Shown: one piece after another, positions 1 through 64,000 of the stretch
Position numbering within the stretch: position 1 is the stretch's first letter
Layout: every line of letters starts with the position of its first letter
From: a bacterium
GTDB lineage: Bacteria > Patescibacteriota > Minisyncoccia > Phycocordibacterales > DATDWN01
DNA: 64,000 nucleotides
Direction: 5' to 3'
NCBI GenBank assembly: GCA_037134875.1
Contig: JBAXLH010000001.1
Coordinates: forward strand, 106,646-170,645
The notes under the pieces: model-generated
The model's input: only the letters and a program-made list of their open reading frames with translations
Told to the model about the DNA's origin: nothing
Databases searched by the model: none
Translations under genes and position numbers: made by a program

Positions 1-2948
1 AAGACAGATTTCGACTTGTTCTCCTTGCAGTAGATCAGATTGGCTACAAAAATCTCATCAAACTTGTTACATATTCACACATCGAGGGTTTCTATTACAA
101 ACCACGACTCGACAGAGAACTGTTGGAAAAATATAAAGAAGGTTTGATTGCCATCTCGCCGTCATTTGCTGGAGATGTAGTCAAATCACTCACTCTTCGT
201 GACAAAGAAAAAGCTCTGGAAAAAGTGGAGTGGTACAAAAAAACATTTGGATCGGAAAATTTCTTTTTGGAAATCACTCATCATCCAGAAATAAAAGGCC
301 ACGAGGAAAAAATGAAAAACCTTGTCGATTTTGCCCGCGAAACAAATATAAATATAATGGCAGCACACGATGTGTACTATCTAGACCCAGCCGACCGGCT
401 CGCTCGCGAAACACTTATGGCAGTGCAAAACAACGCGGATATTTCTGACAAAATGAGCTCTGGCGACACCGAGGATTTTTCTTTTATTTCTCCAGAAAAA
501 GCAGAAGAATTTTTTGCGAGCCTACCAGATGCACTCCAAAACACTGAAAAAATAGCCGAGAGGTGCAATCTCGCACTCACACTCGGTAAATGGCTTTTCC
601 CGCAGTACATCGTGGAAAGTGGACTTTCTGCTGATGATGAGCTCCGCAAAATCACAGAGGAAGGAATAGCAAAGCGCGGAGTACCAGACACACCCGAGAC
701 TCGCGAGAGAATGAACTACGAACTCAAAGTCATTGGCGACAAAGGATATGCACCATACTTTCTGGTGGTGTCCGACCTCTTGCGATTTGCCAGGGAAAAA
801 GGAATTCTCTCAAACATTCGAGGTTCGGTGTCCGGCTCTCTTGTTACGTATCTCTCCGGCATTACAAACATCAACCCAATTGAATATGAAATTCCATTCG
901 AGCGATTTCTCAATCCCGATCGACCATCCGCTCCCGATATTGATATGGACTTTGCCGACGACAGACGTGACGAAATGATTGAATATGCACGAGAAAAATA
1001 TGGTGCAGACAAAGTTGCACAAATCGGAACATTTGGAACAATGGCTGCGCGCGGATCCGTGAGGGACGTGACACGCGCAATGGGACTTCCGTACGGAGTC
1101 GGAGACTCGATAGCCAAACTGATTCCGATGGGTTCACAAGGTTTTCCAATGACCATCGACAAAGCAATGGAAGATGTTGAGGAACTCAAAGAAAGATACA
1201 AAAATGAACCCGACGTCAAAAAGATTATTGATATGGCGAAAAAAATTGAAGGTTGCGCCAGACATATGGGAGTTCACGCAGCTGGTGTGGTGATTTCTCC
1301 GATGCCACTCACTGATATTGTACCGCTACAATACGATCCAAAAGGCGAAGGGAAAATTATCACGCAATACGATATGTATAGTGTGGACGAAAACAATGCC
1401 GGACTTTTGAAATTTGACTTTCTTGGTCTCAAAAACCTTTCAATCATCGCCGACACAATCAACCTCATCAAACATACAACTGGTGTAGTTGTTGACCCCG
1501 ACACAATGCCGATCAATGACAAAAAAACATTTCAGATGCTCGCCAAAGGAGACACGACTGACCTCTTTCAGCTCAATGGCGAAGGAATGACAAAATTTTT
1601 GGTTGATCTCAAGCCAAATACAATCCACGATATCAATGCCATGGTGGCACTCTACCGTCCTGGTCCAATTCAATTCATTCCCGACTACATCAAGCGAAAA
1701 CATAATCCGAAACTCATCACATATCTCGATCCAGCACTCGAACCGATTTTGAAAAAAACAAATGGAATTTTGGTGTACCAAGACGACCTCCTCATGATGG
1801 CACACAAACTCGCTGGTTATACTTGGGGTGAGGTAGACAAATTCCGCAAAGCCGTCGGTAAAAAAATCCCCGAAGAAATGGAAAAACAAAAAGAAAAATT
1901 TATAAACGGCTGTGTCGAACATTCCGGGTGGCCACTTAGGAAAGCACAGGAAATCTGGGGCTGGATCGAGCCCTTTGCGTCGTACGGTTTCAACAAAGCA
2001 CACTCGGTTTCCTATGGACGAGTGGCGTATCAGACTGCATACCTCAAAGCAAACTTTCCCGCAGAATATATGGCGAGTGTCCTCACACACGAGGCCGGCG
2101 ATGTAGACAAAGTCGCCGAATCAATCGCGGAATGTAAACGAATCGGCATTAGTATTTTGCCACCAGACATAAATGAATCGTTCAAGGATTTTACTGTTAT
2201 CAAATCAACCGGAGATGGCAAGGCAGATGCAATCCGTTTCGGACTCAAGACAATTAAAAACTTTGGCGAAGGAATTGCAGACTCTATTATTGCCGAGCGC
2301 AAAAAAAATGGACCGTTCACCAGTCTCTCAGAATTTCTCACTCGTGTGACAGACAAAAATCTCAACAAAAAATCTTTGGAGTCTCTCATCAAAGCCGGTG
2401 CACTCGATGCATTCAGTGACAGGCATACGCTCCTCCACAACCTCGACCGACTCCTGACATTTCACAAAGAAGAAAGCACAAAAGAGTCTGCTCAAGATTC
2501 CCTCTTTTCTCTTTTTGGTGGAGGTGGTCACTCAGAGCTAGCTCTAGAAAAAGCTCCGACGAGTAATCCGACTGATCAGCTCCTGTGGGAAAAAGAACTT
2601 CTGGGATTGTACATTTCTGGTCACCCACTCGACAGCTTCAAACAAAAACTTGCAACTCGTGACACAGATATCAAAAAAATAAAAGAGCGATCAAAAGATA
2701 AACAAACCGTCGTCTTTGGTGGCATTATTGAAGAAATGAAAGATATCGTCACAAAAAAAGGAGACAAAATGCTGTTCCTCCGTGTCGCTGATATGTCTGA
2801 CTCGATTGAGTGCGTGGTATTTCCAAAAGTTCTTGAGGAATTTCAAGATGTGCTCATTCCGGAAGCCTGTATTGTCATCAAAGGCACATTTTCTACACGC
2901 AATGAAGGCAAAAGTGTTATCGCGGAGAAAATAAAAGCTTTGGAATAA
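1..2948 (+). CDS. dnaE: DNA polymerase III alpha subunit (DnaE), 5'-truncated by window edge
   Basis: ORF open to position 1 in the same frame. Long DnaE-like protein with a C-terminal OB-fold region. Confidence 0.85.
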   Translation, partial: DRFRLVLLAVDQIGYKNLIKLVTYSHIEGFYYKPRLDRELLEKYKEGLIAISPSFAGDVVKSLTLRDKEKALEKVEWYKKTFGSENFFLEITHHPEIKGHEEKMKNLVDFARETNINIMAAHDVYYLDPADRLARETLMAVQNNADISDKMSSGDTEDFSFISPEKAEEFFASLPDALQNTEKIAERCNLALTLGKWLFPQYIVESGLSADDELRKITEEGIAKRGVPDTPETRERMNYELKVIGDKGYAPYFLVVSDLLRFAREKGILSNIRGSVSGSLVTYLSGITNINPIEYEIPFERFLNPDRPSAPDIDMDFADDRRDEMIEYAREKYGADKVAQIGTFGTMAARGSVRDVTRAMGLPYGVGDSIAKLIPMGSQGFPMTIDKAMEDVEELKERYKNEPDVKKIIDMAKKIEGCARHMGVHAAGVVISPMPLTDIVPLQYDPKGEGKIITQYDMYSVDENNAGLLKFDFLGLKNLSIIADTINLIKHTTGVVVDPDTMPINDKKTFQMLAKGDTTDLFQLNGEGMTKFLVDLKPNTIHDINAMVALYRPGPIQFIPDYIKRKHNPKLITYLDPALEPILKKTNGILVYQDDLLMMAHKLAGYTWGEVDKFRKAVGKKIPEEMEKQKEKFINGCVEHSGWPLRKAQEIWGWIEPFASYGFNKAHSVSYGRVAYQTAYLKANFPAEYMASVLTHEAGDVDKVAESIAECKRIGISILPPDINESFKDFTVIKSTGDGKADAIRFGLKTIKNFGEGIADSIIAERKKNGPFTSLSEFLTRVTDKNLNKKSLESLIKAGALDAFSDRHTLLHNLDRLLTFHKEESTKESAQDSLFSLFGGGGHSELALEKAPTSNPTDQLLWEKELLGLYISGHPLDSFKQKLATRDTDIKKIKERSKDKQTVVFGGIIEEMKDIVTKKGDKMLFLRVADMSDSIECVVFPKVLEEFQDVLIPEACIVIKGTFSTRNEGKSVIAEKIKALE

Positions 2949-2968
2949 AAGGAAACAAACTAAATTCT

Positions 2969-3149
2969 CCAAGACACGCATAAAGCCCTACTGGGGCTTT
3001 TGCTATGCTCGGAAATCAAGAAAACAATCGTCCTCACTCCAGAGCCTTCTCGCAAACTCGCTTTGCTCGCCCCTTCTTGCAGAGGGGTTGAGTGCTTCAG
3101 GCTTCTTTCCGTTCGTCGTTGTTTTCTAATTTCCTGCGCAATGTCTTGG
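2969..3149. repeat. ~180-nt structured intergenic element, copy 1 (candidate ncRNA or MITE-like element)
   Basis: Near-identical second copy at 50622-50801. 8-bp terminal inverted repeat ccaagaca/tgtcttgg. The internal hairpin aagccctactggggctt is replaced in copy 2 by attcgcttgctagcgaat, which is fully compensatory. Confidence 0.55.
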
Positions 3150-3243
3150 ATAATTCAGTTTGTTTCTTCAAATATCATAATTAATACAAAAAAAAGATCA
3201 CTGGGCGTACCATATGATCATTATTGTGTCCGCAGACACATAT

Positions 3244-4158
3244 CTATTTTAAGATTTTCGAATCGACTCCGGTCGTGTTGCAGATCCGGGCTTTCACATT
3301 GAACTTAGAAATTATGGATCGGAAATCGTCCTCGTGTACAAATCCGTACACAATTGCCACATTGGTTTTCCCTGTGGCTTGCATATCTCGGAGAGCTTTG
3401 GTGACAACATAGGCACTCCTCATCTCCGACAACGACGTAATAAGGGAACGTGTATTTGAAACCGGAAATTCCCTATTAACAAGTTTTGCCATAAGTGCAG
3501 TAAATGGCAGTGACTCGCCCGCCACAAAGTTTGCACTCGTGTCAGCTTCAATCTTTCTCCAATCATTTTGTGACGTCCATCTGCCACGCAACAATTCCAC
3601 AAGCTTTGGAACAGTCTGCATTGGAGATGTAACATCCACTCCCTGATCTCGCAAAAAGCTTGCGAGTGGAGAATTCTTTTCATATTTCAATCTTCCAAAT
3701 ATCTCCATGGCTTCTGCTACTGGAGAGAAACCATCGAGACTTGATCCTTCCATCAGGATCATTTCGTATTTATTTTTTTGAATGAAATCCGAAATGAGTT
3801 TTCTGCTTTGTGATGGATCAAACCGAACCGCCTGACCCGTAGTAGCATCCTCATGGATCTGCAAAAGAAAATCTATCGAACCTTTTGTCTCAGAATTCGA
3901 CAGTGCCTTGAATGAAGTACGAAGTCGTTCGCACTCATTAATTACATCAGATGCAAGCAGAGACTCTTGCGGAGATCTCTTGCTGACGACCTGCATAATT
4001 TCAATAATATAATCCAGCTCACGATCCAAATTGACCGCGCCTGTGGTTTGTTGTACCACTTCACAGACACCAACATCCGTCTGTTTGAAAAGTCTCGGAA
4101 TGTACACGACGGCAATCCCGAGTACTAGCAAACCTACAAAAATCTTTGCTTTTTTCAT
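3244..4158 (-). CDS. hypothetical membrane-anchored protein (N-terminal signal anchor)
   Basis: 304-aa ORF from MKKAKIFVGLLVLGIAVVY. Hydrophobic N-terminus. No recognisable catalytic motif. Confidence 0.45.
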   Translation of the reverse strand: MKKAKIFVGLLVLGIAVVYIPRLFKQTDVGVCEVVQQTTGAVNLDRELDYIIEIMQVVSKRSPQESLLASDVINECERLRTSFKALSNSETKGSIDFLLQIHEDATTGQAVRFDPSQSRKLISDFIQKNKYEMILMEGSSLDGFSPVAEAMEIFGRLKYEKNSPLASFLRDQGVDVTSPMQTVPKLVELLRGRWTSQNDWRKIEADTSANFVAGESLPFTALMAKLVNREFPVSNTRSLITSLSEMRSAYVVTKALRDMQATGKTNVAIVYGFVHEDDFRSIISKFNVKARICNTTGVDSKILK

Positions 4159-4240
4159 TTTTGCTCCAAAAATAAAATAACATAAAATTTGAAGTATTGT
4201 CAATGTCTACCAAATTCACAAAAAGTGTTATATTTGTTAT

Positions 4241-5998
4241 ATGGAAAACAAAAATCTAGAGCTTGTTCGTCATTCCCTCTCACACCTTATGAGTATGGCG
4301 GTGCAAGAAATTTATCCGCAGGTTGGTCTCGGGGTTGGACCAGTTATTGAAAATGGTTTTTATCAGGACTATGACTTCCCCGAAGTCGTCACTCCGGAGC
4401 TTTTGCCAAAACTCGAAAAGAGAATGCGCGAACTCATCAAAGAAAACATAAAATTTGAGCAACACGATATAGATTTTGATACAGCTTTGAAACTCTACAA
4501 AAATGATCCATACAAAACAGAACTCATTAACGACCTCAAAACTGCTGGCGAGAAAAAAGTTAGCTTTTACAAATCCGGTGATTTTGATAACCTCTGCGCC
4601 GGTCCACACGTTGCCTCCACAAAAGAAATCAAACCAGACGCATTCAAGCTAACCCATATCGCCGGAGCATATTGGCGTGGCAATGAAAAAAATAAAATGC
4701 TTACTCGTATTTACGGTATTGCATTTGATTCAAAACAAGATTTGGAAGCGTATGAACTGCAACAAGAGGAGGCACGCAAACGCGACCACCGCATACTCGG
4801 CAAACAACTCGAGCTTTTTACATTTTCACCACTTGTTGGCTCGGGACTACCACTTTGGCTTCCCAAAGGTGCAACAGTTCGTCGTGTTATCGAGCGATTT
4901 ATTGTAGACACAGAACTCGAATGGGGATATTTGCATGTAAACACTCCTGACCTCGCCAAAATTGATCTCTACAAAACTTCCGGCCATTATCCATACTACA
5001 AAGAGTCAATGTATCCGCCAATCAAAATCGATGACGAGGAATTTATGCTCCGTCCGATGACATGCCCCCATCATTTTCAGATTTTTACTGACAAACCGAG
5101 AAGTTACAAAGAATTGCCAATGCGTATTGCCGAGCTGGCAAAACTATACAGATACGAAGCATCTGGCGAACTTACAGGACTTTTGCGTGTTCGAGGATTT
5201 TGTCTTGCCGACGCACATATTATTTGTGCCGACAGAGACCAAGCAAAAATGGAAGTGACTCAGGCACTCGACCTTATTGACTACGTTTCAAAAGTTTTTG
5301 GTCTCAAACAAGACATTGACTACTGGTACCGACTTTCAAAAGGCGACAGAAATGATGAGAAAAAATATTATAAAAATGACCAAGGCTGGGACGAGGGCGA
5401 ACAAGTGCTCCGAGAGGTTTTGCAAGAAAGAAAATGCAAGTTTTATGAAGCAGAAAATGAAGCCGCTTTTTATGGACCAAAAATTGATGTCCAAATGAGA
5501 GATGTGCGAGGAAAAGAAAATACTGCGTTTACCGTGCAATACGATTTCTGCCTACCAGATCGATTTGATTTGAAATATGTAAACAAAGAAGGTAAAGAAC
5601 AACGAGCACTCGTCGTGCACAGATCATCTGTCGGAGCTATCGAACGAGTGATGGCATTCCTCATCGAGCATTACGCCGGCAACTTCCCTCTCTGGCTCGC
5701 ACCAGTGCAAGTCAAAGTGATTCCTGTTCGAACAAACCACAACGAGTATGCAAAAAGGGTGTACGAGCTTTTGCGAAAAGCAGATGTGCGAGTGGAGTTT
5801 GATGATGCAGACTCAAACCTCGGTGGCAAAGTTCGTGACGCAAAAAATAACAAAATTCCATACTGGATTGTTATCGGAGACAAAGAAGTTGAAGCAAACG
5901 AAGTCACACTGGAGTCTCGTGACGCCGGACAAATCGGTAAAATGTCAGTCGATGATCTCACCAAAAAATTGACTGAAGAAATAAGAGAGAAAAAATAA
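4241..5998 (+). CDS. thrS: threonyl-tRNA synthetase, lacking N-terminal TGS domain
   Basis: Class II aaRS core plus C-terminal anticodon-binding domain. Editing-domain HxxxH motif (RHSLSHLMSMAV) sits at the N-terminus. 585 aa. Confidence 0.9.
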   Translation: MENKNLELVRHSLSHLMSMAVQEIYPQVGLGVGPVIENGFYQDYDFPEVVTPELLPKLEKRMRELIKENIKFEQHDIDFDTALKLYKNDPYKTELINDLKTAGEKKVSFYKSGDFDNLCAGPHVASTKEIKPDAFKLTHIAGAYWRGNEKNKMLTRIYGIAFDSKQDLEAYELQQEEARKRDHRILGKQLELFTFSPLVGSGLPLWLPKGATVRRVIERFIVDTELEWGYLHVNTPDLAKIDLYKTSGHYPYYKESMYPPIKIDDEEFMLRPMTCPHHFQIFTDKPRSYKELPMRIAELAKLYRYEASGELTGLLRVRGFCLADAHIICADRDQAKMEVTQALDLIDYVSKVFGLKQDIDYWYRLSKGDRNDEKKYYKNDQGWDEGEQVLREVLQERKCKFYEAENEAAFYGPKIDVQMRDVRGKENTAFTVQYDFCLPDRFDLKYVNKEGKEQRALVVHRSSVGAIERVMAFLIEHYAGNFPLWLAPVQVKVIPVRTNHNEYAKRVYELLRKADVRVEFDDADSNLGGKVRDAKNNKIPYWIVIGDKEVEANEVTLESRDAGQIGKMSVDDLTKKLTEEIREKK

Positions 5999-6054
5999 AA
6001 AATAAAAACAACCCAAAACTTTCACAATTTGGATGAGATTCGACGTTGAGAAAT

Positions 6055-6100
6055 AAAAAATACTCGGAGACGTACAAGAGTACGTTGACGAGTATTTTTT
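6055..6100. terminator. bidirectional rho-independent terminator between convergent thrS and gyrB (member of hairpin motif family)
   Basis: A-tract, then 12-bp outer stem aaaaaatactcg/cgagtatttttt enclosing inner hairpin acgtac-aaga-gtacgt, then T-tract. Confidence 0.55.
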
Positions 6101-6139
6101 ATTTCGAAACTAGAATATCGCCAAATTTGGAAGTTTTGG

Positions 6140-8272
6140 TTAGATGTCGAGAGTGGCAGTGTTGGCGTTTGACTGTATAAACGACTTTCTCGCCGGCACA
6201 TCCGTACCCATAAGCACATCAAAAACTTTGTCGGCAGCAACAGTATCCGCGATAGCGACTTGGAGCAAAATTCTGCGAGCCGGATCCATTGTTGTCTCCC
6301 AAAGTTCCTCGGCGTTCATTTCTCCGAGACCTTTGTATCGCTGAATAGAAATTTTGGATGTTTTTGGTTTGTCGTCTTTTTTGCCTTTTTTGTTTTCTGT
6401 TTCTTCCGATTCCTCGTCTTCGTCAGTAGCTTCTTCGCCACTTTCTACCTCGACAATCTCATCTTCTTTCACATCTTTTCCGACAATAGCAAACTTCTCT
6501 TCGTCTGAATATGCATAATGAACCTCCTTTCCTTTTTTGATTTTGAAAAGTGGTGGCTGTGCGATGTACACAAAACCTCCATCGATGAGCGGACGGAAAA
6601 ATCTATACAACAAAGTCAAAATGAGTGTGCGAATATGTGCGCCGTCCACGTCGGCATCTGTTGCAATAATTATTTTGTGATAGCGGAGTTTAGAAATATC
6701 AAACGTATCTCCGATCGCAGTGCCGAGAGCCACGACAAGATTTTTGATTTGCTCAGACTCGAGCATTCTATCGAGTCGCGCTCTCTCGATGTTGAGAATT
6801 TTTCCTCGCAAAGGAAGTATCGCCTGTGTACGTCGGTCACGACCGGTTTTTGCTGTACCTCCAGCAGAATCTCCCTCCACAATAAAGAGTTCTGACTCCT
6901 CTGCTGATTTGCTCTGACAGTCAGCAAGCTTGCCAGGAAGCGTCATTCCCTCGAGTGCACCTTTGCGGAGCACCGAATCCTTTGCGGCTTTTGCTGCCTT
7001 TCGAGCTTTGAGTGCGAGCACAACTTTGCCAATGATGGCCTTTGCGTCGTCAGGATTTTCTTCCAAAAAGTAATTGAACGCCTCTGAGAAAACAGAGTTT
7101 ACACTCGCCTGTGCCTCCACAGTTCCGAGTTTTGCTTTTGTTTGTCCTTCAAACTGAATTTCACGGAGCTTTACAGAGATAACGGCAGTAAGTCCTTCGA
7201 GCACATCCTCGCCAGTAAAATTGTCTTCACTTTCTTTTATCAGATTATTTTTTCGGCCATAGGCATTGAGTGTTCGTGTCAGAGCAGTTTTGAAACCAGT
7301 CACGTGTGTACCGCCTTCTGGGTTATAAATATTGTTTGCAAATGGCAAAATACGAGAAGAAATATCATCAACATATTGGAGCGAAACTTCGACTGACTCG
7401 TACTCGTTTGTCTTTTTTTCTATATAGAAAACATTTTTGTGAATTGGCTTGAGCGTACTGTTATAAAATTTGACGAGAGAGAGCAAGCCACCTTCGAAAT
7501 AAAATGACATTGATGGAATCTCCAAACCGAGCTCGGAAATTTTGAATACATCATCATCTTTTATTTTGCCAATATATTCACTCGCATCATTGACTGTAAT
7601 ATGCAAACCTTTGACGAGATATGCCTGCTGGCGAAGATGATCAACAACACGCTTGGCGTCAAATTTTATTTCTGGGAAAATCGCTGGGTCTGGCTCAAAT
7701 GTTACAATCGTGCCTGTGAGTTTTGTGCTACCGATTTTTTTGACCGCAGCTTTTTTCTTGCCTTGTGAATATTCCTGCATGTAAATACCACCCTCCTTGT
7801 GAACAACGACTTTACAATAAATAGAAAGTGCGTTGACCACAGATGCACCCACACCGTGGAGACCTCCGGAAACTTTGTATCCACCATCCTCACCACCAAA
7901 TTTTCCTCCAGCGTGGAGAGTAGTCATAATCGTTTCCAGAGCAGAAACTTTTGTTTGTTTGTGAATATCCACCGGAATACCTCGGCCGTTGTCTGTGACA
8001 CGAATGCGATTGTCTGGGAGCAGAGTCACTTCTATTTCGTCTGCAAAACCTCCCATCGCTTCATCGCGAGAGTTATCAAAAATTTCCCAAATGAGATGGT
8101 GGAGTCCGTCTGGACCAGTCGTACCAATGTACATTCCCGGTCGCTTTCGCACCGGTTCTAGTCCTTCCAAAATCTGGATTGCATCTGCACCATAACTGTC
8201 TTTCTTTGACTCGCCGTAGCCTTTGCCGGAGGCAGTTTTGGCCGTTTTTTCAGCCTTTTTTGATGTCGCCAT
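6140..8272 (-). CDS. gyrB: DNA gyrase subunit B
   Basis: GHKL ATPase motifs (HAGGKFGG...GLHGVGASVVNALS), Toprim region and QRYKGLGEM. Acidic insertion in the C-terminal part. Confidence 0.9.
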   Translation of the reverse strand: MATSKKAEKTAKTASGKGYGESKKDSYGADAIQILEGLEPVRKRPGMYIGTTGPDGLHHLIWEIFDNSRDEAMGGFADEIEVTLLPDNRIRVTDNGRGIPVDIHKQTKVSALETIMTTLHAGGKFGGEDGGYKVSGGLHGVGASVVNALSIYCKVVVHKEGGIYMQEYSQGKKKAAVKKIGSTKLTGTIVTFEPDPAIFPEIKFDAKRVVDHLRQQAYLVKGLHITVNDASEYIGKIKDDDVFKISELGLEIPSMSFYFEGGLLSLVKFYNSTLKPIHKNVFYIEKKTNEYESVEVSLQYVDDISSRILPFANNIYNPEGGTHVTGFKTALTRTLNAYGRKNNLIKESEDNFTGEDVLEGLTAVISVKLREIQFEGQTKAKLGTVEAQASVNSVFSEAFNYFLEENPDDAKAIIGKVVLALKARKAAKAAKDSVLRKGALEGMTLPGKLADCQSKSAEESELFIVEGDSAGGTAKTGRDRRTQAILPLRGKILNIERARLDRMLESEQIKNLVVALGTAIGDTFDISKLRYHKIIIATDADVDGAHIRTLILTLLYRFFRPLIDGGFVYIAQPPLFKIKKGKEVHYAYSDEEKFAIVGKDVKEDEIVEVESGEEATDEDEESEETENKKGKKDDKPKTSKISIQRYKGLGEMNAEELWETTMDPARRILLQVAIADTVAADKVFDVLMGTDVPARKSFIQSNANTATLDI

Positions 8273-8333
8273 AGGTATATATTATAGCAAAAAAAGGTAA
8301 GGACAACAAGTGAATTTTGTGTGGATTTTTATA

Positions 8334-8376
8334 TAAAAAAATCCCAGCAGAATGCTCTTTGAGCACCCCACTGGGT
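8334..8376 (-). terminator. rho-independent terminator downstream of 8383..8934 gene
   Basis: Minus-strand hairpin cccagtgggg...ctggg followed by a U7 tract. Confidence 0.45.
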
Positions 8377-8382
8377 TAATTA

Positions 8383-8934
8383 TTACCTACCTTTTGAGGG
8401 ACAGACTAGTCTGTCCGGAAGCTTGAATGGAAACGCGTTGATCCGTATTTCCATATAACCCGGGCCGGTTTCTTTCCCGGCCGGATTTTTCATAAGCGAC
8501 CACGTTGCTTCCGCAGTGGCCGGTGAAAAAAGTCCGTTAGGATCAGCTTGTGGAAGCCGAGTCGCTCCATAATGCCTGTCAGAACCAGGAGCTTTCAGGT
8601 TGTACGTCTGAACCGTCTCCGGTGCTGTGTACTGGGTAGCATACGGCAAGGGATACCCTACCGTTTCCCCCATATACAGGAAGCAGGCATTATAATCACT
8701 GAAGACATACGTATACGTGATCAAACCTGTCTGGTCACGTAGCTCCAGAATATCCTTAGCAAGCTTTCGCTCACGGAAATTCTTGATATTCGGCATACCC
8801 GTCTGGGCAGTAGCCTCATTCAAAAGTTTATTCTGCTGATCCCGTTGGACGTCGTTACTCGTCGGAGGCGGGGCACAAGCACAGCAAATCAAAAGAATGA
8901 AAATCGAAATGATTGCGATGATGTTTTTCAGCAT
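8383..8934 (-). CDS. hypothetical secreted/lipoprotein-like protein
   Basis: N-terminal signal peptide MLKNIIAIISIFILLICCACA. GC-rich relative to surroundings. Confidence 0.5.
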   Translation of the reverse strand: MLKNIIAIISIFILLICCACAPPPTSNDVQRDQQNKLLNEATAQTGMPNIKNFRERKLAKDILELRDQTGLITYTYVFSDYNACFLYMGETVGYPLPYATQYTAPETVQTYNLKAPGSDRHYGATRLPQADPNGLFSPATAEATWSLMKNPAGKETGPGYMEIRINAFPFKLPDRLVCPSKGR

Positions 8935-8967
8935 GATGACCTTTTCTCTTACAACGGAACCTCAATA

Positions 8968-9345
8968 CTACCGAGCTTCCATTCGTTCCTTGGTCAATTG
9001 TGCAATGAATGATCTCAGATCCGCCGGAACAATCGGATCTTCCATATTGAAACCAGATGTGCGATGCAAAATGATGCTAGCCAGAGCATCCTTTGCATTC
9101 TTGTCCGGGGTCTTAATATAGTCGAACCTCATGTTTTGAAGTTCCTGTACCATACCCGCGTTCCAAGAACGCGTTTGCTCGAAGACTTGCCGTTCGGCGG
9201 CAGCTTGCTTCGGCGCGAAATATTTGTACATAAAGAAATCATTGCCCTGGAAGACCCACGTCAGGGCCAAAACAACGATAACAAAAACGAGAAGATAAAA
9301 CACCATCTTCCCTATCGAAATATCATCGTAATCGGACATTTGCAA
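8968..9345 (-). CDS. hypothetical small membrane protein
   Basis: 125-aa ORF with one TM helix (FYLLVFVIVVLALTWVF). Co-oriented with the upstream lipoprotein gene. GC-rich. Confidence 0.45.
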   Translation of the reverse strand: MQMSDYDDISIGKMVFYLLVFVIVVLALTWVFQGNDFFMYKYFAPKQAAAERQVFEQTRSWNAGMVQELQNMRFDYIKTPDKNAKDALASIILHRTSGFNMEDPIVPADLRSFIAQLTKERMEAR

Positions 9346-9511
9346 CTTCCCTTTCAGAGAACAATTTCGTGATAGACATCACGAGTGAGCGGGTCACCAA
9401 GAATAGTTCCCGTACCGCGCGTATTTATAGCATACATAATTTTGCCTGTCAATAATAGTTTTTATTGACCTTTCGGGGTATTTAGAATAGTCTTTGTGGC
9501 GGAAGTGACAA

Positions 9512-10066
9512 ATGATATATCTCGCACGGCATGGCCGAAGTAAATATAATAATGAGGAATTGCTCAATGGGCAATTTGATGACCCACTCATTGAACAAGG
9601 AGAAAAAGAAGCCGAAATTTTGGCAAAAAAAGCTAGGATGTTGAGAATCGAGGAAATTTATTCTTCTCAACTCATCCGAGCATTTGTGACCGCAAGGATT
9701 GTTGCAACTACACTTGGAATAAGCAAAATAACTTCTCTCAAAGGTTTAAACGAAAGAGACTTTGGTAAGCTGACGCACCAGCCTGTCAGCAAAATCATTG
9801 AACTCTCCGATGTTGTTTTGAGAGCAAATGAAAATTCCATTTTTTGTTTGTCAGGACTTGGTGTGGAAACTTTTCCAAAACTCATTCAACGATTGAAACC
9901 AATATACCACGAACTTGTAAAGTGGAGATATTCAAAAGAGAGCATTCTTGTTGTGAGCCACGGCGATGTAATGAAAGCACTCGAAACAATTCATCGGGAT
10001 GTTGACTACCAACAAGTCCTGATGGAAGGACATTATCCGAACTGTCACATTGTACATTTGAAATAG
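9512..10066 (+). CDS. histidine phosphatase family protein (phosphoglycerate mutase-like)
   Basis: RHG motif (LARHGRS) and second catalytic His (SHGDVMKAL). Confidence 0.75.
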   Translation: MIYLARHGRSKYNNEELLNGQFDDPLIEQGEKEAEILAKKARMLRIEEIYSSQLIRAFVTARIVATTLGISKITSLKGLNERDFGKLTHQPVSKIIELSDVVLRANENSIFCLSGLGVETFPKLIQRLKPIYHELVKWRYSKESILVVSHGDVMKALETIHRDVDYQQVLMEGHYPNCHIVHLK

Positions 10067-10173
10067 TTCTGTTTATTTTATAATACTGCCGATAACGATC
10101 GGTGGTTTTTCTTTTTCCGGACAAACACCGCAAACCTTGAATTGTCGGCGAAATTGATTTACAATAAAAAATT

Positions 10174-11370
10174 ATGGACAATATATACAATTCTAGTGAT
10201 CTAGAACGCAAAGATTACAATGTTTCTCTCGGCGACGAAAAAAAGTTTTTAACCGAGCTTGCACAGAGGACAGATACAGAGGCACGCAGAATGGAGCGAT
10301 ACCTTGCGATGGCAGATCTCGCACGCACACAGGACAGCCCCCTTTCAGAAATCATAAACAAAGTTCTCGGTCTCCCAACATTCAAAAAATTCCACAACAT
10401 TCACATTCCGGAGATTGTACCCGCATCAGAGAGTTTTGATCTCTTTGACTTCCCTGCAAATCATCCCGCACGAAGCAAGTCAGACACATACTATGTAGAC
10501 GAAAAAAATATTTTGCGTACTCACACAACAGTGATGTGGTATTACTATTTCGGTCTGCCAGAAATCAAAGAGAAGCTCAAAGCGCGCAAACCTCTCGGTG
10601 TTGTTTCATACGGAAAAGTATATCGCAAGGACGAGATCGATCGCAGACATATGAACATCTTCCACCAGATCGACGGACTCTTTGTGTGCCCAAAAGATAT
10701 GCACACAATCACACAGCAAGACCTCAAAAATGTTTTGATCGAGGTTGCTCAGGGAGTATTCGGCGAAAAAATAAAATACAGATTTAATCCAGACACATTT
10801 CCATACACGTGGGATAGTTTGGAAATGGAAGTTGATAAAAACAGTTTGAATGATGAAAAGAAAGACGAGGAATGGGTAGAGGTGCTCGGCGCCGGTATTG
10901 TACAGCCGACAGTTTTGGAAAAGCTCGGTGTGGACTCATCTGTCTACAACGGCTGGGCATTCGGCTTTGGTCTCGAGCGACTTGCGATCATCAGTATGGA
11001 ACTCCCCGACATTCGCCTCCTTTGGTCACAAGATGAGAAGGTTAAAAAACAACTCAAAATGGGAAACAAGTTTGTGGAGGTTTCAAAATACCCAGCAATT
11101 GTTCGCGACATCTCTTTTGTGGTCAAAAATGACTTCATCCCAAACAACTATTTTGACCTTGTTCGTGATGTTGCCGGCGATCTCGCCGAAGAGGTTCTGC
11201 TACTAGACAAATACGAAAATACAGAAAAATTTGGAGCTGGAAATGTGAGCTATGCGTACCGAATCACATACAGATCTCTGGATCGCACACTGACTAGCGC
11301 CGAAATCGACGCTCTGCACAAAAAACTCGAGGAAATCACTGCCTCTACATACCAAGCCAAAATCCGCTAG
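10174..11370 (+). CDS. pheS: phenylalanyl-tRNA synthetase, single-chain mitochondrial-type (PheS catalytic core + C-terminal FDX-ACB anticodon-binding domain)
   Basis: Class II motifs FPANHPARSKSDTYY, LRTHTT, YRKDEIDRRHMNIFHQ, GWAFGFGLERLAI. C-terminal KYPAIVRDISFVV...YAYRITYRSLDRTLT matches FDX-ACB. No pheT adjacent. Confidence 0.8.
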   Translation: MDNIYNSSDLERKDYNVSLGDEKKFLTELAQRTDTEARRMERYLAMADLARTQDSPLSEIINKVLGLPTFKKFHNIHIPEIVPASESFDLFDFPANHPARSKSDTYYVDEKNILRTHTTVMWYYYFGLPEIKEKLKARKPLGVVSYGKVYRKDEIDRRHMNIFHQIDGLFVCPKDMHTITQQDLKNVLIEVAQGVFGEKIKYRFNPDTFPYTWDSLEMEVDKNSLNDEKKDEEWVEVLGAGIVQPTVLEKLGVDSSVYNGWAFGFGLERLAIISMELPDIRLLWSQDEKVKKQLKMGNKFVEVSKYPAIVRDISFVVKNDFIPNNYFDLVRDVAGDLAEEVLLLDKYENTEKFGAGNVSYAYRITYRSLDRTLTSAEIDALHKKLEEITASTYQAKIR

Positions 11371-11414
11371 AGAGATTGAAAAATGAGTGAAAACGTGATA
11401 TATTTGTAAAAATT

Positions 11415-12659
11415 ATGGAGTTACAAAATTACCCTCTGTATGTTTTTCTATTTCTCTCACTTTATTTTGAGGTTTTTTTGCTTATCACCTACTTTGAAAA
11501 GAGAGTTGACTTGAAGGAGGAAAATCTGCGATCCAAACGAGCTATCAGAAAATATCCAACGGTTACCATAATGGTTCCATGCTGGAATGAAGAAAAAACA
11601 CTTTCCAAAACAATCCATTCCCTTCTCAATTTAAACTACCCGAAAGACAAGCTAAAAATAATGATTATTGATGACGGCTCAACTGACAATACATGGAGTG
11701 TGGCACAAAAGTTTGCGGGCAAAAAACAAGTCGAACTATATCACAAAGAAAATGGTGGAAAATACACCGCACTCAACTTTGGACTTTCAAAAGTGACTTC
11801 TGATCTCGTTGGATGTCTCGATGCTGACTCGTATGTGGACAAAGATGCTCTCAAAAATATCGTCATTTATTTTGAAGACAAAGAGACAATGGCCGTAACT
11901 CCGAGCGTCAAAGTCTGGAAACCAAAAACAATCATCCAACTCATACAAAAAGTCGAATACGGCTGGGGAATTTTTGTTCGAAAACTTCTTTCATATATTG
12001 GCGCAATGTATGTCACTCCTGGACCATTTTCAATATTCAGACGTGAAGTTTTTGAAAACCTTGGAGGATACCGACATGCTCACCAGACCGAGGATATGGA
12101 ACTCGCCGTTCGTATGCAATCAAACCATTACAAAATAGTAAATTCTCACAACGCGGTCGTGTACACAGTTGCACCAAGTACATTTTGGAAACTCTACAAA
12201 CAGCGTCTGCGATGGACCAACGGCTTCATACACAATGTTGTCGACTACAAACATTTATTTTTCAAAAAAGAATATGGCAACCTCGGTGTATTTATTCTAC
12301 CCATGGCAACACTTTCTATTCTCTCTGCTATTTATGTACTCAGTGTCACGGTTATCAGTATCGTAACAAAAATAATAAATGAGATAATAAAAATCCGGAC
12401 AGTCGGTCTCGACTTTCACTTTGATGGATTTAGTTTTGACTGGTTTTATATAAATACACAAGTTATGGCAATCGGTTCTCTCGTCGCACTCTTGGGTACA
12501 ATTATTATCATACTGCTCTCCCGCAAAATGGCCGAGGGCAAAGTCAGATTTGGACTTGATTTGGTTTACTTTTTTGCGCTCTATGCCCTCATAGCTCCGA
12601 TTTGGATGGCAAAAGCACTTTATAATTCACTGTTTGCTGTTAAAACTACCTGGAGATAA
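11415..12659 (+). CDS. family-2 glycosyltransferase, processive membrane-embedded type
   Basis: DDGSTDNT (DxD-region) and QRLRWTNG (QxxRW). TM helices at both ends. Confidence 0.75.
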   Translation: MELQNYPLYVFLFLSLYFEVFLLITYFEKRVDLKEENLRSKRAIRKYPTVTIMVPCWNEEKTLSKTIHSLLNLNYPKDKLKIMIIDDGSTDNTWSVAQKFAGKKQVELYHKENGGKYTALNFGLSKVTSDLVGCLDADSYVDKDALKNIVIYFEDKETMAVTPSVKVWKPKTIIQLIQKVEYGWGIFVRKLLSYIGAMYVTPGPFSIFRREVFENLGGYRHAHQTEDMELAVRMQSNHYKIVNSHNAVVYTVAPSTFWKLYKQRLRWTNGFIHNVVDYKHLFFKKEYGNLGVFILPMATLSILSAIYVLSVTVISIVTKIINEIIKIRTVGLDFHFDGFSFDWFYINTQVMAIGSLVALLGTIIIILLSRKMAEGKVRFGLDLVYFFALYALIAPIWMAKALYNSLFAVKTTWR

Positions 12660-12664
12660 ATTAT

Positions 12665-13384
12665 ATGGAACACAACAAAATTGATTGGAAAAAATATCTG
12701 TTTACTTTTATTATCACTGCAATTATTTTTGCAACGGCTATTTATTTGAGTAATTATTTCAACCAGAAAAAAATAGATGAAATCCGTGGTATTCAAGACA
12801 AAATTTCGATAGACATTCTTTCGAGTGAGACACAATTTTCACTTTTGGAAGATTCTTCCTGTGCAAATATTGGAGGATCCAGTGCCCTATCGACCGAGCT
12901 CGGCACACTGGAGGAAAAGCTGACATACGCAGAAAAAAATAATAGTGTAAATGATACAGATATTCAGACTCTCAAGAGATACTACTCACTTTTGGAAATC
13001 AAAGACTATATACTGATGAACAAGATTAGTGAAAAATGTAAAAAGACACCGCTCACAATTATCTATTTCTATTCCACAAAAAATGACTGTTCTGATTGTG
13101 AAAAAGAGGGATATGTGTTGACACAACTCCGCCAGGATTATCCAGAGTTACGCGTCTATTCATTTGACTACGATCTCGACCTCTCCGCCGTAAAAACGTT
13201 TATATCTATTTACAAAGTGGAGAACAAACTTCCAGTAGTCTTTATCAAAGGCAAACCATACTACGGCTTTCAAAGTATTGATGATATAGAAAAAGCTATG
13301 CCAGAACTTTTGGTTCTCAAAGCAGAGAAAAATGCATCTAGCACGACAGCAACAACAACTCAAAGTAAGCCGATAAAAAAATAA
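12665..13384 (+). CDS. hypothetical membrane-anchored thioredoxin-fold-like protein (CxxC)
   Basis: N-terminal TM helix. CSDC motif in a thioredoxin-like context (YFYSTKNDCSDCEK). Start is 6 nt after the glycosyltransferase stop. Confidence 0.4.
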   Translation: MEHNKIDWKKYLFTFIITAIIFATAIYLSNYFNQKKIDEIRGIQDKISIDILSSETQFSLLEDSSCANIGGSSALSTELGTLEEKLTYAEKNNSVNDTDIQTLKRYYSLLEIKDYILMNKISEKCKKTPLTIIYFYSTKNDCSDCEKEGYVLTQLRQDYPELRVYSFDYDLDLSAVKTFISIYKVENKLPVVFIKGKPYYGFQSIDDIEKAMPELLVLKAEKNASSTTATTTQSKPIKK

Positions 13385-13385
13385 T

Positions 13386-14087
13386 ATGGACTCATTCCCA
13401 ATGCGGATAAACAAATACTTGGCTCACAAGGGTGTGGCGACACGCACCGGTGTTGACGAACTCATCAAATCGAGCAAAGTACTCATCAACGGCAAAATCG
13501 CCAAACTCGGCGACAAGGTTTTGGAAACCGACAAAGTAGAGGTGCGAGAAAAACATATCAAAAAAGATTACGTGTATCTCGCCTACAACAAACCCGTCGG
13601 CGTCGTCACTGCAAATCCCCAAGGAGATGAAAAAGATATTATAAGCTCGATTGCATCAGAGAAGAAAGTTTTTCCTGTCGGCCGACTCGACAAGGATTCT
13701 CACGGACTCATTATTTTGACAAACGATGGCAGAATTACTGACAGACTACTCAATCCAATGTACGACCACGAAAAAGAATATGTGGTAGAGACCGACAGAC
13801 CATTTACTCCCGCATTTTTGAAACATATACAAGACGGCGTAGTGATTGACGACTACACAACACAAAAGGCAAAAGCAAAAAAACTCGGTGATACAAAGTT
13901 TAGCCTCATTTTGACTGAGGGAAAAAATAGACAAATCCGCAAAATGGTTGACCGCCTCGGCTACACAGTGATCGATCTCAAACGAATTCGTATCCAAAAT
14001 ATCAAACTAGAAAAAATCCCCGCAAACTCCTACCGACAAATCGTCGGCGAAGAAAAAGAAACATTTTTGAAATCAATAGGATTGTGA
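13386..14087 (+). CDS. pseudouridine synthase, RsuA/RluB family (S4 domain + catalytic domain)
   Basis: S4-like N-terminus (INKYLAHKGVATR) and catalytic motif GRLDKDSHGLIILTNDG. Confidence 0.8.
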   Translation: MDSFPMRINKYLAHKGVATRTGVDELIKSSKVLINGKIAKLGDKVLETDKVEVREKHIKKDYVYLAYNKPVGVVTANPQGDEKDIISSIASEKKVFPVGRLDKDSHGLIILTNDGRITDRLLNPMYDHEKEYVVETDRPFTPAFLKHIQDGVVIDDYTTQKAKAKKLGDTKFSLILTEGKNRQIRKMVDRLGYTVIDLKRIRIQNIKLEKIPANSYRQIVGEEKETFLKSIGL

Positions 14088-14090
14088 TAT

Positions 14091-14753
14091 TTATTTTAAT
14101 TGTGAAATTTCTCCAACAATTTTTTCAATGTTTGGAAATTCTCGCTCAAAAATCTCAGAAATTTTATCTGCACCTTCCGGGTTTCTTTGAAGTCTCTTAT
14201 TGTCGGGAAAGAATTTGTTCATTATTAAATCTACCACTCTCTCTTTAGTCCAATGATCTATTTTGTATTTTTTAATTAAATGCTCAATAGTTAAATGCAC
14301 AATTTCGTGAGCAATGGTAAATGATGATCTGTTTGTTTGATTTAGATTCAGTTGAATACGATTTGGTGTTCCATAACTACCACCAGTTCCATATTTAGTA
14401 ATAGAGAGAAAATATTTTTTTTGCAGTGGTAAATTGAGAGTTTTCAGATTTTGAAAAAAACCTTCTTTTATTTTATCCCATTCTTTTTTTGTCTGTGATA
14501 TTTCTTTTTCATTAACAGAAGTATCAAATTCACTTTTAACTGCGTCAGAAATATCGTCCTCCGTTATACTTTCTCCACTATCTAATTTTTCTTGTATAGC
14601 TTTTGGATATGTTGGCTCATATCTATTTTCTTTATACCAACTATATTTACTACACAAATATTTTACACGATTTATTTCATCCTTAACTAGGCAACCAAAA
14701 ACCACTTCAATTGATGATTCTGATTTTTGTGTAGAAGTATTTTCGATTATCAT
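14091..14753 (-). CDS. hypothetical protein with HExxH (putative zinc metallopeptidase)
   Basis: IAHEIVHLTIEH motif. No other similarity recognised. Confidence 0.45.
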   Translation of the reverse strand: MIIENTSTQKSESSIEVVFGCLVKDEINRVKYLCSKYSWYKENRYEPTYPKAIQEKLDSGESITEDDISDAVKSEFDTSVNEKEISQTKKEWDKIKEGFFQNLKTLNLPLQKKYFLSITKYGTGGSYGTPNRIQLNLNQTNRSSFTIAHEIVHLTIEHLIKKYKIDHWTKERVVDLIMNKFFPDNKRLQRNPEGADKISEIFEREFPNIEKIVGEISQLK

Positions 14754-14783
14754 AATTTTATTTTATAAATAACATCAACAATA

Positions 14784-15287
14784 TTATCCTAATATTTTAT
14801 TAAAAAACGCGTATTTTTTTCTCATATACTCTTTGAAATCGATCGGGCCATACGGCATTTTTGTTTGTTCGTATTCACCTCGTAATCCTTTGTTTTGTGA
14901 AAGCATTTCAAATACACGAATCTGATCTTGTAGATTTGGTGAATTTTTGTCAGTCAAATATAATTCAACATCAAAACCTTCCTCTACAAATTCCCATTTG
15001 ATCGATGTTCCTTTTCGTTTTGGCTTACCAAATAATTTTTCAACGATTGGAAAATATTCATCATACTTTTTTGGAACTGTAAGAATATTTATATCTATAT
15101 CATTTTGTCCGGCTATCCCTAGTGCAGCTGCACCACCAAAATGAATCTGCAAGTCAGGCAACACTTTTTGCAAATTACCTACTATTTTTCTCGCAACTTC
15201 CTGAACTTTTGGATCAAATGGTTTTACGACAATAACCTTTCCATCTGGAAGTGTTGAAAGATATTTTTCTTGTGATTCTTTTATCAT
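14784..15287 (-). CDS. GrpB-family (UPF0157) nucleotidyltransferase-fold protein
   Basis: HFGGAAALGIAGQNDIDI resembles the GrpB HIGSTAVPGL...IDI signature. Confidence 0.55.
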   Translation of the reverse strand: MIKESQEKYLSTLPDGKVIVVKPFDPKVQEVARKIVGNLQKVLPDLQIHFGGAAALGIAGQNDIDINILTVPKKYDEYFPIVEKLFGKPKRKGTSIKWEFVEEGFDVELYLTDKNSPNLQDQIRVFEMLSQNKGLRGEYEQTKMPYGPIDFKEYMRKKYAFFNKILG

Positions 15288-15365
15288 AATTATTCATAGT
15301 ATACCATTTTTATATATCAGGCTAACATCAGAGAAATTATACCCAGCTTGTAGTAGAATATGTGA

Positions 15366-15530
15366 ATGGAAAGAAAAAAACTTGTATGGTTTGGACTTTT
15401 TGTAGGATCAGCTCTGGGAGGATTCATTCCAACTCTCTGGGGAGATAGTGCTTTTTCAATGAGCTCTGTGTTTGGCACTGCTATTGGCGGATTTGTTGGC
15501 ATCTGGGCTGGTTGGAAAATCGGAGAGTAA
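15366..15530 (+). CDS. small glycine-zipper membrane protein (54 aa), not in the supplied ORF track
   Basis: ATG at 15366. MERKKLVWFGLFVGSALGGFIPTLWGDSAFSMSSVFGTAIGGFVGIWAGWKIGE. Repeated GxxxG pattern. The antisense 15317..15502 ORF is probably spurious. Confidence 0.4.
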   Translation: MERKKLVWFGLFVGSALGGFIPTLWGDSAFSMSSVFGTAIGGFVGIWAGWKIGE

Positions 15531-15544
15531 CATTTTATAAAAAT

Positions 15545-16561
15545 TTACATAACAAAAGGGAGTAACTCTTTAATCTGGTTAGCCTCCAGACTGTATGCTC
15601 GTACAAACGAGTCATCTACATGAGCATACAAAATCCCGTGACCATTTTCCGTCTCCACAAACTGACTGGCAAATGTAATTGTTGTTGCCTCACTATCTAT
15701 GATAAGTGGCTCGGGAGACACCCAATCTATTTTGCCGTGCTCATAGTCGTATATAAATAGTCCAACAGAAAACATTCCATATTTTGTTTTGCCTCCGATT
15801 TTTTTATTCGCTTCCCGTCCATTTAATATTCCCACAAGTTTGTTTTCTCCGACGTCAATAAATGTTTTCGGCAAAAATGGTCCAGGAGATGCGTGTCCAC
15901 CAATCCACGAAATATTATGATCCTCTGGATTAAATATTGTTTCGCCAAATTCCCATGGCTTTCCCATATCATGAGCAATAGCTACTCTGACCGTCGAGTA
16001 TGTCCAGTGTTTTCCTTTTTTACTCGATTCAATGAGATTAAGTCTCACACCTTTGCTGTTTACTGGAGCGATAGATAATTCCTTTGCACTACCATCACCC
16101 GTATCAACCAACGTCGGCTCTGTCATTTCGAGAGAATCAATATTTTTTCCGACAGCATGCCCGAGATTGATAGAAAAATGATCTTTGTGTTTGTGCTTGG
16201 TCGGCAGGGTAAAATAGACATGCATCAAATCAGTTTTTTCATCAATCCAAATGTCAGGATCCTCAAGTCCAATAAAATCTCCGTCTTTTCCTGTAAATTT
16301 TTGTATTATTTCTTCCTGATTTTTTATTACGATTTTTTCGCCAATATCAAAATGTTCTAAAGAGCTACCTGTAGCTTTGTACAAAGCACTTCTGTCGACG
16401 TATCCTCCGACCGAGACATCTCCCTCACGACTCAAAATGCATCTGACAATTCCCTCCGTGTAGCCTGTTCTAGGGTCGAGAGCAATAGCCATGACGTGTT
16501 CAAAACGGCTACCAGCCTCTACCACTTTCCCCGAATGTTCAAGGTATGATTGTATTTCCAT
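15545..16561 (-). CDS. hypothetical beta-propeller glycosidase/phosphorylase-like protein (GH130/GH43-like)
   Basis: Acidic EDP-containing blades (GLEDPDIW, FNPEDHN). Weak assignment. Confidence 0.35.
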   Translation of the reverse strand: MEIQSYLEHSGKVVEAGSRFEHVMAIALDPRTGYTEGIVRCILSREGDVSVGGYVDRSALYKATGSSLEHFDIGEKIVIKNQEEIIQKFTGKDGDFIGLEDPDIWIDEKTDLMHVYFTLPTKHKHKDHFSINLGHAVGKNIDSLEMTEPTLVDTGDGSAKELSIAPVNSKGVRLNLIESSKKGKHWTYSTVRVAIAHDMGKPWEFGETIFNPEDHNISWIGGHASPGPFLPKTFIDVGENKLVGILNGREANKKIGGKTKYGMFSVGLFIYDYEHGKIDWVSPEPLIIDSEATTITFASQFVETENGHGILYAHVDDSFVRAYSLEANQIKELLPFVM

Positions 16562-16570
16562 ATGTTTGTT

Positions 16571-17359
16571 TTATTGAATTAAATTTTTCCAATACTCAAC
16601 AAGTTTTTCTTTTTCGGCGTCGTCCAAAACTCCTTTGATACGTGGGTCTATTATATTTTTTGACCAGAGCTTGTATCCACCAGAGAAAACTTTATCAACC
16701 ATTTCGGAATACATTTTAAATTTTTCTTTTACAGATGAGGCTCTGAGACACGTCGTGTAGAGAGTGTAAAATTCTAGATCATTTTCTTTCAAATATTTTA
16801 CAACTTGCTTTTCCCCTCTCCACGGAATATTTCTGAATTCAAAATAACCCATAAAAACAGTATACGTATCCTGTAACAACTTGAGCTCTAATGCTTCCAA
16901 GTATTCCGGGTTGCCCGACTCAAAATATCTTCTGTTTGTAATATATCCAGAACTTATAAGTGACTGAAATTTCTTCATCTCGGCCACCGGCACCTGCATT
17001 TTCTTTTTGAGATTAGGCACCATTTCTTTCATGCGAGTCGCAGTACCCGATTTATCAAACTCAATATTCGCTTTTGCCAGCCAATCCACGAGCACCGCAT
17101 CCATTGTGTTGGCCGGTATCTCTGCGTCTGACATTAATTTCTCGAGAAGTGGAATATCATAGAAAAATATGTCGGCAGGTATGTCCTCAATAAATTGAAA
17201 AAGTGAGAAGAGTTTTTGTGTGTTTTCTTTGAAAATAATAACGAGATCAATATCACTGTATGGCTTTTCCTCTCCAATCCCTCGTGATCCTGTAACAAAT
17301 ACAGCATCTACTTCGTCTTTCAGTTTGAGTGCTTGAATTAGGTTTTGTAAATTTTGCAT
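16571..17359 (-). CDS. nucleotidyltransferase-domain protein (Lnu/ANT-like minimal NTase + helical C-domain)
   Basis: GS-x9-DxD signature: VFVTGSRGIGEEKPYSDIDLVII. Confidence 0.55.
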   Translation of the reverse strand: MQNLQNLIQALKLKDEVDAVFVTGSRGIGEEKPYSDIDLVIIFKENTQKLFSLFQFIEDIPADIFFYDIPLLEKLMSDAEIPANTMDAVLVDWLAKANIEFDKSGTATRMKEMVPNLKKKMQVPVAEMKKFQSLISSGYITNRRYFESGNPEYLEALELKLLQDTYTVFMGYFEFRNIPWRGEKQVVKYLKENDLEFYTLYTTCLRASSVKEKFKMYSEMVDKVFSGGYKLWSKNIIDPRIKGVLDDAEKEKLVEYWKNLIQ

Positions 17360-17422
17360 ACGTATATGATACCAGATTAAAGAAAATTTGTTTTGTGTAC
17401 ATTATTATTAAAAAATATTGTT

Positions 17423-17851
17423 ATGAATACTCAAGAAGAAAATAAAAATCTCGTCAAAAGATTTGTTGAAGAAGTAAAGAATCAGAGAAAGCTTGATAGA
17501 ATGGAAAATTATTTTGCAACTGACTATGTTGAACACAATCAGACTGTGGCCTCGTTTGGTCCGAGCATAGAAGGCTACCAAAAATTTCTTGGACACCTGT
17601 TTACTGCTTTCCCGGATGACGTCTTGAAACTGGAAATGATTTTGGCAGATGGGGATATGGTCTCATACAGAGCCACGGAGTCTGGTAGTCACCAAGATAC
17701 CTTTCTCGGCATACCAGCTACAAAAAAGTCAGCAGTCTGGACCGAGATTCAATTCTTTAAAATAAAGAATGGCAAAATAGTGGAACATTGGGTGGACGTA
17801 GATATATATTCTTGGTTTATGCAACTCGGGGTTATTCCAAGTAATACCTAA
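17423..17851 (+). CDS. SnoaL-like ester cyclase (NTF2-fold)
   Basis: Predicted ester-cyclase signature (DYVEHN...). Start taken at MNTQEENKN. Confidence 0.65.
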   Translation: MNTQEENKNLVKRFVEEVKNQRKLDRMENYFATDYVEHNQTVASFGPSIEGYQKFLGHLFTAFPDDVLKLEMILADGDMVSYRATESGSHQDTFLGIPATKKSAVWTEIQFFKIKNGKIVEHWVDVDIYSWFMQLGVIPSNT

Positions 17852-18492
17852 AAGGTGTTGCCGGTATTCAAAACAGTATCAGTTTTTGGCTCAACTTTTC
17901 GTACACTCTTAAAAAACACGGCGCAATTGTAGACAACCTGAATAAATACAAGTAGACAAACAGCGAGAATCGGTTTGTGAGTTATTCCAAACACAGCTGA
18001 GCCAAAAATCACAGTAAACTGTAGGAAAAAAATTCTTGCATACAATGTGTTCAGTTCTTTTCTTGCATTCTTACTTTTATTTGAAAGTGGCGGTTCGTAC
18101 TCCTGATTTTTTATAAAATAAAAAAGTTCGTATGCGTAATTTAACAACACAAGAAAAATACCAAGCGAGATCGATCCTAAAGCGCTAGACAATATTGTCT
18201 TGACTTGTGCCCATTCAAGCTGGGTCACTCCATTGAAAATCAATGTAGAAATAACAAGATGAATATAAATAAAGAAAATCAGTGGCACAGTCACAAACAT
18301 TACAAACAAGGCAAACCATTGACCTTTTATAACCCTAAAAAGTAATTTTGCTTGAAATGTGAGAAAAATAATAAGCGTCTCAAACCAAAAAATAAGTATA
18401 GTGTTGAATGGACTCCAACCGAGAAAAAACAGACCATACAAAGGAAAGAGGTTTGAGGCGAGCATAAGCAGAAACCGAATTGCATTTCGCAT
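17848..18492 (-). CDS. hypothetical polytopic membrane protein
   Basis: Five or more hydrophobic helices. No motif. Confidence 0.45.
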   Translation of the reverse strand: MRNAIRFLLMLASNLFPLYGLFFLGWSPFNTILIFWFETLIIFLTFQAKLLFRVIKGQWFALFVMFVTVPLIFFIYIHLVISTLIFNGVTQLEWAQVKTILSSALGSISLGIFLVLLNYAYELFYFIKNQEYEPPLSNKSKNARKELNTLYARIFFLQFTVIFGSAVFGITHKPILAVCLLVFIQVVYNCAVFFKSVRKVEPKTDTVLNTGNTF

Positions 18493-18552
18493 AAATTAAT
18501 TATAGCAAAATATAAAAAAATACTCACCAAGCTATTGCTAGCTGGTGAGTTA

Positions 18553-18975
18553 TTATACAGTGATGTCGGTAACCATCTCGTCGTCCCAGACAACTTCATT
18601 GTCCGGAATAGCGAGATTGCGTTCCCATTCAACTGGCTCACTGTCCGCCAAAATATGTTCCATAAATTCTTTTTGCGGGTCTTCCGACTTGCTATCCTTT
18701 AGTCTCCAACCCCTCAGAACAAAAGCAACAAAACTCATATGACGAGAATGTCGCATGTATGCCTGATAGTCCTCAACGGACCTAAAAGAAACAAAAAGTG
18801 CAACATCGTATTGATTATTTCCGACAACTCGGACGAAGTCGACAACTCGACCAACCCAGAAGTCCTTCACGAGTAGCGGAATATCTTTGAGCCATTTTGT
18901 GGCTTCATTGATTATCAGATCCACAGCCTGTGGATTGCCAGGGTAGGCTTTATAAAAAACGATGTGCAAGATCAT
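18553..18975 (-). CDS. hypothetical protein (possible Dabb/stress-responsive alpha-beta barrel)
   Basis: Size and pattern only. Confidence 0.3.
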   Translation of the reverse strand: MILHIVFYKAYPGNPQAVDLIINEATKWLKDIPLLVKDFWVGRVVDFVRVVGNNQYDVALFVSFRSVEDYQAYMRHSRHMSFVAFVLRGWRLKDSKSEDPQKEFMEHILADSEPVEWERNLAIPDNEVVWDDEMVTDITV

Positions 18976-18982
18976 TTTCGTT

Positions 18983-19252
18983 TTAGACAGATTGGATGAA
19001 TACCAAATGAAGAGAAGAAGTATTCACCCATGTGTCTTTGACGCTATTATTGCCCGGATAGGTCCGGTTGTTTGTCATGAGAACCATCGTGCCATCCACG
19101 GCCGACACGGTGGCCTTATAGGGATTAGGCATAAATTTGTCCCGTTCCCAAGCCAGGATAGAATATAAAACTTCCTTACCTATCAAACTCGTGAGATTCA
19201 TGTTTTTTCTCCGCGGAAAACTATACCATATACAGAAAAAAACACAAGGCAT
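18983..19252 (-). CDS. hypothetical small protein
   Basis: ORF only. Confidence 0.25.
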   Translation of the reverse strand: MPCVFFCIWYSFPRRKNMNLTSLIGKEVLYSILAWERDKFMPNPYKATVSAVDGTMVLMTNNRTYPGNNSVKDTWVNTSSLHLVFIQSV

Positions 19253-19266
19253 ACATAAAACCCTCT

Positions 19267-19680
19267 TTACTTTGTATTCAAAAATGCATCTATCAGCTCG
19301 ATATCCTTCATATCCTTTTCCCTACCGAGTTTCAGTTTTATCTTTTTCAAATGCTCGAGGTTTATAAACTTCACACCGTGAAAAGTGTCTGCATGCCCAA
19401 ACATTTCCTCGAGTGGCACTATTTCTGAGTTGCCAAATACCGATTGATGCGGAGAGAGAATTTCAATATCATCTGGGAGAACAACACGATCTACACCACT
19501 TTGACTGACAACCGGATATTTCGTAATAAGCTCGTCCCACAACTCCTGCGTCACAACAACATCTATATCTTTTGCCTCCCGTATTCCCCGCACAGCGAGC
19601 GCACCAGAACTCACAACTAAAAACTGACCTGCCGACAGATTTAGTTTTTTCAAATTTGAGAGCTGAGTGGAGAAATCCAT
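19267..19680 (-). CDS. hypothetical minimal nucleotidyltransferase-like protein
   Basis: SSGALAVRGIREAKDIDVVV fits the G[SG]-x(9-13)-DxD NTase signature. Confidence 0.35.
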   Translation of the reverse strand: MDFSTQLSNLKKLNLSAGQFLVVSSGALAVRGIREAKDIDVVVTQELWDELITKYPVVSQSGVDRVVLPDDIEILSPHQSVFGNSEIVPLEEMFGHADTFHGVKFINLEHLKKIKLKLGREKDMKDIELIDAFLNTK

Positions 19681-19699
19681 AAATTAAAATAGTTTCTAC

Positions 19700-20227
19700 T
19701 TAATTGTTTCGGGCAATATAGTCTTCCAATCGGTCATTCAATCTGGCCACCTCCTCTTTGGTGGGAGAATCTTCACAGCTATCTAGGAAACTGCGTATAA
19801 ATACACAGTATTCGTTGTGGGTAAATTTTTTTAAATCATTCTCTCCTGTAAACGCTCCGATAAACTTTACAAGGTGTGATTTAAAATCTGCCAACTTAAT
19901 CATTTTTCCGCCCCATGAGATATGTTTAATTTTTTCGTAATACTCTTTTTTCTCTTCTGCGTTGTAGTTTTTTGGATGAGAAACTTCCTCTACCATCTGA
20001 GCTACATTTTTTCCAAAAATATTTTCAATTTCGTCATATGTAGTATCGGTATCTTCCAATGTATCGTGAAGCAACCCAGCAATTAAAATATCTGGATCAT
20101 TGACCCCAAAATCTTCTTTCAATATCTGGCATACTTCCAAAAAATGATTTCCTGTGCCAGCCTCTTTAAATTTCCTCTCTGCAAATTCTTTTGCCAACTC
20201 TATTTTATTTTGATGTAATTCTTCCAT
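19700..20227 (-). CDS. HD-domain protein, RelA/SpoT-like (p)ppGpp hydrolase domain only (small alarmone hydrolase-like)
   Basis: HD motif GLLHDTLEDTD within the SpoT hydrolase-domain pattern. 175 aa. Confidence 0.6.
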   Translation of the reverse strand: MEELHQNKIELAKEFAERKFKEAGTGNHFLEVCQILKEDFGVNDPDILIAGLLHDTLEDTDTTYDEIENIFGKNVAQMVEEVSHPKNYNAEEKKEYYEKIKHISWGGKMIKLADFKSHLVKFIGAFTGENDLKKFTHNEYCVFIRSFLDSCEDSPTKEEVARLNDRLEDYIARNN

Positions 20228-20248
20228 ATGTATAGTATATCAACCGGT

Positions 20249-20263
20249 GCTGCGGGACTTGGA
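20249..20263 (-). repeat. partial direct repeat of tRNA-Gln 3' end (island boundary / att remnant)
   Basis: 15/15 nt identical to 40477-40491 (gctgcgggacttgga), same orientation as the intact tRNA-Gln. Confidence 0.55.
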
Positions 20264-20544
20264 ATTTCTCCTCCGAATTTTTTCGTCTCGACAGACGAAA
20301 AAATTCTAGGCGCCGGATTGTCGACAAGCCGTGGTCGGCTCGTAAACCGCCAATCCGTTCAAATCCAAGTCGCAAATTTTCAATTTGCTTCCCGTCAGCA
20401 AAGCTAATGCTTCGCCTTTGCTTTGCTGACTGACTCGGTCTAGAACCATCCACGGTGAGACACCGTAAGGGTTCCTTGAGTACTTTTAGTGTAACAAATT
20501 TAGGGCTCTCAGTCGGGCTACCTCAAGCGCGAGTGTTACAAATG

Positions 20545-21861
20545 TTACGACTTTTTCCGTCGTTTCGGGCGAGCCGCCTTTTTGGCTCGCTTCTCCTCCC
20601 ATTTACGCTTCTCCTCAGCTTCCCGGGCAGCCATCTCCTCGGGAGGAACCACTCTCATATGCTCCAAGATCTTATAGCCCTTTAGGTGTTTAAGAGGATC
20701 AACAAAGTGGTACCACGGATGCATTGTGCTCCAAGTCTTACCGTCCTTCACCTCACTCGTCGACTGGGACTTAACCATGTCCTTGGGAGGCAAGAAGTCT
20801 TTGTTATCTTCCAACAGAAAGATTTCGCAATGAATACCCTGACCGTAACGGCTGATAGTACGAGATTTAAGGAGCCCATCCTTGACCCACTTTTTGAGGG
20901 TTTGGTGCTTAAGGTTGAAAGCTCGATCAAGATCCCACTTGCTGTACCAGCTATCTTTATCCTTCGCTAAGGAAGCCGGGATCTCTCCCTCATCGATAGC
21001 TTTCTGACAGACCAAACACTTCACGCCGTACTCGTCGTACCAACTGCCATCATCTTGCGATGACTCTCCGCATATAGCGCAGTTGCGACCACGACCTTCA
21101 AGAATGAAGCCCTTCGGATTTGCCTTTAATTTTTCTGCCCACTCCTCCTCTTGTTTCTTGAATTCTTCCATGAGCTTGCCGAGCTGTTCCATGTTGTACT
21201 TGGACTGCTCATACTCCCGACCTTCTTCGTCGGTCATACAGAAACGATCACGATCAGTGGCGAAGTTTGGATCAAACTCTTCGTCTTTAGGCGTTGACCA
21301 TTCGTGCTCGTCGACTTCAACATGTCCGCACTTCGGACACGTACGAGTGATAACGCATTTCTTTTTGTCGTCCTCTACTTTTTCTTCATAGGCAACATCG
21401 CAGCGCGGACAGAGGTGCGGCTTTACTCTCCACTCCTCACCATCAGAGAAAAAAGAACGCATCGGCAAACACTTGTTCGGGCATTCGTACATAAAGAGCA
21501 CTCGGTCTGGCTTATCCATCTCCATCCAAAGTTGCGAGAATGTCGGCTTTACCAAGTTGCGGCATGTGAGACAGCGAATGCCTTCTGGTGCTTTCGCATT
21601 CTCAAGTAAGTCATCGCGATTACGGTCGGCATCCATCCACTCGCGAATTGTTTTAGACTTATTCGTATACCGCTCTCCCTTGTCCATGTAGAGCATGAAC
21701 TTCTTTACTCCCGCCTTAACGCGCTCGTGCTCCTCTTTGTCTGTCCCCTCGGGGATATCGTCATCGCCGTCAAAAAGCTTTTCAGTCCTGCGGCATTTTT
21801 CAACCGTAAAACGGTCGTATAGGTCAGAATAGTAGAGATGGTCTTTAAGGTGTTTAGTCAT
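20545..21861 (-). CDS. hypothetical Cys-rich multi-zinc-ribbon protein with basic C-terminal tail
   Basis: Multiple CxxC pairs (CLTCRN, CPNKC, CPRCD, CPKCGH, CAICGE, CLVCQK). Tail KRKWEEKRAKKAARPKRRKKS. Island cargo. Confidence 0.5.
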   Translation of the reverse strand: MTKHLKDHLYYSDLYDRFTVEKCRRTEKLFDGDDDIPEGTDKEEHERVKAGVKKFMLYMDKGERYTNKSKTIREWMDADRNRDDLLENAKAPEGIRCLTCRNLVKPTFSQLWMEMDKPDRVLFMYECPNKCLPMRSFFSDGEEWRVKPHLCPRCDVAYEEKVEDDKKKCVITRTCPKCGHVEVDEHEWSTPKDEEFDPNFATDRDRFCMTDEEGREYEQSKYNMEQLGKLMEEFKKQEEEWAEKLKANPKGFILEGRGRNCAICGESSQDDGSWYDEYGVKCLVCQKAIDEGEIPASLAKDKDSWYSKWDLDRAFNLKHQTLKKWVKDGLLKSRTISRYGQGIHCEIFLLEDNKDFLPPKDMVKSQSTSEVKDGKTWSTMHPWYHFVDPLKHLKGYKILEHMRVVPPEEMAAREAEEKRKWEEKRAKKAARPKRRKKS

Positions 21862-21885
21862 ATCTATATTAAAATTATATAAAAT

Positions 21886-22032
21886 ATGAAAAAGAAGAAA
21901 AAGAGGCAGCTTACCGAGACCGAAGAAAAGGACGTGGATCGCTTTGTAGATAGGCTTGCGGAGATTTTACTCATGCAAGTTGAGCAGGAAGCACTAGCTA
22001 AAGAACTGCCAGGGAATGATAAGAAACGATAG
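21886..22032 (+). CDS. hypothetical small basic protein (48 aa), not in ORF track
   Basis: MKKKKKRQLTETEEKDVDRFVDRLAEILLMQVEQEALAKELPGNDKKR. Lies in the divergent intergenic region. Confidence 0.2.
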   Translation: MKKKKKRQLTETEEKDVDRFVDRLAEILLMQVEQEALAKELPGNDKKR

Positions 22033-22245
22033 GAATTGACATGAGTTGATAAGCGTGTGGTTATCCACAGTTATCTTTTTTAAGACCGGACAGATTATTT
22101 TGAGAAGCGTACAATGGTTAGTGAGAGCTATCCCTCCTAACGGTCTTCGTTTTGGATATAAACAGCTAACTCTCTTTATTGAAAAAAAGAGCGTCTTTTT
22201 GCTGTTACCAACTAACCAATACTAAGCGGTCGACTTATATCGCTG

Positions 22246-23661
22246 ATGCGAACTCCGCGTCACGAATCTTTTATCGAAATCAATTCGACACTCTTTCATA
22301 TTATCCAGCTAGTTTATAACCCCATGATTAAAAACAGTCTAAAGATTGAGTACGTTCCTATCGACTCACTCCATCACGTGGAATACAACCCACGTATTAT
22401 CAACGAAACTACGAAAGCATCAGTACGCGCGAGTATTGAGATGCACGGTATACAAGACCCCCTCATCATCAACCGTGCCCCCGAACGCAAGGGCGGTATT
22501 ATCGGCGGCAACCTCCGCTACGAGGTCATGAAGGATCTCGGCTTCACCGAAGTGCCCGTTATTTTTGTCGACATTCCAGAACTCGAACGAGAGAAAGATC
22601 TGTGCTTGCGTCTCAATAAGGCCGTCGGAGAGTGGGACCTCATCTTACTCGCCGAATTCGATGAGTCCTTCCTAACCAATGTAGGCTTCAACAGCGAGGA
22701 GATTGATGAAATATTTCCGGTCGACGAGACTCCGACTGAGTTCTCGCTCAAGCACGAACTTGAAAAGATAGGTATAGACGGTGTGACCGTAAAGAAAGGC
22801 GACCTATACGATCTCGATGGCTCCCGGCTCTATGTCGGCGATTCAACCGTCGAGTCAGACATGCTCGCCCTCTTTGGTGAGCACAAAGCAGATATGTGTA
22901 TGACCGACCCGCCGTACGATCTTGCATACCTCCACGGTAAAAAGCGTAACGGCAAAGCGACCGAAGGGTTCGGGCTCAAGCGTGATCGTAAGTATCTCGA
23001 AACCGATGAGTTGCCGGATGACTTTACGGATTTGTGGATGGCCAATGTCGCTAAAATTCAAAAGCCCGACTTCTCGATTATTGTCTACGAAGCTCCGAAG
23101 AACCTGCGCACCATTTGGAACGCGCTCGAGGCTCACTGGAAGTACCGCAACACGATAGTCTGGACGATTCCGAATCGTGTGCAAGGATTTTCAGCCAAGC
23201 TCAAGTTCTTCAATAAGCACGACATCGCTGTTGTAGGGACTTCGGGTGAGGTCGCGCTCCATACCGAGCCGGAAGACAACTTGCTATTCCAAAACGAATA
23301 TGAGACAGCTCTGTTTGCCACCTCAGGTAGGCCGCATTGGGAGTCGTATGGAAAAGACAAGCGATACTGTCCGACCGATGTTATTGACCACGTAGCTGCC
23401 GATGAAAAAGCATCAGGGCAAGGCATCATCTTTGGAGTGAAGCCGCTCCCTATACTCATCCCGTACATTAAGGTGCTGACCAAGCGTGGTGACATCGTTG
23501 TTGAACCCTTTGGAGGAAGCGGGTCGACCCTCATCGCCTCAAACACTATCGGTCGTCGCTGCTTCATTATGGAGAAGGTGCCGACCTATGCTGAGGTCAT
23601 TCTGAACCGCTGGGAGAAGTTCTCGGGCAAGAAGCGGGTAAAGATCCATGCACAAGCGTGA
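22246..23661 (+). CDS. ParB-like nuclease domain / DNA methyltransferase (N4/N6, DPPY) fusion
   Basis: N-terminal ParB domain (IEYVPIDSL...GGNLRYEVM). Methyltransferase motif IV DPPY (MTDPPYDLAY) and motif I FGGSGST. Confidence 0.8.
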   Translation: MRTPRHESFIEINSTLFHIIQLVYNPMIKNSLKIEYVPIDSLHHVEYNPRIINETTKASVRASIEMHGIQDPLIINRAPERKGGIIGGNLRYEVMKDLGFTEVPVIFVDIPELEREKDLCLRLNKAVGEWDLILLAEFDESFLTNVGFNSEEIDEIFPVDETPTEFSLKHELEKIGIDGVTVKKGDLYDLDGSRLYVGDSTVESDMLALFGEHKADMCMTDPPYDLAYLHGKKRNGKATEGFGLKRDRKYLETDELPDDFTDLWMANVAKIQKPDFSIIVYEAPKNLRTIWNALEAHWKYRNTIVWTIPNRVQGFSAKLKFFNKHDIAVVGTSGEVALHTEPEDNLLFQNEYETALFATSGRPHWESYGKDKRYCPTDVIDHVAADEKASGQGIIFGVKPLPILIPYIKVLTKRGDIVVEPFGGSGSTLIASNTIGRRCFIMEKVPTYAEVILNRWEKFSGKKRVKIHAQA

Positions 23662-24544
23662 TCAGCAAACCACACTGATTAAAACCCTCGCTGAGGGATA
23701 CACCATAACCGCCGCCTGCAAGCGAGCGGGTGTCTCTCGCATGTTCTATAACCGGCACTACAAGACAGATCTTGAATTCCGAAAGAAAGTAGACCGCGCG
23801 TATGTACTTGGCAAGCAAGTGAATGACGACCGTGTGTTGTCTGTGTACATGAAGCAGATAAATGAGGCTAGGGACTGGCGGCCCATTAAATATTATCTAG
23901 AACATAACGTGGGACCATACATGCAAAAAAATACTCCCTCACCGCCTGCGGCGGGTATGCTCAGTAGAGTTGAGGCTGCAACGTCTGAAATAGAAAAGTA
24001 CACCCAGTTCATTCGCTGGAGTTCCATGACTGCTGAAGAGCGTGCGTGGCACGGTATTGAAACGCGAGAGCAGTTTTGTAAGGCATACCAAGTACCAAAC
24101 CTTGGCATGCTTGCAATCTGGACACAACGTAAAGACTTCGAGCCACGAGTTAAAACGCTTCGCGAAGAATGGGTCTTTTCTAAAACCAGTGAGATACTCG
24201 GTGGCGTATATACAGCCGCTAGCAATGGTGATCACAAAAGTCAGAAACTATGGCTAGAGCATGTGTATCACATGACCGAAAAGAAGGAGGAAAATGTTCC
24301 AGGCCAAGTAGTAATTGCGCCGGGTGATATTAGATTCCTCATTGAGTCACTACCCGAGCCTCTCAAAACGAAACACTATTCGAGACTGAGAGAGCTCCTC
24401 GACGACTCAGCTGCAGCTGCTCAAGCAGGGACGCTTAAGGACTATCAGGACGCAGGGATCTTGGATAAAAATGGAGAAATAATAAATGACCTCGAGGGCA
24501 AGGAGCGTGACATAAATCACAAGCTAGACATCTATGACATCTAG
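23648..24544 (+). CDS. hypothetical HTH protein (terminase-small-subunit/transposase-like N-terminal HTH)
   Basis: TITAACKRAGVSRMFYNRHY HTH-like segment. Otherwise unknown. Confidence 0.4.
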   Translation: MHKRDQQTTLIKTLAEGYTITAACKRAGVSRMFYNRHYKTDLEFRKKVDRAYVLGKQVNDDRVLSVYMKQINEARDWRPIKYYLEHNVGPYMQKNTPSPPAAGMLSRVEAATSEIEKYTQFIRWSSMTAEERAWHGIETREQFCKAYQVPNLGMLAIWTQRKDFEPRVKTLREEWVFSKTSEILGGVYTAASNGDHKSQKLWLEHVYHMTEKKEENVPGQVVIAPGDIRFLIESLPEPLKTKHYSRLRELLDDSAAAAQAGTLKDYQDAGILDKNGEIINDLEGKERDINHKLDIYDI

Positions 24545-24801
24545 CGTCTCTTACGAGGTTCACTAAAAAGGTTGAGCTGGCTGGAGGGAGGTGGTGGCTT
24601 CTGCCTCTTCTCAATCTGCCACAATAGCTGCAAGAGCTTGAGTAAGTAGTGCCATATGGCATAGGCCTCTCCGAGCGAAATATTGCGCCCTGTGGCCTCC
24701 TTGATGATCCGCCGAAGCTCGGTAGCGCTTTGCTTGGAGAGAATAGCCATAAGGCCATTCCAGCTTAGATCTGGAGGTTTGCGAAGTGGGTTGTCTACAC
24801 G

Positions 24802-25395
24802 CTACTTTGAGAGAGATTGAATATCTGCGCGAGCCTTTGTGATATCGTCAGTGACCTTCTGCTCATCTGCACGTAACTTAGTAGTTGTTACTTCTTTGAT
24901 CTGCCAACTAACTGCGTCGCCAGCCCAGAGACAGATATCGCTTGCCGCGTTATTGATATCCTCATTCCAATTACCGAGCGCATCGGGTGAAGTGCCGGAG
25001 TATAAGTTATCGGCTTCTTGATAGGCACTCATTGCGTTAGTGCCCGGATCATTCTTGAGGCAGGTATTGGTGCGGAATGAACCGAGCTGGCTTGCGGCCG
25101 AACTTGGATCGTTAAGCGCTTTCAGACCTGCGTTCGCATCTGCGTACTGCGTTGTGCCGAGCACAGTCTTGGCAGAGCTTAATAACGACACGTAGTGGTC
25201 GGTGCTTGCCGAAAGAATTGCAGCAACCTTTTGCTTATCTGGAGCAGACGATGTCGCGACTACTACAGGATTTTGCACGGGCGCACTTTCCTGTGCCTGC
25301 TTGATAGGCTGCGGCGTATTTAGACCAATTATAAGTAACAAAACAAAACCGAGAACAACTACTCCGACAACGGAGTAGAGAACTTTTTTAGCCAT
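24802..25395 (-). CDS. hypothetical secreted/membrane-anchored protein
   Basis: N-terminal TM helix VLYSVVGVVVLGFVLLLIIGL. GC-rich island cargo. Confidence 0.45.
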   Translation of the reverse strand: MAKKVLYSVVGVVVLGFVLLLIIGLNTPQPIKQAQESAPVQNPVVVATSSAPDKQKVAAILSASTDHYVSLLSSAKTVLGTTQYADANAGLKALNDPSSAASQLGSFRTNTCLKNDPGTNAMSAYQEADNLYSGTSPDALGNWNEDINNAASDICLWAGDAVSWQIKEVTTTKLRADEQKVTDDITKARADIQSLSK

Positions 25396-25560
25396 AAAAT
25401 CTAGCGGGATTTTAGATGGTGGGAACCCTCAGGTAATCAAAAGGCTCCTCGCCATTGCGATGAGAACCTTTCGGCCCCCACCCATACCGGTTTCCCGATA
25501 TGACCCGCTAGAGTGACTCTGACGAGGAGTCCTTTGATCTCTAGCGGGATTTGCAACCAT
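25396..25560 (-). promoter_or_regulatory. candidate structured 5' leader with triplicated 9-nt motif (mutually exclusive helices)
   Basis: tctagcggg at 25400-25408 and 25540-25548; its complement cccgctaga at 25505-25513. GC-rich nested helices between (ggtggg/cccacc, gggaacc/ggtttccc). The proximal motif abuts the start codon at 25395. Confidence 0.3.
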
Positions 25561-25698
25561 ATCCTAAGAATTTGACTTCCTAGGGGTTAGGTCGGCTTAT
25601 ATTCAATTGTGCAAGTACATGATAGCAGAAATTGCTATCGTTTGACCACCTTAGCTTAGCTTTGAGAGCTTGCAAAGTAGGTTATCTACTCCTCAATT

Positions 25699-26268
25699 TT
25701 AATGAAAAGTGACACCGCTCTTTTTGAGCTCATTACGTACCTCAGCATAGTTCGGAATAGTCTGTGATACGAGTTTCCAAAACTTCTTTGAATGATTAAA
25801 TTCTTTTAGGTGGCAGAGCTCGTGGACAATTATGTAATCAGATAGAGGCTTTGGTAAAAGTGCGATTTTATAGTTGAAATTAAGGTTACCTTTTCGAGAA
25901 CAGCTACCCCAACGCGTCTTCTGATTTTTGATATTGATCCGATTGAAATTAAACTCCCGTTTCTGATTGAAGTAGTTAACTCGATTTACTGCCAGTTTAT
26001 ATGCCTCGTCTTTGTACTTGAGGTAGTCCTCTTGGCTATACCTCGCAATTGCCTTACCCTTGAACTGCTTGAAAAAAGCAATTTTTGAGAAAAGCCATTC
26101 ACTTTTCTCATTAATGAATTTGTCGACAATGGTTTCTTTGAGATCAAAAGGGGTCGTGACCACAATGCTCCCATCACAGTACACAGCAAGGCGCATTCTT
26201 CGTGCCCGATGACTTTTTCGGAGAGTATAGGTAACTTGTTTATTTTCAAGTGCTATATGTTTCTTCAT
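25699..26268 (-). CDS. YgjP-like (DUF45) metal-dependent hydrolase
   Basis: WGSC...HELCHLKEFNHSKKFW (HExxH in DUF45 context). Immediately downstream of hsdR. Confidence 0.7.
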   Translation of the reverse strand: MKKHIALENKQVTYTLRKSHRARRMRLAVYCDGSIVVTTPFDLKETIVDKFINEKSEWLFSKIAFFKQFKGKAIARYSQEDYLKYKDEAYKLAVNRVNYFNQKREFNFNRINIKNQKTRWGSCSRKGNLNFNYKIALLPKPLSDYIIVHELCHLKEFNHSKKFWKLVSQTIPNYAEVRNELKKSGVTFH

Positions 26269-26270
26269 GG

Positions 26271-29177
26271 TTAGAATTTTTTGACCACAATATCGACCAG
26301 ACGGTTGAGATATTTATGAAAGTCGTCAACCTTAATTTTTTCTCTATATTCTTTAAGTACCAACTCTTGAACAATGCGCTTTACTTCTTTCAAGAATTCA
26401 TCACGTTTCGAGGACTCTTGCCAACCCTCATCGAGCACATCCTCAAGTCGTGCTGTCATATCCTTTATGAAGTCCCTGATCACGTCTTTATCTCCCGTGA
26501 TAAATTCCTCAGAGATAACAAACAGGCCATATTCATTGAGGGAATACCCGAGCTCCTTAGCCTCGTCTCCTTTTTTCTTTATATCTTCAAGAAGCCCTTG
26601 GTATCGCTTGATACGTTCCGATAAATCAATTTGATTTTGTTCAAACTCTTTCCTGATTGCTGAAAGTCGTTCACTAAACTTTTTATACGCAGGATTAGTA
26701 TCGACATTTATAGAGATTTCCTGCTTAAGCATTTTCTCAAGATTGAGAGCTTTCTCCTCATCATCCATCTTATTAAGACGCTCCATAACGTAAAGGTCGT
26801 TGACATTAAGCTCACGGAAATTCTTAGTGATGCCTTCGTAGTCCACACGTTGCTGGATAAGAAGTTTAACTTTCTCGCCAAACTCAGCAAGAAGTTCTGC
26901 ATCAGTTGTTCTCGCTCCGTATTCTTTGTCAAACGCAATATAAACACTGGCAAGCCACTCAAATGCTCGGATATGTGTTTTCAGGAAGGGGTCTGGCGAG
27001 AGTACCTCAAACAAAAGCTTAAGACGGGCATATTTTTCACGGAAAAACTTCTGCTTGTCTGTATTCTCCGCAAAAATCTTCAAACAGCGGCGCAGGTTTT
27101 CAATTGAAGGATCTTCAATATTTACACCCACGAATACATCCATAATTTCGTCAAGTACGTCGACGAATTCTTCTTTGAGTTTATCGATATTGATCATCGC
27201 AGAATCAACCACACTCTCGTCAAAATTGAGTGCCTTGTGAAGACTCTTGGTAATGCCGTAATAGTCAATTACTTTTCCAGCACCCTTGTTTGGATACACG
27301 CGGTTTGTGCGTGCGATTGCTTGTAGAAGATTATGATCCCAAAGCGGCTTGTCGAGGTACATCACCTGTTCAATTGGGGCATCAAAGCCAGTGAGAAGCA
27401 TGTCGCAGACAAGCAAGAATTTGAGCGGACTATTTGGATCCTTGAATTCATTTATGAGCTTTTCTCGCTTAGCTTTAGTCGTATTGTATTTCTGAAGGTC
27501 CTCAGCACTTGTGTTGGGATCGCCAGCAGAATAGATAACCGCAGACCACTCTTTCGGAATTAACTCATCCAGTATTTCTTTGTATTTTGCCGTCGCTTCA
27601 CGGTCATAGCAGACAACTTGAGCCTTGAAACCAGCAGGCTCTACATAAAGCTTAAAGTGCTCGACTATATCTTGAGCAACAGCACGCATACGCTTATCGA
27701 GTTTAACGATTGCTTCTTTCTTTCCATATTTCTTTGCAACTTGATCCTTCTCTTTATCTGAGAGTCCTTGGGTCAATTCTTCAAACTGCTTGTCTATTTT
27801 CTCCTCATCAATAAAGAATTTTGAGAGTCTAGCCTCATAGGTAACAGGGAGTGTGGCTCCGTCTTCTACGGCTTGCTGAATAGAATAATAATCCAAGTAA
27901 CGTTCGCCCTCCTCGCCGAAGTTACGATGAGTATTAAGTGTTGCCTTATCGATAGGAGTACCGGTAAAGCCAAAGAAGAACGCGTTCTTTAAGGAACTGC
28001 GGAGATTAATTGCCGAAACGCCTTCATTATCTCTATGTGCCTCGTCTGAAAGTACGATAATGTTCTCGTCGAGGTTTTCTGTTGTATTTCCAAGTTCAGA
28101 GAATTTCTGGATTGTAGAAATGAAGATTCCTCTCTCGGAAGACTTTATCTTCTTCTCAAGATCTTGACGCGAATCCACACGAACGACGTTCTTGCCACCA
28201 CAATTTACGAAAGTCTCGTAAATCTGATCATCAAGATCTATACGATCCACTAAGATAAAAATCTTTGGGTTTTTGAGCGCCTTATCAAAGCGTAGCTTCC
28301 AAGCCGTAAAGAACATGGTGAGCGATTTGCCCGACCCTTGAGTATGCCAAATGAGCCCACGCTTCTGGTCACCTCCAGCAACTCGCTCAACAATCTTGTT
28401 TGTTGCTCTAAGTTGCTGGTATCGTGCAATTTTCTTTACAGTGCGCTCCTTTTCTTTTTCAAAAAGAATAAAATTCCTGACTATATCGAGAAGCCTCTCT
28501 TTTGAGAGTAGGGCTGTAAGCGTCATTTCCAACTCTCCCCCTGTTTGTTTTTGAAGCTCTTCATCACGCCAACGTAGAAAGTACTGCGCAGGTGCGTAAG
28601 TAGCTCCGTAGACGGTTTGAAGGCCATCTGTAGCTATGTTGAAGCAGTTAGGCCAAAACAATTTAAAAGCATTTCGCTCATATCGCTTTATCTGTCCAAC
28701 AGCATTGGAATAGTTCACGCTGCTTGCTGCAGTAGGGCTCTTTGCCTCTATATCTACCAAAGGCAAACCATTCAGGAAGACCATTATGTCTGGGCGGATA
28801 TTCTCGGAGTTTCCCTCGAAGTAGAACTGATTGGTAGCGACAAACTGGTTGTTATCGGTTGTCTCAAAATCAACGACGTAGTAGTCGCGCATCTTGCCAG
28901 TCTGAGAATCTTTCAAGTTCACACCATCACGAAGCATTTTAAGAAATGCCTCGTTATTATCTATTTTCTTCACCTCTCGGACAATAGAAATAGCCTCATC
29001 TTCCTGTATTCCGTTAATTCGCTTAACGGCCTCAAGAAGTAGCGGAGTGATAATGTATTCGTTCTCAAACTCACGGAGCTTCGAAAACTCCTGCGATTTG
29101 ATGTATTTGTAACCAAGCTTCTCCTGGAGAAACTTAATGACGTGATTTTCTACTGTGTGTTGTTCGTTGAATTTCAT
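26271..29177 (-). CDS. hsdR: Type I restriction enzyme R subunit
   Basis: 968 aa. SF2 helicase motifs including the DEAH box (VLSDEAHRDNEG). N-terminal nuclease region. Confidence 0.9.
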   Translation of the reverse strand: MKFNEQHTVENHVIKFLQEKLGYKYIKSQEFSKLREFENEYIITPLLLEAVKRINGIQEDEAISIVREVKKIDNNEAFLKMLRDGVNLKDSQTGKMRDYYVVDFETTDNNQFVATNQFYFEGNSENIRPDIMVFLNGLPLVDIEAKSPTAASSVNYSNAVGQIKRYERNAFKLFWPNCFNIATDGLQTVYGATYAPAQYFLRWRDEELQKQTGGELEMTLTALLSKERLLDIVRNFILFEKEKERTVKKIARYQQLRATNKIVERVAGGDQKRGLIWHTQGSGKSLTMFFTAWKLRFDKALKNPKIFILVDRIDLDDQIYETFVNCGGKNVVRVDSRQDLEKKIKSSERGIFISTIQKFSELGNTTENLDENIIVLSDEAHRDNEGVSAINLRSSLKNAFFFGFTGTPIDKATLNTHRNFGEEGERYLDYYSIQQAVEDGATLPVTYEARLSKFFIDEEKIDKQFEELTQGLSDKEKDQVAKKYGKKEAIVKLDKRMRAVAQDIVEHFKLYVEPAGFKAQVVCYDREATAKYKEILDELIPKEWSAVIYSAGDPNTSAEDLQKYNTTKAKREKLINEFKDPNSPLKFLLVCDMLLTGFDAPIEQVMYLDKPLWDHNLLQAIARTNRVYPNKGAGKVIDYYGITKSLHKALNFDESVVDSAMINIDKLKEEFVDVLDEIMDVFVGVNIEDPSIENLRRCLKIFAENTDKQKFFREKYARLKLLFEVLSPDPFLKTHIRAFEWLASVYIAFDKEYGARTTDAELLAEFGEKVKLLIQQRVDYEGITKNFRELNVNDLYVMERLNKMDDEEKALNLEKMLKQEISINVDTNPAYKKFSERLSAIRKEFEQNQIDLSERIKRYQGLLEDIKKKGDEAKELGYSLNEYGLFVISEEFITGDKDVIRDFIKDMTARLEDVLDEGWQESSKRDEFLKEVKRIVQELVLKEYREKIKVDDFHKYLNRLVDIVVKKF

Positions 29178-30409
29178 ATGGTTCTTTTCTTACCGGTCAG
29201 TAGATCTTGCATGAGGCCTTTTTTGAGAAGAGATAATTTTGATTTCAGTTCCTGATTAGTCGCAATCCTTTCTTCAATCGAAGAAAGGATGCTAGCAATT
29301 TTTTTCTGCTCCTGTATGGACGGAACAGGGACTTTATAACTTTTCATATAAGAAAGATTCAAGTGTGAGATATGCCCCTGAATTCCACCACTACGCAGTA
29401 ATTCATATTGGCTTTTCAAAAAAAGCCATAGATACTCGGAATCAATTTCTGTATTCGGTTCAATAGCAGCGGCGTTTTGTGTTGTGCATGCCTCGATTTT
29501 AAGGAGTGCAGTCTGTCCCCGTGTCTTTCCTTGACCATACATTGCAACAAGGATCGTTCCTGGCTGATATCTTTTTAGCCGATAGTCCTGAACTGCTTTA
29601 TCAGAAATATGCACCTCTGCCCGTTCAATTTTCTTATTTACAATCTCTCCCGTTTTGATAAAAGGATTATTGCCTTCGTAATACTCTTTTTTGCCTGTAG
29701 ACGGCGTGGTGCCGGTTGAGATAGTAGCTAGTTCTTCTAAATTTCTAAAAACAAATTTGGTTTTACCTGTTCCACTAGTAAAGAGATCTTTCATTAGCCC
29801 GCGCTTGAGTTTATCTGTCGCTTCAATAACTTCCTGTGTTTTTGCAATATCCTTATCAACTGTTCCCAAAATCTCTGCAATTTTCTGCTGTTCTTTTTTT
29901 GATTCCGGAATCAAGACTTGAATGGATTCAAATTTGCCTTTTGAAATAGTGTAGCGCGTTGCACCAACAGACGCTTTTTCAAATTGTCTAAGTACATCTC
30001 TAGCATTACAAAAATACGCTCGAAAATTAATGTCGATCTTATTGTCGTACTCCTCGTTAAATCTCAGTCGCGCCAAATGATAACTAAAGAGAGTATTCGG
30101 CAAATCCTTAGCCACTACAGCTGAGTGGCCAATATCATCAGGCGTTTCAGAAGAGGGGGTGAATAACATATCTCCAACCCTGACCTGTGCTACCTTAATT
30201 TCACTATCGCTGGCAGTCACTTCCATAAAATTAATGGAGTCATCAATAAATCCATGCTTGTAGACATCCATGTAGTTAACGAGCCTCACAGGCTTTTCGT
30301 CCCGCGCTATCTTTTTATCCACTCCACCGGTCTTAAACTCTCCCAAATCTGAAAGGTTTTTTATAACCCAACCACGCGGAATATTCTGTTGTTTCGTGTT
30401 AGTTGTCAT
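29174..30409 (-). CDS. hsdS: Type I R-M specificity subunit (two target-recognition domains)
   Basis: 411 aa, duplicated TRD architecture with conserved central/C-terminal helices. 4-nt overlap with hsdR. Confidence 0.8.
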   Translation of the reverse strand: MTTNTKQQNIPRGWVIKNLSDLGEFKTGGVDKKIARDEKPVRLVNYMDVYKHGFIDDSINFMEVTASDSEIKVAQVRVGDMLFTPSSETPDDIGHSAVVAKDLPNTLFSYHLARLRFNEEYDNKIDINFRAYFCNARDVLRQFEKASVGATRYTISKGKFESIQVLIPESKKEQQKIAEILGTVDKDIAKTQEVIEATDKLKRGLMKDLFTSGTGKTKFVFRNLEELATISTGTTPSTGKKEYYEGNNPFIKTGEIVNKKIERAEVHISDKAVQDYRLKRYQPGTILVAMYGQGKTRGQTALLKIEACTTQNAAAIEPNTEIDSEYLWLFLKSQYELLRSGGIQGHISHLNLSYMKSYKVPVPSIQEQKKIASILSSIEERIATNQELKSKLSLLKKGLMQDLLTGKKRTI

Positions 30410-31229
30410 CTCGTTTTTCTACGGCAATTTCTTGCTGAATTTGCTGCAATTGTTTTTTGACCATCGCGTCCTTTTCATTCTTTTTTGCTTCTTCTATTTT
30501 CTGATCGAGAATCAATTCAATAGAGAGTTTGATAGGCGCAAAATATCGTAAACATTCTTCTTCAGTTAATTCGTGTACACCCTTGCTCAAAATAGAGTAG
30601 ACACCTTTCATTTCCACAAGTTGGCTAGGGAGAAAAGTTTTCAATGTCTCAACCTTATCCAGCATTCTTTGTTTTTTGAAATCGATTTCGCTTATTTTAG
30701 TAGCGCCAGCATTGTTCGTGTATGTTTCAAGAATTAATTTCTCAAAAATCCTTCTGAGATAAACAAAAGAGCCGGCACCAGCCCCATGGGAAACCAGTCC
30801 AATTGCCTTTTTGAGATTTTTTAGGTCCTCAACTGGCAAAACCTTGTCATACTTCTTACCAATCTCTGCGAACTGTAAATCTGCTAACGATGGCCATTGT
30901 CCTATCTTCATGACGATTTCTCTATTTCGAAAAACTATAAAGCGTATTACATCGTTATCCTTCCGCTTACACTTCAAGGTAATGAGAAAGAACCCAACAT
31001 CAACACTATTACCTTTTTCTGCTGACCAATCGCTCCATGTATCGGTTGAATCAATGCTGATGGAATAGGTCGTTTCCGTACTATTCTTTGCGCTATACGC
31101 ATCCACGTCACCGCCGAAGGCATTTTTTTCTAGCTCACTAATTGACACAACCTCGTATAAAGGAGTTTCAAAATAGAAATCGTGTTTGCTCATTATTTTA
31201 GCCTCTCCCAACTGTAGTTCGTTAGCCAT
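30399..31229 (-). CDS. hypothetical protein embedded between hsdM and hsdS
   Basis: 276-aa ORF overlapping hsdS by 11 nt. No catalytic motif recognised. C-terminal half helical (VSHGAGAGSFVYLRRIFEKLI...). Confidence 0.5.
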   Translation of the reverse strand: MANELQLGEAKIMSKHDFYFETPLYEVVSISELEKNAFGGDVDAYSAKNSTETTYSISIDSTDTWSDWSAEKGNSVDVGFFLITLKCKRKDNDVIRFIVFRNREIVMKIGQWPSLADLQFAEIGKKYDKVLPVEDLKNLKKAIGLVSHGAGAGSFVYLRRIFEKLILETYTNNAGATKISEIDFKKQRMLDKVETLKTFLPSQLVEMKGVYSILSKGVHELTEEECLRYFAPIKLSIELILDQKIEEAKKNEKDAMVKKQLQQIQQEIAVEKRDDN

Positions 31230-31233
31230 AAAT

Positions 31234-32979
31234 TTAATACTTCAATTCCTTTAGATACCCTTCGACCTTTGTATCAATTGCCGTACGCTCCTTTTCGAGA
31301 GTAGCTAACTCCTTGCGTACAGCAGACACATCAATAATTTCCTCTTTATCACCGTTCTCAATGTAGCGGCGAACGTTGAGGTTGTACTCATTCGTTTCTA
31401 TCTCCTTCAGGTCAACGACGCGGGCATAACCATCAATATCCTTAAAACCATCGTAAGTTTTAACAATTTTCTGAATGTCCTGATAACGGAGCGAATTCTG
31501 ATTCTTACCCTCAGAGAAGTCCTTCTCGGCATCTACGATCAACACTTTACCTTTGTGACCTCCCGCCTTGTTCTTGTTGAAAATGATAATGGCCGCTGGA
31601 ATGCCCGTGCCGTAGAAGAGCTTTGACGGAAGTGCAATCACAGCTTCGATGAGGTCATTCTTAAGTATTTGTTCCCGAATACGGCCTTCGGAACCACCTC
31701 GGAAGAGGACACCGTGCGGGAGCACAATACCGGCACGGCCATTAGAGTTCATCGACTTGATGATGTGGAGCACAAAGGCGTAGTCAGCGTTTTTGTTTGG
31801 TGGCAGTTCGTACCCGTCGATGCGACCGTATTTATCGGACTTGAACATCTCGTACTCCCAGTCGTTGATTGAGTAGGGTGGGTTTGCAACGCAAATATCA
31901 AATGTCTTGAGACTACCGTTTGGGTTCAAAAACTGCGGGTTCGCGAGTGTGTCGCCCCGCTGAATGTCGGCGCTATCAAGTCCGTGGAGAAACATGTTGA
32001 TCTTGGCGATCGCATAAGTGCCAATATTAATCTCCTGGCCATAAAGATAGAGCGTGCGCGCAATCTGCTCGCCCTCTTTCTCTTTCAGATGATGAAAAGC
32101 CTCCAAAAGGAATCCGCCTGAGCCGACCGTGGGGTCGTAAATATGATCTTTCTTGTGTGGCTTAAGTATCTGTATGATGACGCGTTCAACTTCACGCGGT
32201 GTATAAAACTCACCGCCTTTCTTTCCGGCGTCAGCCGCAAACTGTTTGATGAGGTATTCGTACGCATCGCCAAGGACATCGGAGTTGATGTATGTGTCGC
32301 CAAAGTTGTATTGAGAGAAGTGGTTGATGAGGCGCTGAGTCGTTTCGTTCGGGAAGCGGTCCTTGTTGGCAAAGTCGAGGTCATCAAAAATCCTGTCGAG
32401 CTTCGGACTATTGGCGTTGGCAAGCTTTTCAAAAATCTCATTGAGTTTCTTGCCGATGTTTTCTGCTTTTTCCTCAACAACCGACCAACGACACTCCTTC
32501 GGCACCTGAAAGCGATGGTTGTAGTCGGCGCGAGCGATCGTTTCGTCTTTGAACTCTTCCATTACCTTCGCGTACTCTTCATCCCAGACGTCGCTGATGC
32601 GTTTGAAAAAGAGAAGGCCAAAGATGTACTTCTTGTAGTCAGAACTGTCGATTTTGCCGCGGAGAATATCCGCACTCTTCCAGAGGAACTGCTCGAGCTG
32701 TGGAAGAGTGAGCTTGCTACCCATCTTGTCGACTATTGCTCGTATATCTTCAGGGCGATATTTACGATCCCCGCGTTTACCGGCACGCATGGGTACTAAA
32801 ATGCCCTCCTTTTCCCAGTTACGGAGGGTGTCTGGATGGATATTAAAGATTTCAGCGACCTGTCCTATTGAAAGGAGGTCGGGCATTTCTTTGAGTTTTG
32901 CTTGTATATCTTTGCGCATATTGTTAAGTACTATCCTATCGCGGGCTAAATATAATGTCAAGCGTTCATAGGTTATCAT
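31234..32979 (-). CDS. hsdM: Type I R-M methyltransferase subunit with N-terminal MerR/excisionase-type HTH extension
   Basis: N6-adenine methyltransferase motifs (NPPY: VANPPYS) and HsdM N-domain. The first ~75 aa (LLSIGQVAEIFNIHPDTLRNWEKEGILVP...KYRPEDI) match a MerR/HTH_17-like domain. Confidence 0.85.
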   Translation of the reverse strand: MITYERLTLYLARDRIVLNNMRKDIQAKLKEMPDLLSIGQVAEIFNIHPDTLRNWEKEGILVPMRAGKRGDRKYRPEDIRAIVDKMGSKLTLPQLEQFLWKSADILRGKIDSSDYKKYIFGLLFFKRISDVWDEEYAKVMEEFKDETIARADYNHRFQVPKECRWSVVEEKAENIGKKLNEIFEKLANANSPKLDRIFDDLDFANKDRFPNETTQRLINHFSQYNFGDTYINSDVLGDAYEYLIKQFAADAGKKGGEFYTPREVERVIIQILKPHKKDHIYDPTVGSGGFLLEAFHHLKEKEGEQIARTLYLYGQEINIGTYAIAKINMFLHGLDSADIQRGDTLANPQFLNPNGSLKTFDICVANPPYSINDWEYEMFKSDKYGRIDGYELPPNKNADYAFVLHIIKSMNSNGRAGIVLPHGVLFRGGSEGRIREQILKNDLIEAVIALPSKLFYGTGIPAAIIIFNKNKAGGHKGKVLIVDAEKDFSEGKNQNSLRYQDIQKIVKTYDGFKDIDGYARVVDLKEIETNEYNLNVRRYIENGDKEEIIDVSAVRKELATLEKERTAIDTKVEGYLKELKY

Positions 32980-33067
32980 AGGTCTAAACCTTAGCTTGCT
33001 ATGTAAAATAAGGGTAATTTGGCTATCAACAGGTGTCCTGGACTCCCTAGAGCCTTTACGTCATTGA

Positions 33068-34360
33068 TTGATGTATATGGAAACAAAGCAATTGGAGGCC
33101 CTCCGGTACTGCCTCTACGCACGCAAAAGTACCGAAGCAGAGGATAAACAGGCCCTTTCAATAGAGTCGCAGGTAAAGGAGATGCAAGTGCTCGCCGAGC
33201 GGGACGGGCTCCATATCGTAGAGATAAAGCGAGAGTCACACTCCTCCAAGGAGGTAGGCCAGCGGCCGGTATATAACCAGATGCTCGAGGACCTACGCTC
33301 ACAGAAGTTCAATGCAATACTCACATGGGCTCCGGATCGGTTGAGCCGCAATGCCGGAGACTTGGGGTCGGTCGTAGACCTCATGGACCAGAAGCTGCTG
33401 CATGAGATACGCACCTACGGGCAGAAGTTTACCAACAACCCGAATGAGAAGTTTTTGCTGATGATACTCGGGAGCCAAGCGAAACTTGAGAACGATAACA
33501 AGGCGGTGAATGTTAAGCGTGGATTGCGCACACGATGCGAGATGGGGTGGAGGCCCGGCGTTGCACCAACCGGATACTTAAACGAAAAGCACGTTGATAA
33601 AAAGTGCCAATGTAGGGTTGATCCAAAGCGCGGACCGGTCATCAAACAGATGTTTGAAAAAGTAGCCAATGAACAGTGGAGTGGGCGCAAGCTATATCGC
33701 TGGTTGAGAGAAATCGACTTCAAGACGCATCGCGGCAAGCCGTTGGTGCTGGCGAATGTGTACATAATTTTGCGAAACCCTTTTTATTACGGCGACTTTG
33801 AATACCCGGTCGGTGGAGGCAAGTGGTACACAGGCAAGCACACGCCAATCATTGATAAGGAGTTGTATACAAAAGTGCAAATGACACTGAACGCGAACTT
33901 TATACCCAAAACTGAGAGTAAAGAGTTTGCCTTTACCAAGCTCATACGATGCGGACACTGCGGCTCGGGCATATCCGCAGATGAGAAGTTCAAGAAGTTA
34001 AAAGACGGCGGTGTAAACAGGCACGTGTACTACTTCTGCACCAAGGCTCGGAATATAGACTGCAAGAATCCGGCCATAAATGAGCCGGGTCTGATCGAGG
34101 AGCTTATAGGTCTCATGGATAAGGTCAACATGGACGAACTAGGCATACGAACCCGGATAGAGGATGAAATAAAACGGTTTAACAAATTTAGGTCAGGCGT
34201 ACTTGGACACAAGCAAGACAAAATAGAGATCGACGTAGATGTAAGAAATTACACCAAGTACCTATTGAGAGAAGGGACGCTTATAGAGAAGCGCGAACTG
34301 CTCGGATGCCTTCAAAGCAAACTATTTCTGAATGACAAAAAAATCAGAATGGATAATTAA
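33068..34360 (+). CDS. large serine recombinase (integrase) 1
   Basis: Resolvase catalytic domain (YCLYARKSTEAED...SIESQ), recombinase domain and zinc ribbon (CGHCGS...YYFC). Confidence 0.85.
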   Translation: MMYMETKQLEALRYCLYARKSTEAEDKQALSIESQVKEMQVLAERDGLHIVEIKRESHSSKEVGQRPVYNQMLEDLRSQKFNAILTWAPDRLSRNAGDLGSVVDLMDQKLLHEIRTYGQKFTNNPNEKFLLMILGSQAKLENDNKAVNVKRGLRTRCEMGWRPGVAPTGYLNEKHVDKKCQCRVDPKRGPVIKQMFEKVANEQWSGRKLYRWLREIDFKTHRGKPLVLANVYIILRNPFYYGDFEYPVGGGKWYTGKHTPIIDKELYTKVQMTLNANFIPKTESKEFAFTKLIRCGHCGSGISADEKFKKLKDGGVNRHVYYFCTKARNIDCKNPAINEPGLIEELIGLMDKVNMDELGIRTRIEDEIKRFNKFRSGVLGHKQDKIEIDVDVRNYTKYLLREGTLIEKRELLGCLQSKLFLNDKKIRMDN

Positions 34361-35309
34361 TTGCAGTCCAATCGAGCACCAGAGGGTTGGGTTTTCCTGA
34401 ATTAGAATCTAACTCAAACTTAGGAATATAAAATTCCTTTTCATACTTCTCAAAACCAGTCGTAACAATCTTGAATATATTCCTAATGAGGGGGCTCTTC
34501 TGGTCAAAAAATCCAGTGCCAAAGTTAAGTCCGAATTGCGCATGGAACATTACTACCGCAGCGCCAACTGCGTAGACTGCATTTTCCAAAGTCGCGAACT
34601 TTAGATTTTCCTCTCGGTCGTGTTTAGTCTTGTTATAGGAGTCATACCAATTCAATGATGTCGTTGGATTACTAACATCCCACCCCTTAAAAGGTGCAAA
34701 AGCTGGGAAGTTCGGATATGACTGCAAAGATAGTTCGTATCCGTCTAAAAGCATCGGGTGATGCAGTTTTACATAGTCATTGGTAGTTAACCTCGGTGAG
34801 GAATACGTATTCTCTTTTAAGACCGCCGTCCACGATGACTCAACTTCCATAGATGCCAGTAGAATGATCTCCCTGATTTTGTGACCATAGACTGATAAAT
34901 TATCCTTGTTTGGTTCAATGGTTTCAAAGAGATATTCCAATTTGCCGAGCAATATACGCAGTGAGACAAAAGACTCATTTAATTTTTCTTGATAGGCAAT
35001 ATTAAATGGACGCCCTCCACATGCAAGAGGCCTCCACATTCTTTTGTAATAAGTGCCAAGGACGTAACTTGATTCAACCGGTTCGCTGTCACCAAAACTC
35101 TTTGTAACCCAATCTTTAATGTCGGTGAAGGTTGTATTTGGAACTTTAACGAAATGTACCTCACCTCCATGATTAACTCCCGAGGCAAAGAGGACACCCT
35201 GACCCTCGAAAGCAACTCCGCTCTCGTGGTGAAAAAAGAAGTCTTGATCAAAATTTGGTCCTTGTTTCCCATTAGGGAAAAATTTGTTTTGAAAAAATAA
35301 TATCTTCAT
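34344..35309 (-). CDS. hypothetical protein (unknown function) abutting repeat A
   Basis: ORF from MKILFFQNKFF. No motif. The upstream region is the 202-bp repeat A. Confidence 0.4.
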   Translation of the reverse strand: MKILFFQNKFFPNGKQGPNFDQDFFFHHESGVAFEGQGVLFASGVNHGGEVHFVKVPNTTFTDIKDWVTKSFGDSEPVESSYVLGTYYKRMWRPLACGGRPFNIAYQEKLNESFVSLRILLGKLEYLFETIEPNKDNLSVYGHKIREIILLASMEVESSWTAVLKENTYSSPRLTTNDYVKLHHPMLLDGYELSLQSYPNFPAFAPFKGWDVSNPTTSLNWYDSYNKTKHDREENLKFATLENAVYAVGAAVVMFHAQFGLNFGTGFFDQKSPLIRNIFKIVTTGFEKYEKEFYIPKFELDSNSGKPNPLVLDWTAINYPF

Positions 35310-35351
35310 AATCTGCGACCGACGTGTCTCAGTCACCTGACTTAGTATATG

Positions 35352-35553
35352 TTGGCTGTGTCTCCTGAACAAAATCCGAACTTTTTTCCAAACTAATCCG
35401 ACTGAGGATTAATCTGCGCGCCTCGCCCGCTCCCTTCGGTCGCGGGAGCAAAAACCAAAAATTTTCCTTACCTTTCTTATTTTCTTCGGCGGGGGGTGTG
35501 GGGGGAGCCGACAAAAAATGGAAAGGAAATTTTTGGTTTTGCTTCGCCGCTAC
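35352..35553. repeat. inverted repeat A (202 bp), left copy
   Basis: Near-identical inverted copy at 38588-38789. Outer end is ttggctg. Confidence 0.85.
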
Positions 35554-35819
35554 AGACTACGAAATGAACATTTACATTATATCATTTGTGGTTCTTTGGA
35601 GTTGTTCATTTCTCCGTCCTTGCGGCGATACGAGGCGCTTCCTCTCCGCGTTTGGTGATAGCTTGAAACTTTGTGCCTCCGACCGAGTTTAGTGGTACCT
35701 CACAAAGCGGATTGTGCTTGGCACAAACAAATCTTATTGTGCTTGCCCCGCCCGCCCTGTGCGCGCACAAATCCCCGCCGTTTTTAGGAAATATTATAAA
35801 ACGGCGGGGATTGCCTCCC

Positions 35820-36686
35820 TTATGCCGACTCAAATGCTTTTTTGAAAGCTGGTTCTTGCATAGCGGCATGGCTCGCGCCATACACGACAAAAACTCGCTT
35901 GTGAGTTTTGAATGCTTCAAGAATATCTCCAACAATTTTTTTATCTCTAAAAAGCGACGAGGCTTCGCCAATTCGATTCAAAATTGTTTGTTTTTCTTTT
36001 TTCTCGTCCCACGGTATCGGGTCAATCCGATCAAGTGCATTTGGGTCATTTTCAACATCTACAGCTTCGCCGAAAATCTGCTCGCCAAGTTTTATAGCGC
36101 GTTCGTATGAGTAATCGAAACCTTCCCAATTAGTTGTTCGTTTGAATCGGTCAATAAATCCAGAAACATATTTTTCAAATCCCTCTCGTTTCATTTGTCG
36201 ATTATATTGCGGAAGAATGTGGAAAACATCCCATGCAAATATTTGGTCTTTTGAAAATCCTTTGGCGAGCAAGTCGTTATACAAATCCTCGTCGGTTGGT
36301 TCGGGAGATTCCCAGTCAATTCCTTTTTCAACTCCTAATTTCAATGTAAGACCTGACTCGCCCATACGGTCAATTGCTTCCTCGCGTGTGGCAGATTTTA
36401 CTCTCTCATTAAATTTTGTTTTATCTCCGCGAACATTCATACCCTCGACAAAAACAATATCAGGATTCGCTTTATTGAAAGCGGCCTCAATTTCTGCGAA
36501 TAGAGGATTACTTGGGTCGCTTGTGTGAGGCGAGCCGAAGTAATAAAGTTCTTTATCTCCCGCTTTCAATTCAAAAACATATGGTGTTGCGTGTTCAATT
36601 TTGCTGTATTCCTCGGCAGTCATTATGCTACTCAAAACTGATTCTGTCGTTTCGGATTTATTTTTTGGTTGTTCAAATGTTTCCAT
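35820..36686 (-). CDS. TraB/GumN-family protein
   Basis: YYFGSPHTSDP and VYGASHAAM resemble TraB/GumN signatures. Inside the inverted-repeat-flanked cassette. Confidence 0.5.
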   Translation of the reverse strand: METFEQPKNKSETTESVLSSIMTAEEYSKIEHATPYVFELKAGDKELYYFGSPHTSDPSNPLFAEIEAAFNKANPDIVFVEGMNVRGDKTKFNERVKSATREEAIDRMGESGLTLKLGVEKGIDWESPEPTDEDLYNDLLAKGFSKDQIFAWDVFHILPQYNRQMKREGFEKYVSGFIDRFKRTTNWEGFDYSYERAIKLGEQIFGEAVDVENDPNALDRIDPIPWDEKKEKQTILNRIGEASSLFRDKKIVGDILEAFKTHKRVFVVYGASHAAMQEPAFKKAFESA

Positions 36687-36688
36687 AA

Positions 36689-37447
36689 TTATTTTTTGGA
36701 AACATAATCAATTATCTTGTCCCAATCGAGGTTATCTTTTGTATAAAAAAGGTCAATGACATCTTTTGTCATTTCGTTGATTTTCTTTACATAAAGTTGT
36801 TTAAAACTATCGTCTCGTTTCTTAGCTTCCTTATCCAGTGGTTGAATGATTTTTTTATACAATTCGTTATCGCCAGAGATAAGTTCCCAAAAAGCTTGTC
36901 CGCAAATTTTGTAATAACTAAGGTCGGGGTCTTTATTCACCTTATGTGGAACATTGTCTCGTCCATAAATACAGCCGTTTACAGAAACAATACTATTTTT
37001 ATTGAGTTCGGCACGAAGTAACTTTTTAGCAATTTTCAAGTTTCTTTTCAATGTATTTACTTGGTCAGAATTTCCCCAGTTTGGTCCGGATTTAATACCA
37101 ACGATATAGGTTTTTTCATCTCGATCAAAAATTAAATCAACGCTACGATATTTCCCTTCCTCCGCTTTTTTGCCCTTAAATACTTCGTGGCAAACATGGA
37201 TAGCCAGATTTTCCATCAAATCGCCGAAAATTGTTTCCTCTTGTGATGACAAAAAAGCGTCAAGAATACTTTTTGCCAAATCTCCTGCGGTCTCGATGTT
37301 CTTGGCCTTAAATAAGTAAGGATTTTTTCGTTTTGAAATATAAGAAAGTTTTGCCGATTCAAGTCGAGCAAGCCGTATTTCATAAAATGGTTTTATAACA
37401 TCAGAAGCGATAAAGGTATTTAGTTTTTCGTAGTTTAGTTTTTTCAT
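36689..37447 (-). CDS. putative Type II restriction endonuclease (PD-(D/E)xK)
   Basis: Position immediately downstream of C-protein and methyltransferase. Candidate D...D/ExK (SVDLIFDRDEKTYIVGIK). Confidence 0.5.
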   Translation of the reverse strand: MKKLNYEKLNTFIASDVIKPFYEIRLARLESAKLSYISKRKNPYLFKAKNIETAGDLAKSILDAFLSSQEETIFGDLMENLAIHVCHEVFKGKKAEEGKYRSVDLIFDRDEKTYIVGIKSGPNWGNSDQVNTLKRNLKIAKKLLRAELNKNSIVSVNGCIYGRDNVPHKVNKDPDLSYYKICGQAFWELISGDNELYKKIIQPLDKEAKKRDDSFKQLYVKKINEMTKDVIDLFYTKDNLDWDKIIDYVSKK

Positions 37448-37448
37448 A

Positions 37449-38315
37449 TTATTTCGTTTGCTCGTTAATATTTTCGACAGCCAGTTTGTGATATTCCTCC
37501 TGTATTTCAATACCTATTGAATTACGGTCAAGCTGAAAAGCGGCAATAGAAGTCGTGCCGGAACCCAAAAATGGGTCTAGAACGACGTCTCCGGGTTTTG
37601 TAAAAAGTTTAATAAACCAACTCGGTAGTTCTTTGGGAAAGACTGCACTATGTTTTTTGTTGGAACTTTCGGTCGCCATTGAAAGTACATTTGTAGGATA
37701 AGCTAAATCGCGACCTACCCAATTTGATACATTTTTTCCAAAACCGCTACCAACTTTTGAGTTATCTCGTTGCTTATCAGTTTCGCTAAGATTTTTCAAA
37801 CGAGTTTTTGCCCAATCTCCCATGGGGACTCTTACCTCATCTTGATACATATTAAAATCTTTTGATTTATTGAATTGCAAAAGTCGTTCCCAAGAATCAC
37901 GAAAACGGTTAGGCCACTTGCCCGGAAAGCAATTTTTTTTGTGCCAAATAAATTCTTCTGTCCAAAGCCAGCCCTGTTTTCGCATTGCGATAATTAGCTC
38001 CATGACATAGGTATGACGCTCACCATTTGCAACTTTTTCTTTAATATTCAAAACGAACGTTCCTTTTGGATGTAAAACTCGTAATAATTCTGCCGTCATA
38101 GGCAAAAACCATTCAACATATTTATCAGGACTAATTCCGCCGTAAGTGCTTTTCCTTTGGTCTGCGTAAGGTGGTGATGTGACGATAAGATCGACGGAAT
38201 TTTCTGGCAAACTTTTTAAAACATCAAGACAGTCGCCAAGAATAACATCCGCTTTTACTTTGGCTTTTGTCTTTGCATTAAACAAGTCAATTTTTTCTAT
38301 AGTGTTAATTGTCAT
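37449..38315 (-). CDS. Type II DNA methyltransferase (N4-C/N6-A, beta class)
   Basis: SPPY motif (LIVTSPPYAD) and motif I FLGSGTT. Confidence 0.85.
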   Translation of the reverse strand: MTINTIEKIDLFNAKTKAKVKADVILGDCLDVLKSLPENSVDLIVTSPPYADQRKSTYGGISPDKYVEWFLPMTAELLRVLHPKGTFVLNIKEKVANGERHTYVMELIIAMRKQGWLWTEEFIWHKKNCFPGKWPNRFRDSWERLLQFNKSKDFNMYQDEVRVPMGDWAKTRLKNLSETDKQRDNSKVGSGFGKNVSNWVGRDLAYPTNVLSMATESSNKKHSAVFPKELPSWFIKLFTKPGDVVLDPFLGSGTTSIAAFQLDRNSIGIEIQEEYHKLAVENINEQTK

Positions 38316-38320
38316 AAAAT

Positions 38321-38527
38321 TTATTTCAGCAATTCATCTGTTGAAACGCTAAGTGCTTTTGCAATATTGGAAATGGTAGAAAGAGTTGGATTTGTTTTGC
38401 CATTTTCGATATTGCTCACAAAACTTCGGCTAACGCCGAGTGTTCGCACAATATCGCCTTGTGTAATGCCTTTTTCTGTTCTGATTCGCTTTAGGTTTTT
38501 ACCCAACTTTGCAGACTCGCTTTTCAT
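38321..38527 (-). CDS. controller (C) protein, XRE-family HTH
   Basis: LGKNLKRIRTEKGITQGDIVRTLGVSRSFVSNIENGK. First gene of the C-M-R operon. Confidence 0.75.
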   Translation of the reverse strand: MKSESAKLGKNLKRIRTEKGITQGDIVRTLGVSRSFVSNIENGKTNPTLSTISNIAKALSVSTDELLK

Positions 38528-38587
38528 ATCCACAAGTATACCACTTCCAATTACATTATACACCAATATTATAGTATAATGTAATAG

Positions 38588-38789
38588 GTAGCGGCGAAGC
38601 AAAACCAAAAATTTCCTTTCCATTTTTTGTCGGCTCCCCCCACACCCCCCGCCGAAGAAAATAAGAAAGGTAAGGAAAATTTTTGGTTTTTGCTCCCGCG
38701 ACCGAAGGGAGCGGGCGAGGCGCGCAGATTAATCCTCAGTCGGATTAGTTTGGAAAAAAGTTCGGATTTTGTTCAGGAGACACAGCCAA
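38588..38789. repeat. inverted repeat A' (right copy)
   Basis: Reverse complement of 35352-35553. Confidence 0.85.
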
Positions 38790-38914
38790 GTTTCGGAATT
38801 CGTTTTTTCGCCAAAATTCGGAGCGTCGCAAAGCGACGCGACTGGGGTTTCCGCCAGAATTCGCCAAGGGTTTTTGAAATCCAAAAGAAGCGAGCGGGAC
38901 GCGAGGCGGGGGTT
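38783..38914. repeat. inverted repeat B (left copy), abuts A' sharing cagccaa
   Basis: Reverse complement matches 40349-40480. Confidence 0.8.
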
Positions 38915-38998
38915 TATGATGAGTACATCATTCAAAACAAAGTTTTGCGAGCCAATCTTGAAGCGATAATTATCAATATTTAACATAAACCTTTTTCT

Positions 38999-40537
38999 AT
39001 GAACAAATTCTTTCTGTATGCGAGAAAATCTACCGACGAGCCAGATCGTCAGATTTTGAGTATTGAATCGCAGATTGACGAGTTGAAAGAATTTGCAAAG
39101 CGAGAGCAGTTGGAAATTGTTGAAACTTTTATTGAATCACAAACCGCCAAAGAGCCGGGGCGACCTATTTTCAACAATATGCTCTCGCTTATAGAAAAAG
39201 GTAAAGCGTCAGGAATTTTAGCTTGGCACCCCGATAGATTGGCGAGAAATAGTATTGATGGTGGAAAGATAATCTATCTGTGCGACCTTGGTAAAATTAA
39301 AGAGCTAAAATTCCCGACGTTTTGGTTCGACGCTACGCCACAAGGTAAGTTTATGTTAAATATTGCTTTTGGGCAGAGCAAATACTATGTAGATAATCTT
39401 TCAGAGAATGTGAAGCGCGGACTTCGACAAAAAGTAAGACGAGGCGAACAGAGCGGTCAAGCTCCGACGGGATATGTGAATGATAAGTTGAACAAGAAAA
39501 TTATTCCCGATGTGGAAAGATTTCGCCTCGTCAGGAAAATGTTCGAAGTCTACGCCACGGGAAATTATTCTCTGAAAGATACAAGGAATTTGCTCGCCCA
39601 AAAGGGCTTGGTGTCTAAAAATGGTAAAGTTCTCACTGTTTCAAACACGCAAATGATATTGAAAAATCCGTTCTACTATGGAATGTTTTTCTTTAACAAA
39701 GAACTTTACCAAGGAAAGCACGAGCCAGCGATTTCAAAGAAACTTTTTGATAAATGCGCTGAAGTATCGGCGAGGAATGCTCACCCGATGAAGCGAGGAA
39801 TTAACAAACATATCTTTCGCGGAATACTTTCGTGTGCAGAATGCGGATGTGGTATCACTAGCGAAGTGCAAAAGGGTCATACCTACTATCGTTGCACCAA
39901 AAAGAAAGGTGTCTGCACACAAAAATATATCCGCGAAGAATTCCTCGCCGAACAAGCTAATGATATTATCAAAAAAGTTTCTTTGCCGTCCGAGTGGAAA
40001 GAATTCATGCTCGCTGAACTCGAAAAGGAACAAGCGAGCAGTTTCCACTCTGACGCCCTTTTCGTTCAAAATCTGAAAAATCAAATCAAAAGTGTTGAGG
40101 AGACGCTAGACAAGCTCCTTGACGCTCATTTGGATAGCACAATTACGAGCGAGGAGTATATCGGCAAGAAGCAAAAGCTCCTCAACCAAAAAATTGATTT
40201 TTCAGAGAAATTGAAAGATTTTGAACGAAAAGGCAATCGCTGGCTCGAACTTTCTCGTCAATTCATTTTAGACAGTAACCAAGCCATAATTATCGCTTCC
40301 GAAGAAAATCTCGAAGCCAAAAGAGATTTTCTTAAAAAGATTGGCTCGAACCCCCGCCTCGCGTCCCGCTCGCTTCTTTTGGATTTCAAAAACCCTTGGC
40401 GAATTCTGGCGGAAACCCCAGTCGCGTCGCTTTGCGACGCTCCGAATTTTGGCGAAAAAACGAATTCCGAAACTTGGCTGCGGGACTTGGATTCGAACCA
40501 AGATGACACGATTCAGAGTCGCGTATCCTACCATTAG
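38999..40537 (+). CDS. large serine recombinase (integrase) 2; last ~60 codons read through repeat B' and antisense tRNA-Gln
   Basis: Resolvase domain (FLYARKSTDEPDRQILSIESQ), recombinase domain and zinc ribbon (CAECGCG...YYRC). Confidence 0.8.
   Translation: MNKFFLYARKSTDEPDRQILSIESQIDELKEFAKREQLEIVETFIESQTAKEPGRPIFNNMLSLIEKGKASGILAWHPDRLARNSIDGGKIIYLCDLGKIKELKFPTFWFDATPQGKFMLNIAFGQSKYYVDNLSENVKRGLRQKVRRGEQSGQAPTGYVNDKLNKKIIPDVERFRLVRKMFEVYATGNYSLKDTRNLLAQKGLVSKNGKVLTVSNTQMILKNPFYYGMFFFNKELYQGKHEPAISKKLFDKCAEVSARNAHPMKRGINKHIFRGILSCAECGCGITSEVQKGHTYYRCTKKKGVCTQKYIREEFLAEQANDIIKKVSLPSEWKEFMLAELEKEQASSFHSDALFVQNLKNQIKSVEETLDKLLDAHLDSTITSEEYIGKKQKLLNQKIDFSEKLKDFERKGNRWLELSRQFILDSNQAIIIASEENLEAKRDFLKKIGSNPRLASRSLLLDFKNPWRILAETPVASLCDAPNFGEKTNSETWLRDLDSNQDDTIQSRVSYH
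40349..40480. repeat. inverted repeat B' (right copy), ends at tRNA-Gln CCA terminus
   Basis: Reverse complement of 38783-38914. Confidence 0.8.
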
Positions 40538-40548
40538 ATGATCCCGCA
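40475..40548 (-). tRNA. tRNA-Gln (anticodon CUG)
   Basis: Cloverleaf read by hand. Acceptor UGCGGGA/UCCCGCA, D-arm with GG, anticodon stem CGCGA/UCGUG, loop CUCUGAA, T-arm CUUGG-UUCGAAU-CCAAG. CCA encoded. Confidence 0.8.
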
Positions 40549-40753
40549 ATATAAACGTCATTTCAGAATACCCGAAAATTGACTTTTTTACAAGAAAAAT
40601 GAGACAAGATAAAGGGCGCCACACCCCGCGTGAGTGTTTGGCGCCCGTGCGACTGTTTCCTGAGGGGGAAAGGTCTTTGGCTGGAACGTCGCCCAAAGGG
40701 CCAATTAATACTGACCTGTTCCAGTAATAACTATACCATATCCAGAGACGATT

Positions 40754-41632
40754 TCAACCAGTTATTGATGCCAAAATAATAGCAGAAATGACAGCCAGAA
40801 CAAGACCACATTTCTGATGAAATTTTATTTTTTCTTTGTTGACTGTTAGTCCCAAGATGACTGCAATAATAATGTAGCTTTCGGACAGCGCCACGACAAT
40901 ACCGATCGGGGCGAGAGACATTGCAAATGCAAACGCGACCCACGCAATCTTGTCCGGAATAGACATAAAAAGCAAAATCTTTTTATTCTCAATCATATGT
41001 TTCATCATAGATTTCATTCTGCCTGTAACTAGCAGGAAAATTGCTGTGCCGACAAGTAGAAATAGATCAGAAACAAAATTTGCTGTAATAGGGTCGCTGA
41101 GACGCGCGCTCCAGCCCATCAGAAAATTTGCAGCACCCATAAGTATTGCAGCAAAAAAAGCGATGACTGTTCCCTTTTCAAATAAAATATTTTTGAAATT
41201 AAGTTTGTCTTTGACAGATACCAGAGCGAGACCGACAAGCAAAAATACTATGAGTAGAATTTGTGTAGAGTTTATTCTTTCGCCCAAAATAAAGAAAGCG
41301 AGTAGAGCCGAGACTGGTACCTCAAACGACCAGATAGGTTCTACCACTGCTAGCTTGCCAAGACGGAGAGATTCAAAGTCTAGGAGAGCTGCGATGAAAA
41401 GAATTATGCACAGTATGACGAGTACAATCACAGTACTCAATGATCCGGAGAGAATCGGTCCAATATTTCCGTACGCAAAGGGTAACAAAATAACCGCACT
41501 AAAAAGCGACATAAAAAAGAGAGCTTCCCAACTACCAATTTTTCTGGCAGATTTTTGAATGTAAAAATCGCCAATCCCCCACGCGAGCATTGCTACAAAA
41601 CCGAGCGCAATACCGATATGAATAATACTCAT
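40754..41632 (-). CDS. EamA/DMT-family transporter
   Basis: 10-TM profile with two EamA-like halves. Confidence 0.7.
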   Translation of the reverse strand: MSIIHIGIALGFVAMLAWGIGDFYIQKSARKIGSWEALFFMSLFSAVILLPFAYGNIGPILSGSLSTVIVLVILCIILFIAALLDFESLRLGKLAVVEPIWSFEVPVSALLAFFILGERINSTQILLIVFLLVGLALVSVKDKLNFKNILFEKGTVIAFFAAILMGAANFLMGWSARLSDPITANFVSDLFLLVGTAIFLLVTGRMKSMMKHMIENKKILLFMSIPDKIAWVAFAFAMSLAPIGIVVALSESYIIIAVILGLTVNKEKIKFHQKCGLVLAVISAIILASITG

Positions 41633-41634
41633 AT

Positions 41635-43314
41635 TTATTTTTTATTTTTTAAACACGCTTCAATAAATGCAGAGAAAAGTGGATGTGGATGCAGTGGTCT
41701 AGCTTTGAATTCTGGGTGAAATTGTGTACCGAGCAAAAATGGATGCATATCCTTTGGAAGTTCTGCGATTTCCATAAGTCTGCCGTCGGGAGATGTGCCA
41801 GAAAATACGAGGCCAGCTTTTTCTATTTCCGCGATGTATTCTGGATTGACTTCGTATCGATGTCGGTGACGCTCAGAGACTTCGGTTTTCTCGTCCGCCT
41901 TCGCCAAGGCTTCGGCGGACAAGTATGCTTTTTGTGCTATTGTTCCATCTTTGAGTACGGCAGGATACGCGCCGAGACGCATTGTTGCTCCATATTTATT
42001 TTCCTCCAAAAGTTTTTTCTGCTCTGGCATAATATCAATAACCACATGAGATGCTTTCGGATTTATTTCTGCCGTGTGTGCATCTTTCCAACCGATAACA
42101 TTTCGGCAAAATTCAATCACAGCAAGTTGCATACCGTAGCAGAGACCGAGATATGGAATCTTGTGCACACGAGCATACTCTATCGCCATTATCACACCCT
42201 CGATACCACTCTCACCAAATCCGCCAGGGACAATGATACCATCATAGTTTTTGAGTTCCGATACTTTTTTTGGATCCTGTTCGTAATCCTTTGAGTTTAT
42301 CCACGTGAGCTCTGGTCGCGCATCCTTCCAGTATGATGAAAATTTAATTGCTTCGATGACCGACACGTAGGCATCGGAGAGAACAAAATCTCCTGTATCA
42401 AAATATTTTCCGACGACTGCGATTTTCAATTCCTTTTTCGCGTTCTTTGATTTGTTTACAAATTTCCTCCATTCGTCGAGCTCGCCATTGTGCGCTTTTG
42501 TGCGCATATGAAGTGTTTTCAAAATAACTGATGCGATTTTGTCTTTTTCAAAATTGAGTGGCACGTCATACACACTTTTTATGTCCGGTGCAGAGATAAC
42601 ATTTTCTGGTGGCAAGGCGCACGAGAAAGCAATTTTCTCTTTGCGTTTGTGGTCGAGAGGCAAAGCACTGCGCGCAATAATAATGTCCGGCTGAACACCA
42701 TACGAGTTGAGCTGACGAACGGCGTTTTGTGTTGGGCGGGTTTTCATTTCGCCGAGAGAACCCGGAATAGGCAAGTACGAGACCATAATAAACATCACAT
42801 CTTGTGGATATTTGATCTTGAGAATTCTAGCCGCCTCGATGAACATTATGTTTTGGTAGTCGCCGATTGTTCCGCCGATTTCAATGAGGGAAATGTCCGA
42901 CTCGTGGAGGTCTGCTGACTTTTTCCATCTGCGAATAATCTCCTCTGTGATATGCGGAATCGCTTCCACACATTTGCCACGATAGCCGAGATTGCGTTCC
43001 TTTTCGATCACATATTTGTAGACCATTCCGGAAGTCATATAGTCGTCCGGTCCGAGATTTGCTTCCAAAAATCGCTCGTAGTTGCCCATATCCTGATCTG
43101 TTTCGAGTCCAGAATCAATCACAAATACTTCGCCGTGCTCTGTCGGATTCATATTTCCAGCATCAACATTTAAATAAGGGTCAACCTTTATGGGGTTGAC
43201 CGAGAAGCCTTTGCTTTGAAGGATTTTGCCGACTGATGATGAAGCGATTCCTTTTCCGACTCCTGACATAACGCCACCTACCACAAAAATATACTTATGA
43301 TTTTTCTTTTTCAT
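41635..43314 (-). CDS. pyrG: CTP synthase
   Basis: N-terminal synthetase motif (GGVMSGVGKGI) and C-terminal glutamine amidotransferase domain. Confidence 0.9.
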   Translation of the reverse strand: MKKKNHKYIFVVGGVMSGVGKGIASSSVGKILQSKGFSVNPIKVDPYLNVDAGNMNPTEHGEVFVIDSGLETDQDMGNYERFLEANLGPDDYMTSGMVYKYVIEKERNLGYRGKCVEAIPHITEEIIRRWKKSADLHESDISLIEIGGTIGDYQNIMFIEAARILKIKYPQDVMFIMVSYLPIPGSLGEMKTRPTQNAVRQLNSYGVQPDIIIARSALPLDHKRKEKIAFSCALPPENVISAPDIKSVYDVPLNFEKDKIASVILKTLHMRTKAHNGELDEWRKFVNKSKNAKKELKIAVVGKYFDTGDFVLSDAYVSVIEAIKFSSYWKDARPELTWINSKDYEQDPKKVSELKNYDGIIVPGGFGESGIEGVIMAIEYARVHKIPYLGLCYGMQLAVIEFCRNVIGWKDAHTAEINPKASHVVIDIMPEQKKLLEENKYGATMRLGAYPAVLKDGTIAQKAYLSAEALAKADEKTEVSERHRHRYEVNPEYIAEIEKAGLVFSGTSPDGRLMEIAELPKDMHPFLLGTQFHPEFKARPLHPHPLFSAFIEACLKNKK

Positions 43315-43368
43315 ACTGAATTCCGATTAACCAATAAAAAATAAAACTCCATTAAAAGTTTTGAGGAT

Positions 43369-43469
43369 TTTTGCTCAAGTTCAAGGCGGATGAGAAATTT
43401 GATTGGAGCCGTACTTATGATACGGTGAGAATCAAATTTTGAAATCCAACGCAGAAATTGAGCAAAAAT
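43369..43469. promoter_or_regulatory. ~100-bp imperfect palindrome in ftsX-pyrG spacer (terminator/attenuator candidate; contains hairpin-family copy 3)
   Basis: Outer arms ttttgctcaa/ttgagcaaaa, inner aaatttgatt/aatcaaattt, core ccgta-cttatga-tacgg. Followed by TCCAACGCAGAA at 43445-43456. Confidence 0.35.
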
Positions 43470-43476
43470 ACCAAAA

Positions 43477-44406
43477 CTACACTTTCAAATACTTGCGCAC
43501 AGCTAAATAACTCGATATCGCACCGATCGCAATTCCCGAACCGACAACGATAAGAAATATCTGTCCGAAATTTGCCGTGTAGTAATGAAACAGATTGAGG
43601 CCCACAAAGAAGCTCTCTGTGGTACTGCCGAGCCACAAAGTGACTGGGTAAAAAATAATAAGTGTAATGATGCCCGAGATACATCCATAAATAGCACCTG
43701 CCACAAAGAATGGTCCGCGAATGTAGCCGGTAGAAGCACCGACGAGTCGCATCACGGAAATTTCATCACGCGACATATAAATCACAAGCCGAATCGTGTT
43801 GAATGTAATCAGTATTGAAATAATAATAAGAAGGAGTGTCAGCACAAAGCCAAGCTTGTTTGCCGAGTTTATAATGCTGGTCAGCCGATCAATCGCATCT
43901 TTGTTTTGAGAATAATTTACTTTGTCTATAATACTCGTACCGTCACTCGAGAGTGCGCTCTTGCTCTGCAAAAAGGTTGCAATACTTTCGTACTGTGATG
44001 GATCTTTTGCGCGGATGTTGAGTGTTGCGCCGAGCGGATTGTCACCGAGCTCATCGAGTGCCTGCAGTGTCAGATTGTCATTCTCGTGACGCTTTTTGAA
44101 TTCAGCTAGAGCGACATCTCGCGATGTGTAGATGACCGGCGGAGCGACTTCGGGGAGCTGGTCGAGGCGTTGTTTGATTGTATTGATATCATCCTCGCTC
44201 GCACTACTTGCAAAATAAACATTGATATCAACTTTGTCTTTGAGCGCCTGAAGAGTTGATTTTAAAATAGCTCCGGAGAAAATAGTCGAGCCGATAACAA
44301 AGAGTGTGACTACCATCACAAGGACTGATGACAGAGAAATAAAACCATTTCGCCAAAAACTAAAGAAACCTGATCTGATTATTCTTTTTGTTGTTATCCA
44401 CAGCAT
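43477..44406 (-). CDS. ftsX: cell-division permease FtsX
   Basis: Four-TM ABC permease topology with large periplasmic loop. Follows ftsE. Confidence 0.8.
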   Translation of the reverse strand: MLWITTKRIIRSGFFSFWRNGFISLSSVLVMVVTLFVIGSTIFSGAILKSTLQALKDKVDINVYFASSASEDDINTIKQRLDQLPEVAPPVIYTSRDVALAEFKKRHENDNLTLQALDELGDNPLGATLNIRAKDPSQYESIATFLQSKSALSSDGTSIIDKVNYSQNKDAIDRLTSIINSANKLGFVLTLLLIIISILITFNTIRLVIYMSRDEISVMRLVGASTGYIRGPFFVAGAIYGCISGIITLIIFYPVTLWLGSTTESFFVGLNLFHYYTANFGQIFLIVVGSGIAIGAISSYLAVRKYLKV

Positions 44407-44410
44407 AGTT

Positions 44411-45109
44411 TTAAATTATATATTTACCCTCCATATCATCGCGAATAATTTTGCCGTTTTCCATCGTGATCACGCGCCTGTTCAGAGAATCAATCACGCC
44501 TTTGTTGTGAGTCGTGAGCACCACTGTCGTACCGAGGTCATTTATTTTTTTCAAAATTTGCACGATGTCGTATGTGTTGAGCGGATCAAGATTTCCAGTC
44601 GGCTCGTCGGCAATAATAACATCTGGCTGGTTTACGATGGCACGTGCTATTGCCACTCGCTGTTTCTCTCCACCCGAGAGCTCGTGTGGAAAATTCCAGA
44701 TCTTTTTGCTGAGATCAACAAGCTCGAGCACATGTGGCACATCCGCCTCTATCTCGCTGTCTTCTCTGCCAGCTGCCTCCATTGCGAACGCGATATTTTC
44801 GTACACATTCTTGTCCGGCAACAGTCGAAAATCCTGAAAAACGACACCTACCTTTCGACGAAATTCATTTATTTCTTTTTTTGATAACGAATGAACATTG
44901 GTTGATTCAAAAAAAACTTTTCCTTCGCTTGGCTTTTCTTCGGCCAAAATCATTTTGATGAGAGTTGTTTTGCCGGCACCACTATGACCGACGATGGAGA
45001 CGAATTCTTTTGGTTCGACACTGAATGATACATTTTCCAGAGCGATGGAATTGTCTGGATATACCTTTGAGACCTTATCGAAATAAATCATATGTCCATT
45101 ATAACTCAT
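44411..45109 (-). CDS. ftsE: cell-division ABC ATPase FtsE
   Basis: Walker [13 protein letters not shown] signature LSGGEKQR, Walker B. Confidence 0.9.
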
Positions 45110-45129
45110 ATGGCGAGATGCGCAAAACT

Positions 45130-46024
45130 TTATTTGATATCTTTTTCAGCTTCAATAAATTCATCAAGCTCTCCGGCCAAAATCTTGTCCACATTGCCGG
45201 TCTCGACGCCTGTGCGATGATCCTTTACTAGTTTGTATGGATGAAGCACATACGAGCGGATCTGATTCCCCCATTCAATCTGAGTCGTTTTTGAGACGTA
45301 CATACCCTTTTCCTTGGCCACCCTATCCTCCTCAAGCGCTTTGTAGATTTTACCCTTGAGAATCTTGAGCGCAGTCTCTTTATTTTGAGCCTGAGAGCGC
45401 TCCGTTTCGCTGGCCGCCGAAATGTTGGTTGGAATGTGCACAACGCGCACAGCGGTCTCACGCTTGTTTACGTTTTGTCCACCCGGGCCGGATGAGCGCG
45501 AGGTCTCCACACGGATTTCGTCCTCGGGAATTTCAAAATCTGTTACTTTTTCAAATTCCGGAATAACCTCCACCATCGAAAACGATGTGTGACGTTTTGC
45601 ATTTGCATTGAATGGCGAAATACGTACAAGTCGGTGCACACCAGACTCGTTTTTGAGCGTACCATATGCCTGCTTGCCTTTTATTTCGATAGTAATATTT
45701 CGAAACCCACCATGATCGTTTTGATTTTGATGCACAATCGTGACAGCAAAATTTTTTCGCTCGCAAAATTTGAGATACATATCCAAAAGTATTCCAGAAA
45801 AATCCTCGGCGTCGTCTCCACCCGCACCAGAAAAAATAGTCATAAGCGCGTTGCCTTTGTCGTATTTTCCCACACCTTCAATTTCAACTTTCAAGTCTGC
45901 AATTCTACGAATAGTTGCTTGCGCCTTGTCCTTGTCCACCCAAAAATCCGCCGATATCATTTCGGCTTCAAGCACTTCGAGTTCTTTTTTTAAATCTTCT
46001 ATATTTTTTTCCATAATGAGCCAA
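45130..46024 (-). CDS. prfB: peptide chain release factor 2 (N-terminally short, no frameshift site)
   Basis: SPF motif (RISPFNANAKR) and GGQ (SGPGGQNVNK). The supplied ORF's N-terminal extension runs through a tRNA gene; start taken at MEKNIEDL. Confidence 0.8.
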
Positions 46025-46097
46025 AGGAGAGAATCGGACTCTCGTTCCTGCTTTACGAAAGCAGTGTTCTGCCACTGAACTACTTTGGCATAATAAA

Positions 46098-46173
46098 TGG
46101 AGCCGTTGACCGGGATTGAACCGGTGACCTCGTCATTACCAATGGCGTGCTCTACCAACTGAGCTACAACGGC
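46098..46173 (-). tRNA. tRNA-Thr (anticodon GGU)
   Basis: Acceptor GCCGUUG/CAACGGC, D-arm GCUC-AGUUGGUA-GAGC, anticodon loop UUGGUAA, T-arm ACCGG-UUCAAUC-CCGGU. CCA encoded. Confidence 0.8.
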
Positions 46174-46196
46174 TTGCAAAATATATTACATTATTT

Positions 46197-47312
46197 TCAG
46201 ACATTATCCACTCCGATTGCTTCGCTCACATTTTTGAATCCATCGCGGGATAATTTTTCTGACAATCCACGATTGATTTCGCTTATGAGCTGTGGGCCTT
46301 CAAAAATCATTCCGGTAATCATTTGAATCAGTGTCGCACCGTTGCGGATCGCCATATACGCATCGTCAGCAGAGAAAATTCCTCCACAAAAAACATAGAC
46401 AAATTTTGTTGGCTCTTTCTTATACATATATGAGAGCAAATCCATCGCTTTTGGAAACACCATTTTGCCAGACAATCCGCCGTGTGGTGGGATCGGGTCA
46501 AGAACGTCTTTTTGTTCAAATCGTTTTGTCAGGTTGGAACAAATAATTCCGTCTACTTTGTGTTCTCGACTAATTCGCAGAAACTCATCAATCGCCTCTT
46601 TGCTCATATCCGGAGAAATTTTTACAAAAATAGGTTTTTTGGTTTCGATCTTGTCCAGATGAGTCATGAGCTTGTCATAATTTTCCAAAATAACAAACGG
46701 TTGACCGCCGGATGTGTTTGGGCAACTGATATTTACGGTAATGTAGTCAGCTATTCCAAACACCACACCGAAACCGGCAACGTAGTCGGCGATCGCCATA
46801 TCAATGTCCAAATTTTCTTTGCAATTTGTAAACGCGACACTGACACCGAGAGGTAGTCTGCGTTTTTTGCCGTACAATTTTTTCACGAGTACTCCGGCAC
46901 TTTTATTTTTGAGTCCATACCACACACCGAGAGATTTTGATTTCGGCAAACGCCAGAGTCGTGGTCGAGGGTTGCCTTCGTATGGCTTTGCGGTCACAGA
47001 ACCGAGCTCGGCAAATCCAAACCCAACAGAGTCAATAATATCTGTGAGTACACCATCCTTGTCAAAACCAGCAGAAAGTCCCACAGGATTTGCGAATGTA
47101 ATTCCGAGTACATTCTGATTCAACATCAGATTTTTGTATCCAAACATCATTCGTGTCTTCCACCGAGTCAAAGAAAATTTTCCGAGCAGTGTTCCAACAA
47201 ACAAAAAACTGTCATGGATATTTTCCGGATCATTCAAAAAAAGAATCGGTTTCAAAACCCGCGTGTAGAGAAAGTGAATGACCGCATTTCGATATTTATA
47301 ATATGTATTCAT
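46197..47312 (-). CDS. pyrD: dihydroorotate dehydrogenase (class 2, quinone-dependent)
   Basis: GFGFAELGSVTAKPYEGNPRPRLWRL and FMN-binding C-terminal GG motifs. Confidence 0.85.
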   Translation of the reverse strand: MNTYYKYRNAVIHFLYTRVLKPILFLNDPENIHDSFLFVGTLLGKFSLTRWKTRMMFGYKNLMLNQNVLGITFANPVGLSAGFDKDGVLTDIIDSVGFGFAELGSVTAKPYEGNPRPRLWRLPKSKSLGVWYGLKNKSAGVLVKKLYGKKRRLPLGVSVAFTNCKENLDIDMAIADYVAGFGVVFGIADYITVNISCPNTSGGQPFVILENYDKLMTHLDKIETKKPIFVKISPDMSKEAIDEFLRISREHKVDGIICSNLTKRFEQKDVLDPIPPHGGLSGKMVFPKAMDLLSYMYKKEPTKFVYVFCGGIFSADDAYMAIRNGATLIQMITGMIFEGPQLISEINRGLSEKLSRDGFKNVSEAIGVDNV

Positions 47313-47329
47313 TTTTTGAGTATACCATA

Positions 47330-47740
47330 TTACTTTAATCCCTTGCAGTTACCGCCTGGCACGTAGCCAGCTGAGCGAGCATCTGCGATCGAGGCAAACG
47401 TGACCTGATTTTCTGGTTTGATCATTTTGACTGTGCCACACCACGGAAAGTAGTATTTTTTGCCAGACTTTGAACCGATAACCTGCTCACTACCTTGTCC
47501 GGATGCAGGATTTGCACCGGTTTGACCACCCCCTATCCCGGCACTCTGGGAGAGAGAATTTATGGTAGAGCCAGTTTGTGACCCATTTGGGTAAAATATG
47601 CGTACAGGCGTTTTTTGCTCCTCTAGGGCCGAAATACGGCCTAAAGCAAAGAAAATACTGGCCACAACGAGGAGTAAAATAGGGGTATAAAACCGGGCTA
47701 TTTCGGACTTTACTTTTTCTGCGATTTCCTTTATACTCAT
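47330..47740 (-). CDS. hypothetical secreted protein with Ada-like zinc-binding C-terminal domain
   Basis: N-terminal TM helix. C-terminal YYFPWCGTVKMIKPENQVTFASIADARSAGYVPGGNC. Confidence 0.35.
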   Translation of the reverse strand: MSIKEIAEKVKSEIARFYTPILLLVVASIFFALGRISALEEQKTPVRIFYPNGSQTGSTINSLSQSAGIGGGQTGANPASGQGSEQVIGSKSGKKYYFPWCGTVKMIKPENQVTFASIADARSAGYVPGGNCKGLK

Positions 47741-47825
47741 ATCACTGTAATTTTAGCAATTATTTAGATTTATTACGAGGCATACGCAGATGGATGCTAT
47801 TCAAGGTGGACGAAGAAAAAGGCGA

Positions 47826-47875
47826 GGAGATGTACGAGAGTACATTGACGAGAATTTTTCAAGTCCAACGCAGAA
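47826..47875. promoter_or_regulatory. hairpin-family copy 2 + TCCAACGCAGAA motif, upstream of rpmA
   Basis: ggagatgtac-gaga-gtacattgacgagaattttt, then tccaacgcagaa at 47864-47875. Confidence 0.4.
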
Positions 47876-47904
47876 GAGCGCCATATGCGTGAGCCGTAAC
47901 ATTT

Positions 47905-48177
47905 ATGGCACATAAGAAATCCGCAGGTACAACAAAAAACGGTAGAGATTCCAATCCAAAGTATCTCGGCGTCAAAATAACAGAAGGAGACAAAGCACAG
48001 GCAGGATCTGTGATTATTCGCCAGCGTGGTACAGATGTCTTGGCAGGCAAAAACGTCGGCATGGGAAAAGACCACACTCTCTTCGCTCTCACTTCCGGCA
48101 CAGTCAAATTCAGCAAAATGCGAAAAACTCATTTCGACAACACAGTCAAAGTTAAAAAAGTAGTAAATGTTATCTAA
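47905..48177 (+). CDS. rpmA: 50S ribosomal protein L27
   Basis: [16 protein letters not shown]...RQRGT...GKDHTLFAL. Confidence 0.85.
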
Positions 48178-48240
48178 ATCTGTTATACACAAAAAACATT
48201 CTGATCTGCAGAATGTTTTTTTGTATGTGTGGTTTCAATA

Positions 48241-50001
48241 TTATTGAGACACAACTTCCCTGCTTTGACTTCTGGAAATAAATGCCGTACTGATAAACAA
48301 AACTCCGAGGACAATAAACGTCACGATGCGTAAAGTAAGTTCCATATTCCAAACATCCACAAAGACGAGACGAGCAACAACAGCGATGAGAAGTGCCATT
48401 CCATAATTTTTCAAAACCAAGTGGCGGTTGAAAAGACCGACGAAATGTGTAATCAAGCCTATGATTGTATACACAAAGAGAGAGATAAATACTGCCATGT
48501 CTTTCTGAGTTAGAAGGGCGTGGGATGAAAGCCAAACGAGCGCGTACAAATAGACTGTGGAACAAATAAACATAAAGTGGCCCATTTTGAGCTCGGATTT
48601 TGACACCTCGCCGTTTGCTCTAAAGAATACACCAAGCACGGCCAACAATATTGTCATAATAAAGAGTACAACAAAATCTGAATGCATTATTCCGGTATCC
48701 CATTTTGACGAGAATAAACTCGAGAGCGACAACAGAAATGGAACAATCATAAGCGCGGAGAAATTTTCTGCTATTTTTATTTTTCTCGTTACAACAAATG
48801 ATGACAAACAAATAATAACTGCTTCAAATTCAGATGCGATGACCATTGTCTGACCACTAAATTCAATTGAGGTCGCAACGGCCAAAAACAGGGTTGAAGC
48901 TAGTGTGTGAATATAAAACATCTGATCATTTTGAGTGGTCTTGTAAACAAAATATCCCGAAATCGCATAGAACAATGTCCAACCAATCAAGAAAATACTT
49001 TGATAATCTTTTGTTACAATACTTGTTGTGAATCCCAAGATAATTATTGTATTTACAATAGTCAAATATACATCTCCACTGTTTATGGCAATTTTATTTT
49101 TTATCAAACCAAACATATTCACACCTAAATACAAAAGTGACATTATGTAGGAAATTAACAGAATAGTATATTTTGTTGTTTCTATATTTGCCACTCCTCC
49201 CCAAAACACCTGCAAGCTGTACAATAACACTCCGGTAATACCCATAACCGTCGGTGATTTCCATTTTTTGAGAACAGAAATCCAAATAGTACCGATTGAA
49301 ACAACAAGAAGATATGTATACAGAAGTACAGGATCCATCGAATCGGTGTGAGAAAAATATGGTGCACAAAGAGACAGAATGAGGGCATAAGCGACCAAGT
49401 CTTCATATGATTTATACAGAGCGGTAATACTTACATATACCGACACAATAAATGCTATCGCGAGAACAATAATTGGTGAGAAAAAATTATAGAAGTATTG
49501 ACCAGCGAGGACACTAATAACAACAAGTGCCGAACCTAAAATGGTGAAAGCAACTCCTTGTACTTTATTTTTTCCAAGTCTAAATGATCCAAATATTGTA
49601 AGAAGTACCCCCAATGCAACACCTAGAGAAATTCTGCCTTCTGGACCAATCCAGTTGTGCATAAACGCATAACTAGCAAACCAGCCGAAACCAGCAAGAA
49701 TCATGAGAATTCCAATTTTTATAATGATATTTTCTTTAAACCAATTTTCCAACTGATTTTCCGCTCGTACTTCCTTTTTTATTTCATCAACTTGGGAAAC
49801 GGAAATTTTTACGACATTTGAAGGTTGTGAAAGTGGTACAGACTGTACTGTGTTTTGGGTTGAATTTGAAACATTACCTGCCGACAGATTTGCTTTGATA
49901 ATTTGTATTTCAGCCTGCAGTTTTTTTATAGAATCATCTAAATGAGCAAGCCGTGTAAAAACGACAACTAATAAAATTAAAGCCAATATAAAATAAATCA
50001 T
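48241..50001 (-). CDS. hypothetical large polytopic membrane protein (DUF2339-like)
   Basis: 586 aa with more than 15 predicted TM helices after an N-terminal coiled segment. Confidence 0.45.
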   Translation of the reverse strand: MIYFILALILLVVVFTRLAHLDDSIKKLQAEIQIIKANLSAGNVSNSTQNTVQSVPLSQPSNVVKISVSQVDEIKKEVRAENQLENWFKENIIIKIGILMILAGFGWFASYAFMHNWIGPEGRISLGVALGVLLTIFGSFRLGKNKVQGVAFTILGSALVVISVLAGQYFYNFFSPIIVLAIAFIVSVYVSITALYKSYEDLVAYALILSLCAPYFSHTDSMDPVLLYTYLLVVSIGTIWISVLKKWKSPTVMGITGVLLYSLQVFWGGVANIETTKYTILLISYIMSLLYLGVNMFGLIKNKIAINSGDVYLTIVNTIIILGFTTSIVTKDYQSIFLIGWTLFYAISGYFVYKTTQNDQMFYIHTLASTLFLAVATSIEFSGQTMVIASEFEAVIICLSSFVVTRKIKIAENFSALMIVPFLLSLSSLFSSKWDTGIMHSDFVVLFIMTILLAVLGVFFRANGEVSKSELKMGHFMFICSTVYLYALVWLSSHALLTQKDMAVFISLFVYTIIGLITHFVGLFNRHLVLKNYGMALLIAVVARLVFVDVWNMELTLRIVTFIVLGVLFISTAFISRSQSREVVSQ

Positions 50002-50128
50002 AAAAATGCTTATAAATAATATGTTTAAATTATATCAAAATATTGTTTAATTTGATTCTTATTATCCACACAAGTTTTTCATAACAAAAAAGACCAAGGG
50101 CTTTCCTTGGTCTTTTTTTATTTAAATG

Positions 50129-50572
50129 TTACTCTGCCTCAACGACGACTGTAAATTCTGCTTTTTTGCCGAGAGCCTCGACTTTGATTTTATGCTCGCC
50201 CACCTCTTTGAGCGGTTTATCGAGCTTGATGAAATCTACATCAAGATTGACACGTGCTGACTTTGTTACTTCGTCAGCGAGCATTTCTTTTGTAATACCA
50301 GCAAAGAGATGACCTTTTTCGTTGGCTTTGCCTTTCAGAGTTACTTTGATACTCTTTATCATCTCAATATTTTTTGCCAAAAGTTCTTCCTGAATTTTTT
50401 CCTCCGCTCGCGCTTTTTCTTTTTCGGCGTTTATTTTTGCAATCGCCGGAGCTGTTGCAACGACTGCCAAACCGCGTGGAATAAGAAGGTTTAGCGCGTG
50501 ACCCTCTGCCACATCTTTGACATCAAACCGTTTACCCAACTTTGGAACATCTTTAAGTAATATTATTTTCAT
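50129..50572 (-). CDS. rplI: 50S ribosomal protein L9
   Basis: MKIILLKDVPKLGKRFDVKDVAEGHALNLLIPRGLA. Confidence 0.85.
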   Translation of the reverse strand: MKIILLKDVPKLGKRFDVKDVAEGHALNLLIPRGLAVVATAPAIAKINAEKEKARAEEKIQEELLAKNIEMIKSIKVTLKGKANEKGHLFAGITKEMLADEVTKSARVNLDVDFIKLDKPLKEVGEHKIKVEALGKKAEFTVVVEAE

Positions 50573-50621
50573 ATGACCCCTATACTACCACAAAAAACTA
50601 GTCAAAGTCGAGTAAACTTTT

Positions 50622-50801
50622 CCAAGACACGCATATTCGCTTGCTAGCGAATTGCTATGCTCGGAAATCAAGAAAACAATCGTCCTCACTCCAGAGCCTT
50701 CTCGCAAACTCGCTTTGCTCGCCCCTTCTTGCAGAGGGGTTGAGTGCTTCAGGCTTCTTTCCGTTCGTCGTTGTTTTCTAATTTCCTGTGCAATGTCTTG
50801 G
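50622..50801. repeat. ~180-nt structured intergenic element, copy 2
   Basis: See copy 1. Lies between ctpA stop and rplI start. Confidence 0.55.
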
Positions 50802-50820
50802 GAAAGATTCCCTCGACTTT

Positions 50821-52056
50821 TTAGTCCTTGAGTAGTTCCAGCGCTTTATTCATCTGTGTGTCGTTGCCTTTTGCAAACTCTTTGTCATCTAGCTTTACAA
50901 CAACATCAGGAGTGAGTCCACCGTGAGAAATAGAGATGCCGTTTGGTGTCAGCCATTTTGCAATCGTGACCTTGAGTGATGTGTCGGGTGTAATATTGAC
51001 GAGCTCTTGCACAGAGCCTTTGCCGAATGACTGTGTACCGACGAGTGTACCAACGCCGTTTTCATGGAGTGCACCGGCAAGAATTTCTGATGCGCTCGCA
51101 GAACCACCGTCAATGAGTACAACGAGTTTCAATTTGTCATTAAATATATTGTATCCTTTGCTTCTATACACCTGTGCGTCCTGCGCGTTTCTGAAATCTT
51201 CTTTGACAACGACTTTGCCGGCTGGGAGAAACCATGACGCCATATCAATAGCGGCATCCAAGTATCCACCAGGGTTGCCTCGCAAATCCAAAACCATTTT
51301 GTATTTTCCAGATTCGATAAATTTTCTGAGTGCATCTCTGAAAAGATTTGGGGAGATTGCGGAGAAGTTGTAGAGACGAATGACAAACACGTCCCCTTTT
51401 ATTTCTGTATCAATTGTAGGAATATCGATCACATCCCGCACAACCTTGACTTCAAATGGATCTTTGACACCTTCTCGTGCAAGCAAAAGAGTGACCTCGG
51501 TTCCCTTTTTGCCACGAATCATTTTTATGGCTTCGTCGGTACTCAGTCCATTTGTGATAGTGCTGTTTATTTTGAGAATCTTGTCTCCTGTTTTTATACC
51601 CGCTCTGTATGCCGGTGTCCCTTTGAGTGGAGCAACGACAGTCAATATACTGTCTCGGATACCAATCTCCATACCGACACCTTCAAAGTTACCTGCTATT
51701 TCATCGGCAAAACTTTTTGCCTGCACTGGTGGAAAAAATGTTGTATATGGATCACCGAGTGATTTTGTCATTCCTTCTATCGCTCCCCATACACGATCCT
51801 GATTTGAAACTTTTTCTGTTGATGTACTGTTTGTTGAAACATATTTCTCGTCGAGCACCTGCCATGCTTTCCAGAAAGGAGCAAAATCTGCCTTTACACT
51901 TCCATTCATATTTGAAACTTCGTCAGAAAGTCTGTTTGAATCCGACACGGTTTTTCCAGAATAAAATCCAATAGTAAAAACAACGATAACAACGAGTATG
52001 CCTACAACAACATACTTTGATCTGAGCTGAGTAAGAAAGTTTTTCATTACACACAA
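50821..52056 (-). CDS. carboxyl-terminal processing protease (S41) with PDZ domain
   Basis: PDZ (GDKILKINS) and S41 catalytic region (VLIDGGSASASEILAGAL). N-terminal TM helix. Confidence 0.85.
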   Translation of the reverse strand: MCVMKNFLTQLRSKYVVVGILVVIVVFTIGFYSGKTVSDSNRLSDEVSNMNGSVKADFAPFWKAWQVLDEKYVSTNSTSTEKVSNQDRVWGAIEGMTKSLGDPYTTFFPPVQAKSFADEIAGNFEGVGMEIGIRDSILTVVAPLKGTPAYRAGIKTGDKILKINSTITNGLSTDEAIKMIRGKKGTEVTLLLAREGVKDPFEVKVVRDVIDIPTIDTEIKGDVFVIRLYNFSAISPNLFRDALRKFIESGKYKMVLDLRGNPGGYLDAAIDMASWFLPAGKVVVKEDFRNAQDAQVYRSKGYNIFNDKLKLVVLIDGGSASASEILAGALHENGVGTLVGTQSFGKGSVQELVNITPDTSLKVTIAKWLTPNGISISHGGLTPDVVVKLDDKEFAKGNDTQMNKALELLKD

Positions 52057-52109
52057 TTATCGCAAATAAATATATTGTGGTCAAACCAAAATAACTATAT
52101 AATAAATGT

Positions 52110-53030
52110 ATGATTACAAAACGCACGTACAAAAATGAAACGTGGGTTGATATAGATCACGGCACACCAGAAGAAATTCTCTCTATTATGGACACGTACG
52201 CCATACATCCTATGGTGGCGAGAGACCTCACATCAGCGACTCCAAAATCACGCATAGAATTTCACAACGGATACATATATTGTATTCTGCATTTTCCTGT
52301 GTACAAACATTCACACTCCGACACCGAACAAAAAGAACAGGAGGTTGATTTTGTGATTGGCAAAAATGTATTGGTGACCGCCCGCTATGACACCATAGAC
52401 GCACTGGACAAATTTGGCAAAATCATTGAGGTCAAAGAGATTTTGGAAAAGAAAAATTCTACTGAGTCTGAAATGGCAATGTTTACTGGTATGATTCGCG
52501 AGTTATATGGATCAATTTTTGAAGAGTTGGAATATATCGAGGACGTTACCGATGGTATTACCGCAAAAATTTTCAAAGGCAAAGAAAAAGAAATGGTTGT
52601 GTCAATTTCCGAAATGATGCGAGTACTCATCGACTTCAAAAAGACAACCGACTTCCACAAAGAAATACTCGAGATGATTTATCATCGTGGTGGCGAAATG
52701 TTTGGGGATAGTTTCGCAAAAGATATGCGACTCATTATTTTGGACTACTTGAAAATCAACACGACAATACACAACAACCTCGAAACACTCCGCGAGCTCC
52801 GTGACACAAACAACTCCCTCCTCACCAGCAAACAAAATGAGACAGTCAAACAACTCACGGTTTTAAACGCTATCGTTTTGCCACTCGACCTGATCGCCTT
52901 TATTTTTGCTATGCGCACCAACGGAATGCCTCTCATCGACAATCCCAACGCGTTTTGGATTGTCATCACACTAATGTGTACAATAACACTCATTACACTC
53001 ACCTTTATAAAACACAAAAAATGGCTATAA
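52110..53030 (+). CDS. CorA-family (MIT) divalent cation transporter-like protein with diverged GMN motif
   Basis: CorA-like N-domain and two C-terminal TM helices. The YGMNF position reads RTNGMP. Confidence 0.5.
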   Translation: MITKRTYKNETWVDIDHGTPEEILSIMDTYAIHPMVARDLTSATPKSRIEFHNGYIYCILHFPVYKHSHSDTEQKEQEVDFVIGKNVLVTARYDTIDALDKFGKIIEVKEILEKKNSTESEMAMFTGMIRELYGSIFEELEYIEDVTDGITAKIFKGKEKEMVVSISEMMRVLIDFKKTTDFHKEILEMIYHRGGEMFGDSFAKDMRLIILDYLKINTTIHNNLETLRELRDTNNSLLTSKQNETVKQLTVLNAIVLPLDLIAFIFAMRTNGMPLIDNPNAFWIVITLMCTITLITLTFIKHKKWL

Positions 53031-53082
53031 TTGCCAGGACGTGATTTCGACAAAATCTTGTTATTTGTGGTTTAATAGAGTT

Positions 53083-54474
53083 ATGGACATACATTTACAC
53101 AACACGCTCTCGGGCAAGAAAGAAGTTTTTAAGCCTATCACGGAGGGCTCAGTTTCAATGTACAATTGTGGACCGACAGTCTACAACTATGCACATATCG
53201 GAAATCTCCGAAGCTACGTTTTTGCTGACACACTCAGACGAATGTTCGAATGGAACGGATACGAAGTCAAACAAGTTATAAACATTACAGATGTCGGACA
53301 TTTGACTTTTGACGGTGCAGGAAATGAAGACAAAATGGAAAAAGGAGCAGAGCGCGAAGGCAAGACGGCAAAAGAAATAAGTATTCAATATACAAAATCT
53401 TTTTTTGATGATTTGGATGCACTCAATATTTCTCGCGATCATATACAATTTCCTCGAGCCACAGAGTACATTGCTGAACAAATAGAAATGGTTCAAACTT
53501 TGGAAAAAAATGGGTACACCTACAAAACAAGTGATGGAATATATTTTGATACCAGCAAGTTTCCAGAATATGGAAAATTGGGAAATATAGATTTGAAAGG
53601 TTTGGAAGAGGGTGCTCGTGTCATGATAAACACAGAAAAGAAAAATCCAACCGATTTTGTTCTTTGGAAATTTAGCCCAACAGATCACAAACGAGAAATG
53701 GAATGGGAATCTCCGTGGGGTGTCGGTTTTCCCGGCTGGCATATTGAGTGTTCGGCAATGTCAAAAAGTCTCCTCGGAGCAACCTTTGATATTCACACCG
53801 GTGGCATCGACCACATACCAGTCCACCACAACAACGAAATCGCCCAGTCGGTCTGCGCCAATCACACTCCATTTGTTCATTACTGGATGCATAACGCCTT
53901 TTTAACAATCAACAGTGGGAAAATGTCAAAATCAGATGATAACTTTATCAGACTCCAGACTCTCGTAGAAAAAAATATAGATCCTCTCGCTTATCGCTAC
54001 TTACTTTTGACTGCACGATATTCATCACCACTCCAATTTAGCTTCGAAGCACTCGAGGGCGCACAGAATGCACTGCGAAAACTGAAAGCAAAAATAAACG
54101 AAACAAATGAATCAGAGAAAACAGAGAATGAAACTGTTCTCATTGAAAATAAAAATACATTTACTGAATATATAAATGATGATTTGGACACACCAAAAGC
54201 TCTGGCTCTTGTGTGGGAAATTTTGAAAGATGATAGACTGTCCAGTGCTGACAAACGAAAACAAATTCTTGATTTTGACAAAGTCCTCGGACTCAACCTC
54301 GATTCAAATGAAGATGTTGAGATACCTGAAAATGTCCGCGAGCTCATTTCAGAACGCGACAAAGCTCGAGAAAACAAAGACTTTGCCACAAGTGACGCTC
54401 TCCGTAAAGAAATAGAGTCTTTTGGTTTTGAAGTAAAAGACACTCCCGAAGGCACAAAAATAGCACGAAAATAG
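53083..54474 (+). CDS. cysS: cysteinyl-tRNA synthetase
   Basis: HIGH (AHIGN), zinc-site CGPT, KMSKS (GKMSKS). Confidence 0.9.
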   Translation: MDIHLHNTLSGKKEVFKPITEGSVSMYNCGPTVYNYAHIGNLRSYVFADTLRRMFEWNGYEVKQVINITDVGHLTFDGAGNEDKMEKGAEREGKTAKEISIQYTKSFFDDLDALNISRDHIQFPRATEYIAEQIEMVQTLEKNGYTYKTSDGIYFDTSKFPEYGKLGNIDLKGLEEGARVMINTEKKNPTDFVLWKFSPTDHKREMEWESPWGVGFPGWHIECSAMSKSLLGATFDIHTGGIDHIPVHHNNEIAQSVCANHTPFVHYWMHNAFLTINSGKMSKSDDNFIRLQTLVEKNIDPLAYRYLLLTARYSSPLQFSFEALEGAQNALRKLKAKINETNESEKTENETVLIENKNTFTEYINDDLDTPKALALVWEILKDDRLSSADKRKQILDFDKVLGLNLDSNEDVEIPENVRELISERDKARENKDFATSDALRKEIESFGFEVKDTPEGTKIARK

Positions 54475-54551
54475 CCTGTCCACACATTTCCCACAGTTTA
54501 TGAACCTTTGACTAGTAGCGGTCGAAAACCTGTGCGTGGTAGAATGTCTCT

Positions 54552-55943
54552 ATGACTCAAACTATCATCACACAGACAGTCAAAAATCGACTGCGAATAC
54601 CTCCGCAAAACCTGGATGCCGAAATGGCACTTCTCGGATCTATTATGCTCCGTCCAGAAGCAATGTACGAAATCATTGATATTATTTCTGTTGATTCTTT
54701 TTATTCCGAAAAACATCGCATTGTGTTTGAAACGATGATGGATCTATTTACAAAGAGACAGCCGATCGATATGCTCTCTGTTTCTGCAAAACTCAAAGAG
54801 AAAAACTGGCTCGATCAAATCGGCGGAAACACATATCTCACAGAAATCGTAAATGTCGTTCCCTCTTCGTCAAACATCGTCTACTACGCGCAAATCGTCC
54901 AGAAAAAATATATGATGCGACGACTCATCGAGGCGTCTGACTTCATTTCACAAATCGGCTATGATGAAAATAAAGAACTCGAAGAAATTCTAGACGGTGC
55001 AGAGAAAAAACTTTTTGAAGTCACAAATTTCAACACATCACACAAATTTGTTCATCTCAAAGACGAGCTCGCCGAAGCGTGGGAGCGACTCGACAGATTG
55101 CACACCGAAGGCAAAAGTATGCGAGGAATCCCGACTGGCTTTGCTGAGATCGACAACAAACTTTCTGGTTTGCAAAAATCAGATCTGATTATTCTCGCAG
55201 CGCGACCATCAATGGGAAAAACTTCGCTGGCACTCGACATTGCTAGGCAGACAGCGGTCAATCACAACACACCAGTCGGAATATTTTCTCTGGAAATGAG
55301 TAGTCAGCAACTCGTGGACAGAATGATGGCAGCTCAAGCAAATGTGGACGCATGGAAACTCCGCACCGGTACACTCTCACGACAAGATGATTTTGATGCG
55401 CTCCGCGAATCTCTGGACAAACTCAACAAAGCACCGATATTTATTGATGACCAACCAGGAAATAACATTCTCAAAATGCGTTCCGTCGCACGCCGTCTCA
55501 AGAGTGAGCATGGCCTCGGACTTCTCGTTGTCGACTACCTCCAGCTCATGGTACCGACACAGACCAAAAATGATAACGTCGTTCAGCAAGTCACAGAAAT
55601 TTCACGATCTCTCAAAAACCTCGCCCGCGAGCTCGACGTACCAGTTCTCGCTCTCTCTCAGCTCTCCCGAGCAGTGGAACAACGTGGTGGTCGCCCTCGT
55701 CTCTCTGACCTTCGAGACTCTGGATCTATCGAGCAAGACGCCGACGTGGTAATGTTCATTCACCGCGAGGACAAATACAAAGACGAAGCCGAAAAAAACA
55801 ACATTGCCGAAATACTCATCGAGAAACATCGAAACGGAGAAACTGGCAAAGTGGATCTGTTCTTCAACGACAAAAAGGCCACGTTTCAGAGTATTGATAA
55901 GGCGGAGTACAAAGGCGCAGAAAAGGAGTTTGCGGAGTTCTAG
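54552..55943 (+). CDS. dnaB: replicative DNA helicase DnaB
   Basis: N-terminal DnaB domain, Walker A ARPSMGKTS, RecA-like fold motifs. Confidence 0.9.
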   Translation: MTQTIITQTVKNRLRIPPQNLDAEMALLGSIMLRPEAMYEIIDIISVDSFYSEKHRIVFETMMDLFTKRQPIDMLSVSAKLKEKNWLDQIGGNTYLTEIVNVVPSSSNIVYYAQIVQKKYMMRRLIEASDFISQIGYDENKELEEILDGAEKKLFEVTNFNTSHKFVHLKDELAEAWERLDRLHTEGKSMRGIPTGFAEIDNKLSGLQKSDLIILAARPSMGKTSLALDIARQTAVNHNTPVGIFSLEMSSQQLVDRMMAAQANVDAWKLRTGTLSRQDDFDALRESLDKLNKAPIFIDDQPGNNILKMRSVARRLKSEHGLGLLVVDYLQLMVPTQTKNDNVVQQVTEISRSLKNLARELDVPVLALSQLSRAVEQRGGRPRLSDLRDSGSIEQDADVVMFIHREDKYKDEAEKNNIAEILIEKHRNGETGKVDLFFNDKKATFQSIDKAEYKGAEKEFAEF

Positions 55944-55990
55944 TTTCTGGCTCGTTGTACTATTTTTGGAGACTCAGAAAAATACAAAAA

Positions 55991-56608
55991 ATGAATAATA
56001 CAGAAAAACTTATAGAATTATTCAAAGAATTTCCTGGGATTGGACCGCGACAAGCCAAGCGGTTTGTTTATTTTTTGCTTACCAGAAACAACGGCTACTC
56101 TACCGAGCTCGCCAAACTCATCTCGGAAGTAAAATCGCATGTTGCGATCTGTGATTCGTGTTTTCGATTTTTCACAAAAAATGGTTCAAAGAGTGACACC
56201 TGCTCAGTTTGCCGAGATGAGAACCGCGACAAAACTTTCTTGATGATCGTCTCTCACGATATTGATTTTGAAAATATTGAGAAAACAAAATTTTTTAACG
56301 GATACTATTTTATTCTCGGTGGCACAGTACCAATCCTCGAAAAAAACCCAGAAAACAAAATCCGTCAAAAAGAATTACTGGAAATAGTCCAGAAAAAAAT
56401 AGATGGTGGTCTCAAAGAAATTATTATCGCCCTCAACTACAATCCTGAAGGCGAAAACACACTGACATATATACACAATCTACTTCGCCCAATTGGTCTC
56501 ACACATACGATAAAAATCTCAACACTCGGTCGTGGACTCTCCACAGGCACAGAGCTCGAATACTCTGACTCCGATACAATCAAAAACGCTCTCAAAAATC
56601 GTCAGTAA
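55991..56608 (+). CDS. recR: recombination protein RecR
   Basis: HhH (FPGIGPRQAKR), C4 zinc finger (CDSCFRF...CSVCRD), Toprim. Confidence 0.85.
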   Translation: MNNTEKLIELFKEFPGIGPRQAKRFVYFLLTRNNGYSTELAKLISEVKSHVAICDSCFRFFTKNGSKSDTCSVCRDENRDKTFLMIVSHDIDFENIEKTKFFNGYYFILGGTVPILEKNPENKIRQKELLEIVQKKIDGGLKEIIIALNYNPEGENTLTYIHNLLRPIGLTHTIKISTLGRGLSTGTELEYSDSDTIKNALKNRQ

Positions 56609-56634
56609 AATTTAGATAAAAAAACCTGCCACCC

Positions 56635-57192
56635 CTATGAGGTAGCAGTATTATCCGAAACGCGCGTCTGGTATCCGCCCAGAATGTGCGTATTAATTCT
56701 TGTAGCCAAACCGATCGGAAAGACCGGATCGTGCTTTTTGAGCACACAAGCAATAAATTTACATATAAACTTAAAATCTCCATCCTTGCCGAGCAACTCA
56801 TCTCTGAAAATCAGATGAGTCTCATGCTTCGGCTTCTTGTGACGTAGAGTAAGGTCCATCGTCACGACCGTCCCCCGATAATAAAAGAAACAATCAGCGC
56901 CGTGCAGATCTGCCGGCCTGTTGATTCCTAAAAAAACAACTACCAAATTGCGCTCCTCGGGAGCAAAGTGACTCCTCACTTCCCGAAGGACATATTTGAT
57001 ATGAGGCTGTGGGTCGTACGGAAACCCAAAGTCCTGTCTCTTCATTGACTCATACAGGGCACGAACAAACTCCATCGTGCCTCCCGGGTAGATAATGTGC
57101 CGTGAAGGCTCTCCCAGCATAAAGGTCTCAAAAGCCCGACCCTCCTGGGAGCAACCCCCGAAATCCCAACTGTGGTTTTGATTTCCGTTCAT
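56635..57192 (-). CDS. hypothetical protein
   Basis: ORF only. Start uncertain. Confidence 0.35.
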   Translation of the reverse strand: MNGNQNHSWDFGGCSQEGRAFETFMLGEPSRHIIYPGGTMEFVRALYESMKRQDFGFPYDPQPHIKYVLREVRSHFAPEERNLVVVFLGINRPADLHGADCFFYYRGTVVTMDLTLRHKKPKHETHLIFRDELLGKDGDFKFICKFIACVLKKHDPVFPIGLATRINTHILGGYQTRVSDNTATS

Positions 57193-57244
57193 AGGAAACC
57201 TCCAAAAATTACTCTACCACACAATAAAAATCTTGTAAAGTACC

Positions 57245-57874
57245 CTATTTTTTGTATTCCACAATCTTCCCTGCCTCGATTTCGATAGGATCTGCTTTGC
57301 GCAGATGTTTGATTTGCTGACTGTTTAGTATCGGATAATGCTTTACATCGTCCAAATGCGATGGAATTTCAAAAAGATTTTTGTCCGATGTTCTCCACTC
57401 CAGAGTATTGAAAAAATTGAGGTCAAACGGCTTTGTGTATTCGCGCAGAGTTTTCTGTCCGTTGCTATTCAAAAAATATTCGTGAAAATATGAAAGCACA
57501 AGCTCACGGATAGTTTTGTACACCGGCTCACGATATCTGAGCACGGCGTGATTTGTTTTTGATATCGCACCATAACAACCAAATTTTTTATACACCGCGA
57601 TAATGTGATCAAAATCAAATGGCTTTGTCGAGGATCGCAAATCCATCACAAGGGGTTTTTCTCCATGAAATTCGAGTACCGCTCCCGCAAACATCGCACC
57701 TTCCATACAATGTGCCTTGCCGACTTTGAGCACCTCTCGCGGAGACATACAGGTATCCCCTTTTTCTTCAAAATTGAATGGGAGTGAATTCAAAAAATCT
57801 TGAATCTTTGCTGGAGAATTTAATTTTTTGAATATTTTTATTTCCTCTTTCGTATACTCAATCCTTTTTTTCAT
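57245..57874 (-). CDS. transglutaminase-like cysteine peptidase-fold protein
   Basis: Candidate Cys (KAHCMEGAMF) and His (FDHIIAV) of a transglutaminase-like core. Confidence 0.45.
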   Translation of the reverse strand: MKKRIEYTKEEIKIFKKLNSPAKIQDFLNSLPFNFEEKGDTCMSPREVLKVGKAHCMEGAMFAGAVLEFHGEKPLVMDLRSSTKPFDFDHIIAVYKKFGCYGAISKTNHAVLRYREPVYKTIRELVLSYFHEYFLNSNGQKTLREYTKPFDLNFFNTLEWRTSDKNLFEIPSHLDDVKHYPILNSQQIKHLRKADPIEIEAGKIVEYKK

Positions 57875-58451
57875 ATTTATTTTGATATGCAGAATAAATT
57901 ATATACGACACAACAACTACAACAAGCAACGATCCAACAGTAGTAACAAGACCAGAAATATTATTCCAATAATCACCAATGAAATAGCCGATCACCACAA
58001 GCAATGTGATTTCAATAAAATTTCCAAGCAAGTCATAGATAATAAATTTTATTGGAGAAACCCCAACGTATCCTGAAATAAAATTAACCATTGGACCGAG
58101 TACCCCGACAAATCGAGAGATAAATATTGTAAACCCAGAATGTTTCTTGAAATACTCTTCCAGATTCAAAAAGAAAGAATACTTTTTTATATATCTTTCT
58201 CTGACTACGATATGTCCATATTTTCTGAATATAGCATAGTCGATAAGATCACCGAGAAAATTTGCAGAGAGTGCTACAAAGACAGCCATTTTGAAATCAA
58301 AAAATCCCTGACTGGAAAATGCACCCACAGCGATGAGAGTAATATCTATTGGCAGTGGCAAAATAACGGCTGCAGAAAAAACAACCAGAAACAAAGCTGT
58401 ATATTTGTAGAGAAGTAGGTATGAAAGAAGAAAAGATAGTATAGAACTCAT
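57858..58451 (-). CDS. DedA-family (VTT domain) membrane protein
   Basis: DedA signature region (FISRFVGVLGPMVNFISGYVGV). Confidence 0.7.
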   Translation of the reverse strand: MSSILSFLLSYLLLYKYTALFLVVFSAAVILPLPIDITLIAVGAFSSQGFFDFKMAVFVALSANFLGDLIDYAIFRKYGHIVVRERYIKKYSFFLNLEEYFKKHSGFTIFISRFVGVLGPMVNFISGYVGVSPIKFIIYDLLGNFIEITLLVVIGYFIGDYWNNISGLVTTVGSLLVVVVVSYIIYSAYQNKYEKKD

Positions 58452-58843
58452 TGATGTGATTTGATATAGTCGCCCACAGCATTCTGCAGAGTTGTCATAA
58501 AAATACCAACATCAAATTTTTGATTTTTTGCATATTTGGAAATAACAACTTTTGGATATTTTGGATCAATGATAGTGAGAGAATTTTTCAAATATTCCGG
58601 TGGCAAATTGAAAACCCTGTTTACATAATCAAACGTCATCCACTGCTGAATCACAGACACATCACCCGAAGTAAGAGATCGATTCTTTTTTATATTCGCG
58701 ATTAACTCTCTGTATGAATTTGCTACTTCCACTCTCCGAAGATGATCATACTCTTTGACGAGCCTATAAAAAAGAATTGCAAAGACGATGAGTAAAACAA
58801 CCAAAATCGTCTGGACGATATGGAGTGTGTTTTTTGATTTCAT
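58448..58843 (-). CDS. hypothetical single-pass membrane protein
   Basis: Start taken at MKSKNTLHIVQTILVVLLIVF. Confidence 0.35.
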   Translation of the reverse strand: MKSKNTLHIVQTILVVLLIVFAILFYRLVKEYDHLRRVEVANSYRELIANIKKNRSLTSGDVSVIQQWMTFDYVNRVFNLPPEYLKNSLTIIDPKYPKVVISKYAKNQKFDVGIFMTTLQNAVGDYIKSHQ

Positions 58844-58901
58844 ACCAAAATCATAGCATATTTTCCAAATGAAAAGAGACGCTCGAGACGTCCCATTGAA
58901 A

Positions 58902-59651
58902 TCACTTTCCCATATTTGACTCGCCGACGAGCACATACGAACCGGCAAAAATAACTGGAGTTCTGTTGCGAGGAAGTACAGAACGTCCTCTTGTATTTTT
59001 TTCATATTCAGCATCTAGAATGCCAAACTGGTCAAGAAATTTATTAAATTTATGAGACACTCTGATGCATCCCTTTGATCCAACTTCACCGAGTCTGATT
59101 TCTCCATACACCGGATCGGTCGAGTGGAGGAGCATACGAATCTGGTATGGTTCTCCTTTTTTTGTTTGGGTCTCCCGCCAGCCAAAATCCCACACACGGC
59201 TCCCTTTGAGTCCAAGTCCTCGCCAACCTTTGGAATTAACTGTACCGAGAGCACGATAACTCATATGCTTTGGTGAGTTTTTGTGAAAGCCGAGAGGTGT
59301 GACAAAATACCCTTTTCGATTTGGATTACCAGTCGACACTTTGTCAGTACCAATGATAAAAATCTGTCTGGAATCCGGCTCGACAAATACCAGTGTCCCC
59401 AGCTGGACAGTAGGATTACGGTCAACAAACAAGACATATTGTGGTGACTCTATGATGTGCGCAGTCTGAATAACTGTCCGAATTATTCCCAAAATCTCCG
59501 CTTCATATGTTGCGGAAATAGTGATTCCACCGACTCTCTCCGCAAACCACTCTTTGAGTCGCTCCGGCTCGCTTAGGGGTGAAATTATCGGAGAAGACAA
59601 TCCTATTGGAACAACAAAAAGAAAAATAACACCAAAAAACCACTGTGTCAT
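58902..59651 (-). CDS. L,D-transpeptidase (YkuD-fold)
   Basis: Catalytic H...GxGCIRV pattern (LLHSTDP...GSKGCIRVS). N-terminal signal peptide. Confidence 0.65.
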   Translation of the reverse strand: MTQWFFGVIFLFVVPIGLSSPIISPLSEPERLKEWFAERVGGITISATYEAEILGIIRTVIQTAHIIESPQYVLFVDRNPTVQLGTLVFVEPDSRQIFIIGTDKVSTGNPNRKGYFVTPLGFHKNSPKHMSYRALGTVNSKGWRGLGLKGSRVWDFGWRETQTKKGEPYQIRMLLHSTDPVYGEIRLGEVGSKGCIRVSHKFNKFLDQFGILDAEYEKNTRGRSVLPRNRTPVIFAGSYVLVGESNMGK

Positions 59652-59678
59652 TTGAGAACCTCTTATTAAAGTCTATAC

Positions 59679-59978
59679 CTACTCAAAAATTTGAGCAATG
59701 ACCTCGTCTGTCTCATCTGCTGATAGTCTAAAATCTTGGCAAGCCATTATTAGTAGAGCTTCCTTTTCTCTATCTGAAATTTTTCGCCCAGTATTTATCA
59801 TTTCCACTTCTTCCTCTGTAAGGTTTATTTTACTTTCTGGGGCAGTACTTCTTTCCATCAAATACTCAACAAATTTTTCTCTTATCTGTGGTAACAATTC
59901 TTCCACTCTTGATTTTGGTGCTTGTTCCATATACATATAATATCTAATTTTTTTCAAATTTAATAGTATCAAATCCAC
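59679..59978 (-). CDS. hypothetical small protein
   Basis: ORF only. Confidence 0.3.
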   Translation of the reverse strand: MDLILLNLKKIRYYMYMEQAPKSRVEELLPQIREKFVEYLMERSTAPESKINLTEEEVEMINTGRKISDREKEALLIMACQDFRLSADETDEVIAQIFE

Positions 59979-60255
59979 CAGAAAGTGCTTGTTTGGCGAC
60001 CTCTGGCTCTCTCGTAAGCCAATCCTGACAAAGAAATGAAGCGAGTGTGTTTATTCCCATTTCTGTGAGTTTTTTGACTGTATACCCTTCTATTTCGATA
60101 TCTTCGATTTCACCTGCCTCTAAAAATTTAAAAATTCTTCTTTTGATCTCAGAATTAGAATTTTCAATATCTTTTATCATCAAATCCATTTTGTAATCAT
60201 TATAGACTCCAGGAAATCTCAATTGTATTAAATTTTTTATTTGTTCTTTTTCCAT
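59944..60255 (-). CDS. hypothetical small protein
   Basis: ORF only. Confidence 0.3.
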   Translation of the reverse strand: MEKEQIKNLIQLRFPGVYNDYKMDLMIKDIENSNSEIKRRIFKFLEAGEIEDIEIEGYTVKKLTEMGINTLASFLCQDWLTREPEVAKQALSGGFDTIKFEKN

Positions 60256-60395
60256 ATCAAAATTTTACCACAGTTTTTGGATTTAATACTACCTAAAAGT
60301 AGAACTTTGATTAACAAGTTCTACTTTTGACACACAACAAGAATGTTTGACACCGGCATATAAATATTATATATTTTTGTGTAGAAGAAAATTCT

Positions 60396-60641
60396 ATGGC
60401 CGACCGAGAAGTTGTTAGAGTGCATTTAATAGACGCTTTTGAATGCCTGCAAACTCGCAGAAATCAAAAAGGCGAGTTCAGCGATCTTGAGCAATTTAAT
60501 AGAAACCAGCACGACAGGCGACGCCTCTTGGGCAGAGTCCTGTACTGTCGGCAAAATGGTTTTTCGGATGAGGAAATTATAGCCATCATCGGCAATGATT
60601 TGCTTGTCGCCTGCGACAATTCAGACGACGAACCAACATAG
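60396..60641 (+). CDS. hypothetical small protein
   Basis: ORF only. Confidence 0.25.
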   Translation: MADREVVRVHLIDAFECLQTRRNQKGEFSDLEQFNRNQHDRRRLLGRVLYCRQNGFSDEEIIAIIGNDLLVACDNSDDEPT

Positions 60642-60701
60642 AAAATCGACTTTATACAACCTCACGTCAAACCACAAAACCGACGTGGGGCTTTTATTTT
60701 G

Positions 60702-60775
60702 CGCGACCGGCCGGACTTGAACCGGTAACCTCCCACGTGACAGGCGGGTGCTCTAACCAGTTGAGCTACGATCGC
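60702..60775 (-). tRNA. tRNA-Asp (anticodon GUC)
   Basis: Acceptor GCGAUCG/CGGUCGC, D-arm GCUC-AACUGGUUA-GAGC, anticodon loop CUGUCAC, T-arm ACCGG-UUCAAGU-CCGGC. No encoded CCA. Confidence 0.8.
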
Positions 60776-60821
60776 ATAATATGAAATCTATCAGATTTCT
60801 TGCTTTTCTGCAAAAACCTTG

Positions 60822-60895
60822 TGTCGGCGCCAAGACTTGCACTTGGGACCTTAACTTTATGAGTGTTATGCTCTAACTACCTGAGCTACGCCGAC
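60822..60895 (-). tRNA. tRNA with CAU anticodon (elongator Met or Ile2/lysidine type)
   Basis: Acceptor GUCGGCG/CGCCGAC, anticodon loop CUCAUAA. Lacks initiator features (no 3 GC pairs in the anticodon stem, 1:72 paired). Confidence 0.7.
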
Positions 60896-61587
60896 AAAAT
60901 TTGATTTTTAAGAGCTTTTATTAGCCCTACCATTTTATACTTTAAATTTTTACTTCTGCGAACAAACAATCTACAGACACCAAAATATGTATCATAATTT
61001 TCATAGACCTTATTTACCTTTGTATTCACAAAATAAGGCTTCCTGATCTGACTACCTTTCAATCCTAACAGTTTTTTCCAAAAAATCAACACCTTCTTGA
61101 TTCTTTGTTCATGTATTCTGTTAATCTGAATACAACAAACAATATCTTCTTGAAGAACATCCATAACATCAACCAAAAAATTATTCATCAATAGTATCAT
61201 TTCTGGATCAGAATTAACAAACATCCATGTACTAGTAGTATCAGTTTTTGATCCCTCACTCCAATACAATGCTGTTGCAATAAGTAGTAATTCACGTTTT
61301 GATATTTTGCTTACAATTTTTTGTCCTTCTTTTTCTGCAAATAGAATTGCATCAAGTTTTTTTTGTTTATTTCGCTCAGCTCCTATCCTTTGACCCGTTG
61401 TAACAGAAACCCCCTTATTCTTTTGTAACCTTTCATTTTGTTCTTTGGTCAAACTAATATCACGACACCATGCGCTAACCGAACTTTTGGTCACATTAAG
61501 ATCGTGAGCAATTTTTAAAATTGAAATTCCCTTTTTTCTCATTTCTCTCGCTTGTATTCGTTCATTATACTTAGACATATATAACAT
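60886..61587 (-). CDS. hypothetical HTH protein
   Basis: N-terminal HTH-like GISILKIAHDLNVTKSSVSAWCR. Otherwise unknown. Confidence 0.4.
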   Translation of the reverse strand: MLYMSKYNERIQAREMRKKGISILKIAHDLNVTKSSVSAWCRDISLTKEQNERLQKNKGVSVTTGQRIGAERNKQKKLDAILFAEKEGQKIVSKISKRELLLIATALYWSEGSKTDTTSTWMFVNSDPEMILLMNNFLVDVMDVLQEDIVCCIQINRIHEQRIKKVLIFWKKLLGLKGSQIRKPYFVNTKVNKVYENYDTYFGVCRLFVRRSKNLKYKMVGLIKALKNQILSA

Positions 61588-61665
61588 TATATCAAAGGTA
61601 CAATAATACTATCAACATCAAATCTGTTGATAGTATTTAATATACCCTAGATTGTTACAACACAT

Positions 61666-63093
61666 CTAGAATGAGTTGAATTTTGTTCGAGTCATTGGTC
61701 CCATTGTGCCGTAGCCGACCTGACCACTCTTTGCAATACCGTATGCCTCCTGAAATCTCTGCACCGCCTTTTCTGTTGCTCGTCCAAAATACCCTGTCAC
61801 GAGACCCTCTGGATAGTATCCATTTTTTGAGAGAAATTCCTGCAGAGCCGAGACACTGTCGCCCCGAGAACCAAACTTCAATAGTGTTGTGATTTTTCTT
61901 CTTGGGGAAATAATCACACTGTCTATCATATTGTATTTTGTTGTACCAGATGTGGAAAGTGTCGAAGTTGAAACACCAGTGAAAATAACCGGCTGACCTT
62001 TTGGATTTACATTTACAACTATTCGTGAGGCATTGATTCCATCAAACCCTCCATCTTGAAGCTGTGAATACAGTGAAAGATTGGCTTGCTTTATCTGGTT
62101 TGATGAGTTTGAAATTGCCACAGTTATTGATCCATTTGGCGCGAGATATGCACTGGACAGTAGAGCACCACACGCAATTGGGGTTGTCGTAGTCGATGTC
62201 ACGATACTCAGTGTCAGCGAATCATCACATGCCATTTTTATATTCACTCCGGTTGCATATTTTGTCGTCCAGATGAGCGTGAAAGAATCATCGGAGGTTA
62301 TCTGTGGTTGTGATGGTACAAAACTCAAAATCTGTCCTGGCAGTGTTCTGTCAGAAGCAATATCGAGCGTGAGAGATTTTGAGTGTGAGAGATCATACGT
62401 ATTATCCGAAATGTATGGCAGAACAGTCAGATTGACCGTGGCCCTATCAATATTTTTATTTTTGAACCACAAGTCAGCACTTCCCGAGCCAGGGAGTTTT
62501 GTATCAAACGCATTTTTTCCACACTGCAATATCGCTCCCGGAGTGAGAGTGCTCGAAGAAGCTGTCACACCGTCCACACAAGAGAGAATCATATTAACTC
62601 CGTCCAAATATTGCGAAGTCCACGTGACAGTAACCGGCACTCCCGAAACCGTACTCGTCGCAGACGCAAACAAATCAGATAGTGGGTATGGTAGTGCAGA
62701 AACTCCGATGGTTATGTCTTTTGAAGGTGAATATTCTGTACCATTACTGTCCTTTGGAAAAAGTTTGAATGTGACATATCTGTATGAACCACTCGTGTTG
62801 ATGAGGATAAACCCAGCGGAGTCGCCGGACTGATTTGTAGTTGGATTTTTTGAGTCGCATGGATAGATCGATCCGTCATCTTTTTGAATTTTGACCCCCG
62901 GAGTACACACAGCGAGCATATTAAATGAGCTGGCGGTTTGTGATGACCACGTCAGAGAAAAAATCTGTCCGGCAGTCACAGAATACGCCGAAGACGTAAA
63001 CACATCAACAGTCGGCGAAGCAAAAACAAATCCGGAAAAACCAAAGAGAGCAACGAGAACTAATAAAGAGAGAACTATTTTTTGTAATCTCAT
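61666..63093 (-). CDS. secreted Thr/Ser-rich beta-repeat protein with C-terminal peptidoglycan-binding domain
   Basis: Signal peptide. Three similar ~100-aa repeats. C-terminal PG_binding_1-like GDSVSALQEFLSKNGYY...GYFGRATEKAVQRFQ. Confidence 0.55.
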   Translation of the reverse strand: MRLQKIVLSLLVLVALFGFSGFVFASPTVDVFTSSAYSVTAGQIFSLTWSSQTASSFNMLAVCTPGVKIQKDDGSIYPCDSKNPTTNQSGDSAGFILINTSGSYRYVTFKLFPKDSNGTEYSPSKDITIGVSALPYPLSDLFASATSTVSGVPVTVTWTSQYLDGVNMILSCVDGVTASSSTLTPGAILQCGKNAFDTKLPGSGSADLWFKNKNIDRATVNLTVLPYISDNTYDLSHSKSLTLDIASDRTLPGQILSFVPSQPQITSDDSFTLIWTTKYATGVNIKMACDDSLTLSIVTSTTTTPIACGALLSSAYLAPNGSITVAISNSSNQIKQANLSLYSQLQDGGFDGINASRIVVNVNPKGQPVIFTGVSTSTLSTSGTTKYNMIDSVIISPRRKITTLLKFGSRGDSVSALQEFLSKNGYYPEGLVTGYFGRATEKAVQRFQEAYGIAKSGQVGYGTMGPMTRTKFNSF

Positions 63094-63103
63094 ATATAAA
63101 AAA

Positions 63104-63871
63104 TTATTTTGTTAATATAATTGGATCTGTATCTGTGATCGCTATTGTGTGCTCAAAATGCGCGGAGTGTGAGCCGTCAGACGTTTTGTATGTGTAGCCA
63201 TCGCGTGCCAAAATGATCCGCGAGCTTCCCTGTGCGATCATAGGCTCGAGGGCCAAAACCATACCAGGTTTGAGTAATTCCCCTCTGCCCTTACTTCCCT
63301 CGTTTGGAACAAAAGGCTCTTCGTGGACCTTGTAGCCTACGCCATGGCCTGCTAGACCCTCTGGTATACCGTAGCCCAAAGGCCGTATAAAGCTCTCTAT
63401 TGCGTGACTGATATCGCCTATATGTCTTCCCCCTTGCGCAGCTTTTATTCCCAAAAAGAGGGCTTCTCTGCAGTGTTCTATCATTTTCCTATCCTCGTCC
63501 GAGATGTCGCCTACACCCACTGTAATAGCACTGTCTGTAATCATTTTCTGATGAATAATACCGAGGTCGAGCGAAACAATGTCGCCATTTTGCAGTATTC
63601 GTGGTTCTTCGTTTGGTATGCCGTGCACAATCTCGTCGTTTATGGAAACATTAAGCGCTGCCGGATATGGTCGCTTGGCTCCGCGAGGTGTGTAATTCAA
63701 AAACGCCGGAGTGTCTCCGCTTTCTTTGATGAGCTCACGTGCGTAGTCCTCGAGGTGTTGCGTCGAAACTCCAACCATCGCCTTTTTTGCAACTTCGGCC
63801 AAAATAAAAGCATGGCGTCGTCCACCCTCTCTCAAAATTTCTATTTCTTCTTGTGTTTTGATTGTAGTCAT
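63104..63871 (-). CDS. map: methionine aminopeptidase, type I
   Basis: Metal-ligand context DEIVHGIP, DIVSLDLG, FEHTIAIT. Confidence 0.9.
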   Translation of the reverse strand: MTTIKTQEEIEILREGGRRHAFILAEVAKKAMVGVSTQHLEDYARELIKESGDTPAFLNYTPRGAKRPYPAALNVSINDEIVHGIPNEEPRILQNGDIVSLDLGIIHQKMITDSAITVGVGDISDEDRKMIEHCREALFLGIKAAQGGRHIGDISHAIESFIRPLGYGIPEGLAGHGVGYKVHEEPFVPNEGSKGRGELLKPGMVLALEPMIAQGSSRIILARDGYTYKTSDGSHSAHFEHTIAITDTDPIILTK

Positions 63872-63873
63872 TT

Positions 63874-64000
63874 AAATTTTTATCTGTCCGATAATATCGG
63901 TGTGAATATCCTCGATTGTTCGCTCGCCATTAATATCAAAAAATTCAACATTTGGATTTGTTCGCAAATAGTCAACCGCCGGAGCCACATCTGTATCAAA
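63874..64000 (-). CDS. adk: adenylate kinase, 3' end only (runs off window)
   Basis: C-terminal fragment ...FDTDVAPAVDYLRTNPNVEFFDINGERTIEDIHTDIIGQIKI. Conserved adk-map order. Confidence 0.45.

Follow-up and report, generated by a model that had tools for sequence, protein, structure and literature searches.

A LOOT RNA core and a third copy of its helix strand form a candidate cis-acting switch upstream of a membrane-anchored protein gene

The locus and its partner gene

The window, i.e. the whole stretch of 64 kb of DNA that was analysed, contains a gene for a 197-aa protein that is preceded on the same strand by a structured RNA. The main features of the locus are the following.

24802-25395, minus strand: gene for a 197-aa protein with an N-terminal membrane anchor, the presumed regulated gene
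25462-25593, minus strand: LOOT core with P1, P2, P3 and P4, 132 nt, from the Rfam RF03000 model
25619-25648, minus strand: predicted promoter-like site from a consensus scan, TGGTCA, 18-nt spacer, TG-extended TATCAT
33068-34360, plus strand: large serine recombinase (Resolvase, Recombinase and Zn-ribbon), from Pfam and PHROG matches

No Pfam or PHROG family was found for the 197-aa protein. It has 36 homologues; the five that were looked up (83-46% identity) all carry a LOOT RNA upstream, and a 42%-identical homologue is without LOOT. In four of these five loci the strands CCCGCTAGAG / CTCTAGCGGG / CCCGCTAGA are replaced by CCTAGTAGAG / CTCTACTAGG / CCTAGTAGA, with the TTTT-ATG spacing kept the same. 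All three copies of the motif described below switch together in these four, and the check that the first-pass annotation had proposed, conservation of the element in front of homologues of the downstream gene, has come out in its favour. In the closest relatives LOOT, the 197-aa gene and a 69-aa gene are syntenic. The genes that vary lie upstream of LOOT, a type I R-M operon in the window and a mer-like operon or a gene for a YibE_F or PKD-domain protein elsewhere. The label of island cargo that had been given to the 24802-25395 gene is misleading, since this gene is the stable partner of LOOT in close relatives.

In the window the type I R-M operon separates the serine recombinase from LOOT, and two exact copies of AAGCTAAGGT flank the operon. 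Elsewhere, in 12 loci, AAGCTAAGGT has a fixed place about 55 nt before P1, without a consistent second copy; it was weighed as a cassette-insertion site. Large serine recombinases are the gene family most often linked to LOOT. A homologue was found in 42 of the 66 LOOT loci with at least 2 kb of upstream sequence (among the matches listed) and in none of 21 pattern matches that are not LOOT. Most of the linked recombinase genes are divergently oriented; they lie about 200 nt from P1 or are separated from it by other genes. This linkage is context and not a demonstrated part of the mechanism. Genes for ParB-N/DNA-methylase and terminase-small-subunit-like proteins are usually convergent and lie downstream of LOOT. 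No similarity of the locus to deposited phage genomes was found.

The LOOT core, its relatives and the leader

A cmscan search matched the Rfam LOOT RNA (RF03000) at 25462-25593 on the minus strand. The score is 70.5 bits, for a gathering score of 46.4, and the match spans the full length of the model (positions 1-121 of 121). No other Rfam family was found at E <= 1 in 25200-25900. The element had been described as resembling no known riboswitch class. The Rfam run identifies it as a bona fide LOOT, and the description holds to the extent that LOOT is not a validated riboswitch class. LOOT originates from the metagenome motif set of Weinberg and Breaker, it has the Rfam type "Gene; sRNA", and it is listed as a "metagenomic-based RNA" in the Rfam 14 paper (PMC7779021). 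No function of LOOT was found in the literature searched, where only database and methods papers mention it, either as a motif derived from metagenomes or as an example on which covariation tests were tried. The helices and pairing segments of the window RNA, in 5' to 3' order of the transcript for the core and followed by the segments outside it, are as listed here.

25555-25593, minus strand: P1 hairpin with the internal loop CCUAAC (25586-25591) / UAUGG (25557-25561)
25539-25548, minus strand: c1, the distal copy CCCGCUAGAG, 5' strand of P2a, from c1:c2 covariation
25521-25538, minus strand: A, the P2 apex AUCAAAGGACUCCUCGUC, which forms the apical stem P2b or pairs with A'
25504-25513, minus strand: c2, the central segment CUCUAGCGGG, partner common to c1 and c3
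25483-25502, minus strand: P3, an 8-bp stem with a GAAA cap, 98.6% paired, five pairs with compensatory changes
25462-25479, minus strand: P4, a 6-7-bp stem with a GAAA cap, from the Rfam model and a covariation count
25436-25453, minus strand: A', the 3' partner of A, GGCGAGGAGCCUUUUGAU, with a U-rich tract at its end
25422-25448, minus strand: P5, tentative in the window and recognized by eye, GGAGCC (25443-25448) / GGUUCC (25422-25427), its 5' strand overlapping A'
25400-25411, minus strand: c3, the start-codon-proximal copy AAUCCCGCUAGA, able to substitute for c1 in pairing with c2

The window sequence shares with LOOT the P1 loop CCUAA...(G/A)(C/U)AUGG and a long P2, the strands of which are c1 (distal) and c2 (central) and the basal part of which, P2a, is 10 bp long, followed by P3 and P4, both with GAAA loops. 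A single GAAA-capped stem had been noted between the central and the proximal motif. Such a stem is present, but there are two of them (25483-25502 and 25462-25479). Similarly, the site of the element had been placed correctly at 25396-25560, but the structured RNA begins at 25593, some 35 nt upstream of this. The apical P2 pairs of the RF03000 model are non-canonical in the window sequence; this apex fits the model pairing poorly and pairs with A' instead. The Rfam model, which is typed as an sRNA, stops at 25462, and c3 together with all sequence 3' of this position is outside it, whereas the window and most relatives continue through A', P5 and often c3 into the ORF. The model appears to cover only the 5' two-thirds of the functional RNA. 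The element in the window is an additional member of a known orphan family, and for some of its features no earlier documentation was found.

Relatives were searched with a pattern for the P2-P3-P4 junction in which GGGTC and both GAAA loops were fixed and P2a, A, A' and c3 were left unconstrained; being fixed on GGGTC and the GAAA loops, it yields a biased sample that covers part of the LOOT family. One viral contig, at least 119 metagenome loci and 52 genome loci were retrieved, and filtering gave 120 non-redundant LOOT-like cores among the matches listed. When 19 relatives were re-tested with Rfam all 19 were above the threshold (68-90 bits). The true matches in genome bins are almost all from Patescibacteria/CPR, and the groups with LOOT include Saccharibacteria, Paceibacterota, Woese-, Doudna-, Kaiser- and Nomurabacteria. 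A locus has one LOOT copy in 152 of 153 cases (among the matches listed).

The P1 loop reads CCUAA(C/A/G) with (U/C)AUGG across 120 relatives among the matches listed, and its flanking position co-varies in the same set (C-U in 54, A-C in 51 and G-U in 7). We take this internal loop to be a match to the 11-nt GAAA-tetraloop receptor consensus. The receptor-like loop and the two GAAA loops suggest that the RNA may adopt a compact, docked tertiary fold. A GAAA tetraloop with an 11-nt receptor is found in the c-di-GMP-I riboswitch, group I/II introns and RNase P. LOOT resembles these RNAs in its CCUAAG/UAUGG-like loop and its conserved GAAA loops, but it differs from them in having no sequence or Rfam similarity, with LOOT as the only family at E <= 1.

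In the switch reading set out below, in which we place a little better than even confidence, the minus-strand region 25396-25593 would be the 5' leader of the mRNA of the 197-aa gene, transcribed from its own predicted promoter at about 25619-25648. A TG-extended -10 box at 25619-25624 precedes P1 in the window. The TGCTATCAT box is kept in L009 and L182-L186, and family-wide there is an excess of -10-like hexamers at 26-33 nt before CCTAA (among the matches listed). In about 90% of 116 relatives (among the matches listed) an ORF of 40 aa or more opens with an ATG 78-125 nt past the GGGTC landmark. With an ORF at +78..+125 in the family and the ATG at 25395 in the window, the element has the same-strand 5' untranslated position that is expected of a riboswitch. 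A terminator scan of the window found no canonical terminator between LOOT and the 24802-25395 gene; of 105 relatives that have an ORF close by, 104 also have none between LOOT and this ORF (among the matches listed). In 5 of the 15 loci without a nearby ORF a terminator follows LOOT (L035, L070, L118, L143 and L170, among the matches listed), and given the terminator and the lack of a nearby ORF some LOOTs may stand alone (L035, L118, L143, L170). An overlapping 43-aa ORF (25429-25560) was rejected as a coding explanation of the region because its frame is broken by 1-nt indels in L009. It is the sole overlapping ORF, and a leader-peptide attenuator was rejected on the same ground. No tRNA or tmRNA was found at 25396-25593 by ARAGORN, nor was there an Rfam tRNA match.

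Competing pairings and their covariation

The 64 kb window contains exactly three occurrences of CCCGCTAGA, each of them at the leader site (25400-25548), compared with 0.22 expected by chance. None of 100 shuffles reached three or more matches, which, together with the excess over expectation, rules out a chance origin of the repeat. The copies are at 25540-25548 (-), 25504-25512 (+, where the minus-strand transcript reads UCUAGCGGG) and 25400-25408 (-). These exact matches bear out the earlier statement that the motif occurs twice on the minus-strand transcript with its complement once in between. The full length of the direct repeat is 12 nt, AATCCCGCTAGA, at 25540-25551 and 25400-25411. 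The proximal copy had been said to overlap the -15..-6 region of the gene, which is close to its actual span of -13..-5, counted from the A of the ATG (25395), with 4 nt between the copy and the ATG. The fold of the 221-nt RNA has an energy of -91.1 kcal/mol with z = -6.4 against shuffles.

c3 is present in 58 of 116 leaders, and its 10-nt core ends 1-5 nt upstream of the ATG in 52 of 56 leaders; it never overlaps the ATG in any c3-bearing leader (all among the matches listed). Nothing is conserved between c3 and the AUG. The sequence of c3 shifts in concert with c1 and c2 across at least 11 distinct helix sequences, and the helix types with a matching c3 include CCCGCTAGAG, CCCGCTACAGG, CCCACTACAGG, CCCAACCACG, CCCATCCCTG, CCCGCTAAAG, CCCGGTTGA, CCCGACCAAG and CCCACCACA. 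In a MAFFT alignment of 32 diverse leaders 87.8% of the c2:c3 cells are paired and 7 of the 10 pairs are changed on both sides, with a score of 0.438 compared to 0.172 for shuffles, none of 500 shuffles equalling it. For c1:c2, 86.8% of the cells are paired, changes on both sides are again seen at 7 of 10 pairs, and the score is 0.425. Thus both options of the central segment, which had been predicted to pair with either copy, have been kept in evolution. The duplex between the 22 nt before the ATG and the c2 of the same leader is far stronger than that with c2 segments from other helix types (in 20000 permutations the observed mean was never reached), and its energy is at or below -10 kcal/mol in 10 of 29 helix types. 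In leaders in which c1 and c3 are unlike, c3 usually still pairs with c2 (L022, L033, L034, L056, L072).

A comparison of the minimum free energies of the alternative folds, suggested by the first-pass annotation, was run with each of the two helices forced. Over 58 leaders (among the matches listed) the c1:c2 and c2:c3 folds differ by 1.5 +/- 5.9 kcal/mol, so they are nearly isoenergetic and neither is uniformly dominant; in the window c1:c2 is favoured by 6.8 kcal/mol over c2:c3. The leaders have in this way the mutually exclusive, maintained pairings of a riboswitch, with both helices co-varying and with close energies.

P2a is made up almost entirely of Watson-Crick pairs (429 of 440, with 6 G.U against 4 A.C), and therefore P2a alone is not proof of selection at the RNA rather than the DNA level. 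Its arms are swapped as a block between otherwise near-identical LOOTs (L015 and L018). In plasmid copy-control RNAs short antisense pairing segments diversify fast. The P2a arms and c3, which change as a block, are analogous to these, but in LOOT the pairing is within one transcript and no replication function is evident.

A further helix outside the Rfam model connects the apex of P2 with the sequence 3' of the core. The A:A' helix has 18 pairs, 93% of its cells are paired, and compensatory changes are found at 15 of the 18 (relatives among the matches listed), the first of these having been seen in L009. Examples are a pair with CG in 88 and GC in 28, one with AU in 76 and GC in 36, and one with UG in 80, UA in 20 and CG in 14. 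The helix carries many G.U pairs, so it is strand-specific and sensible only as RNA of the minus strand. Folding of RNA truncated just past A' gives A:A' as the most stable structure, both for the window and for 59 of 120 relatives (among the matches listed). Compared with A:A', the apical stem P2b has weaker support, with 80.6% of cells paired over four pairs and one co-varying pair. A:A' crosses both c1:c2 and c2:c3 and could be either a pseudoknot or a third alternative fold. Because of this crossing the real architecture would include a pseudoknot, of which any scheme with two states is a simplification. For a coexistence of A:A' with c1:c2, linkers of no more than 0-1 nt and 7 nt would be at hand. 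A U-rich run follows A' throughout the family (among the matches listed). P5 is clearer in the relatives, with arms that co-vary by eye (CUGGCGG/CCGCCAG, CUGACGG/CCGUCAG, UGUGGCGG/CCGCCACA). In L027, which is without c3, the 3' strand of P5 is complementary to the SD, and this was the one clear alternative expression platform seen. Half of the family is without c3 and would need other expression platforms, which counts against the switch reading.

A candidate cis-acting switch and its alternatives

The best reading of these observations, and one in which we have moderate confidence, is that the leader is a cis-acting conformational switch on translation initiation of the 197-aa gene. It rests on the comparison of sequences and predicted folds; what we infer is that the switch acts on translation, in which direction it does so, and that there is a trigger. 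The leader beyond the Rfam model would add two functional segments, A' as the partner of the P2 apex and c3 as a copy of the P2 5' strand. In the first of two states P1, P2a (c1:c2) with P2b, P3, P4 and P5 would be formed, c3 would be single-stranded and the AUG region open. In the second state c2:c3 would form, probably with A:A' unzipping the P2 apex, giving a relaxed H-type pseudoknot, and a G+C-rich helix of 9-10 bp at -13..-5 should hinder the access of the ribosome. The choice between the states could presumably be set by a ligand, a protein or co-transcriptional folding kinetics acting on the stability of the LOOT core.

An SD was found near 4 of the 53 genes of the window and 49 of 53 are without one; many have a -10 box 6-9 nt upstream of the ATG and look leaderless. 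Likewise, an SD near the ATG is present in 2% of c3-type leaders and 12% of the other LOOT leaders (among the matches listed). Classical SD masking is ruled out by this scarcity, in the window genes and in the LOOT leaders alike. As the organism hardly uses SD, the masked target would be the unstructured approach to the AUG, and, a missing SD being normal for it, the SD-like GGAG in A' needs no special role. The geometry had earlier been called typical of riboswitch, attenuator or thermosensor control. The mutually exclusive helices do co-vary, but the features of a thermometer or of a leader-peptide attenuator were not found; an RNA thermometer is rejected because c2:c3 is a perfect G+C-rich helix of 9-10 bp with a duplex energy of about -17 to -23 kcal/mol for the helix type of the window.

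Translational platforms of the thiM TPP and SAM-II type are among the closest known designs, in which a strand of the aptamer chooses between its aptamer partner and the ribosome-binding region. LOOT is like them in the structured 5' domain, in the shared strand with two exclusive, nearly isoenergetic partners, and in the varied 3' platforms on one core within a family. It differs in having no known ligand, functionally unrelated genes, a start region without SD and an extra crossing helix. The 116 downstream proteins (among the matches listed) fall into 75 BLAST clusters and 61 of them have an N-terminal hydrophobic segment; they include membrane-anchored proteins, DNA methylases and zinc-ribbon proteins. 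The regulated genes do not share a ligand-related function as those of a riboswitch would, and this diversity (75 clusters among 116, matches listed) speaks against a regulon tied to one metabolite; it favours a general signal, or else a switch of a kinetic or protein-mediated kind.

LOOT could instead be a free-standing sRNA, either a structural or protein-binding RNA of a mobile element or a trans regulator. In that case c3 would be its target site, on the neighbouring mRNA or on mRNAs of other copies of the element, and not a part of one switching molecule. Its Rfam type ("Gene; sRNA"), its own promoter-like site, the compact core, in which a tetraloop-receptor motif is combined with two GAAA loops, and the terminator after LOOT in 5 of 15 loci without an ORF (among the matches listed) all point in this direction, and the block swap of P2a between L015 and L018 would suit a determinant of pairing specificity. 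We consider it unlikely nonetheless, as 104 of 105 leaders (matches listed), window included, are without a terminator before the ORF, c3 is a cis segment with a constant spacing to the ATG, there is a single LOOT per locus, and the conserved A' and P5 extension is continuous into the ORF.

It is quite unlikely that c2:c3 is a processing signal, with an RNase cut just 3' of c3 that would generate a leaderless or nearly leaderless mRNA starting 0-5 nt before the AUG. Such a product would fit an organism in which 49 of 53 window genes have no SD and many look leaderless, so that leaderless mRNAs are apparently preferred. It would also fit the position of c3, which always stops 1-5 nt short of the ATG, and the predicted second state would be a cloverleaf-like four-way junction with c2:c3 enclosing P3, P4 and P5. 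The proposal is purely inferential, however, with no sign of a known RNase substrate, no tRNA-like gene by ARAGORN and no conservation between c3 and the AUG, and half of the family is without c3.

The strong conservation of A:A' could also reflect control of transcription. A:A' and the U-rich tract (CCUUUUGAUU; family consensus GAGCUUUUUGUUU) would then be an unusual terminator with a branched "loop", and P2 its anti-terminator. In RNA that ends after the U tract A:A' is the fold of lowest energy for 59 of 120 relatives (matches listed), window included, and the U-rich run after A' is family-wide. Yet the U residues are themselves base-paired to an A-rich stretch and take part in the covariation of the helix, the enclosed "loop" of about 67 nt is unlike known intrinsic terminators, the terminator scan of the window was empty there, and c3 is left unexplained; a terminator of this kind is distinctly improbable.

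Very improbable is the proposal that c1, c2 and c3 are DNA sites, an inverted and a direct repeat, for the serine recombinase or a repressor, perhaps at a recombination junction, in spite of the recombinase linked in 42 of 66 loci (matches listed) and often divergent about 200 nt away, the almost perfectly Watson-Crick P2a and the widely varying downstream genes. Different c sequences accompany recombinases that share 94% and 85% identity, and one and the same c sequence accompanies recombinases of 29% identity, so the c sequence is uncoupled from recombinase similarity and the c sites were rejected as recombinase half-sites. Extra motif copies are absent in 118 of 120 loci (matches listed) and there are no arrays, c1:c2 lies within an RNA with strand-specific G.U pairs and GNRA loops, and the axis of its dyad is unlike that of the inner repeat. 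Distant copies of the motif as island boundaries were rejected on the same count (none in 118 of 120 loci among the matches listed). An integron-like attI/attC arrangement was rejected because LOOT is linked to a serine recombinase instead of the tyrosine integrase IntI and occurs once per locus, with no further copies of the motif, and an IS110 bridge RNA or seekRNA as there is no IS110/IS1111 DEDD recombinase among the neighbours and the repeats are paired with each other and not placed in open loops. The block replacement of the arms, the recombinase linkage and the extreme diversity of downstream genes also led us to consider that the P2a arms and the third copy are a fast-evolving "address", in which c2 would be a guide to a matching nucleic-acid segment at the 5' edge of a gene and LOOT would act together with the neighbouring serine recombinase, for instance in coupling, capturing or exchanging genes of mobile elements of Patescibacteria; this we regard as highly doubtful.

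LOOT has been an orphan RNA family, with metagenomes as its sole source. If the reading of the leader as a cis-acting switch is true, LOOT is not a free sRNA but the sensor part of a cis-regulatory leader of about 200 nt with a pseudoknotted extension. The covarying triple of c1, c2 and c3 gives a direct handle for mutational tests. Under the same reading the tie to serine-recombinase mobile elements and the diverse, often membrane-anchored genes downstream would be a hint of a general signal controlling accessory genes. CPR organisms have tiny genomes, few known regulators and, as far as this window shows, mostly genes that are SD-less or leaderless. If the switch reading holds, the LOOT leader would belong to the small number of candidate RNA switches that are confined to the candidate phyla radiation.

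Serine recombinases and the restriction-modification neighbourhood of LOOT

The most common neighbour of the LOOT leader RNA (Rfam RF03000) is a large serine recombinase. Among the matches listed from the pattern search of metagenomes and genomes, it was found in 42 of the 66 loci whose upstream sequence spans 2 kb or more. In loci L009-L181 it is mostly divergent from LOOT, with the gene start about 200 nt from helix P1. In some loci unrelated genes sit between the recombinase and LOOT, and in the window the two are separated by a 7.3-kb type I R-M operon. The recombinase concerned is:

33068-34360, plus strand, large serine recombinase with Resolvase, Recombinase and Zn-ribbon domains

The window also carries a second large serine recombinase ORF of 512 aa (38999-40537, plus strand), the 3' end of which overlaps tRNA-Gln(CTG) (40475-40548, minus strand) on the opposite strand by about 63 nt. 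This overlap may represent an integration junction or an island boundary. R-M genes are dense between 25.7 and 38.3 kb of the window. They include an EcoO109I-type restriction enzyme and its partner N6_N4 methylase (36689-38315, minus strand) and HsdM (31234-32979, minus strand), which additionally bears an N-terminal MerR-type HTH.

The hsdM-hsdS-hsdR-ygjP operon is flanked by two exact copies of AAGCTAAGGT, both on the minus strand, which share the longer core GCAAGCT..AAGGT. One copy (25648-25657) lies directly upstream of the predicted LOOT promoter; the other (32988-32997) is situated 9 nt before the hsdM ATG and adjoins the recombinase gene. Taken alone, AAGCTAAGGT is without significance, as 4 matches were obtained at one mismatch or fewer against 3.2 expected. 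Among the matches listed, the motif recurs in 12 further loci at a constant position, -145 from the GGGTC landmark in the LOOT core. Possible readings are a promoter element, an operator element and the scar of an insertion.

Variability of P2a and of the sequence following LOOT

Metagenome loci L015 and L085 have LOOT cores nearly identical to that of L018, with P1, P3 and P4 alike, and the adjoining recombinases are 94% identical. Despite this, the arms of helix P2a are wholly unlike, being CCCAGTCAGGA/TCCTGACTGGG in L015 and L085 and CCCGCTACAGG/CCTGTAGCGGG in L018. It seems that P2a is swapped as one unit and more rapidly than the other helices evolve. A c3 (the start-codon-proximal third copy of the motif) matching its P2a is present in L018 and is missing from L015 and L019. 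Among the matches listed, the 10-mer is found a fourth time without mismatch in just two loci. In L052 the additional copy lies at -8295 from the landmark in the orientation of c2, the P2a strand with which c3 can pair, and the start of a serine recombinase gene is some 36 nt away. In L153 the extra copy appears to be the real c3, the ATG having been mis-assigned.

The sequence after LOOT in L118, L143 and L170 (about +60 to +170 past the landmark) holds a 9-codon mini-ORF (MSINIIKER) and then, before the next gene, a clean intrinsic terminator, AAAACACCGCGGAGGUGUUUU. Here LOOT has a different 3' arrangement and is possibly a stand-alone RNA. The L027 leader is without c3; its part of interest lies about +60 to +98 past the landmark. 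There the 3' strand of helix P5, CCCCUCCAGC, has two complements, A' (the partner of the P2 apex), GCUGGCGGGG, and a genuine SD, UUGGAGGGA, which precedes the AUG by 4 nt. The LOOT core seems to be joined here to an expression platform of a second type.

Start signals and the LOOT leader

An SD-like 4-mer was found upstream of only 4 of the 53 long ORFs in the whole window. In many window genes a TG-extended -10 box (TGCTATAAT, TGGTATACT, TGGTATCAT, TGGTAGAAT) ends 6-9 nt short of the ATG, which suggests that the mRNAs here are mostly leaderless. Many loci share a conserved ACAATT(G/T)AAT-like stretch downstream of the -10 box and some 5-15 nt ahead of P1; it probably comprises the first nucleotides to be transcribed. 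Its counterpart in the window is:

25597-25606, ACAATT(G/T)AAT-like stretch upstream of P1

With SD sequences scarce and mRNAs apparently for the most part leaderless, the structured LOOT leader of about 230 nt is exceptional for this genome.

Follow-up and report, generated by a model that had tools for sequence, protein, structure and literature searches.

Type II methylases with N-terminal helix-turn-helix (HTH) domains autoregulate, and in the class of M.SsoII, M.Ecl18kI and M.EcoRII an HTH of ~70 residues, with a short linker, forms the N-terminus of the modification enzyme (PMC3978073, PMC2760811, reviewed in PMC12707154). BldC of Streptomyces, a free 68-residue protein and global developmental regulator, is MerR-like with no coiled coil, and assembles into head-to-tail multimers on direct repeats (PMC5859096). 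HEPN-like riders occur in restriction and defence operons. PrrC, the anticodon nuclease of the EcoprrI Type IC locus, combines an N-terminal ABC ATPase domain with a canonical Rx4-6H motif and depends on the restriction-modification (R-M) complex. BxaP is a BREX-associated DUF4145 abortive-infection protein (PMC10799925), and DUF4145/HEPN genes are also found in R-M operons (PMC3710099). RAZR (PD-T7-4) combines a zinc finger with a DUF4145 HEPN RNase (PMC13017515). SCC elements can pair a Type I R-M unit with a large serine recombinase, and the unit moves between genomes (PMC11470126).

The locus described here lies in a 64,000-nt stretch of DNA (the window) from a member of the Patescibacteriota (Phycocordibacterales; DATDWN01; GCA_037134875.1, contig JBAXLH010000001.1, positions 106,646-170,645). 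A large serine recombinase gene (33068..34360, plus strand; Resolvase, Recombinase and Zn_ribbon_recom domains) and a divergent, tightly packed minus-strand operon appeared to form a mobile Type I R-M cassette of ~8.7 kb (about 25.7-34.4 kb). The gene order of the operon was HTH-hsdM, cargo gene, hsdS, hsdR and ygjP. The mechanical open reading frame (ORF) of hsdM (31234-32979, 581 aa) matched HsdM_N (PF12161, E=5e-27), N6_Mtase (PF02384, E=6e-110) and TIGR00497 hsdM (273 bits; cutoff 242.75), and its translation contained both the AdoMet motif DPTVGSGGF and NPPYS (NPPY), as expected of a gamma-class N6-adenine methylase domain. The product of hsdS (29174..30409, 411 aa) had two target-recognition domains, with Methylase_S in two stretches (E=1.5e-35) and a PADLOC Specificity_I match. 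That of hsdR (26271..29177, 968 aa) combined a nuclease N-domain with an SF2 motor (HSDR_N, SWI2_SNF2, ResIII, T1R_D3-like and T1RH-like_C; PADLOC REase_I E=2e-143). Judged by the domains of these three proteins, encoded in one operon, the locus can be classified as a Type I R-M system. The operon ended, as the earlier note on this DNA had read it, with a YgjP-like (DUF45) gene of HEXXH metallopeptidase fold (25699..26268; PF01863, E=1.4e-44), which was kept 3' of hsdR in eight related loci. The cargo gene, encoding 276 aa (30399..31229), lay between hsdM and hsdS. The tight packing around it was also confirmed: start and stop codons overlapped between operon genes, the cargo gene overlapped hsdS by 11 nt, and 4 nt separated it from hsdM. 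The joint explanation that best fits the sequences and the structural models, and which we consider fairly probable, is a self-regulated mobile Type I cassette whose interchangeable cargo would act as an abortive-infection-type effector.

HsdM carried a MerR-like winged HTH (32728..32877, minus strand; residues 35-84 of the 581-aa ORF), which matched MerR_1 (E=1e-11, residues 37-81), MerR (E=5e-9) and HTH_17 (E=2e-7, residues 35-84). HsdM_N (95-217) and N6_Mtase (233-547) followed in one uninterrupted frame, and the canonical HsdM profiles of PADLOC and NCBIfam aligned from residue 88-95 on. The same architecture was present in 120 of the 120 best homologues (78-94% identity), drawn from numerous samples and spanning several phyla as well as one archaeon. 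The fusion noticed earlier is therefore genuine and conserved, and not a sequencing artefact; a check of the hsdM start region for a frameshift or missed stop found no frameshift. NCBIfam matches of the HTH were to HspR and BldC, and PDB sequence matches were to BrlR (2e-6) and to BldC 6amk/6ama (8e-6 and 2e-5). The MerR coiled coil and effector domain were absent, as the MerR_1 match covered profile positions 2-45 of 69 and HsdM_N began at residue 95. The closest small relatives of the HTH were BldC-type proteins, which lack both parts. By sequence, the HTH is similar to domains of the BldC/Xis type, whose targets are direct repeats. HsdM_N was matched in 403 plasmid records, and in none of them did the HTH part align as a fusion to hsdM, implying that the HTH is a clade-specific addition. 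In Rhizobium etli pRsp8C3a, an excisionase-type HTH gene adjoins hsdM.

The family of the two-domain 276-aa protein was large and unannotated, comprising 2,369 clusters at 50% identity. The earlier note had seen no recognisable motif in it, and this was correct at the sequence level, with zero matches in Pfam, NCBIfam and PADLOC even at E=10. However, the C-terminal half (~30405-30887, minus strand) was predicted to adopt a HEPN-like fold. The modelled domain was an up-down bundle of four helices in which an insert separates helices 2 and 3, and helix 2 contained an invariant acidic residue, E163, within R159-R160-x-x-E163; both are features of HEPN domains. The invariant H219 was located at the helix-3/helix-4 loop, the position in the HEPN definition (PMC3710099). 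An invariant stripe, Y211-S215-H219-E223, faced R159/R160/E163 in the model. The arginine of the Rx4-6H motif was missing: positions 212-214 were never basic, and the invariant Y211 lay eight residues before the His. The protein is comparable in this respect to the HEPN families with 'conserved H but lacks R' (PMC3710099). The N-terminal beta domain (~30894-31193, minus strand) formed a beta sheet, larger than the N domain of RAZR and without a PDB neighbour, and its CCCH zinc site, present in most relatives, was lost in the window protein. Relative to RAZR, a long C-terminal helix of ~50 residues was added.

Several identities for this protein were rejected. The gene was not half of an HsdS and not in decay, as shown by the lack of a Methylase_S match at E=10 or a phmmer cross-match to HsdS, and by 49 invariant columns in an alignment of 41 homologues that share 56-87% identity with the window protein. 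The suggestion that it was DUF4145-like failed in every sequence test (Pfam, PADLOC and profile-profile). PF13643 was not found among 25 diverse members (E<=0.1), and hhalign comparison of alignments A2 and A1 with a 40-sequence RAZR-like DUF4145 alignment gave probabilities of 1.3% and 0.1%; the diversity of the alignments was low on both sides, so that a very remote relationship may have escaped. BxaP and the DUF4145/HEPN genes of R-M operons are likewise HEPN-like riders in restriction or defence operons, but they are recognisable DUF4145 members, whereas this family is not. RAZR differed further. There was no PADLOC PD-T7-4 match, no N-terminal Cys4 zinc ribbon, and no sequence or profile similarity; Tyr replaced the catalytic Arg, the zinc ligands were lost, and the larger sheet and extra helix were additional differences. 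Some RefSeq/GenBank records name homologues 'short-chain dehydrogenase', but adh_short was absent from the window protein and 25 relatives, and the label looks like a propagated misannotation.

Across sister operons, the hsdM-hsdS slot contained 121 ORFs in 76 clusters. These included ThsB_TIR, SduA_C (Shedu), SMODS, Cap15, AbiEii, Abi_alpha, AbiJ_NTD4, RhuM, AAA_13 and DUF4145, and in one operon the slot encoded a RAZR-like protein with R146 and H154. The insert was not peculiar to this operon type: the family was present in only 3 of 80 HTH-hsdM loci, and its homologues mostly stand alone. The 276-aa gene is one of many interchangeable cargo genes in the slot of this operon family. Because sister operons carry known defence genes in the same position, it is plausibly an anti-phage accessory module, as had been proposed. 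The family also lay between hsdM and hsdS in 8 of 48 species-level genome loci, from two different HsdM clades. By analogy with RAZR, BxaP and PrrC, the protein would most likely act as an abortive-infection-type effector, in which the N domain senses a phage cue and the HEPN-like domain damages RNA or otherwise arrests the cell. We infer this defence function, and any RNase activity, from the predicted fold, conservation and genomic context. Points against a defence or HEPN assignment are the missing Rx4-6H arginine, the profile comparison probability of 1%, the lack of a PADLOC model, and the mostly housekeeping or heterogeneous neighbours of stand-alone homologues.

Some of these points would also fit a helical protein, HEPN-like but not catalytic or of another kind, that serves a purpose other than defence, such as nucleotide or ligand binding, or housekeeping in Patescibacteria. 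We regard this as a lesser possibility that still deserves weight. The arginine is absent, some HEPN families are non-catalytic (PMC3710099), and the stand-alone copies often lie beside housekeeping genes. However, the family is patchily distributed over many phyla, occurs on plasmids, and matches a phage protein family (phrog_25239, PHROG). It also recurs within R-M operons, in a slot filled with known defence genes in sister operons, and the invariant Y211/S215/H219/E223 with R159/R160/E163 resembles an active or binding site. These observations speak against such a role.

In all 11 Type I operons holding the gene, which represented two HsdM clades, it occupied the hsdM-hsdS slot and never the hsdS-hsdR slot. 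This constant position and the translational coupling (the 4-nt gap after hsdM and the 11-nt overlap with hsdS) would be compatible with a PrrC-style guard that HsdMSR keeps inactive until a phage anti-restriction protein disables the enzyme and so releases it. PrrC provides the precedent (PMC3710099, PMC12707154), and the likeness extends to an accessory HEPN-type gene within a Type I hsd operon as a possible second defence line. Such a guard is nonetheless improbable. The protein has no ABC ATPase domain, and ~40 of the 48 species-level genome loci were without hsd genes. Homologues at ~70% identity also stood alone with no R-M genes nearby; the protein must therefore function, and stay in check, without HsdMSR. 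On the same grounds, an R-M-dependent anticodon nuclease of the PrrC type was rejected. One plasmid copy of the family was located between rep and sieB, beside brnTA.

The earlier note had counted the HTH as ~75 residues from M1 of the HsdM ORF. This has to be revised, since the true start is most likely M21 (MRKDIQ..., 32919), giving a coding sequence of 31234..32919 and a protein of 561 aa. Codons 1-20 of the 581-aa ORF are almost certainly untranslated promoter DNA; they overlap a conserved operator-like repeat and the best sigma-70-type promoter of the region. More distant homologues had stop codons in this frame. Variation before M21 was 0.76/0.61/0.94 bits at codon positions 1/2/3, with no codon periodicity, compared with 0.3/0.2/1.1 bits downstream. 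As a counterpoint, the 20-codon frame was open in 37 of 42 loci with standard geometry, which is above an informal chance guess, although these loci are mutually related. The promoter (32933..32961, minus strand) consisted of a -35 TTGACA (32961-32956), a 17-nt spacer and a -10 TAGGAT (32938-32933), and was the best promoter-like match in 25300-33300, with 10 of 12 positions. The ATG of M21 is 13 nt downstream of the -10, which implies a near-leaderless hsdM mRNA.

Upstream of the -35 lay a tandem direct repeat with a 10-bp period, ACCTATGAT-A-ACCTATGAA (32965..32983, minus strand), of the general form ACCTATGA-N2-ACCTATGA. It is a candidate operator for the HsdM HTH. Of 62 unique regions upstream of HTH-hsdM genes, 53 had this layout of repeat and promoter, in most cases with 4 nt from the repeat to the -35. 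Related loci with this geometry had a -35 TTGACW, a 17-nt spacer and a -10 TAGACT/TAGGAT/TAGAAT; in 38 cases the ATG followed after 13 nt. The repeat sites had zero entropy across related loci, while the flanks were variable; as these loci were 75-97% identical in the HsdM N-terminus, promoter conservation partly reflects shared ancestry. A classical MerR operator (a palindrome within a promoter whose spacer is over-long, 19-20 bp) did not fit the 17-nt spacer and the direct repeat upstream of the -35. The domain itself, a winged HTH with no dimerisation helix or effector domain, no palindromic operator and no over-long spacer, was likewise not a classical MerR-family regulator.

The likeliest role of the HTH, judged from these sequence features, is autoregulation, which would make HsdM a Type I counterpart of the regulatory Type II methylases M.SsoII and M.Ecl18kI. 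The HTH would most likely bind the tandem repeat abutting the -35 of hsdM's own promoter, the M2S1 complex offering two HTHs for two repeats. The methylase could thereby exert transcriptional feedback on the operon as a whole, whether by repression or by activation. Of the roles suggested earlier for the fusion, coupling of modification to transcriptional control is the best supported, since the conserved tandem repeat is 4 nt upstream of hsdM's own -35. The likeness to the M.SsoII class includes a candidate operator in the promoter region between divergent genes and a predicted feedback control of R-M expression. In contrast to that class, the enzyme here is a Type I HsdM (M2S1 or R2M2S1) with a MerR/BldC-like HTH, the candidate site, a tandem direct repeat, lies upstream of the -35, and the divergent gene encodes a recombinase, not a nuclease. 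Compared with BldC, the HTH is attached to a methylase and has apparently a single site in 64 kb.

Conservation of the repeat may reflect promoter strength alone, the loci being closely related and the operator a candidate only. The HTH could then be an extra DNA anchor or a non-functional passenger domain of the methylase, and the repeat an UP-like or other promoter element for a different factor. This seems quite unlikely. The fusion, the recognition helix DTLRNWEK and the CCTATGAA half-site are conserved together in relatives down to ~60% identity, whose upstream DNA is otherwise unrelated; the half-site was retained in three distant relatives whose HTH keeps DTLRNWEK. Moreover, two repeats with a 10-bp period match BldC-like head-to-tail binding (PMC5859096), and the HTH is an addition specific to this clade.

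The earlier note also offered an excisionase-like role towards the recombinase. On this reading, the HTH would serve as a directionality or regulatory factor for the adjacent recombinase and tie R-M establishment to cassette mobility. Of 55 loci with enough sequence upstream of HTH-hsdM, 39 had a recombinase homologue no more than 1 kb away on that side, divergent in 35 of them, so that the repeat lies within the shared intergenic region; the HTH also scored against HTH_17/excisionase, the IS607 transposase N-terminal domain and a phage Xis. The genetic linkage is thus real, but the excisionase role is very doubtful, since the repeat keeps its fixed 4-nt distance from the hsdM -35, stays with the promoter beside hsdM in recombinase-free loci with unrelated upstream DNA (six examples), and has a single copy in the window instead of one at each end of the element. 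Tandem-repeat binding would also not be expected of such a factor: for large serine recombinases, the directionality factors known so far contact the recombinase itself and not DNA repeats, and the att sites of these enzymes are imperfect inverted repeats, not tandem repeats.

The serine recombinase is the probable mobility gene of the cassette, based on this linkage. Genes flanking the cassette in the window had no homologues in any related locus. The most far-reaching reading, which we put forward tentatively and consider rather unlikely as a whole, is a self-contained defence carrier moved by the recombinase, with an HsdM that senses its own level through the BldC-like HTH at a tandem operator and with a swappable slot for a second-line effector, here filled by a new single-gene family of abortive-infection HEPN-like nucleases. 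If true, Type I systems would thereby gain their first described case of transcriptional feedback, and the cargo would have a non-canonical Tyr/Ser/His plus Arg-Arg/Glu nuclease site and a sensor domain whose fold has no counterpart in the PDB. The link between a large serine recombinase and a moving Type I unit recalls SCC elements. However, the recombinase and HsdM lineages are different, the units are much smaller, and the hosts are mainly Patescibacteria, plus an archaeon and Bacteroidota.

The operon lay entirely on the minus strand and was compact, with gaps or overlaps of at most 11 nt between neighboring genes. It began with hsdM, a 581-aa ORF (31234-32979) that matched the Pfam families HsdM_N and N6_Mtase and, at its N-terminus, MerR_1/MerR/HTH_17. 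The 276-aa ORF (30399-31229) had no Pfam match. It was followed by hsdS (411 aa, 29174-30409), with Methylase_S matching in two stretches, and hsdR (968 aa, 26271-29177), with matches to HSDR_N, SWI2_SNF2, ResIII, T1R_D3-like and T1RH-like_C. The last gene encoded a 189-aa protein of the YgjP-like metallopeptidase fold (25699-26268), as identified by Pfam. A large serine recombinase gene (33068-34360) was divergent from hsdM. PADLOC and NCBIfam agreed with Pfam on the operon genes. [quoted passage not shown]

MerR, HsdM_N and N6_Mtase occurred within one protein in 120 of the 120 best database homologues (78-94% identity), which came from many independent Patescibacteria assemblies, one Methanoregula and one Cytophagaceae bin. 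This agreement and the continuous frame at the start of HsdM excluded a frameshift or an artificial join, and the fusion was genuine and conserved. The canonical HsdM profiles of PADLOC and NCBIfam aligned only from residue 88-95 onward; the HTH is therefore an add-on to HsdM. Among 72,556 plasmids, the fused HTH was found in none of the 403 records matching the HsdM_N part. The sole plasmid record covering the whole HTH-HsdM query was Rhizobium etli pRsp8C3a (L135; L numbers denote the related loci compared with the window), where, at 6022-8616, a separate 62-aa excisionase-type HTH gene ended one base ahead of the start of an 801-aa hsdM. Its HTH was rejected as an orthologue, as the BLASTP comparison was not significant and homology was undetectable. 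The plasmid pair is therefore a split analogue of the fusion, an analogous arrangement only. In some sister cassettes, an HTH-HsdM of 745-804 aa also carried a Methylase_S domain and was directly followed by hsdR (L077, L083, L096, L123, L125, L127, L129 and L132; proteins P0186, P0193 and P0225). These proteins look like HsdM-HsdS fusions.

The favored start of hsdM is M21 (residue 21 of the ORF, at 32919) rather than the first ATG of the 581-aa ORF. Translation from the first ATG was rejected in view of the homologue N-termini, the promoter elements and the lack of codon periodicity upstream of M21. The N-termini of the homologues all converged on MRKDIQ, which was preceded by MKTYEHLTLYL... 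or by unrelated sequence. The DNA of the "extra" 20 codons read ACCTATGATAACCTATGAAC-GC-TTGACA-17 nt-TAGGAT-13 nt-ATG, and the candidate operator upstream of hsdM consisted of two copies of the unit ACCTATGA. The promoter was the best promoter-like site of the 8-kb region, matching at 10/12 positions. In the distant loci L001, L002 and L010, stop codons interrupted the upstream frame, yet CCTATGAA was kept, as were a TTGACA/TTGACG -35 and a TAACAT -10. The tandem repeat was found in 53 of 62 unique upstream regions of HTH-hsdM loci. In 40 of the 53, 4 nt separated its end from a TTGACW -35, followed by a 17-nt spacer and a -10 of TAGACT/TAGGAT/TAGAAT, with the ATG 13 nt on in 38. Downstream of M21, the per-site entropy (0.3/0.2/1.1 bits) had a strong third-position periodicity; upstream it had none (0.76/0.61/0.94), and the invariant blocks there were those of the repeat and of the -35 and -10 elements. 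As a caveat, the upstream frame was open in 37/42 loci of standard geometry, to which we gave little weight because these loci are phylogenetically related. A start at M21 would imply an hsdM leader of only about 6-7 nt.

The HTH lacked the coiled coil of MerR. By sequence, the solved structures closest to it included BldC (6amk, 6ama), BrlR, a phage Xis and winged HTHs of terminase small subunits, and NCBIfam matched it to BldC, HspR and the IS607 N-terminal domain. BldC forms head-to-tail multimers on direct repeats (PMC5859096), and the conserved element upstream of hsdM likewise consisted of units repeated directly every 10 bp. It occurred once within the 64 kb, and it accompanied hsdM even where the upstream DNA was unrelated, free of the recombinase or a tRNA gene (L061, L069, L078, L094, L109 and L123). 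The closest functional precedent is provided by the regulatory methyltransferases of Type II systems, which bind an operator between the R and M genes through an HTH at their N-terminus (PMC3978073, PMC2760811, PMC12707154). Because of the likeness to BldC, the attachment of the repeat to hsdM and this precedent, we favor a model in which the hsd operon would be autoregulated by its own methylase through the HTH. An M2S1 complex would contribute two HsdM subunits, in agreement with the number of repeats. Because it directly adjoins the -35, the candidate site would allow either occlusion or recruitment, and hence either sign of regulation.

The earlier note had proposed that the HTH could act on the divergent recombinase in an excisionase-like role. 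The connection was sustained by linkage. Upstream sequence of 1.6 kb or more was available for 55 metagenomic HTH-hsdM loci; in 39 of them a homologue of the recombinase lay at most 1 kb upstream, and 35 of the 39 were divergent. However, the operator evidence favors transcription, leaving the excisionase role as a minor alternative to autoregulation. The control of Type I R-M systems is thought to be mainly post-translational, as in ClpXP-dependent restriction alleviation, and the literature searched contained no description of an HsdM-borne regulator of a Type I system. The fusion appears to give an established regulatory principle a new form, and it yields a precise operator prediction and a probable correction of the start codon. 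If true, a methylase reading its own promoter would account for the safe establishment of these cassettes in new hosts, an important point for an element that moves from phylum to phylum.

The ORFs flanking the cassette in the window (342, 197 and 298 aa) had no homologues in any related locus. This lack of conservation and the recombinase linkage point to a conserved mobile unit of about 8.7 kb, extending from the recombinase through hsdM to ygjP. The exact ends of the element and its att sites were not found by nucleotide similarity or flanking-gene conservation. The 342-aa ORF (34344-35372, minus strand) overlapped the 3' end of the recombinase and had no match in Pfam, NCBIfam or PADLOC.

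The inserted 276-aa gene had 1,849 homologues at E<=1e-3. The family comprised 2,369 representatives at 50% identity, and 49 columns were invariant in an alignment of 41 sequences, which marks the gene as real and strongly conserved. It showed no Methylase_S similarity, and the conserved alignment spoke against decay, so that neither an HsdS half nor a decayed gene, the two possibilities raised against it, was retained and the insertion proved to be no artefact. The protein had no match in Pfam, NCBIfam or PADLOC. Twenty-five diverse relatives also had none in Pfam or PADLOC, and all 25 matched phrog_25239, a family whose function is not known. Several GenBank/RefSeq records label homologues as "short-chain dehydrogenase", but no dehydrogenase domain was detectable. 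A sequence-profile search of the PDB gave no match at E<=10, and Foldseek against the PDB found nothing significant.

The AlphaFold2 model (pLDDT 85) comprised an N-terminal antiparallel β domain (residues about 40-112) and, after a conserved KxGQxPSLAD linker, a helical C-terminal domain, the last helix of which spanned 50 residues. Two invariant residues, H219 where helix 3 meets helix 4 and E163 within helix 2, occupied the positions at which HEPN domains are defined to carry the catalytic His and the acidic residue (PMC3710099). The Arg of the Rx4-6H motif was absent from the family, which kept Y211, S215, H219 and E223 at four-residue spacing, plus R159 and R160. The majority of the distant relatives had C46, C49, C87 and H93 in the N domain, a likely zinc site; in the window clade, these were replaced by S, N, C and D. 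The 276-aa protein belongs to a large uncharacterized family, HEPN-like in its modeled fold, with a non-canonical motif. Its members fall into more than 2,000 clusters at the 50% identity level, and it is a concrete candidate for a HEPN-like immune effector of a new kind, whose active site would be unusual.

The overall layout resembled that of RAZR, a zinc-finger and DUF4145-HEPN RNase activated by assembly on phage portal-like rings (PMC13017515). However, hhalign was negative for the 276-aa family against a RAZR-like DUF4145 alignment (40 sequences) and against two single DUF4145 proteins. Together with the negative Pfam, NCBIfam and PADLOC searches, this rejected assignment to DUF4145, RAZR or another PADLOC system. 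The protein is therefore described as "works-like" RAZR, not as a family member.

The gene was located inside a Type I operon in 8 of 48 species-level genome loci, and these 8 operons spanned two HsdM clades, one with the HTH and one without. Wherever hsdS was also seen among the 8 genome operons and 3 metagenomic cases, the gene lay between hsdM and hsdS. It was present in only 3 of 80 HTH-hsdM loci. The remaining genome copies were solitary, and no recurrent partner was found among 121 neighbors of the stand-alone homologues. On a 9.7-kb Pelagovum plasmid, a homologue was located between rep and sieB, beside brnTA. Three neighbor proteins of stand-alone homologues matched DUF5906/Pox_D5 primase-helicase families. 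From ORF size and position, we take these to be the ~620-aa genes adjoining the Firmicutes copies in Oceanobacillus (L031), Jeotgalibacillus (L032) and Bacillus (L035). If so placed, they would point to islands resembling prophages or satellites.

The hsdM-hsdS and hsdS-hsdR slots of the operon family (L054-L133 and L001-L023) held 121 other ORFs in 76 clusters from about 85 loci. The slots were hypervariable, and cargo types were mostly restricted to one slot. Pfam matches included ThsB_TIR, SduA_C (Shedu), AAA_21/AbiEii, DUF3800, SMODS, Cap15, DUF4145, NYN, Bro-N, RhuM, AAA_13, Abi_alpha and AbiJ_NTD4. Many clusters matched nothing in Pfam and may represent new defense genes. One cargo (L104, 3522-4148) had an R..GN...H motif at R146 and H154, residue numbers identical to those of the reported catalytic pair of RAZR. 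No integron-like or att-like repeats were found at the cargo junctions, which were ordinary (TAA-N(1-4)-ATG or overlapping stop and start codons). The varied cargo thus suggests that the 276-aa gene is one of many interchangeable defense cargos. Fold and context are what point to a defense role, and the gene is most economically read as encoding a stand-alone abortive-infection-type effector, for which a ride in the R-M operon would be an advantage. Patescibacteria have been reported to possess few classical immune systems (PMC12455944), and the slot clusters give a short list, curated by nature, in which to look for additional defense genes of this group.

Other elements were noted in the window. 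A 209-nt inverted repeat (35352-35560 and 38581-38789; 99% complementary), each arm holding its own 28-nt inverted repeat, bracketed a 3-kb segment. This segment contained a 288-aa ORF (35820-36686), a further ORF (36689-37510), a methylase-like ORF (37449-38315) and a small HTH ORF (38321-38623), and from reading the translations it is a probable Type II R-M unit. The segment may be invertible or mobile, or may reflect an assembly effect. A perfect 132-nt inverted repeat (38783-38914 and 40349-40480) flanked a second serine recombinase (38999-40537), whose ORF reached into the distal arm as well as into a tRNA-Gln gene of opposite orientation (40475-40548). A 471-aa ORF (22246-23661) read like a ParB-N/DNA-methylase fusion. 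DNA similar to the window at ~22.9-23.6 kb recurred near related R-M cassettes in L002, L075, L117 and L127, and these cassettes may thus be accompanied by a second mobile module.

Follow-up and report, generated by a model that had tools for sequence, protein, structure and literature searches.

A probable serine-integrase element with twin inverted repeats at the 3' end of a tRNA-Gln gene in a Patescibacteria genome

The analysed window (a 64-kb stretch of a Patescibacteria contig) contains a restriction-modification (R-M) gene cluster and a large serine recombinase gene (rec2), each enclosed by inverted repeats and located next to a tRNA-Gln gene (Table 1). The cluster between the A arms encodes an HTH protein, an N4/N6 methyltransferase, an EcoO109I-family endonuclease and a weakly TraB/GumN-like protein. 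The endonuclease is annotated with 252 aa in other assemblies, within an ORF that reaches 37510. The HTH start codon lies 17 nt from the inner end of A'. The conserved segment U recurs at other loci with 90% (L061), 82% (L016, there inverted) and about 75% identity (L018). Just outside the 35.35-kb end lie a type I R-M system and a second serine recombinase, rec1, which is unrelated. The cassette had been described as AT-rich in a sequence-only reading of this DNA, which is weakly true: its GC content is 37–38%, compared to about 40–45% in the flanks.

Table 1 Features of the putative element. Positions refer to the window; att assignments are those of the proposed model.
Feature	Position	Strand	Basis or remark
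S1, putative attR (A' end / core CAGCCAA 35352-35358 / host-side flank)	35340..35385	-	junction alignment
P-type half-site motif GTTCGGAT of S1	35374-35381	minus	15 nt from core
Repeat arm A	35352..35560	.	outer ~50 nt, putative integrase half-site; inner ~150 nt with long hairpin
Segment U, conserved non-coding backbone	35561..35819	.	closes with strong hairpin CCCCGCCGTTTT...AAAACGGCGGGG
Cargo, weak TraB/PrgY/GumN-like, 288 aa	35820..36686	-	25.4 bits, Pfam cut-off 26.8
Cargo, type II restriction endonuclease, EcoO109I family	36689..37447	-	PF14511, 239 bits
Cargo, N4/N6 DNA methyltransferase	37449..38315	-	PF01555, 161 bits
Xre-type HTH protein	38321..38563	-	HTH_3
Repeat arm A'	38581..38789	.	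repeat search and self-blastn
S2, putative intact internal attP (A' end / CAGCCAA 38783-38789 / B start)	38755..38815	+	junction alignment
Repeat arm B, upstream of integrase gene	38783..38914	.	repeat search and self-blastn
Large serine recombinase rec2, 512 aa	38999..40537	+	domain profiles
Repeat arm B' (encodes integrase residues 451-494)	40349..40480	.	repeat search and self-blastn
S3, putative attL core 40474-40480 and tRNA-Gln(CTG) 40475-40548	40474..40548	-	ARAGORN, Rfam

Both inverted-repeat pairs of the sequence-only reading were recovered by repeat search and self-blastn. Pair A spans 209 nt at 99% identity, with a perfect part of 202 nt (35352-35553 / 38588-38789, 100%, E 4e-101), and pair B spans 132 nt at 100% (E 4e-63); the values of 100% are possibly inflated, as short-read assemblers may collapse near-identical arms. 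Self-blastn finds two copies each of A and B in the window, and MITE-like spread of either repeat within the genome is not seen. A' and B overlap in the heptamer CAGCCAA, whose complement TTGGCTG opens A and closes B'. Given the tRNA position (Rfam 56.8 bits), B' enters the tRNA-Gln 3' end by 6 nt (CAGCCA).

Rec2 contains Resolvase, Recombinase and Zn_ribbon_recom domains, i.e. the complete large-serine-recombinase set. Its best NCBIfam match is CcrB, with 107 bits far under the CcrB cut-off, and its identity to phage or plasmid integrases is at most 31%. As had been recognised, B' codes for the C-terminal region, which includes the conserved motif FLKKIGSN..L..R.L...FK.PW. The ORF crosses the heptamer and continues antisense through tRNA-Gln; in 55 of 56 loci, the reading frame stays open through the core. 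Rec2 is likely the agent of recombination. No recombination directionality factor was recognised in the element, and excision is therefore hypothetical.

We surveyed 80 loci encoding rec2 relatives, mostly from Patescibacteria MAGs. A near-perfect inverted repeat of 85–134 nt (median 125 nt, median identity 99.3%) flanks the recombinase gene in 51 of the 54 evaluable loci, and at 64 of the 80 a tRNA gene is convergent with the integrase 3' end (43 Gln, 20 Ser, 1 Asn). An abutting second pair, present in 14 of 80 loci, spans 106–409 nt and encloses 1.2–7.4 kb of variable, mostly defence-related cargo. The two pairs usually overlap by 4–5 nt, and in all 14 resolved loci the modules are adjacent, in the same order and with the core in common. 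Junction alignment across dozens of genomes reveals CAGC(CA) or CCGC(CA) at S1, S2 and S3 alike, the former in the tRNA-Gln clade and the latter in the tRNA-Ser clade, in agreement with the earlier suggestion that the heptamer holds the recombination core. Sequence outside S1 is not conserved among genomes and is often tRNA-terminator-like. The arms are identical inside a genome and different among genomes. This family, for which the literature searched contained no published description, is widespread and moves defence genes among bacteria of ultra-small size (Patescibacteria/CPR).

At its outer end, A' resembles a tRNA T-arm and carries a GTTCGRAT motif. Neither this mimicry nor the family-wide architecture had been noticed in the sequence-only reading. 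In 36/36 loci, about 10 nt separate the motif from the core towards the tRNA and about 15 nt towards A'; in 33 of them, the spacing is exactly 10/15. In the window, the T-loop motif GTTCGAAT of S3 occupies 40491-40498, 10 nt away from the core, and S2 carries its GTTCGGAT at 38760-38767. In serine integrases, the zinc-ribbon-domain motif lies 5 bp further inward in attB than in attP (PMC3783163). The observed shift corresponds to this geometry, indicating that tRNA/core/B is attL, A'/core/flank is attR, and A'/core/B at 38.78 kb is an intact internal attP, inverted relative to the other two. Since both arm pairs are 100% identical, an attP rebuilt from attL and attR would equal S2 over 334 bp. 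The two pairs are then halves of one repeat (A'-core-B), a relation that had escaped the sequence-only reading.

We therefore favour the view that 35352-40480 is a single integrative element of ~5.13 kb, probably put into the tRNA-Gln end by rec2 via attP. In the proposed reaction, rec2 would recombine attP (A' end / core / B start) with attB (tRNA-Gln 3' end / core / trailer), with the crossover inside CAGC, which comprises the final two bases of the acceptor stem, the discriminator base and the leading C of CCA. The products would be attL at 40.48 kb (tRNA/core/B, with the tRNA end rebuilt) and attR at 35.35 kb (A'/core/flank). A second complete attP-bearing repeat of ~335 bp (A'-core-B) would remain, inverted, between the divergent integrase and HTH/cargo genes. 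The putative circle would consist of a 1.4-kb integrase arc and a 3.0-kb cargo arc, set apart by two inverted repeats of ~335 bp. Integration via one repeat copy splits this copy into A' and B, which results in two adjoining inverted-repeat pairs with a common heptamer. Either copy could serve integration, gene conversion would homogenise the arms, and cargo could be exchanged through recombination in common arm sequences. The contigs examined contained no excised circle for this strain, one of the checks proposed earlier, and no empty attB: every contig that reaches the tRNA continues into B'. The suggestion of a separately acquired mobile unit is supported.

The outer 48–63 nt of arm A are conserved across many loci. 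The same R-M cassette (99.8% identical) is found in a tRNA-Ser-type element from the same lake samples, and the swap boundary is located about 50 nt inward of the arm ends, not at the ends. An identical 288-aa TraB-like protein is present on 6 contigs. Other loci carry type I R-M, reverse transcriptase, OLD/AAA, GmrSD, AbiEii, Schlafen and other cargo. HTH homologues occupy the same position in 17 other loci from both clades, with two displaced exceptions, and in L035 the HTH gene heads non-R-M cargo. The gene, which diverges from the integrase gene, belongs to the backbone of the element family and is not solely a part of the R-M system as the earlier label "C-protein" had implied. It may double as the R-M controller here.

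Flipped arrangements are found in other genomes. The integrase module is reversed in L026, L035, L060 and L096, such that the tRNA reads into the integrase, and the cargo alone is reversed in L016 and L073. In L016, the arms are 86.5% identical, which makes the arrangement unambiguous, and the flip of the cargo arc only indicates that inversion by arm-arm recombination also occurs. In L035, the tRNA is followed by a sense integrase and the middle site, on which the cargo converges, and the HTH gene adjoins the distal arm. Relative to the usual layout, the order is circularly permuted, the outcome predicted for integration through the other repeat copy. As the A arms of L035 are 100% identical over 140 nt and the contig terminates in one of them, the cargo orientation may be an assembly choice; two inversions by arm recombination could also explain the locus. 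With both copies equally suited to integration, roughly every second insertion would be of the L035 type, whereas the observed ratio is about 64 to 4–5. Modules have been inverted between genomes, and the flipped states of L016, L035, L026, L060 and L096 leave the earlier proposal of a recombinase-driven invertible segment some probability. In this population, no alternative orientation was found, a weak negative given that only 3 contigs matched the pattern and none was traced to the population.

The repeats could instead serve phase variation: the integrase, or alternatively RecA via the perfect repeats, would flip the R-M/HTH cassette and/or the integrase gene and thereby turn expression on and off. 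The perfect inverted repeats in the window and the flipped modules and cargo described above fit this idea, as do arms that are identical within but different between genomes, which imply ongoing recombination. However, the HTH and U polarity markers share one orientation in 18 of 20 loci, and the integrase is convergent with the tRNA in 64 of about 69. All three junctions are unchanged by inversion, and a promoter within the arm is present on both sides anyway. Canonical large serine integrases recombine attP with attB only (PMC3783163), and not attP with attL or attR. Contigs from several samples connect the tRNA, B' and the integrase 3' end without interruption, and in an orientation-degenerate metagenome scan the flipped form was confined to another strain (95% identity). 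We found no evidence for a phase switch and consider it unlikely.

Two neighbouring but independent transposons, one a non-autonomous R-M unit (A...A') and the other IS-like with the integrase (B...B'), would account for the long terminal inverted repeats of each module and for the recurrence of the R-M cassette in a second element type. This is very improbable in view of the missing target-site duplications at both modules, the limit of two copies of each repeat in the window, the constant order and common core in 14/14 loci, the attP/attB geometry of the A' end and tRNA, and the swap boundary inside the arms. An autonomous R-M "transposon", as once proposed, is likewise unlikely, as it would lack both a target-site duplication and further copies, the A ends correspond to integrase attP half-sites, and the HTH gene is part of the element backbone. 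Serial integration of two elements at the same core, also raised in the sequence-only reading, would explain the three occurrences of the heptamer and the presence of rec1 and the type I R-M system directly beyond attR. It predicts a direct middle site, while the site is inverted in every locus examined; the rec1 region lacks such a site and the two recombinases share only 37% identity, leaving this scenario with hardly any plausibility. An assembly artefact, either a chimeric inverted duplication or collapsed repeats, is the least credible explanation. Short-read contigs of the same population do break at or within the repeats, and short reads do not fix the orientation of a segment when the perfect repeats around it exceed the read length, which applies to the window's own cargo arc between its 202-nt repeats. 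The same architecture is nevertheless present in more than 50 independent assemblies from varied samples, assemblers and phylum-level lineages, and diverged arms render L016, L035, L049 and L057 unambiguous (on the L035 cargo, see above). An artefact is contradicted for the repeats themselves, and the caveat applies to the cargo-arc orientation in the window only.

The integrative element that we favour shares the Resolvase, Recombinase and Zn-ribbon domains with phage-type large serine integrases (Listeria A118/LI, Bxb1, phiC31). Short att sites, a small common core, hybrid attL/attR and a distal half-site motif 5 bp nearer the centre in attB than in attP are likewise common to both (PMC3783163). 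In contrast to those systems, the element would target a tRNA 3' end with an attP arm that mimics the T-arm and acceptor, its attP lies within the 3' end of the integrase ORF, and a second inverted attP is retained in the ~335-bp repeats. It is also tiny (integrase, HTH, cargo), without phage genes or a recognised directionality factor.

The yeast 2-micron plasmid carries FLP/FRT within 599-bp inverted repeats. Like this plasmid and chloroplast-type genomes, the putative circle would have two long, perfectly matching inverted repeats and two unique arcs, with flipped-arc isomers and concerted arm evolution in the family, and, as in the plasmid, a recombinase site in each repeat. Unlike the plasmid, the element has a serine, not a tyrosine, recombinase, lacks replication genes and resides as an insertion in a tRNA gene. 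Recombination between two attP sites would not be expected of a canonical serine integrase. Serine recombinases with inverted-repeat-bounded segments are also found in Hin/H, Gin/G and Cin/P1 C. The Salmonella hin gene sits in its own invertible segment, and the P1 C segment has 0.6-kb repeats. These invertases are small (about 190 aa, with a C-terminal HTH) and act on identical 26-bp sites, whereas rec2 is a 512-aa integrase-type enzyme, its sites would be attL, attP and attR, and the orientation is nearly fixed. In SCCmec, large serine recombinases (Ccr) similarly insert variable cargo at the 3' end of a conserved gene. There the target is rlmH instead of a tRNA, the element here has a single recombinase, and SCC elements are bounded by direct repeats without an internal inverted att copy.

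Tycheposons employ tyrosine recombinases, and to our knowledge twin inverted att repeats have not been reported for them. Those of Prochlorococcus are described as small integrative elements that sit at tRNA genes and swap cargo, in hosts with streamlined genomes which, as here, lack classical conjugative machinery (bioRxiv 10.1101/2020.12.28.424599). R-M genes between long inverted repeats, and R-M units with an integrase at tRNA genes, were described by Furuta, Abe and Kobayashi in 2010 (PMC2853133). The former have 8-bp target duplications and no integrase, the latter tyrosine-type integrases and direct repeats (PMC2853133). The element described here differs in combining both features, with repeat ends that correspond to serine-integrase half-sites.

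The segment 35352-40480 (~5.13 kb) contains two pairs of inverted repeats, A/A' around a set of cargo genes and B/B' around rec2, the gene of a large serine recombinase. The two pairs are the strongest matches in the comparison of the window with itself (E 4e-101 and 4e-63), with two copies each. Repeat search and self-comparison bear out exactly the positions that the sequence-only reading had given. The junction sequences also uphold its shared heptamer: CAGCCAA is the overlap of A' and B, and the complement TTGGCTG opens A and closes B'. The final six bases of the tRNA-Gln gene, CAGCCA, are contained in B'. All genes between the A arms lie on the minus strand and encode an 80-aa HTH protein, an N4/N6 methyltransferase, an EcoO109I-family endonuclease and a weakly TraB/GumN-like protein. 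The scores of the methyltransferase (PF01555, 161 bits) and the endonuclease (PF14511, 239 bits) show that both type II R-M genes are present.

Positions of the main features in the window and in related loci (L numbers, other genomes or metagenomes), with the cargo of selected loci
Feature	Sequence	Position	Details
Repeat pair A	window	35352-35560 / 38581-38789	209 nt at 99%, 202 nt of them perfect
Repeat pair B	window	38783-38914 / 40349-40480	132 nt, perfect
tRNA-Gln(CTG)	window	40475-40548	minus strand
rec2	window	38999-40537	plus strand
Segment U	window	35561-35819	non-coding
Ser-type att end with the window R-M cassette	L002	1-196	
Ser-type att end with the window R-M cassette	L003	3177-3225	
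Cargo	L018		type I R-M
Cargo	L024		type I R-M and reverse transcriptase
Cargo	L049		OLD/AAA ATPase with HsdS and HsdM
Cargo	L074		GmrSD/Mrr/Schlafen
Cargo	L016		AbiEii
Cargo	L047		reverse transcriptase
Cargo	L057		D12 methyltransferase
Cargo	L081		multicopper oxidase

The rec2 protein (512 aa), encoded between the B arms, has Resolvase, Recombinase and Zn-ribbon domains. The N-terminal catalytic domain (PF00239, 80 bits, residues 5-150) is of the resolvase type with the nucleophilic serine and carries the motif LYARKSTDE at residues 6-14, and the C-terminal half matches PF07508 (52.8 bits) and PF13408 (34.8 bits). The phrog_95 family, annotated as 'integrase', scores 255 bits; phrog_125, 'DNA invertase', matches over the catalytic domain only. 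The last 62 codons run first through B' and then through the antisense strand of the tRNA. As read from the sequence, the ORF would end in ...TWLCLLNKIRTFFQTNPTED if joined to A instead of the tRNA, giving 511 aa compared with 512 aa in the integrated form. The tRNA is the sole Rfam match here, with the window searched at the gathering threshold and 35-41 kb at E<=1. RNA folding signals of the repeats are weak or absent (A, z -2.2; B, z -0.1), and promoter and terminator scans of 35.2-40.8 kb gave nothing better than shuffled sequence.

Several other explanations of the nested repeats can be weighed against these data. The sequence-only reading had proposed an R-M 'transposon' among its options. 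The element is not a terminal-inverted-repeat transposon or MITE, because the outer flanks of A...A' (...AGTATATG and GTTTCGGA...) and of B...B' (...GGAGACA and CGGGACT...) lack a target-site duplication and the 64-kb window holds no dispersed copies of A or B beyond the two arms of each. A serine invertase of the Hin/Gin/Cin type, with which rec2 shares the catalytic domain, needs ~190 aa with a C-terminal HTH; the length of rec2 and its Recombinase and Zn-ribbon domains do not fit. An assembly artefact or a one-off arrangement is rejected by the recurrence of the repeat architecture in 51 of the 54 evaluable loci among the best 80 relatives of rec2. The earlier observation is confirmed, and its interpretation was right in part.

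The element belongs to a conserved family of serine-integrase cassette elements that is widespread in Patescibacteria. When one genome per species was scanned for relatives of rec2, at least 559 stretches were returned, of which the best 80 were kept for analysis; almost all of these 80 are from Patescibacteria/CPR MAGs. The inverted repeats flanking the integrase gene have a median length of 125 nt and a median identity of 99.3%, and 29 are perfect. In 64 of the best 80 loci a convergent tRNA gene (43 Gln, 20 Ser, 1 Asn) overlaps or touches the integrase 3' end, and the clade with 53-57% identity is mostly associated with tRNA-Ser, with a few Gln loci. A second, abutting inverted-repeat pair of 106-409 nt is found in 14 loci, usually with an overlap of 4-5 nt and with 1.2-7.4 kb of cargo inside. 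In 55 of 56 loci the integrase reading frame continues uninterrupted through the junction. Only the ORF of L035 is truncated, so that arm divergence and integrase decay yield no usable correlation. Arms are alike within genomes and diverged between genomes, a pattern that indicates concerted evolution, and the identity values may be inflated by assembler collapse.

In all resolved elements, the aligned junctions fall into three types: S3 (tRNA-core-B, ~40.48 kb in the window), S2 (A'-core-B, ~38.78 kb) and S1 (A'-core-flank, ~35.35 kb). S2 has the inverted orientation and lies between the two modules. Gln-clade elements have CAGC(CA) as the common core and Ser-clade elements CCGC(CA); in the tRNA it covers the last bases of the acceptor stem, the discriminator and the beginning of CCA. 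The flank past S1 varies among genomes and often resembles a tRNA terminator hairpin. The A' end is similar to the T-arm of the tRNA. In the Gln type, it reads GTTCGGAT-N15-CAGC, compared with GTTCGAAT-N10-CAGC in the tRNA; the Ser clade has GTTCGAAC-N15-CCGC in A' and GTTCGAAT-N10-CCGC in the tRNA. The spacing from GTTCGRAT to the core is 10 nt in the tRNA and 15 nt in A' in 33 of the 36 evaluable loci, and in the remaining three the two spacings differ by 4-5 nt.

For serine integrases, the zinc-ribbon-domain motif is known to lie at positions 16-24 in an attP half-site and at 11-19 in an attB half-site, a 5-bp inward shift (PMC3783163). Because the observed spacing matches this geometry, we assign A'-core-B as attP, tRNA-core-trailer as attB, S3 as attL and S1 as attR. 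S2 is assigned as an intact attP, inverted relative to attL and attR. Hybrid attL and attR sites bounding the element, together with variable host flank, are seen at the S3 and S1 junctions of the window and of 14 fully resolved loci. A palindromic GC crossover within CAGC, which would abolish polarity, is not confirmed: the sites of L058 share only CAG, and CA fits the geometry slightly better. The sole backbone gene besides the integrase encodes the 80-aa HTH protein, which is of the Xre type; to our knowledge, recombination directionality factors have no common sequence signature. One locus (L020, 2821-3038) contains a full tRNA-Gln with a terminator-like trailer, followed ~100 nt on by a second tRNA 3' fragment that is joined to core, B and integrase. 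As it has no upstream S2, it is probably a degenerate or rearranged element.

This layout is most simply described as a circle in which one ~335-bp repeat (A'-core-B) would occur twice, in opposite orientations, with the integrase on a 1.4-kb arc and the cargo on a 3.0-kb arc between the two copies. Integration via one copy would split it, sending A' to the far end and B to the tRNA end, and so would produce adjoining repeat pairs with a common heptamer. Since both arm pairs are identical, an attP rebuilt by excision from attL and attR would equal S2 over 334 bp. An empty attB would read tRNA-Gln...CAGCCAA directly joined to CATATACTAAGTC; neither this site nor an excised circle was found in same-population contigs, searched with exact proteins and one DNA pattern. 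Exact-protein look-ups returned no record for rec2 or the 273-aa endonuclease ORF, and one known contig for the HTH protein. No free form was found, as the single match among viral contigs is distant (49% identity, with no tRNA gene in its 11.4-kb locus) and annotated plasmids and phages (72,556 plasmids, 50,697 phage records) reach at most 31% identity to rec2.

In the usual state, the integrase is convergent with the tRNA (64 of ~69 loci) and the HTH gene lies beside S2 (18 of 20). In L026, L035, L060 and the metagenome contig L096, the tRNA is located upstream of the integrase and co-directional with it. The B arms of L035 are only 91% identical, which makes the orientation of its integrase module unambiguous. 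Its cargo is transcribed towards the middle site and its HTH gene sits beside the far arm, so that the usual layout appears circularly permuted. The cargo arc alone is flipped in L016 (A arms 86.5% identical), and the same may be true of L073. These exceptions show that flipping has occurred over evolutionary time, and it may have arisen by integration via the other repeat copy, by inter-arm recombination or by both. An orientation-degenerate metagenome scan for the integrase module beside tRNA-Gln gave three contigs, one of them flipped. This contig, L096, is not evidence for inversion within the population, because it comes from a different strain (95% identity).

For the strain of the window a single orientation was recovered, but its 202-nt arms are beyond short-read resolution. 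Short-read assemblies of the same population (ENA k141, JGI Ga0194053/Ga0194054, Logan unitigs and MAG GCA_964547445.1) break at or inside the repeats, which is the expected behaviour at inverted repeats, and the cargo orientation between the arms is therefore unverifiable in the window. Transcription running on from the tRNA promoter into an integrase gene of the same direction may be selected against, which could account for the strong bias towards one isomer.

Both clades have homologues of the HTH gene (tblastn, 35-78% identity), at 19 further loci in all. At 17 of these the gene is immediately upstream of S2, on the other strand, and is transcribed away from the integrase. As the homologues hold the same position in elements with non-R-M cargo, the gene is primarily part of the element backbone and may not be dedicated to R-M. 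The sequence-only reading had regarded it as the C-protein of an R-M operon. In L035 it heads non-R-M cargo, a P-type ATPase. Segment U, ~260 nt beside arm A, is common to L061 (90%), L016 (82%) and L018 (~75%), whose cargo differs, and has a strong hairpin (CCCCGCCGTTTT...AAAACGGCGGGG) at its end. The segment may act as a terminator or give rise to a small RNA driven by the promoter copy in arm A. Elsewhere the cargo is variable and mostly defensive.

Two loci from the same lake samples, L002 and L003, carry the R-M cassette of the window at 99.8% identity, and the match extends over the inner ~150 nt of the A arms. The outer ~50 nt of these arms and the B-like sequence next to them are of the tRNA-Ser type (...GTCCAGTAGATA followed directly by CCGCCAA). 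Cargo is therefore passed between elements whose specificity differs, and the shared cassette indicates a recent exchange between two element types. Both arms have the swap boundary ~50 nt inwards of the core, which points to homologous exchange within the shared inner-arm sequence and not to a crossover at the core.

A more tentative reading, which we consider rather unlikely, is that the attP retained after integration is functional and not a by-product, so that a one-way integrase without a directionality factor would still react with further attB sites, in natural analogy to recombinase-mediated cassette exchange. If so, a live internal attP would carry defence cassettes from elements of one tRNA specificity to those of another, and the presence of the same R-M cassette in Gln-type and Ser-type elements of one lake can be cited for it. 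Chromosome inversions with tRNA genes as their end points could be a further outcome, for which L093 is suggestive, and on this reading the family may be a main route by which Patescibacteria exchange defence genes. In L093, a locus of the tRNA-Ser clade, identical copies of a whole tRNA-Ser(GGA) gene flank the integrase in inverted orientation (7640-7858 and 9344-9562). The repeat crosses the core and takes in the whole tRNA-Ser, and its arms differ only in ~30 nt after the core. The internal attP may have recombined with another tRNA gene, or gene conversion may have expanded the repeat; the structure is compatible with either.

The full-text literature searched, 72,556 plasmids and 50,697 phage records yielded no precedent for a tRNA-mimicking attP, for an integrase ORF across its own att core or for a retained inverted second attP in ~335-bp repeats, and we know of no other serine-integrase element with these three features. 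No published description of the family was found in the full-text literature searched, and searches for serine recombinases, integrases or mobile elements of Patescibacteria, Saccharibacteria and CPR returned mostly nothing relevant. In enzyme and site logic the element agrees with phage-type serine integrases, among which we place it. The layout of the proposed circle is like that of the yeast 2-micron plasmid, although the recombinase class differs and replication genes are absent from the element. The element also differs from the R-M mobility units described by Furuta et al. 2010 (PMC2853133).

Patescibacteria genomes are tiny, and the family has at least 559 matches among species-representative genomes. 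Integrases 90-97% identical to rec2 occur in MAGs labelled Nomura-, Lloyd-, Taylor-, Doudna- and Paceibacteria. The number of matches and this identity across differently named lineages point to the family as a major, overlooked vehicle for the horizontal transfer of defence systems in Patescibacteria. The elements also account for recurrent contig breaks beside tRNA-Gln and tRNA-Ser genes in CPR MAGs. With compact integrases whose attP/attB pairs (Gln, Ser, Asn) are predictable, they form a large natural series that may serve genome engineering.

To the left of the element, a second large serine recombinase, rec1 (33068-34360, 430 aa), is 37% identical to rec2 and does not have its C-terminal extension. 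Neither flanking inverted repeats nor, with up to 8 mismatches allowed, att-like sites were found near it. In the region 31234-35372, rec1 adjoins a type I R-M system (hsdM, 31234-32979; hsdS and hsdR further left) and the gene of a 342-aa protein whose sole match is phrog_19461, of unknown function. The region looks like a separate, older island abutting attR. A LOOT RNA (RF03000, 25462-25593, minus strand, 70.5 bits against a gathering threshold of 46.4) lies in or near this island.

The public ENA contig k141_340446 (L003) opens at 1-16 with an untrimmed Nextera transposase adapter, TGTGTATAAGAGACAG. Self-comparison of the window also revealed an imperfect 127-nt palindrome at 6013-6139 (78% self-complementary). 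A 188-nt direct repeat (2962-3149 and 50615-50801, 92.5% identical) is intergenic at both positions, 47.6 kb apart, and ends in short inverted repeats, CCAAGACA...TGTCTTGG. No Rfam family matches this repeat, whose fold is very stable on either strand (z -5.6 and -5.2). It may represent a MITE-like element or else a structured RNA not described before.
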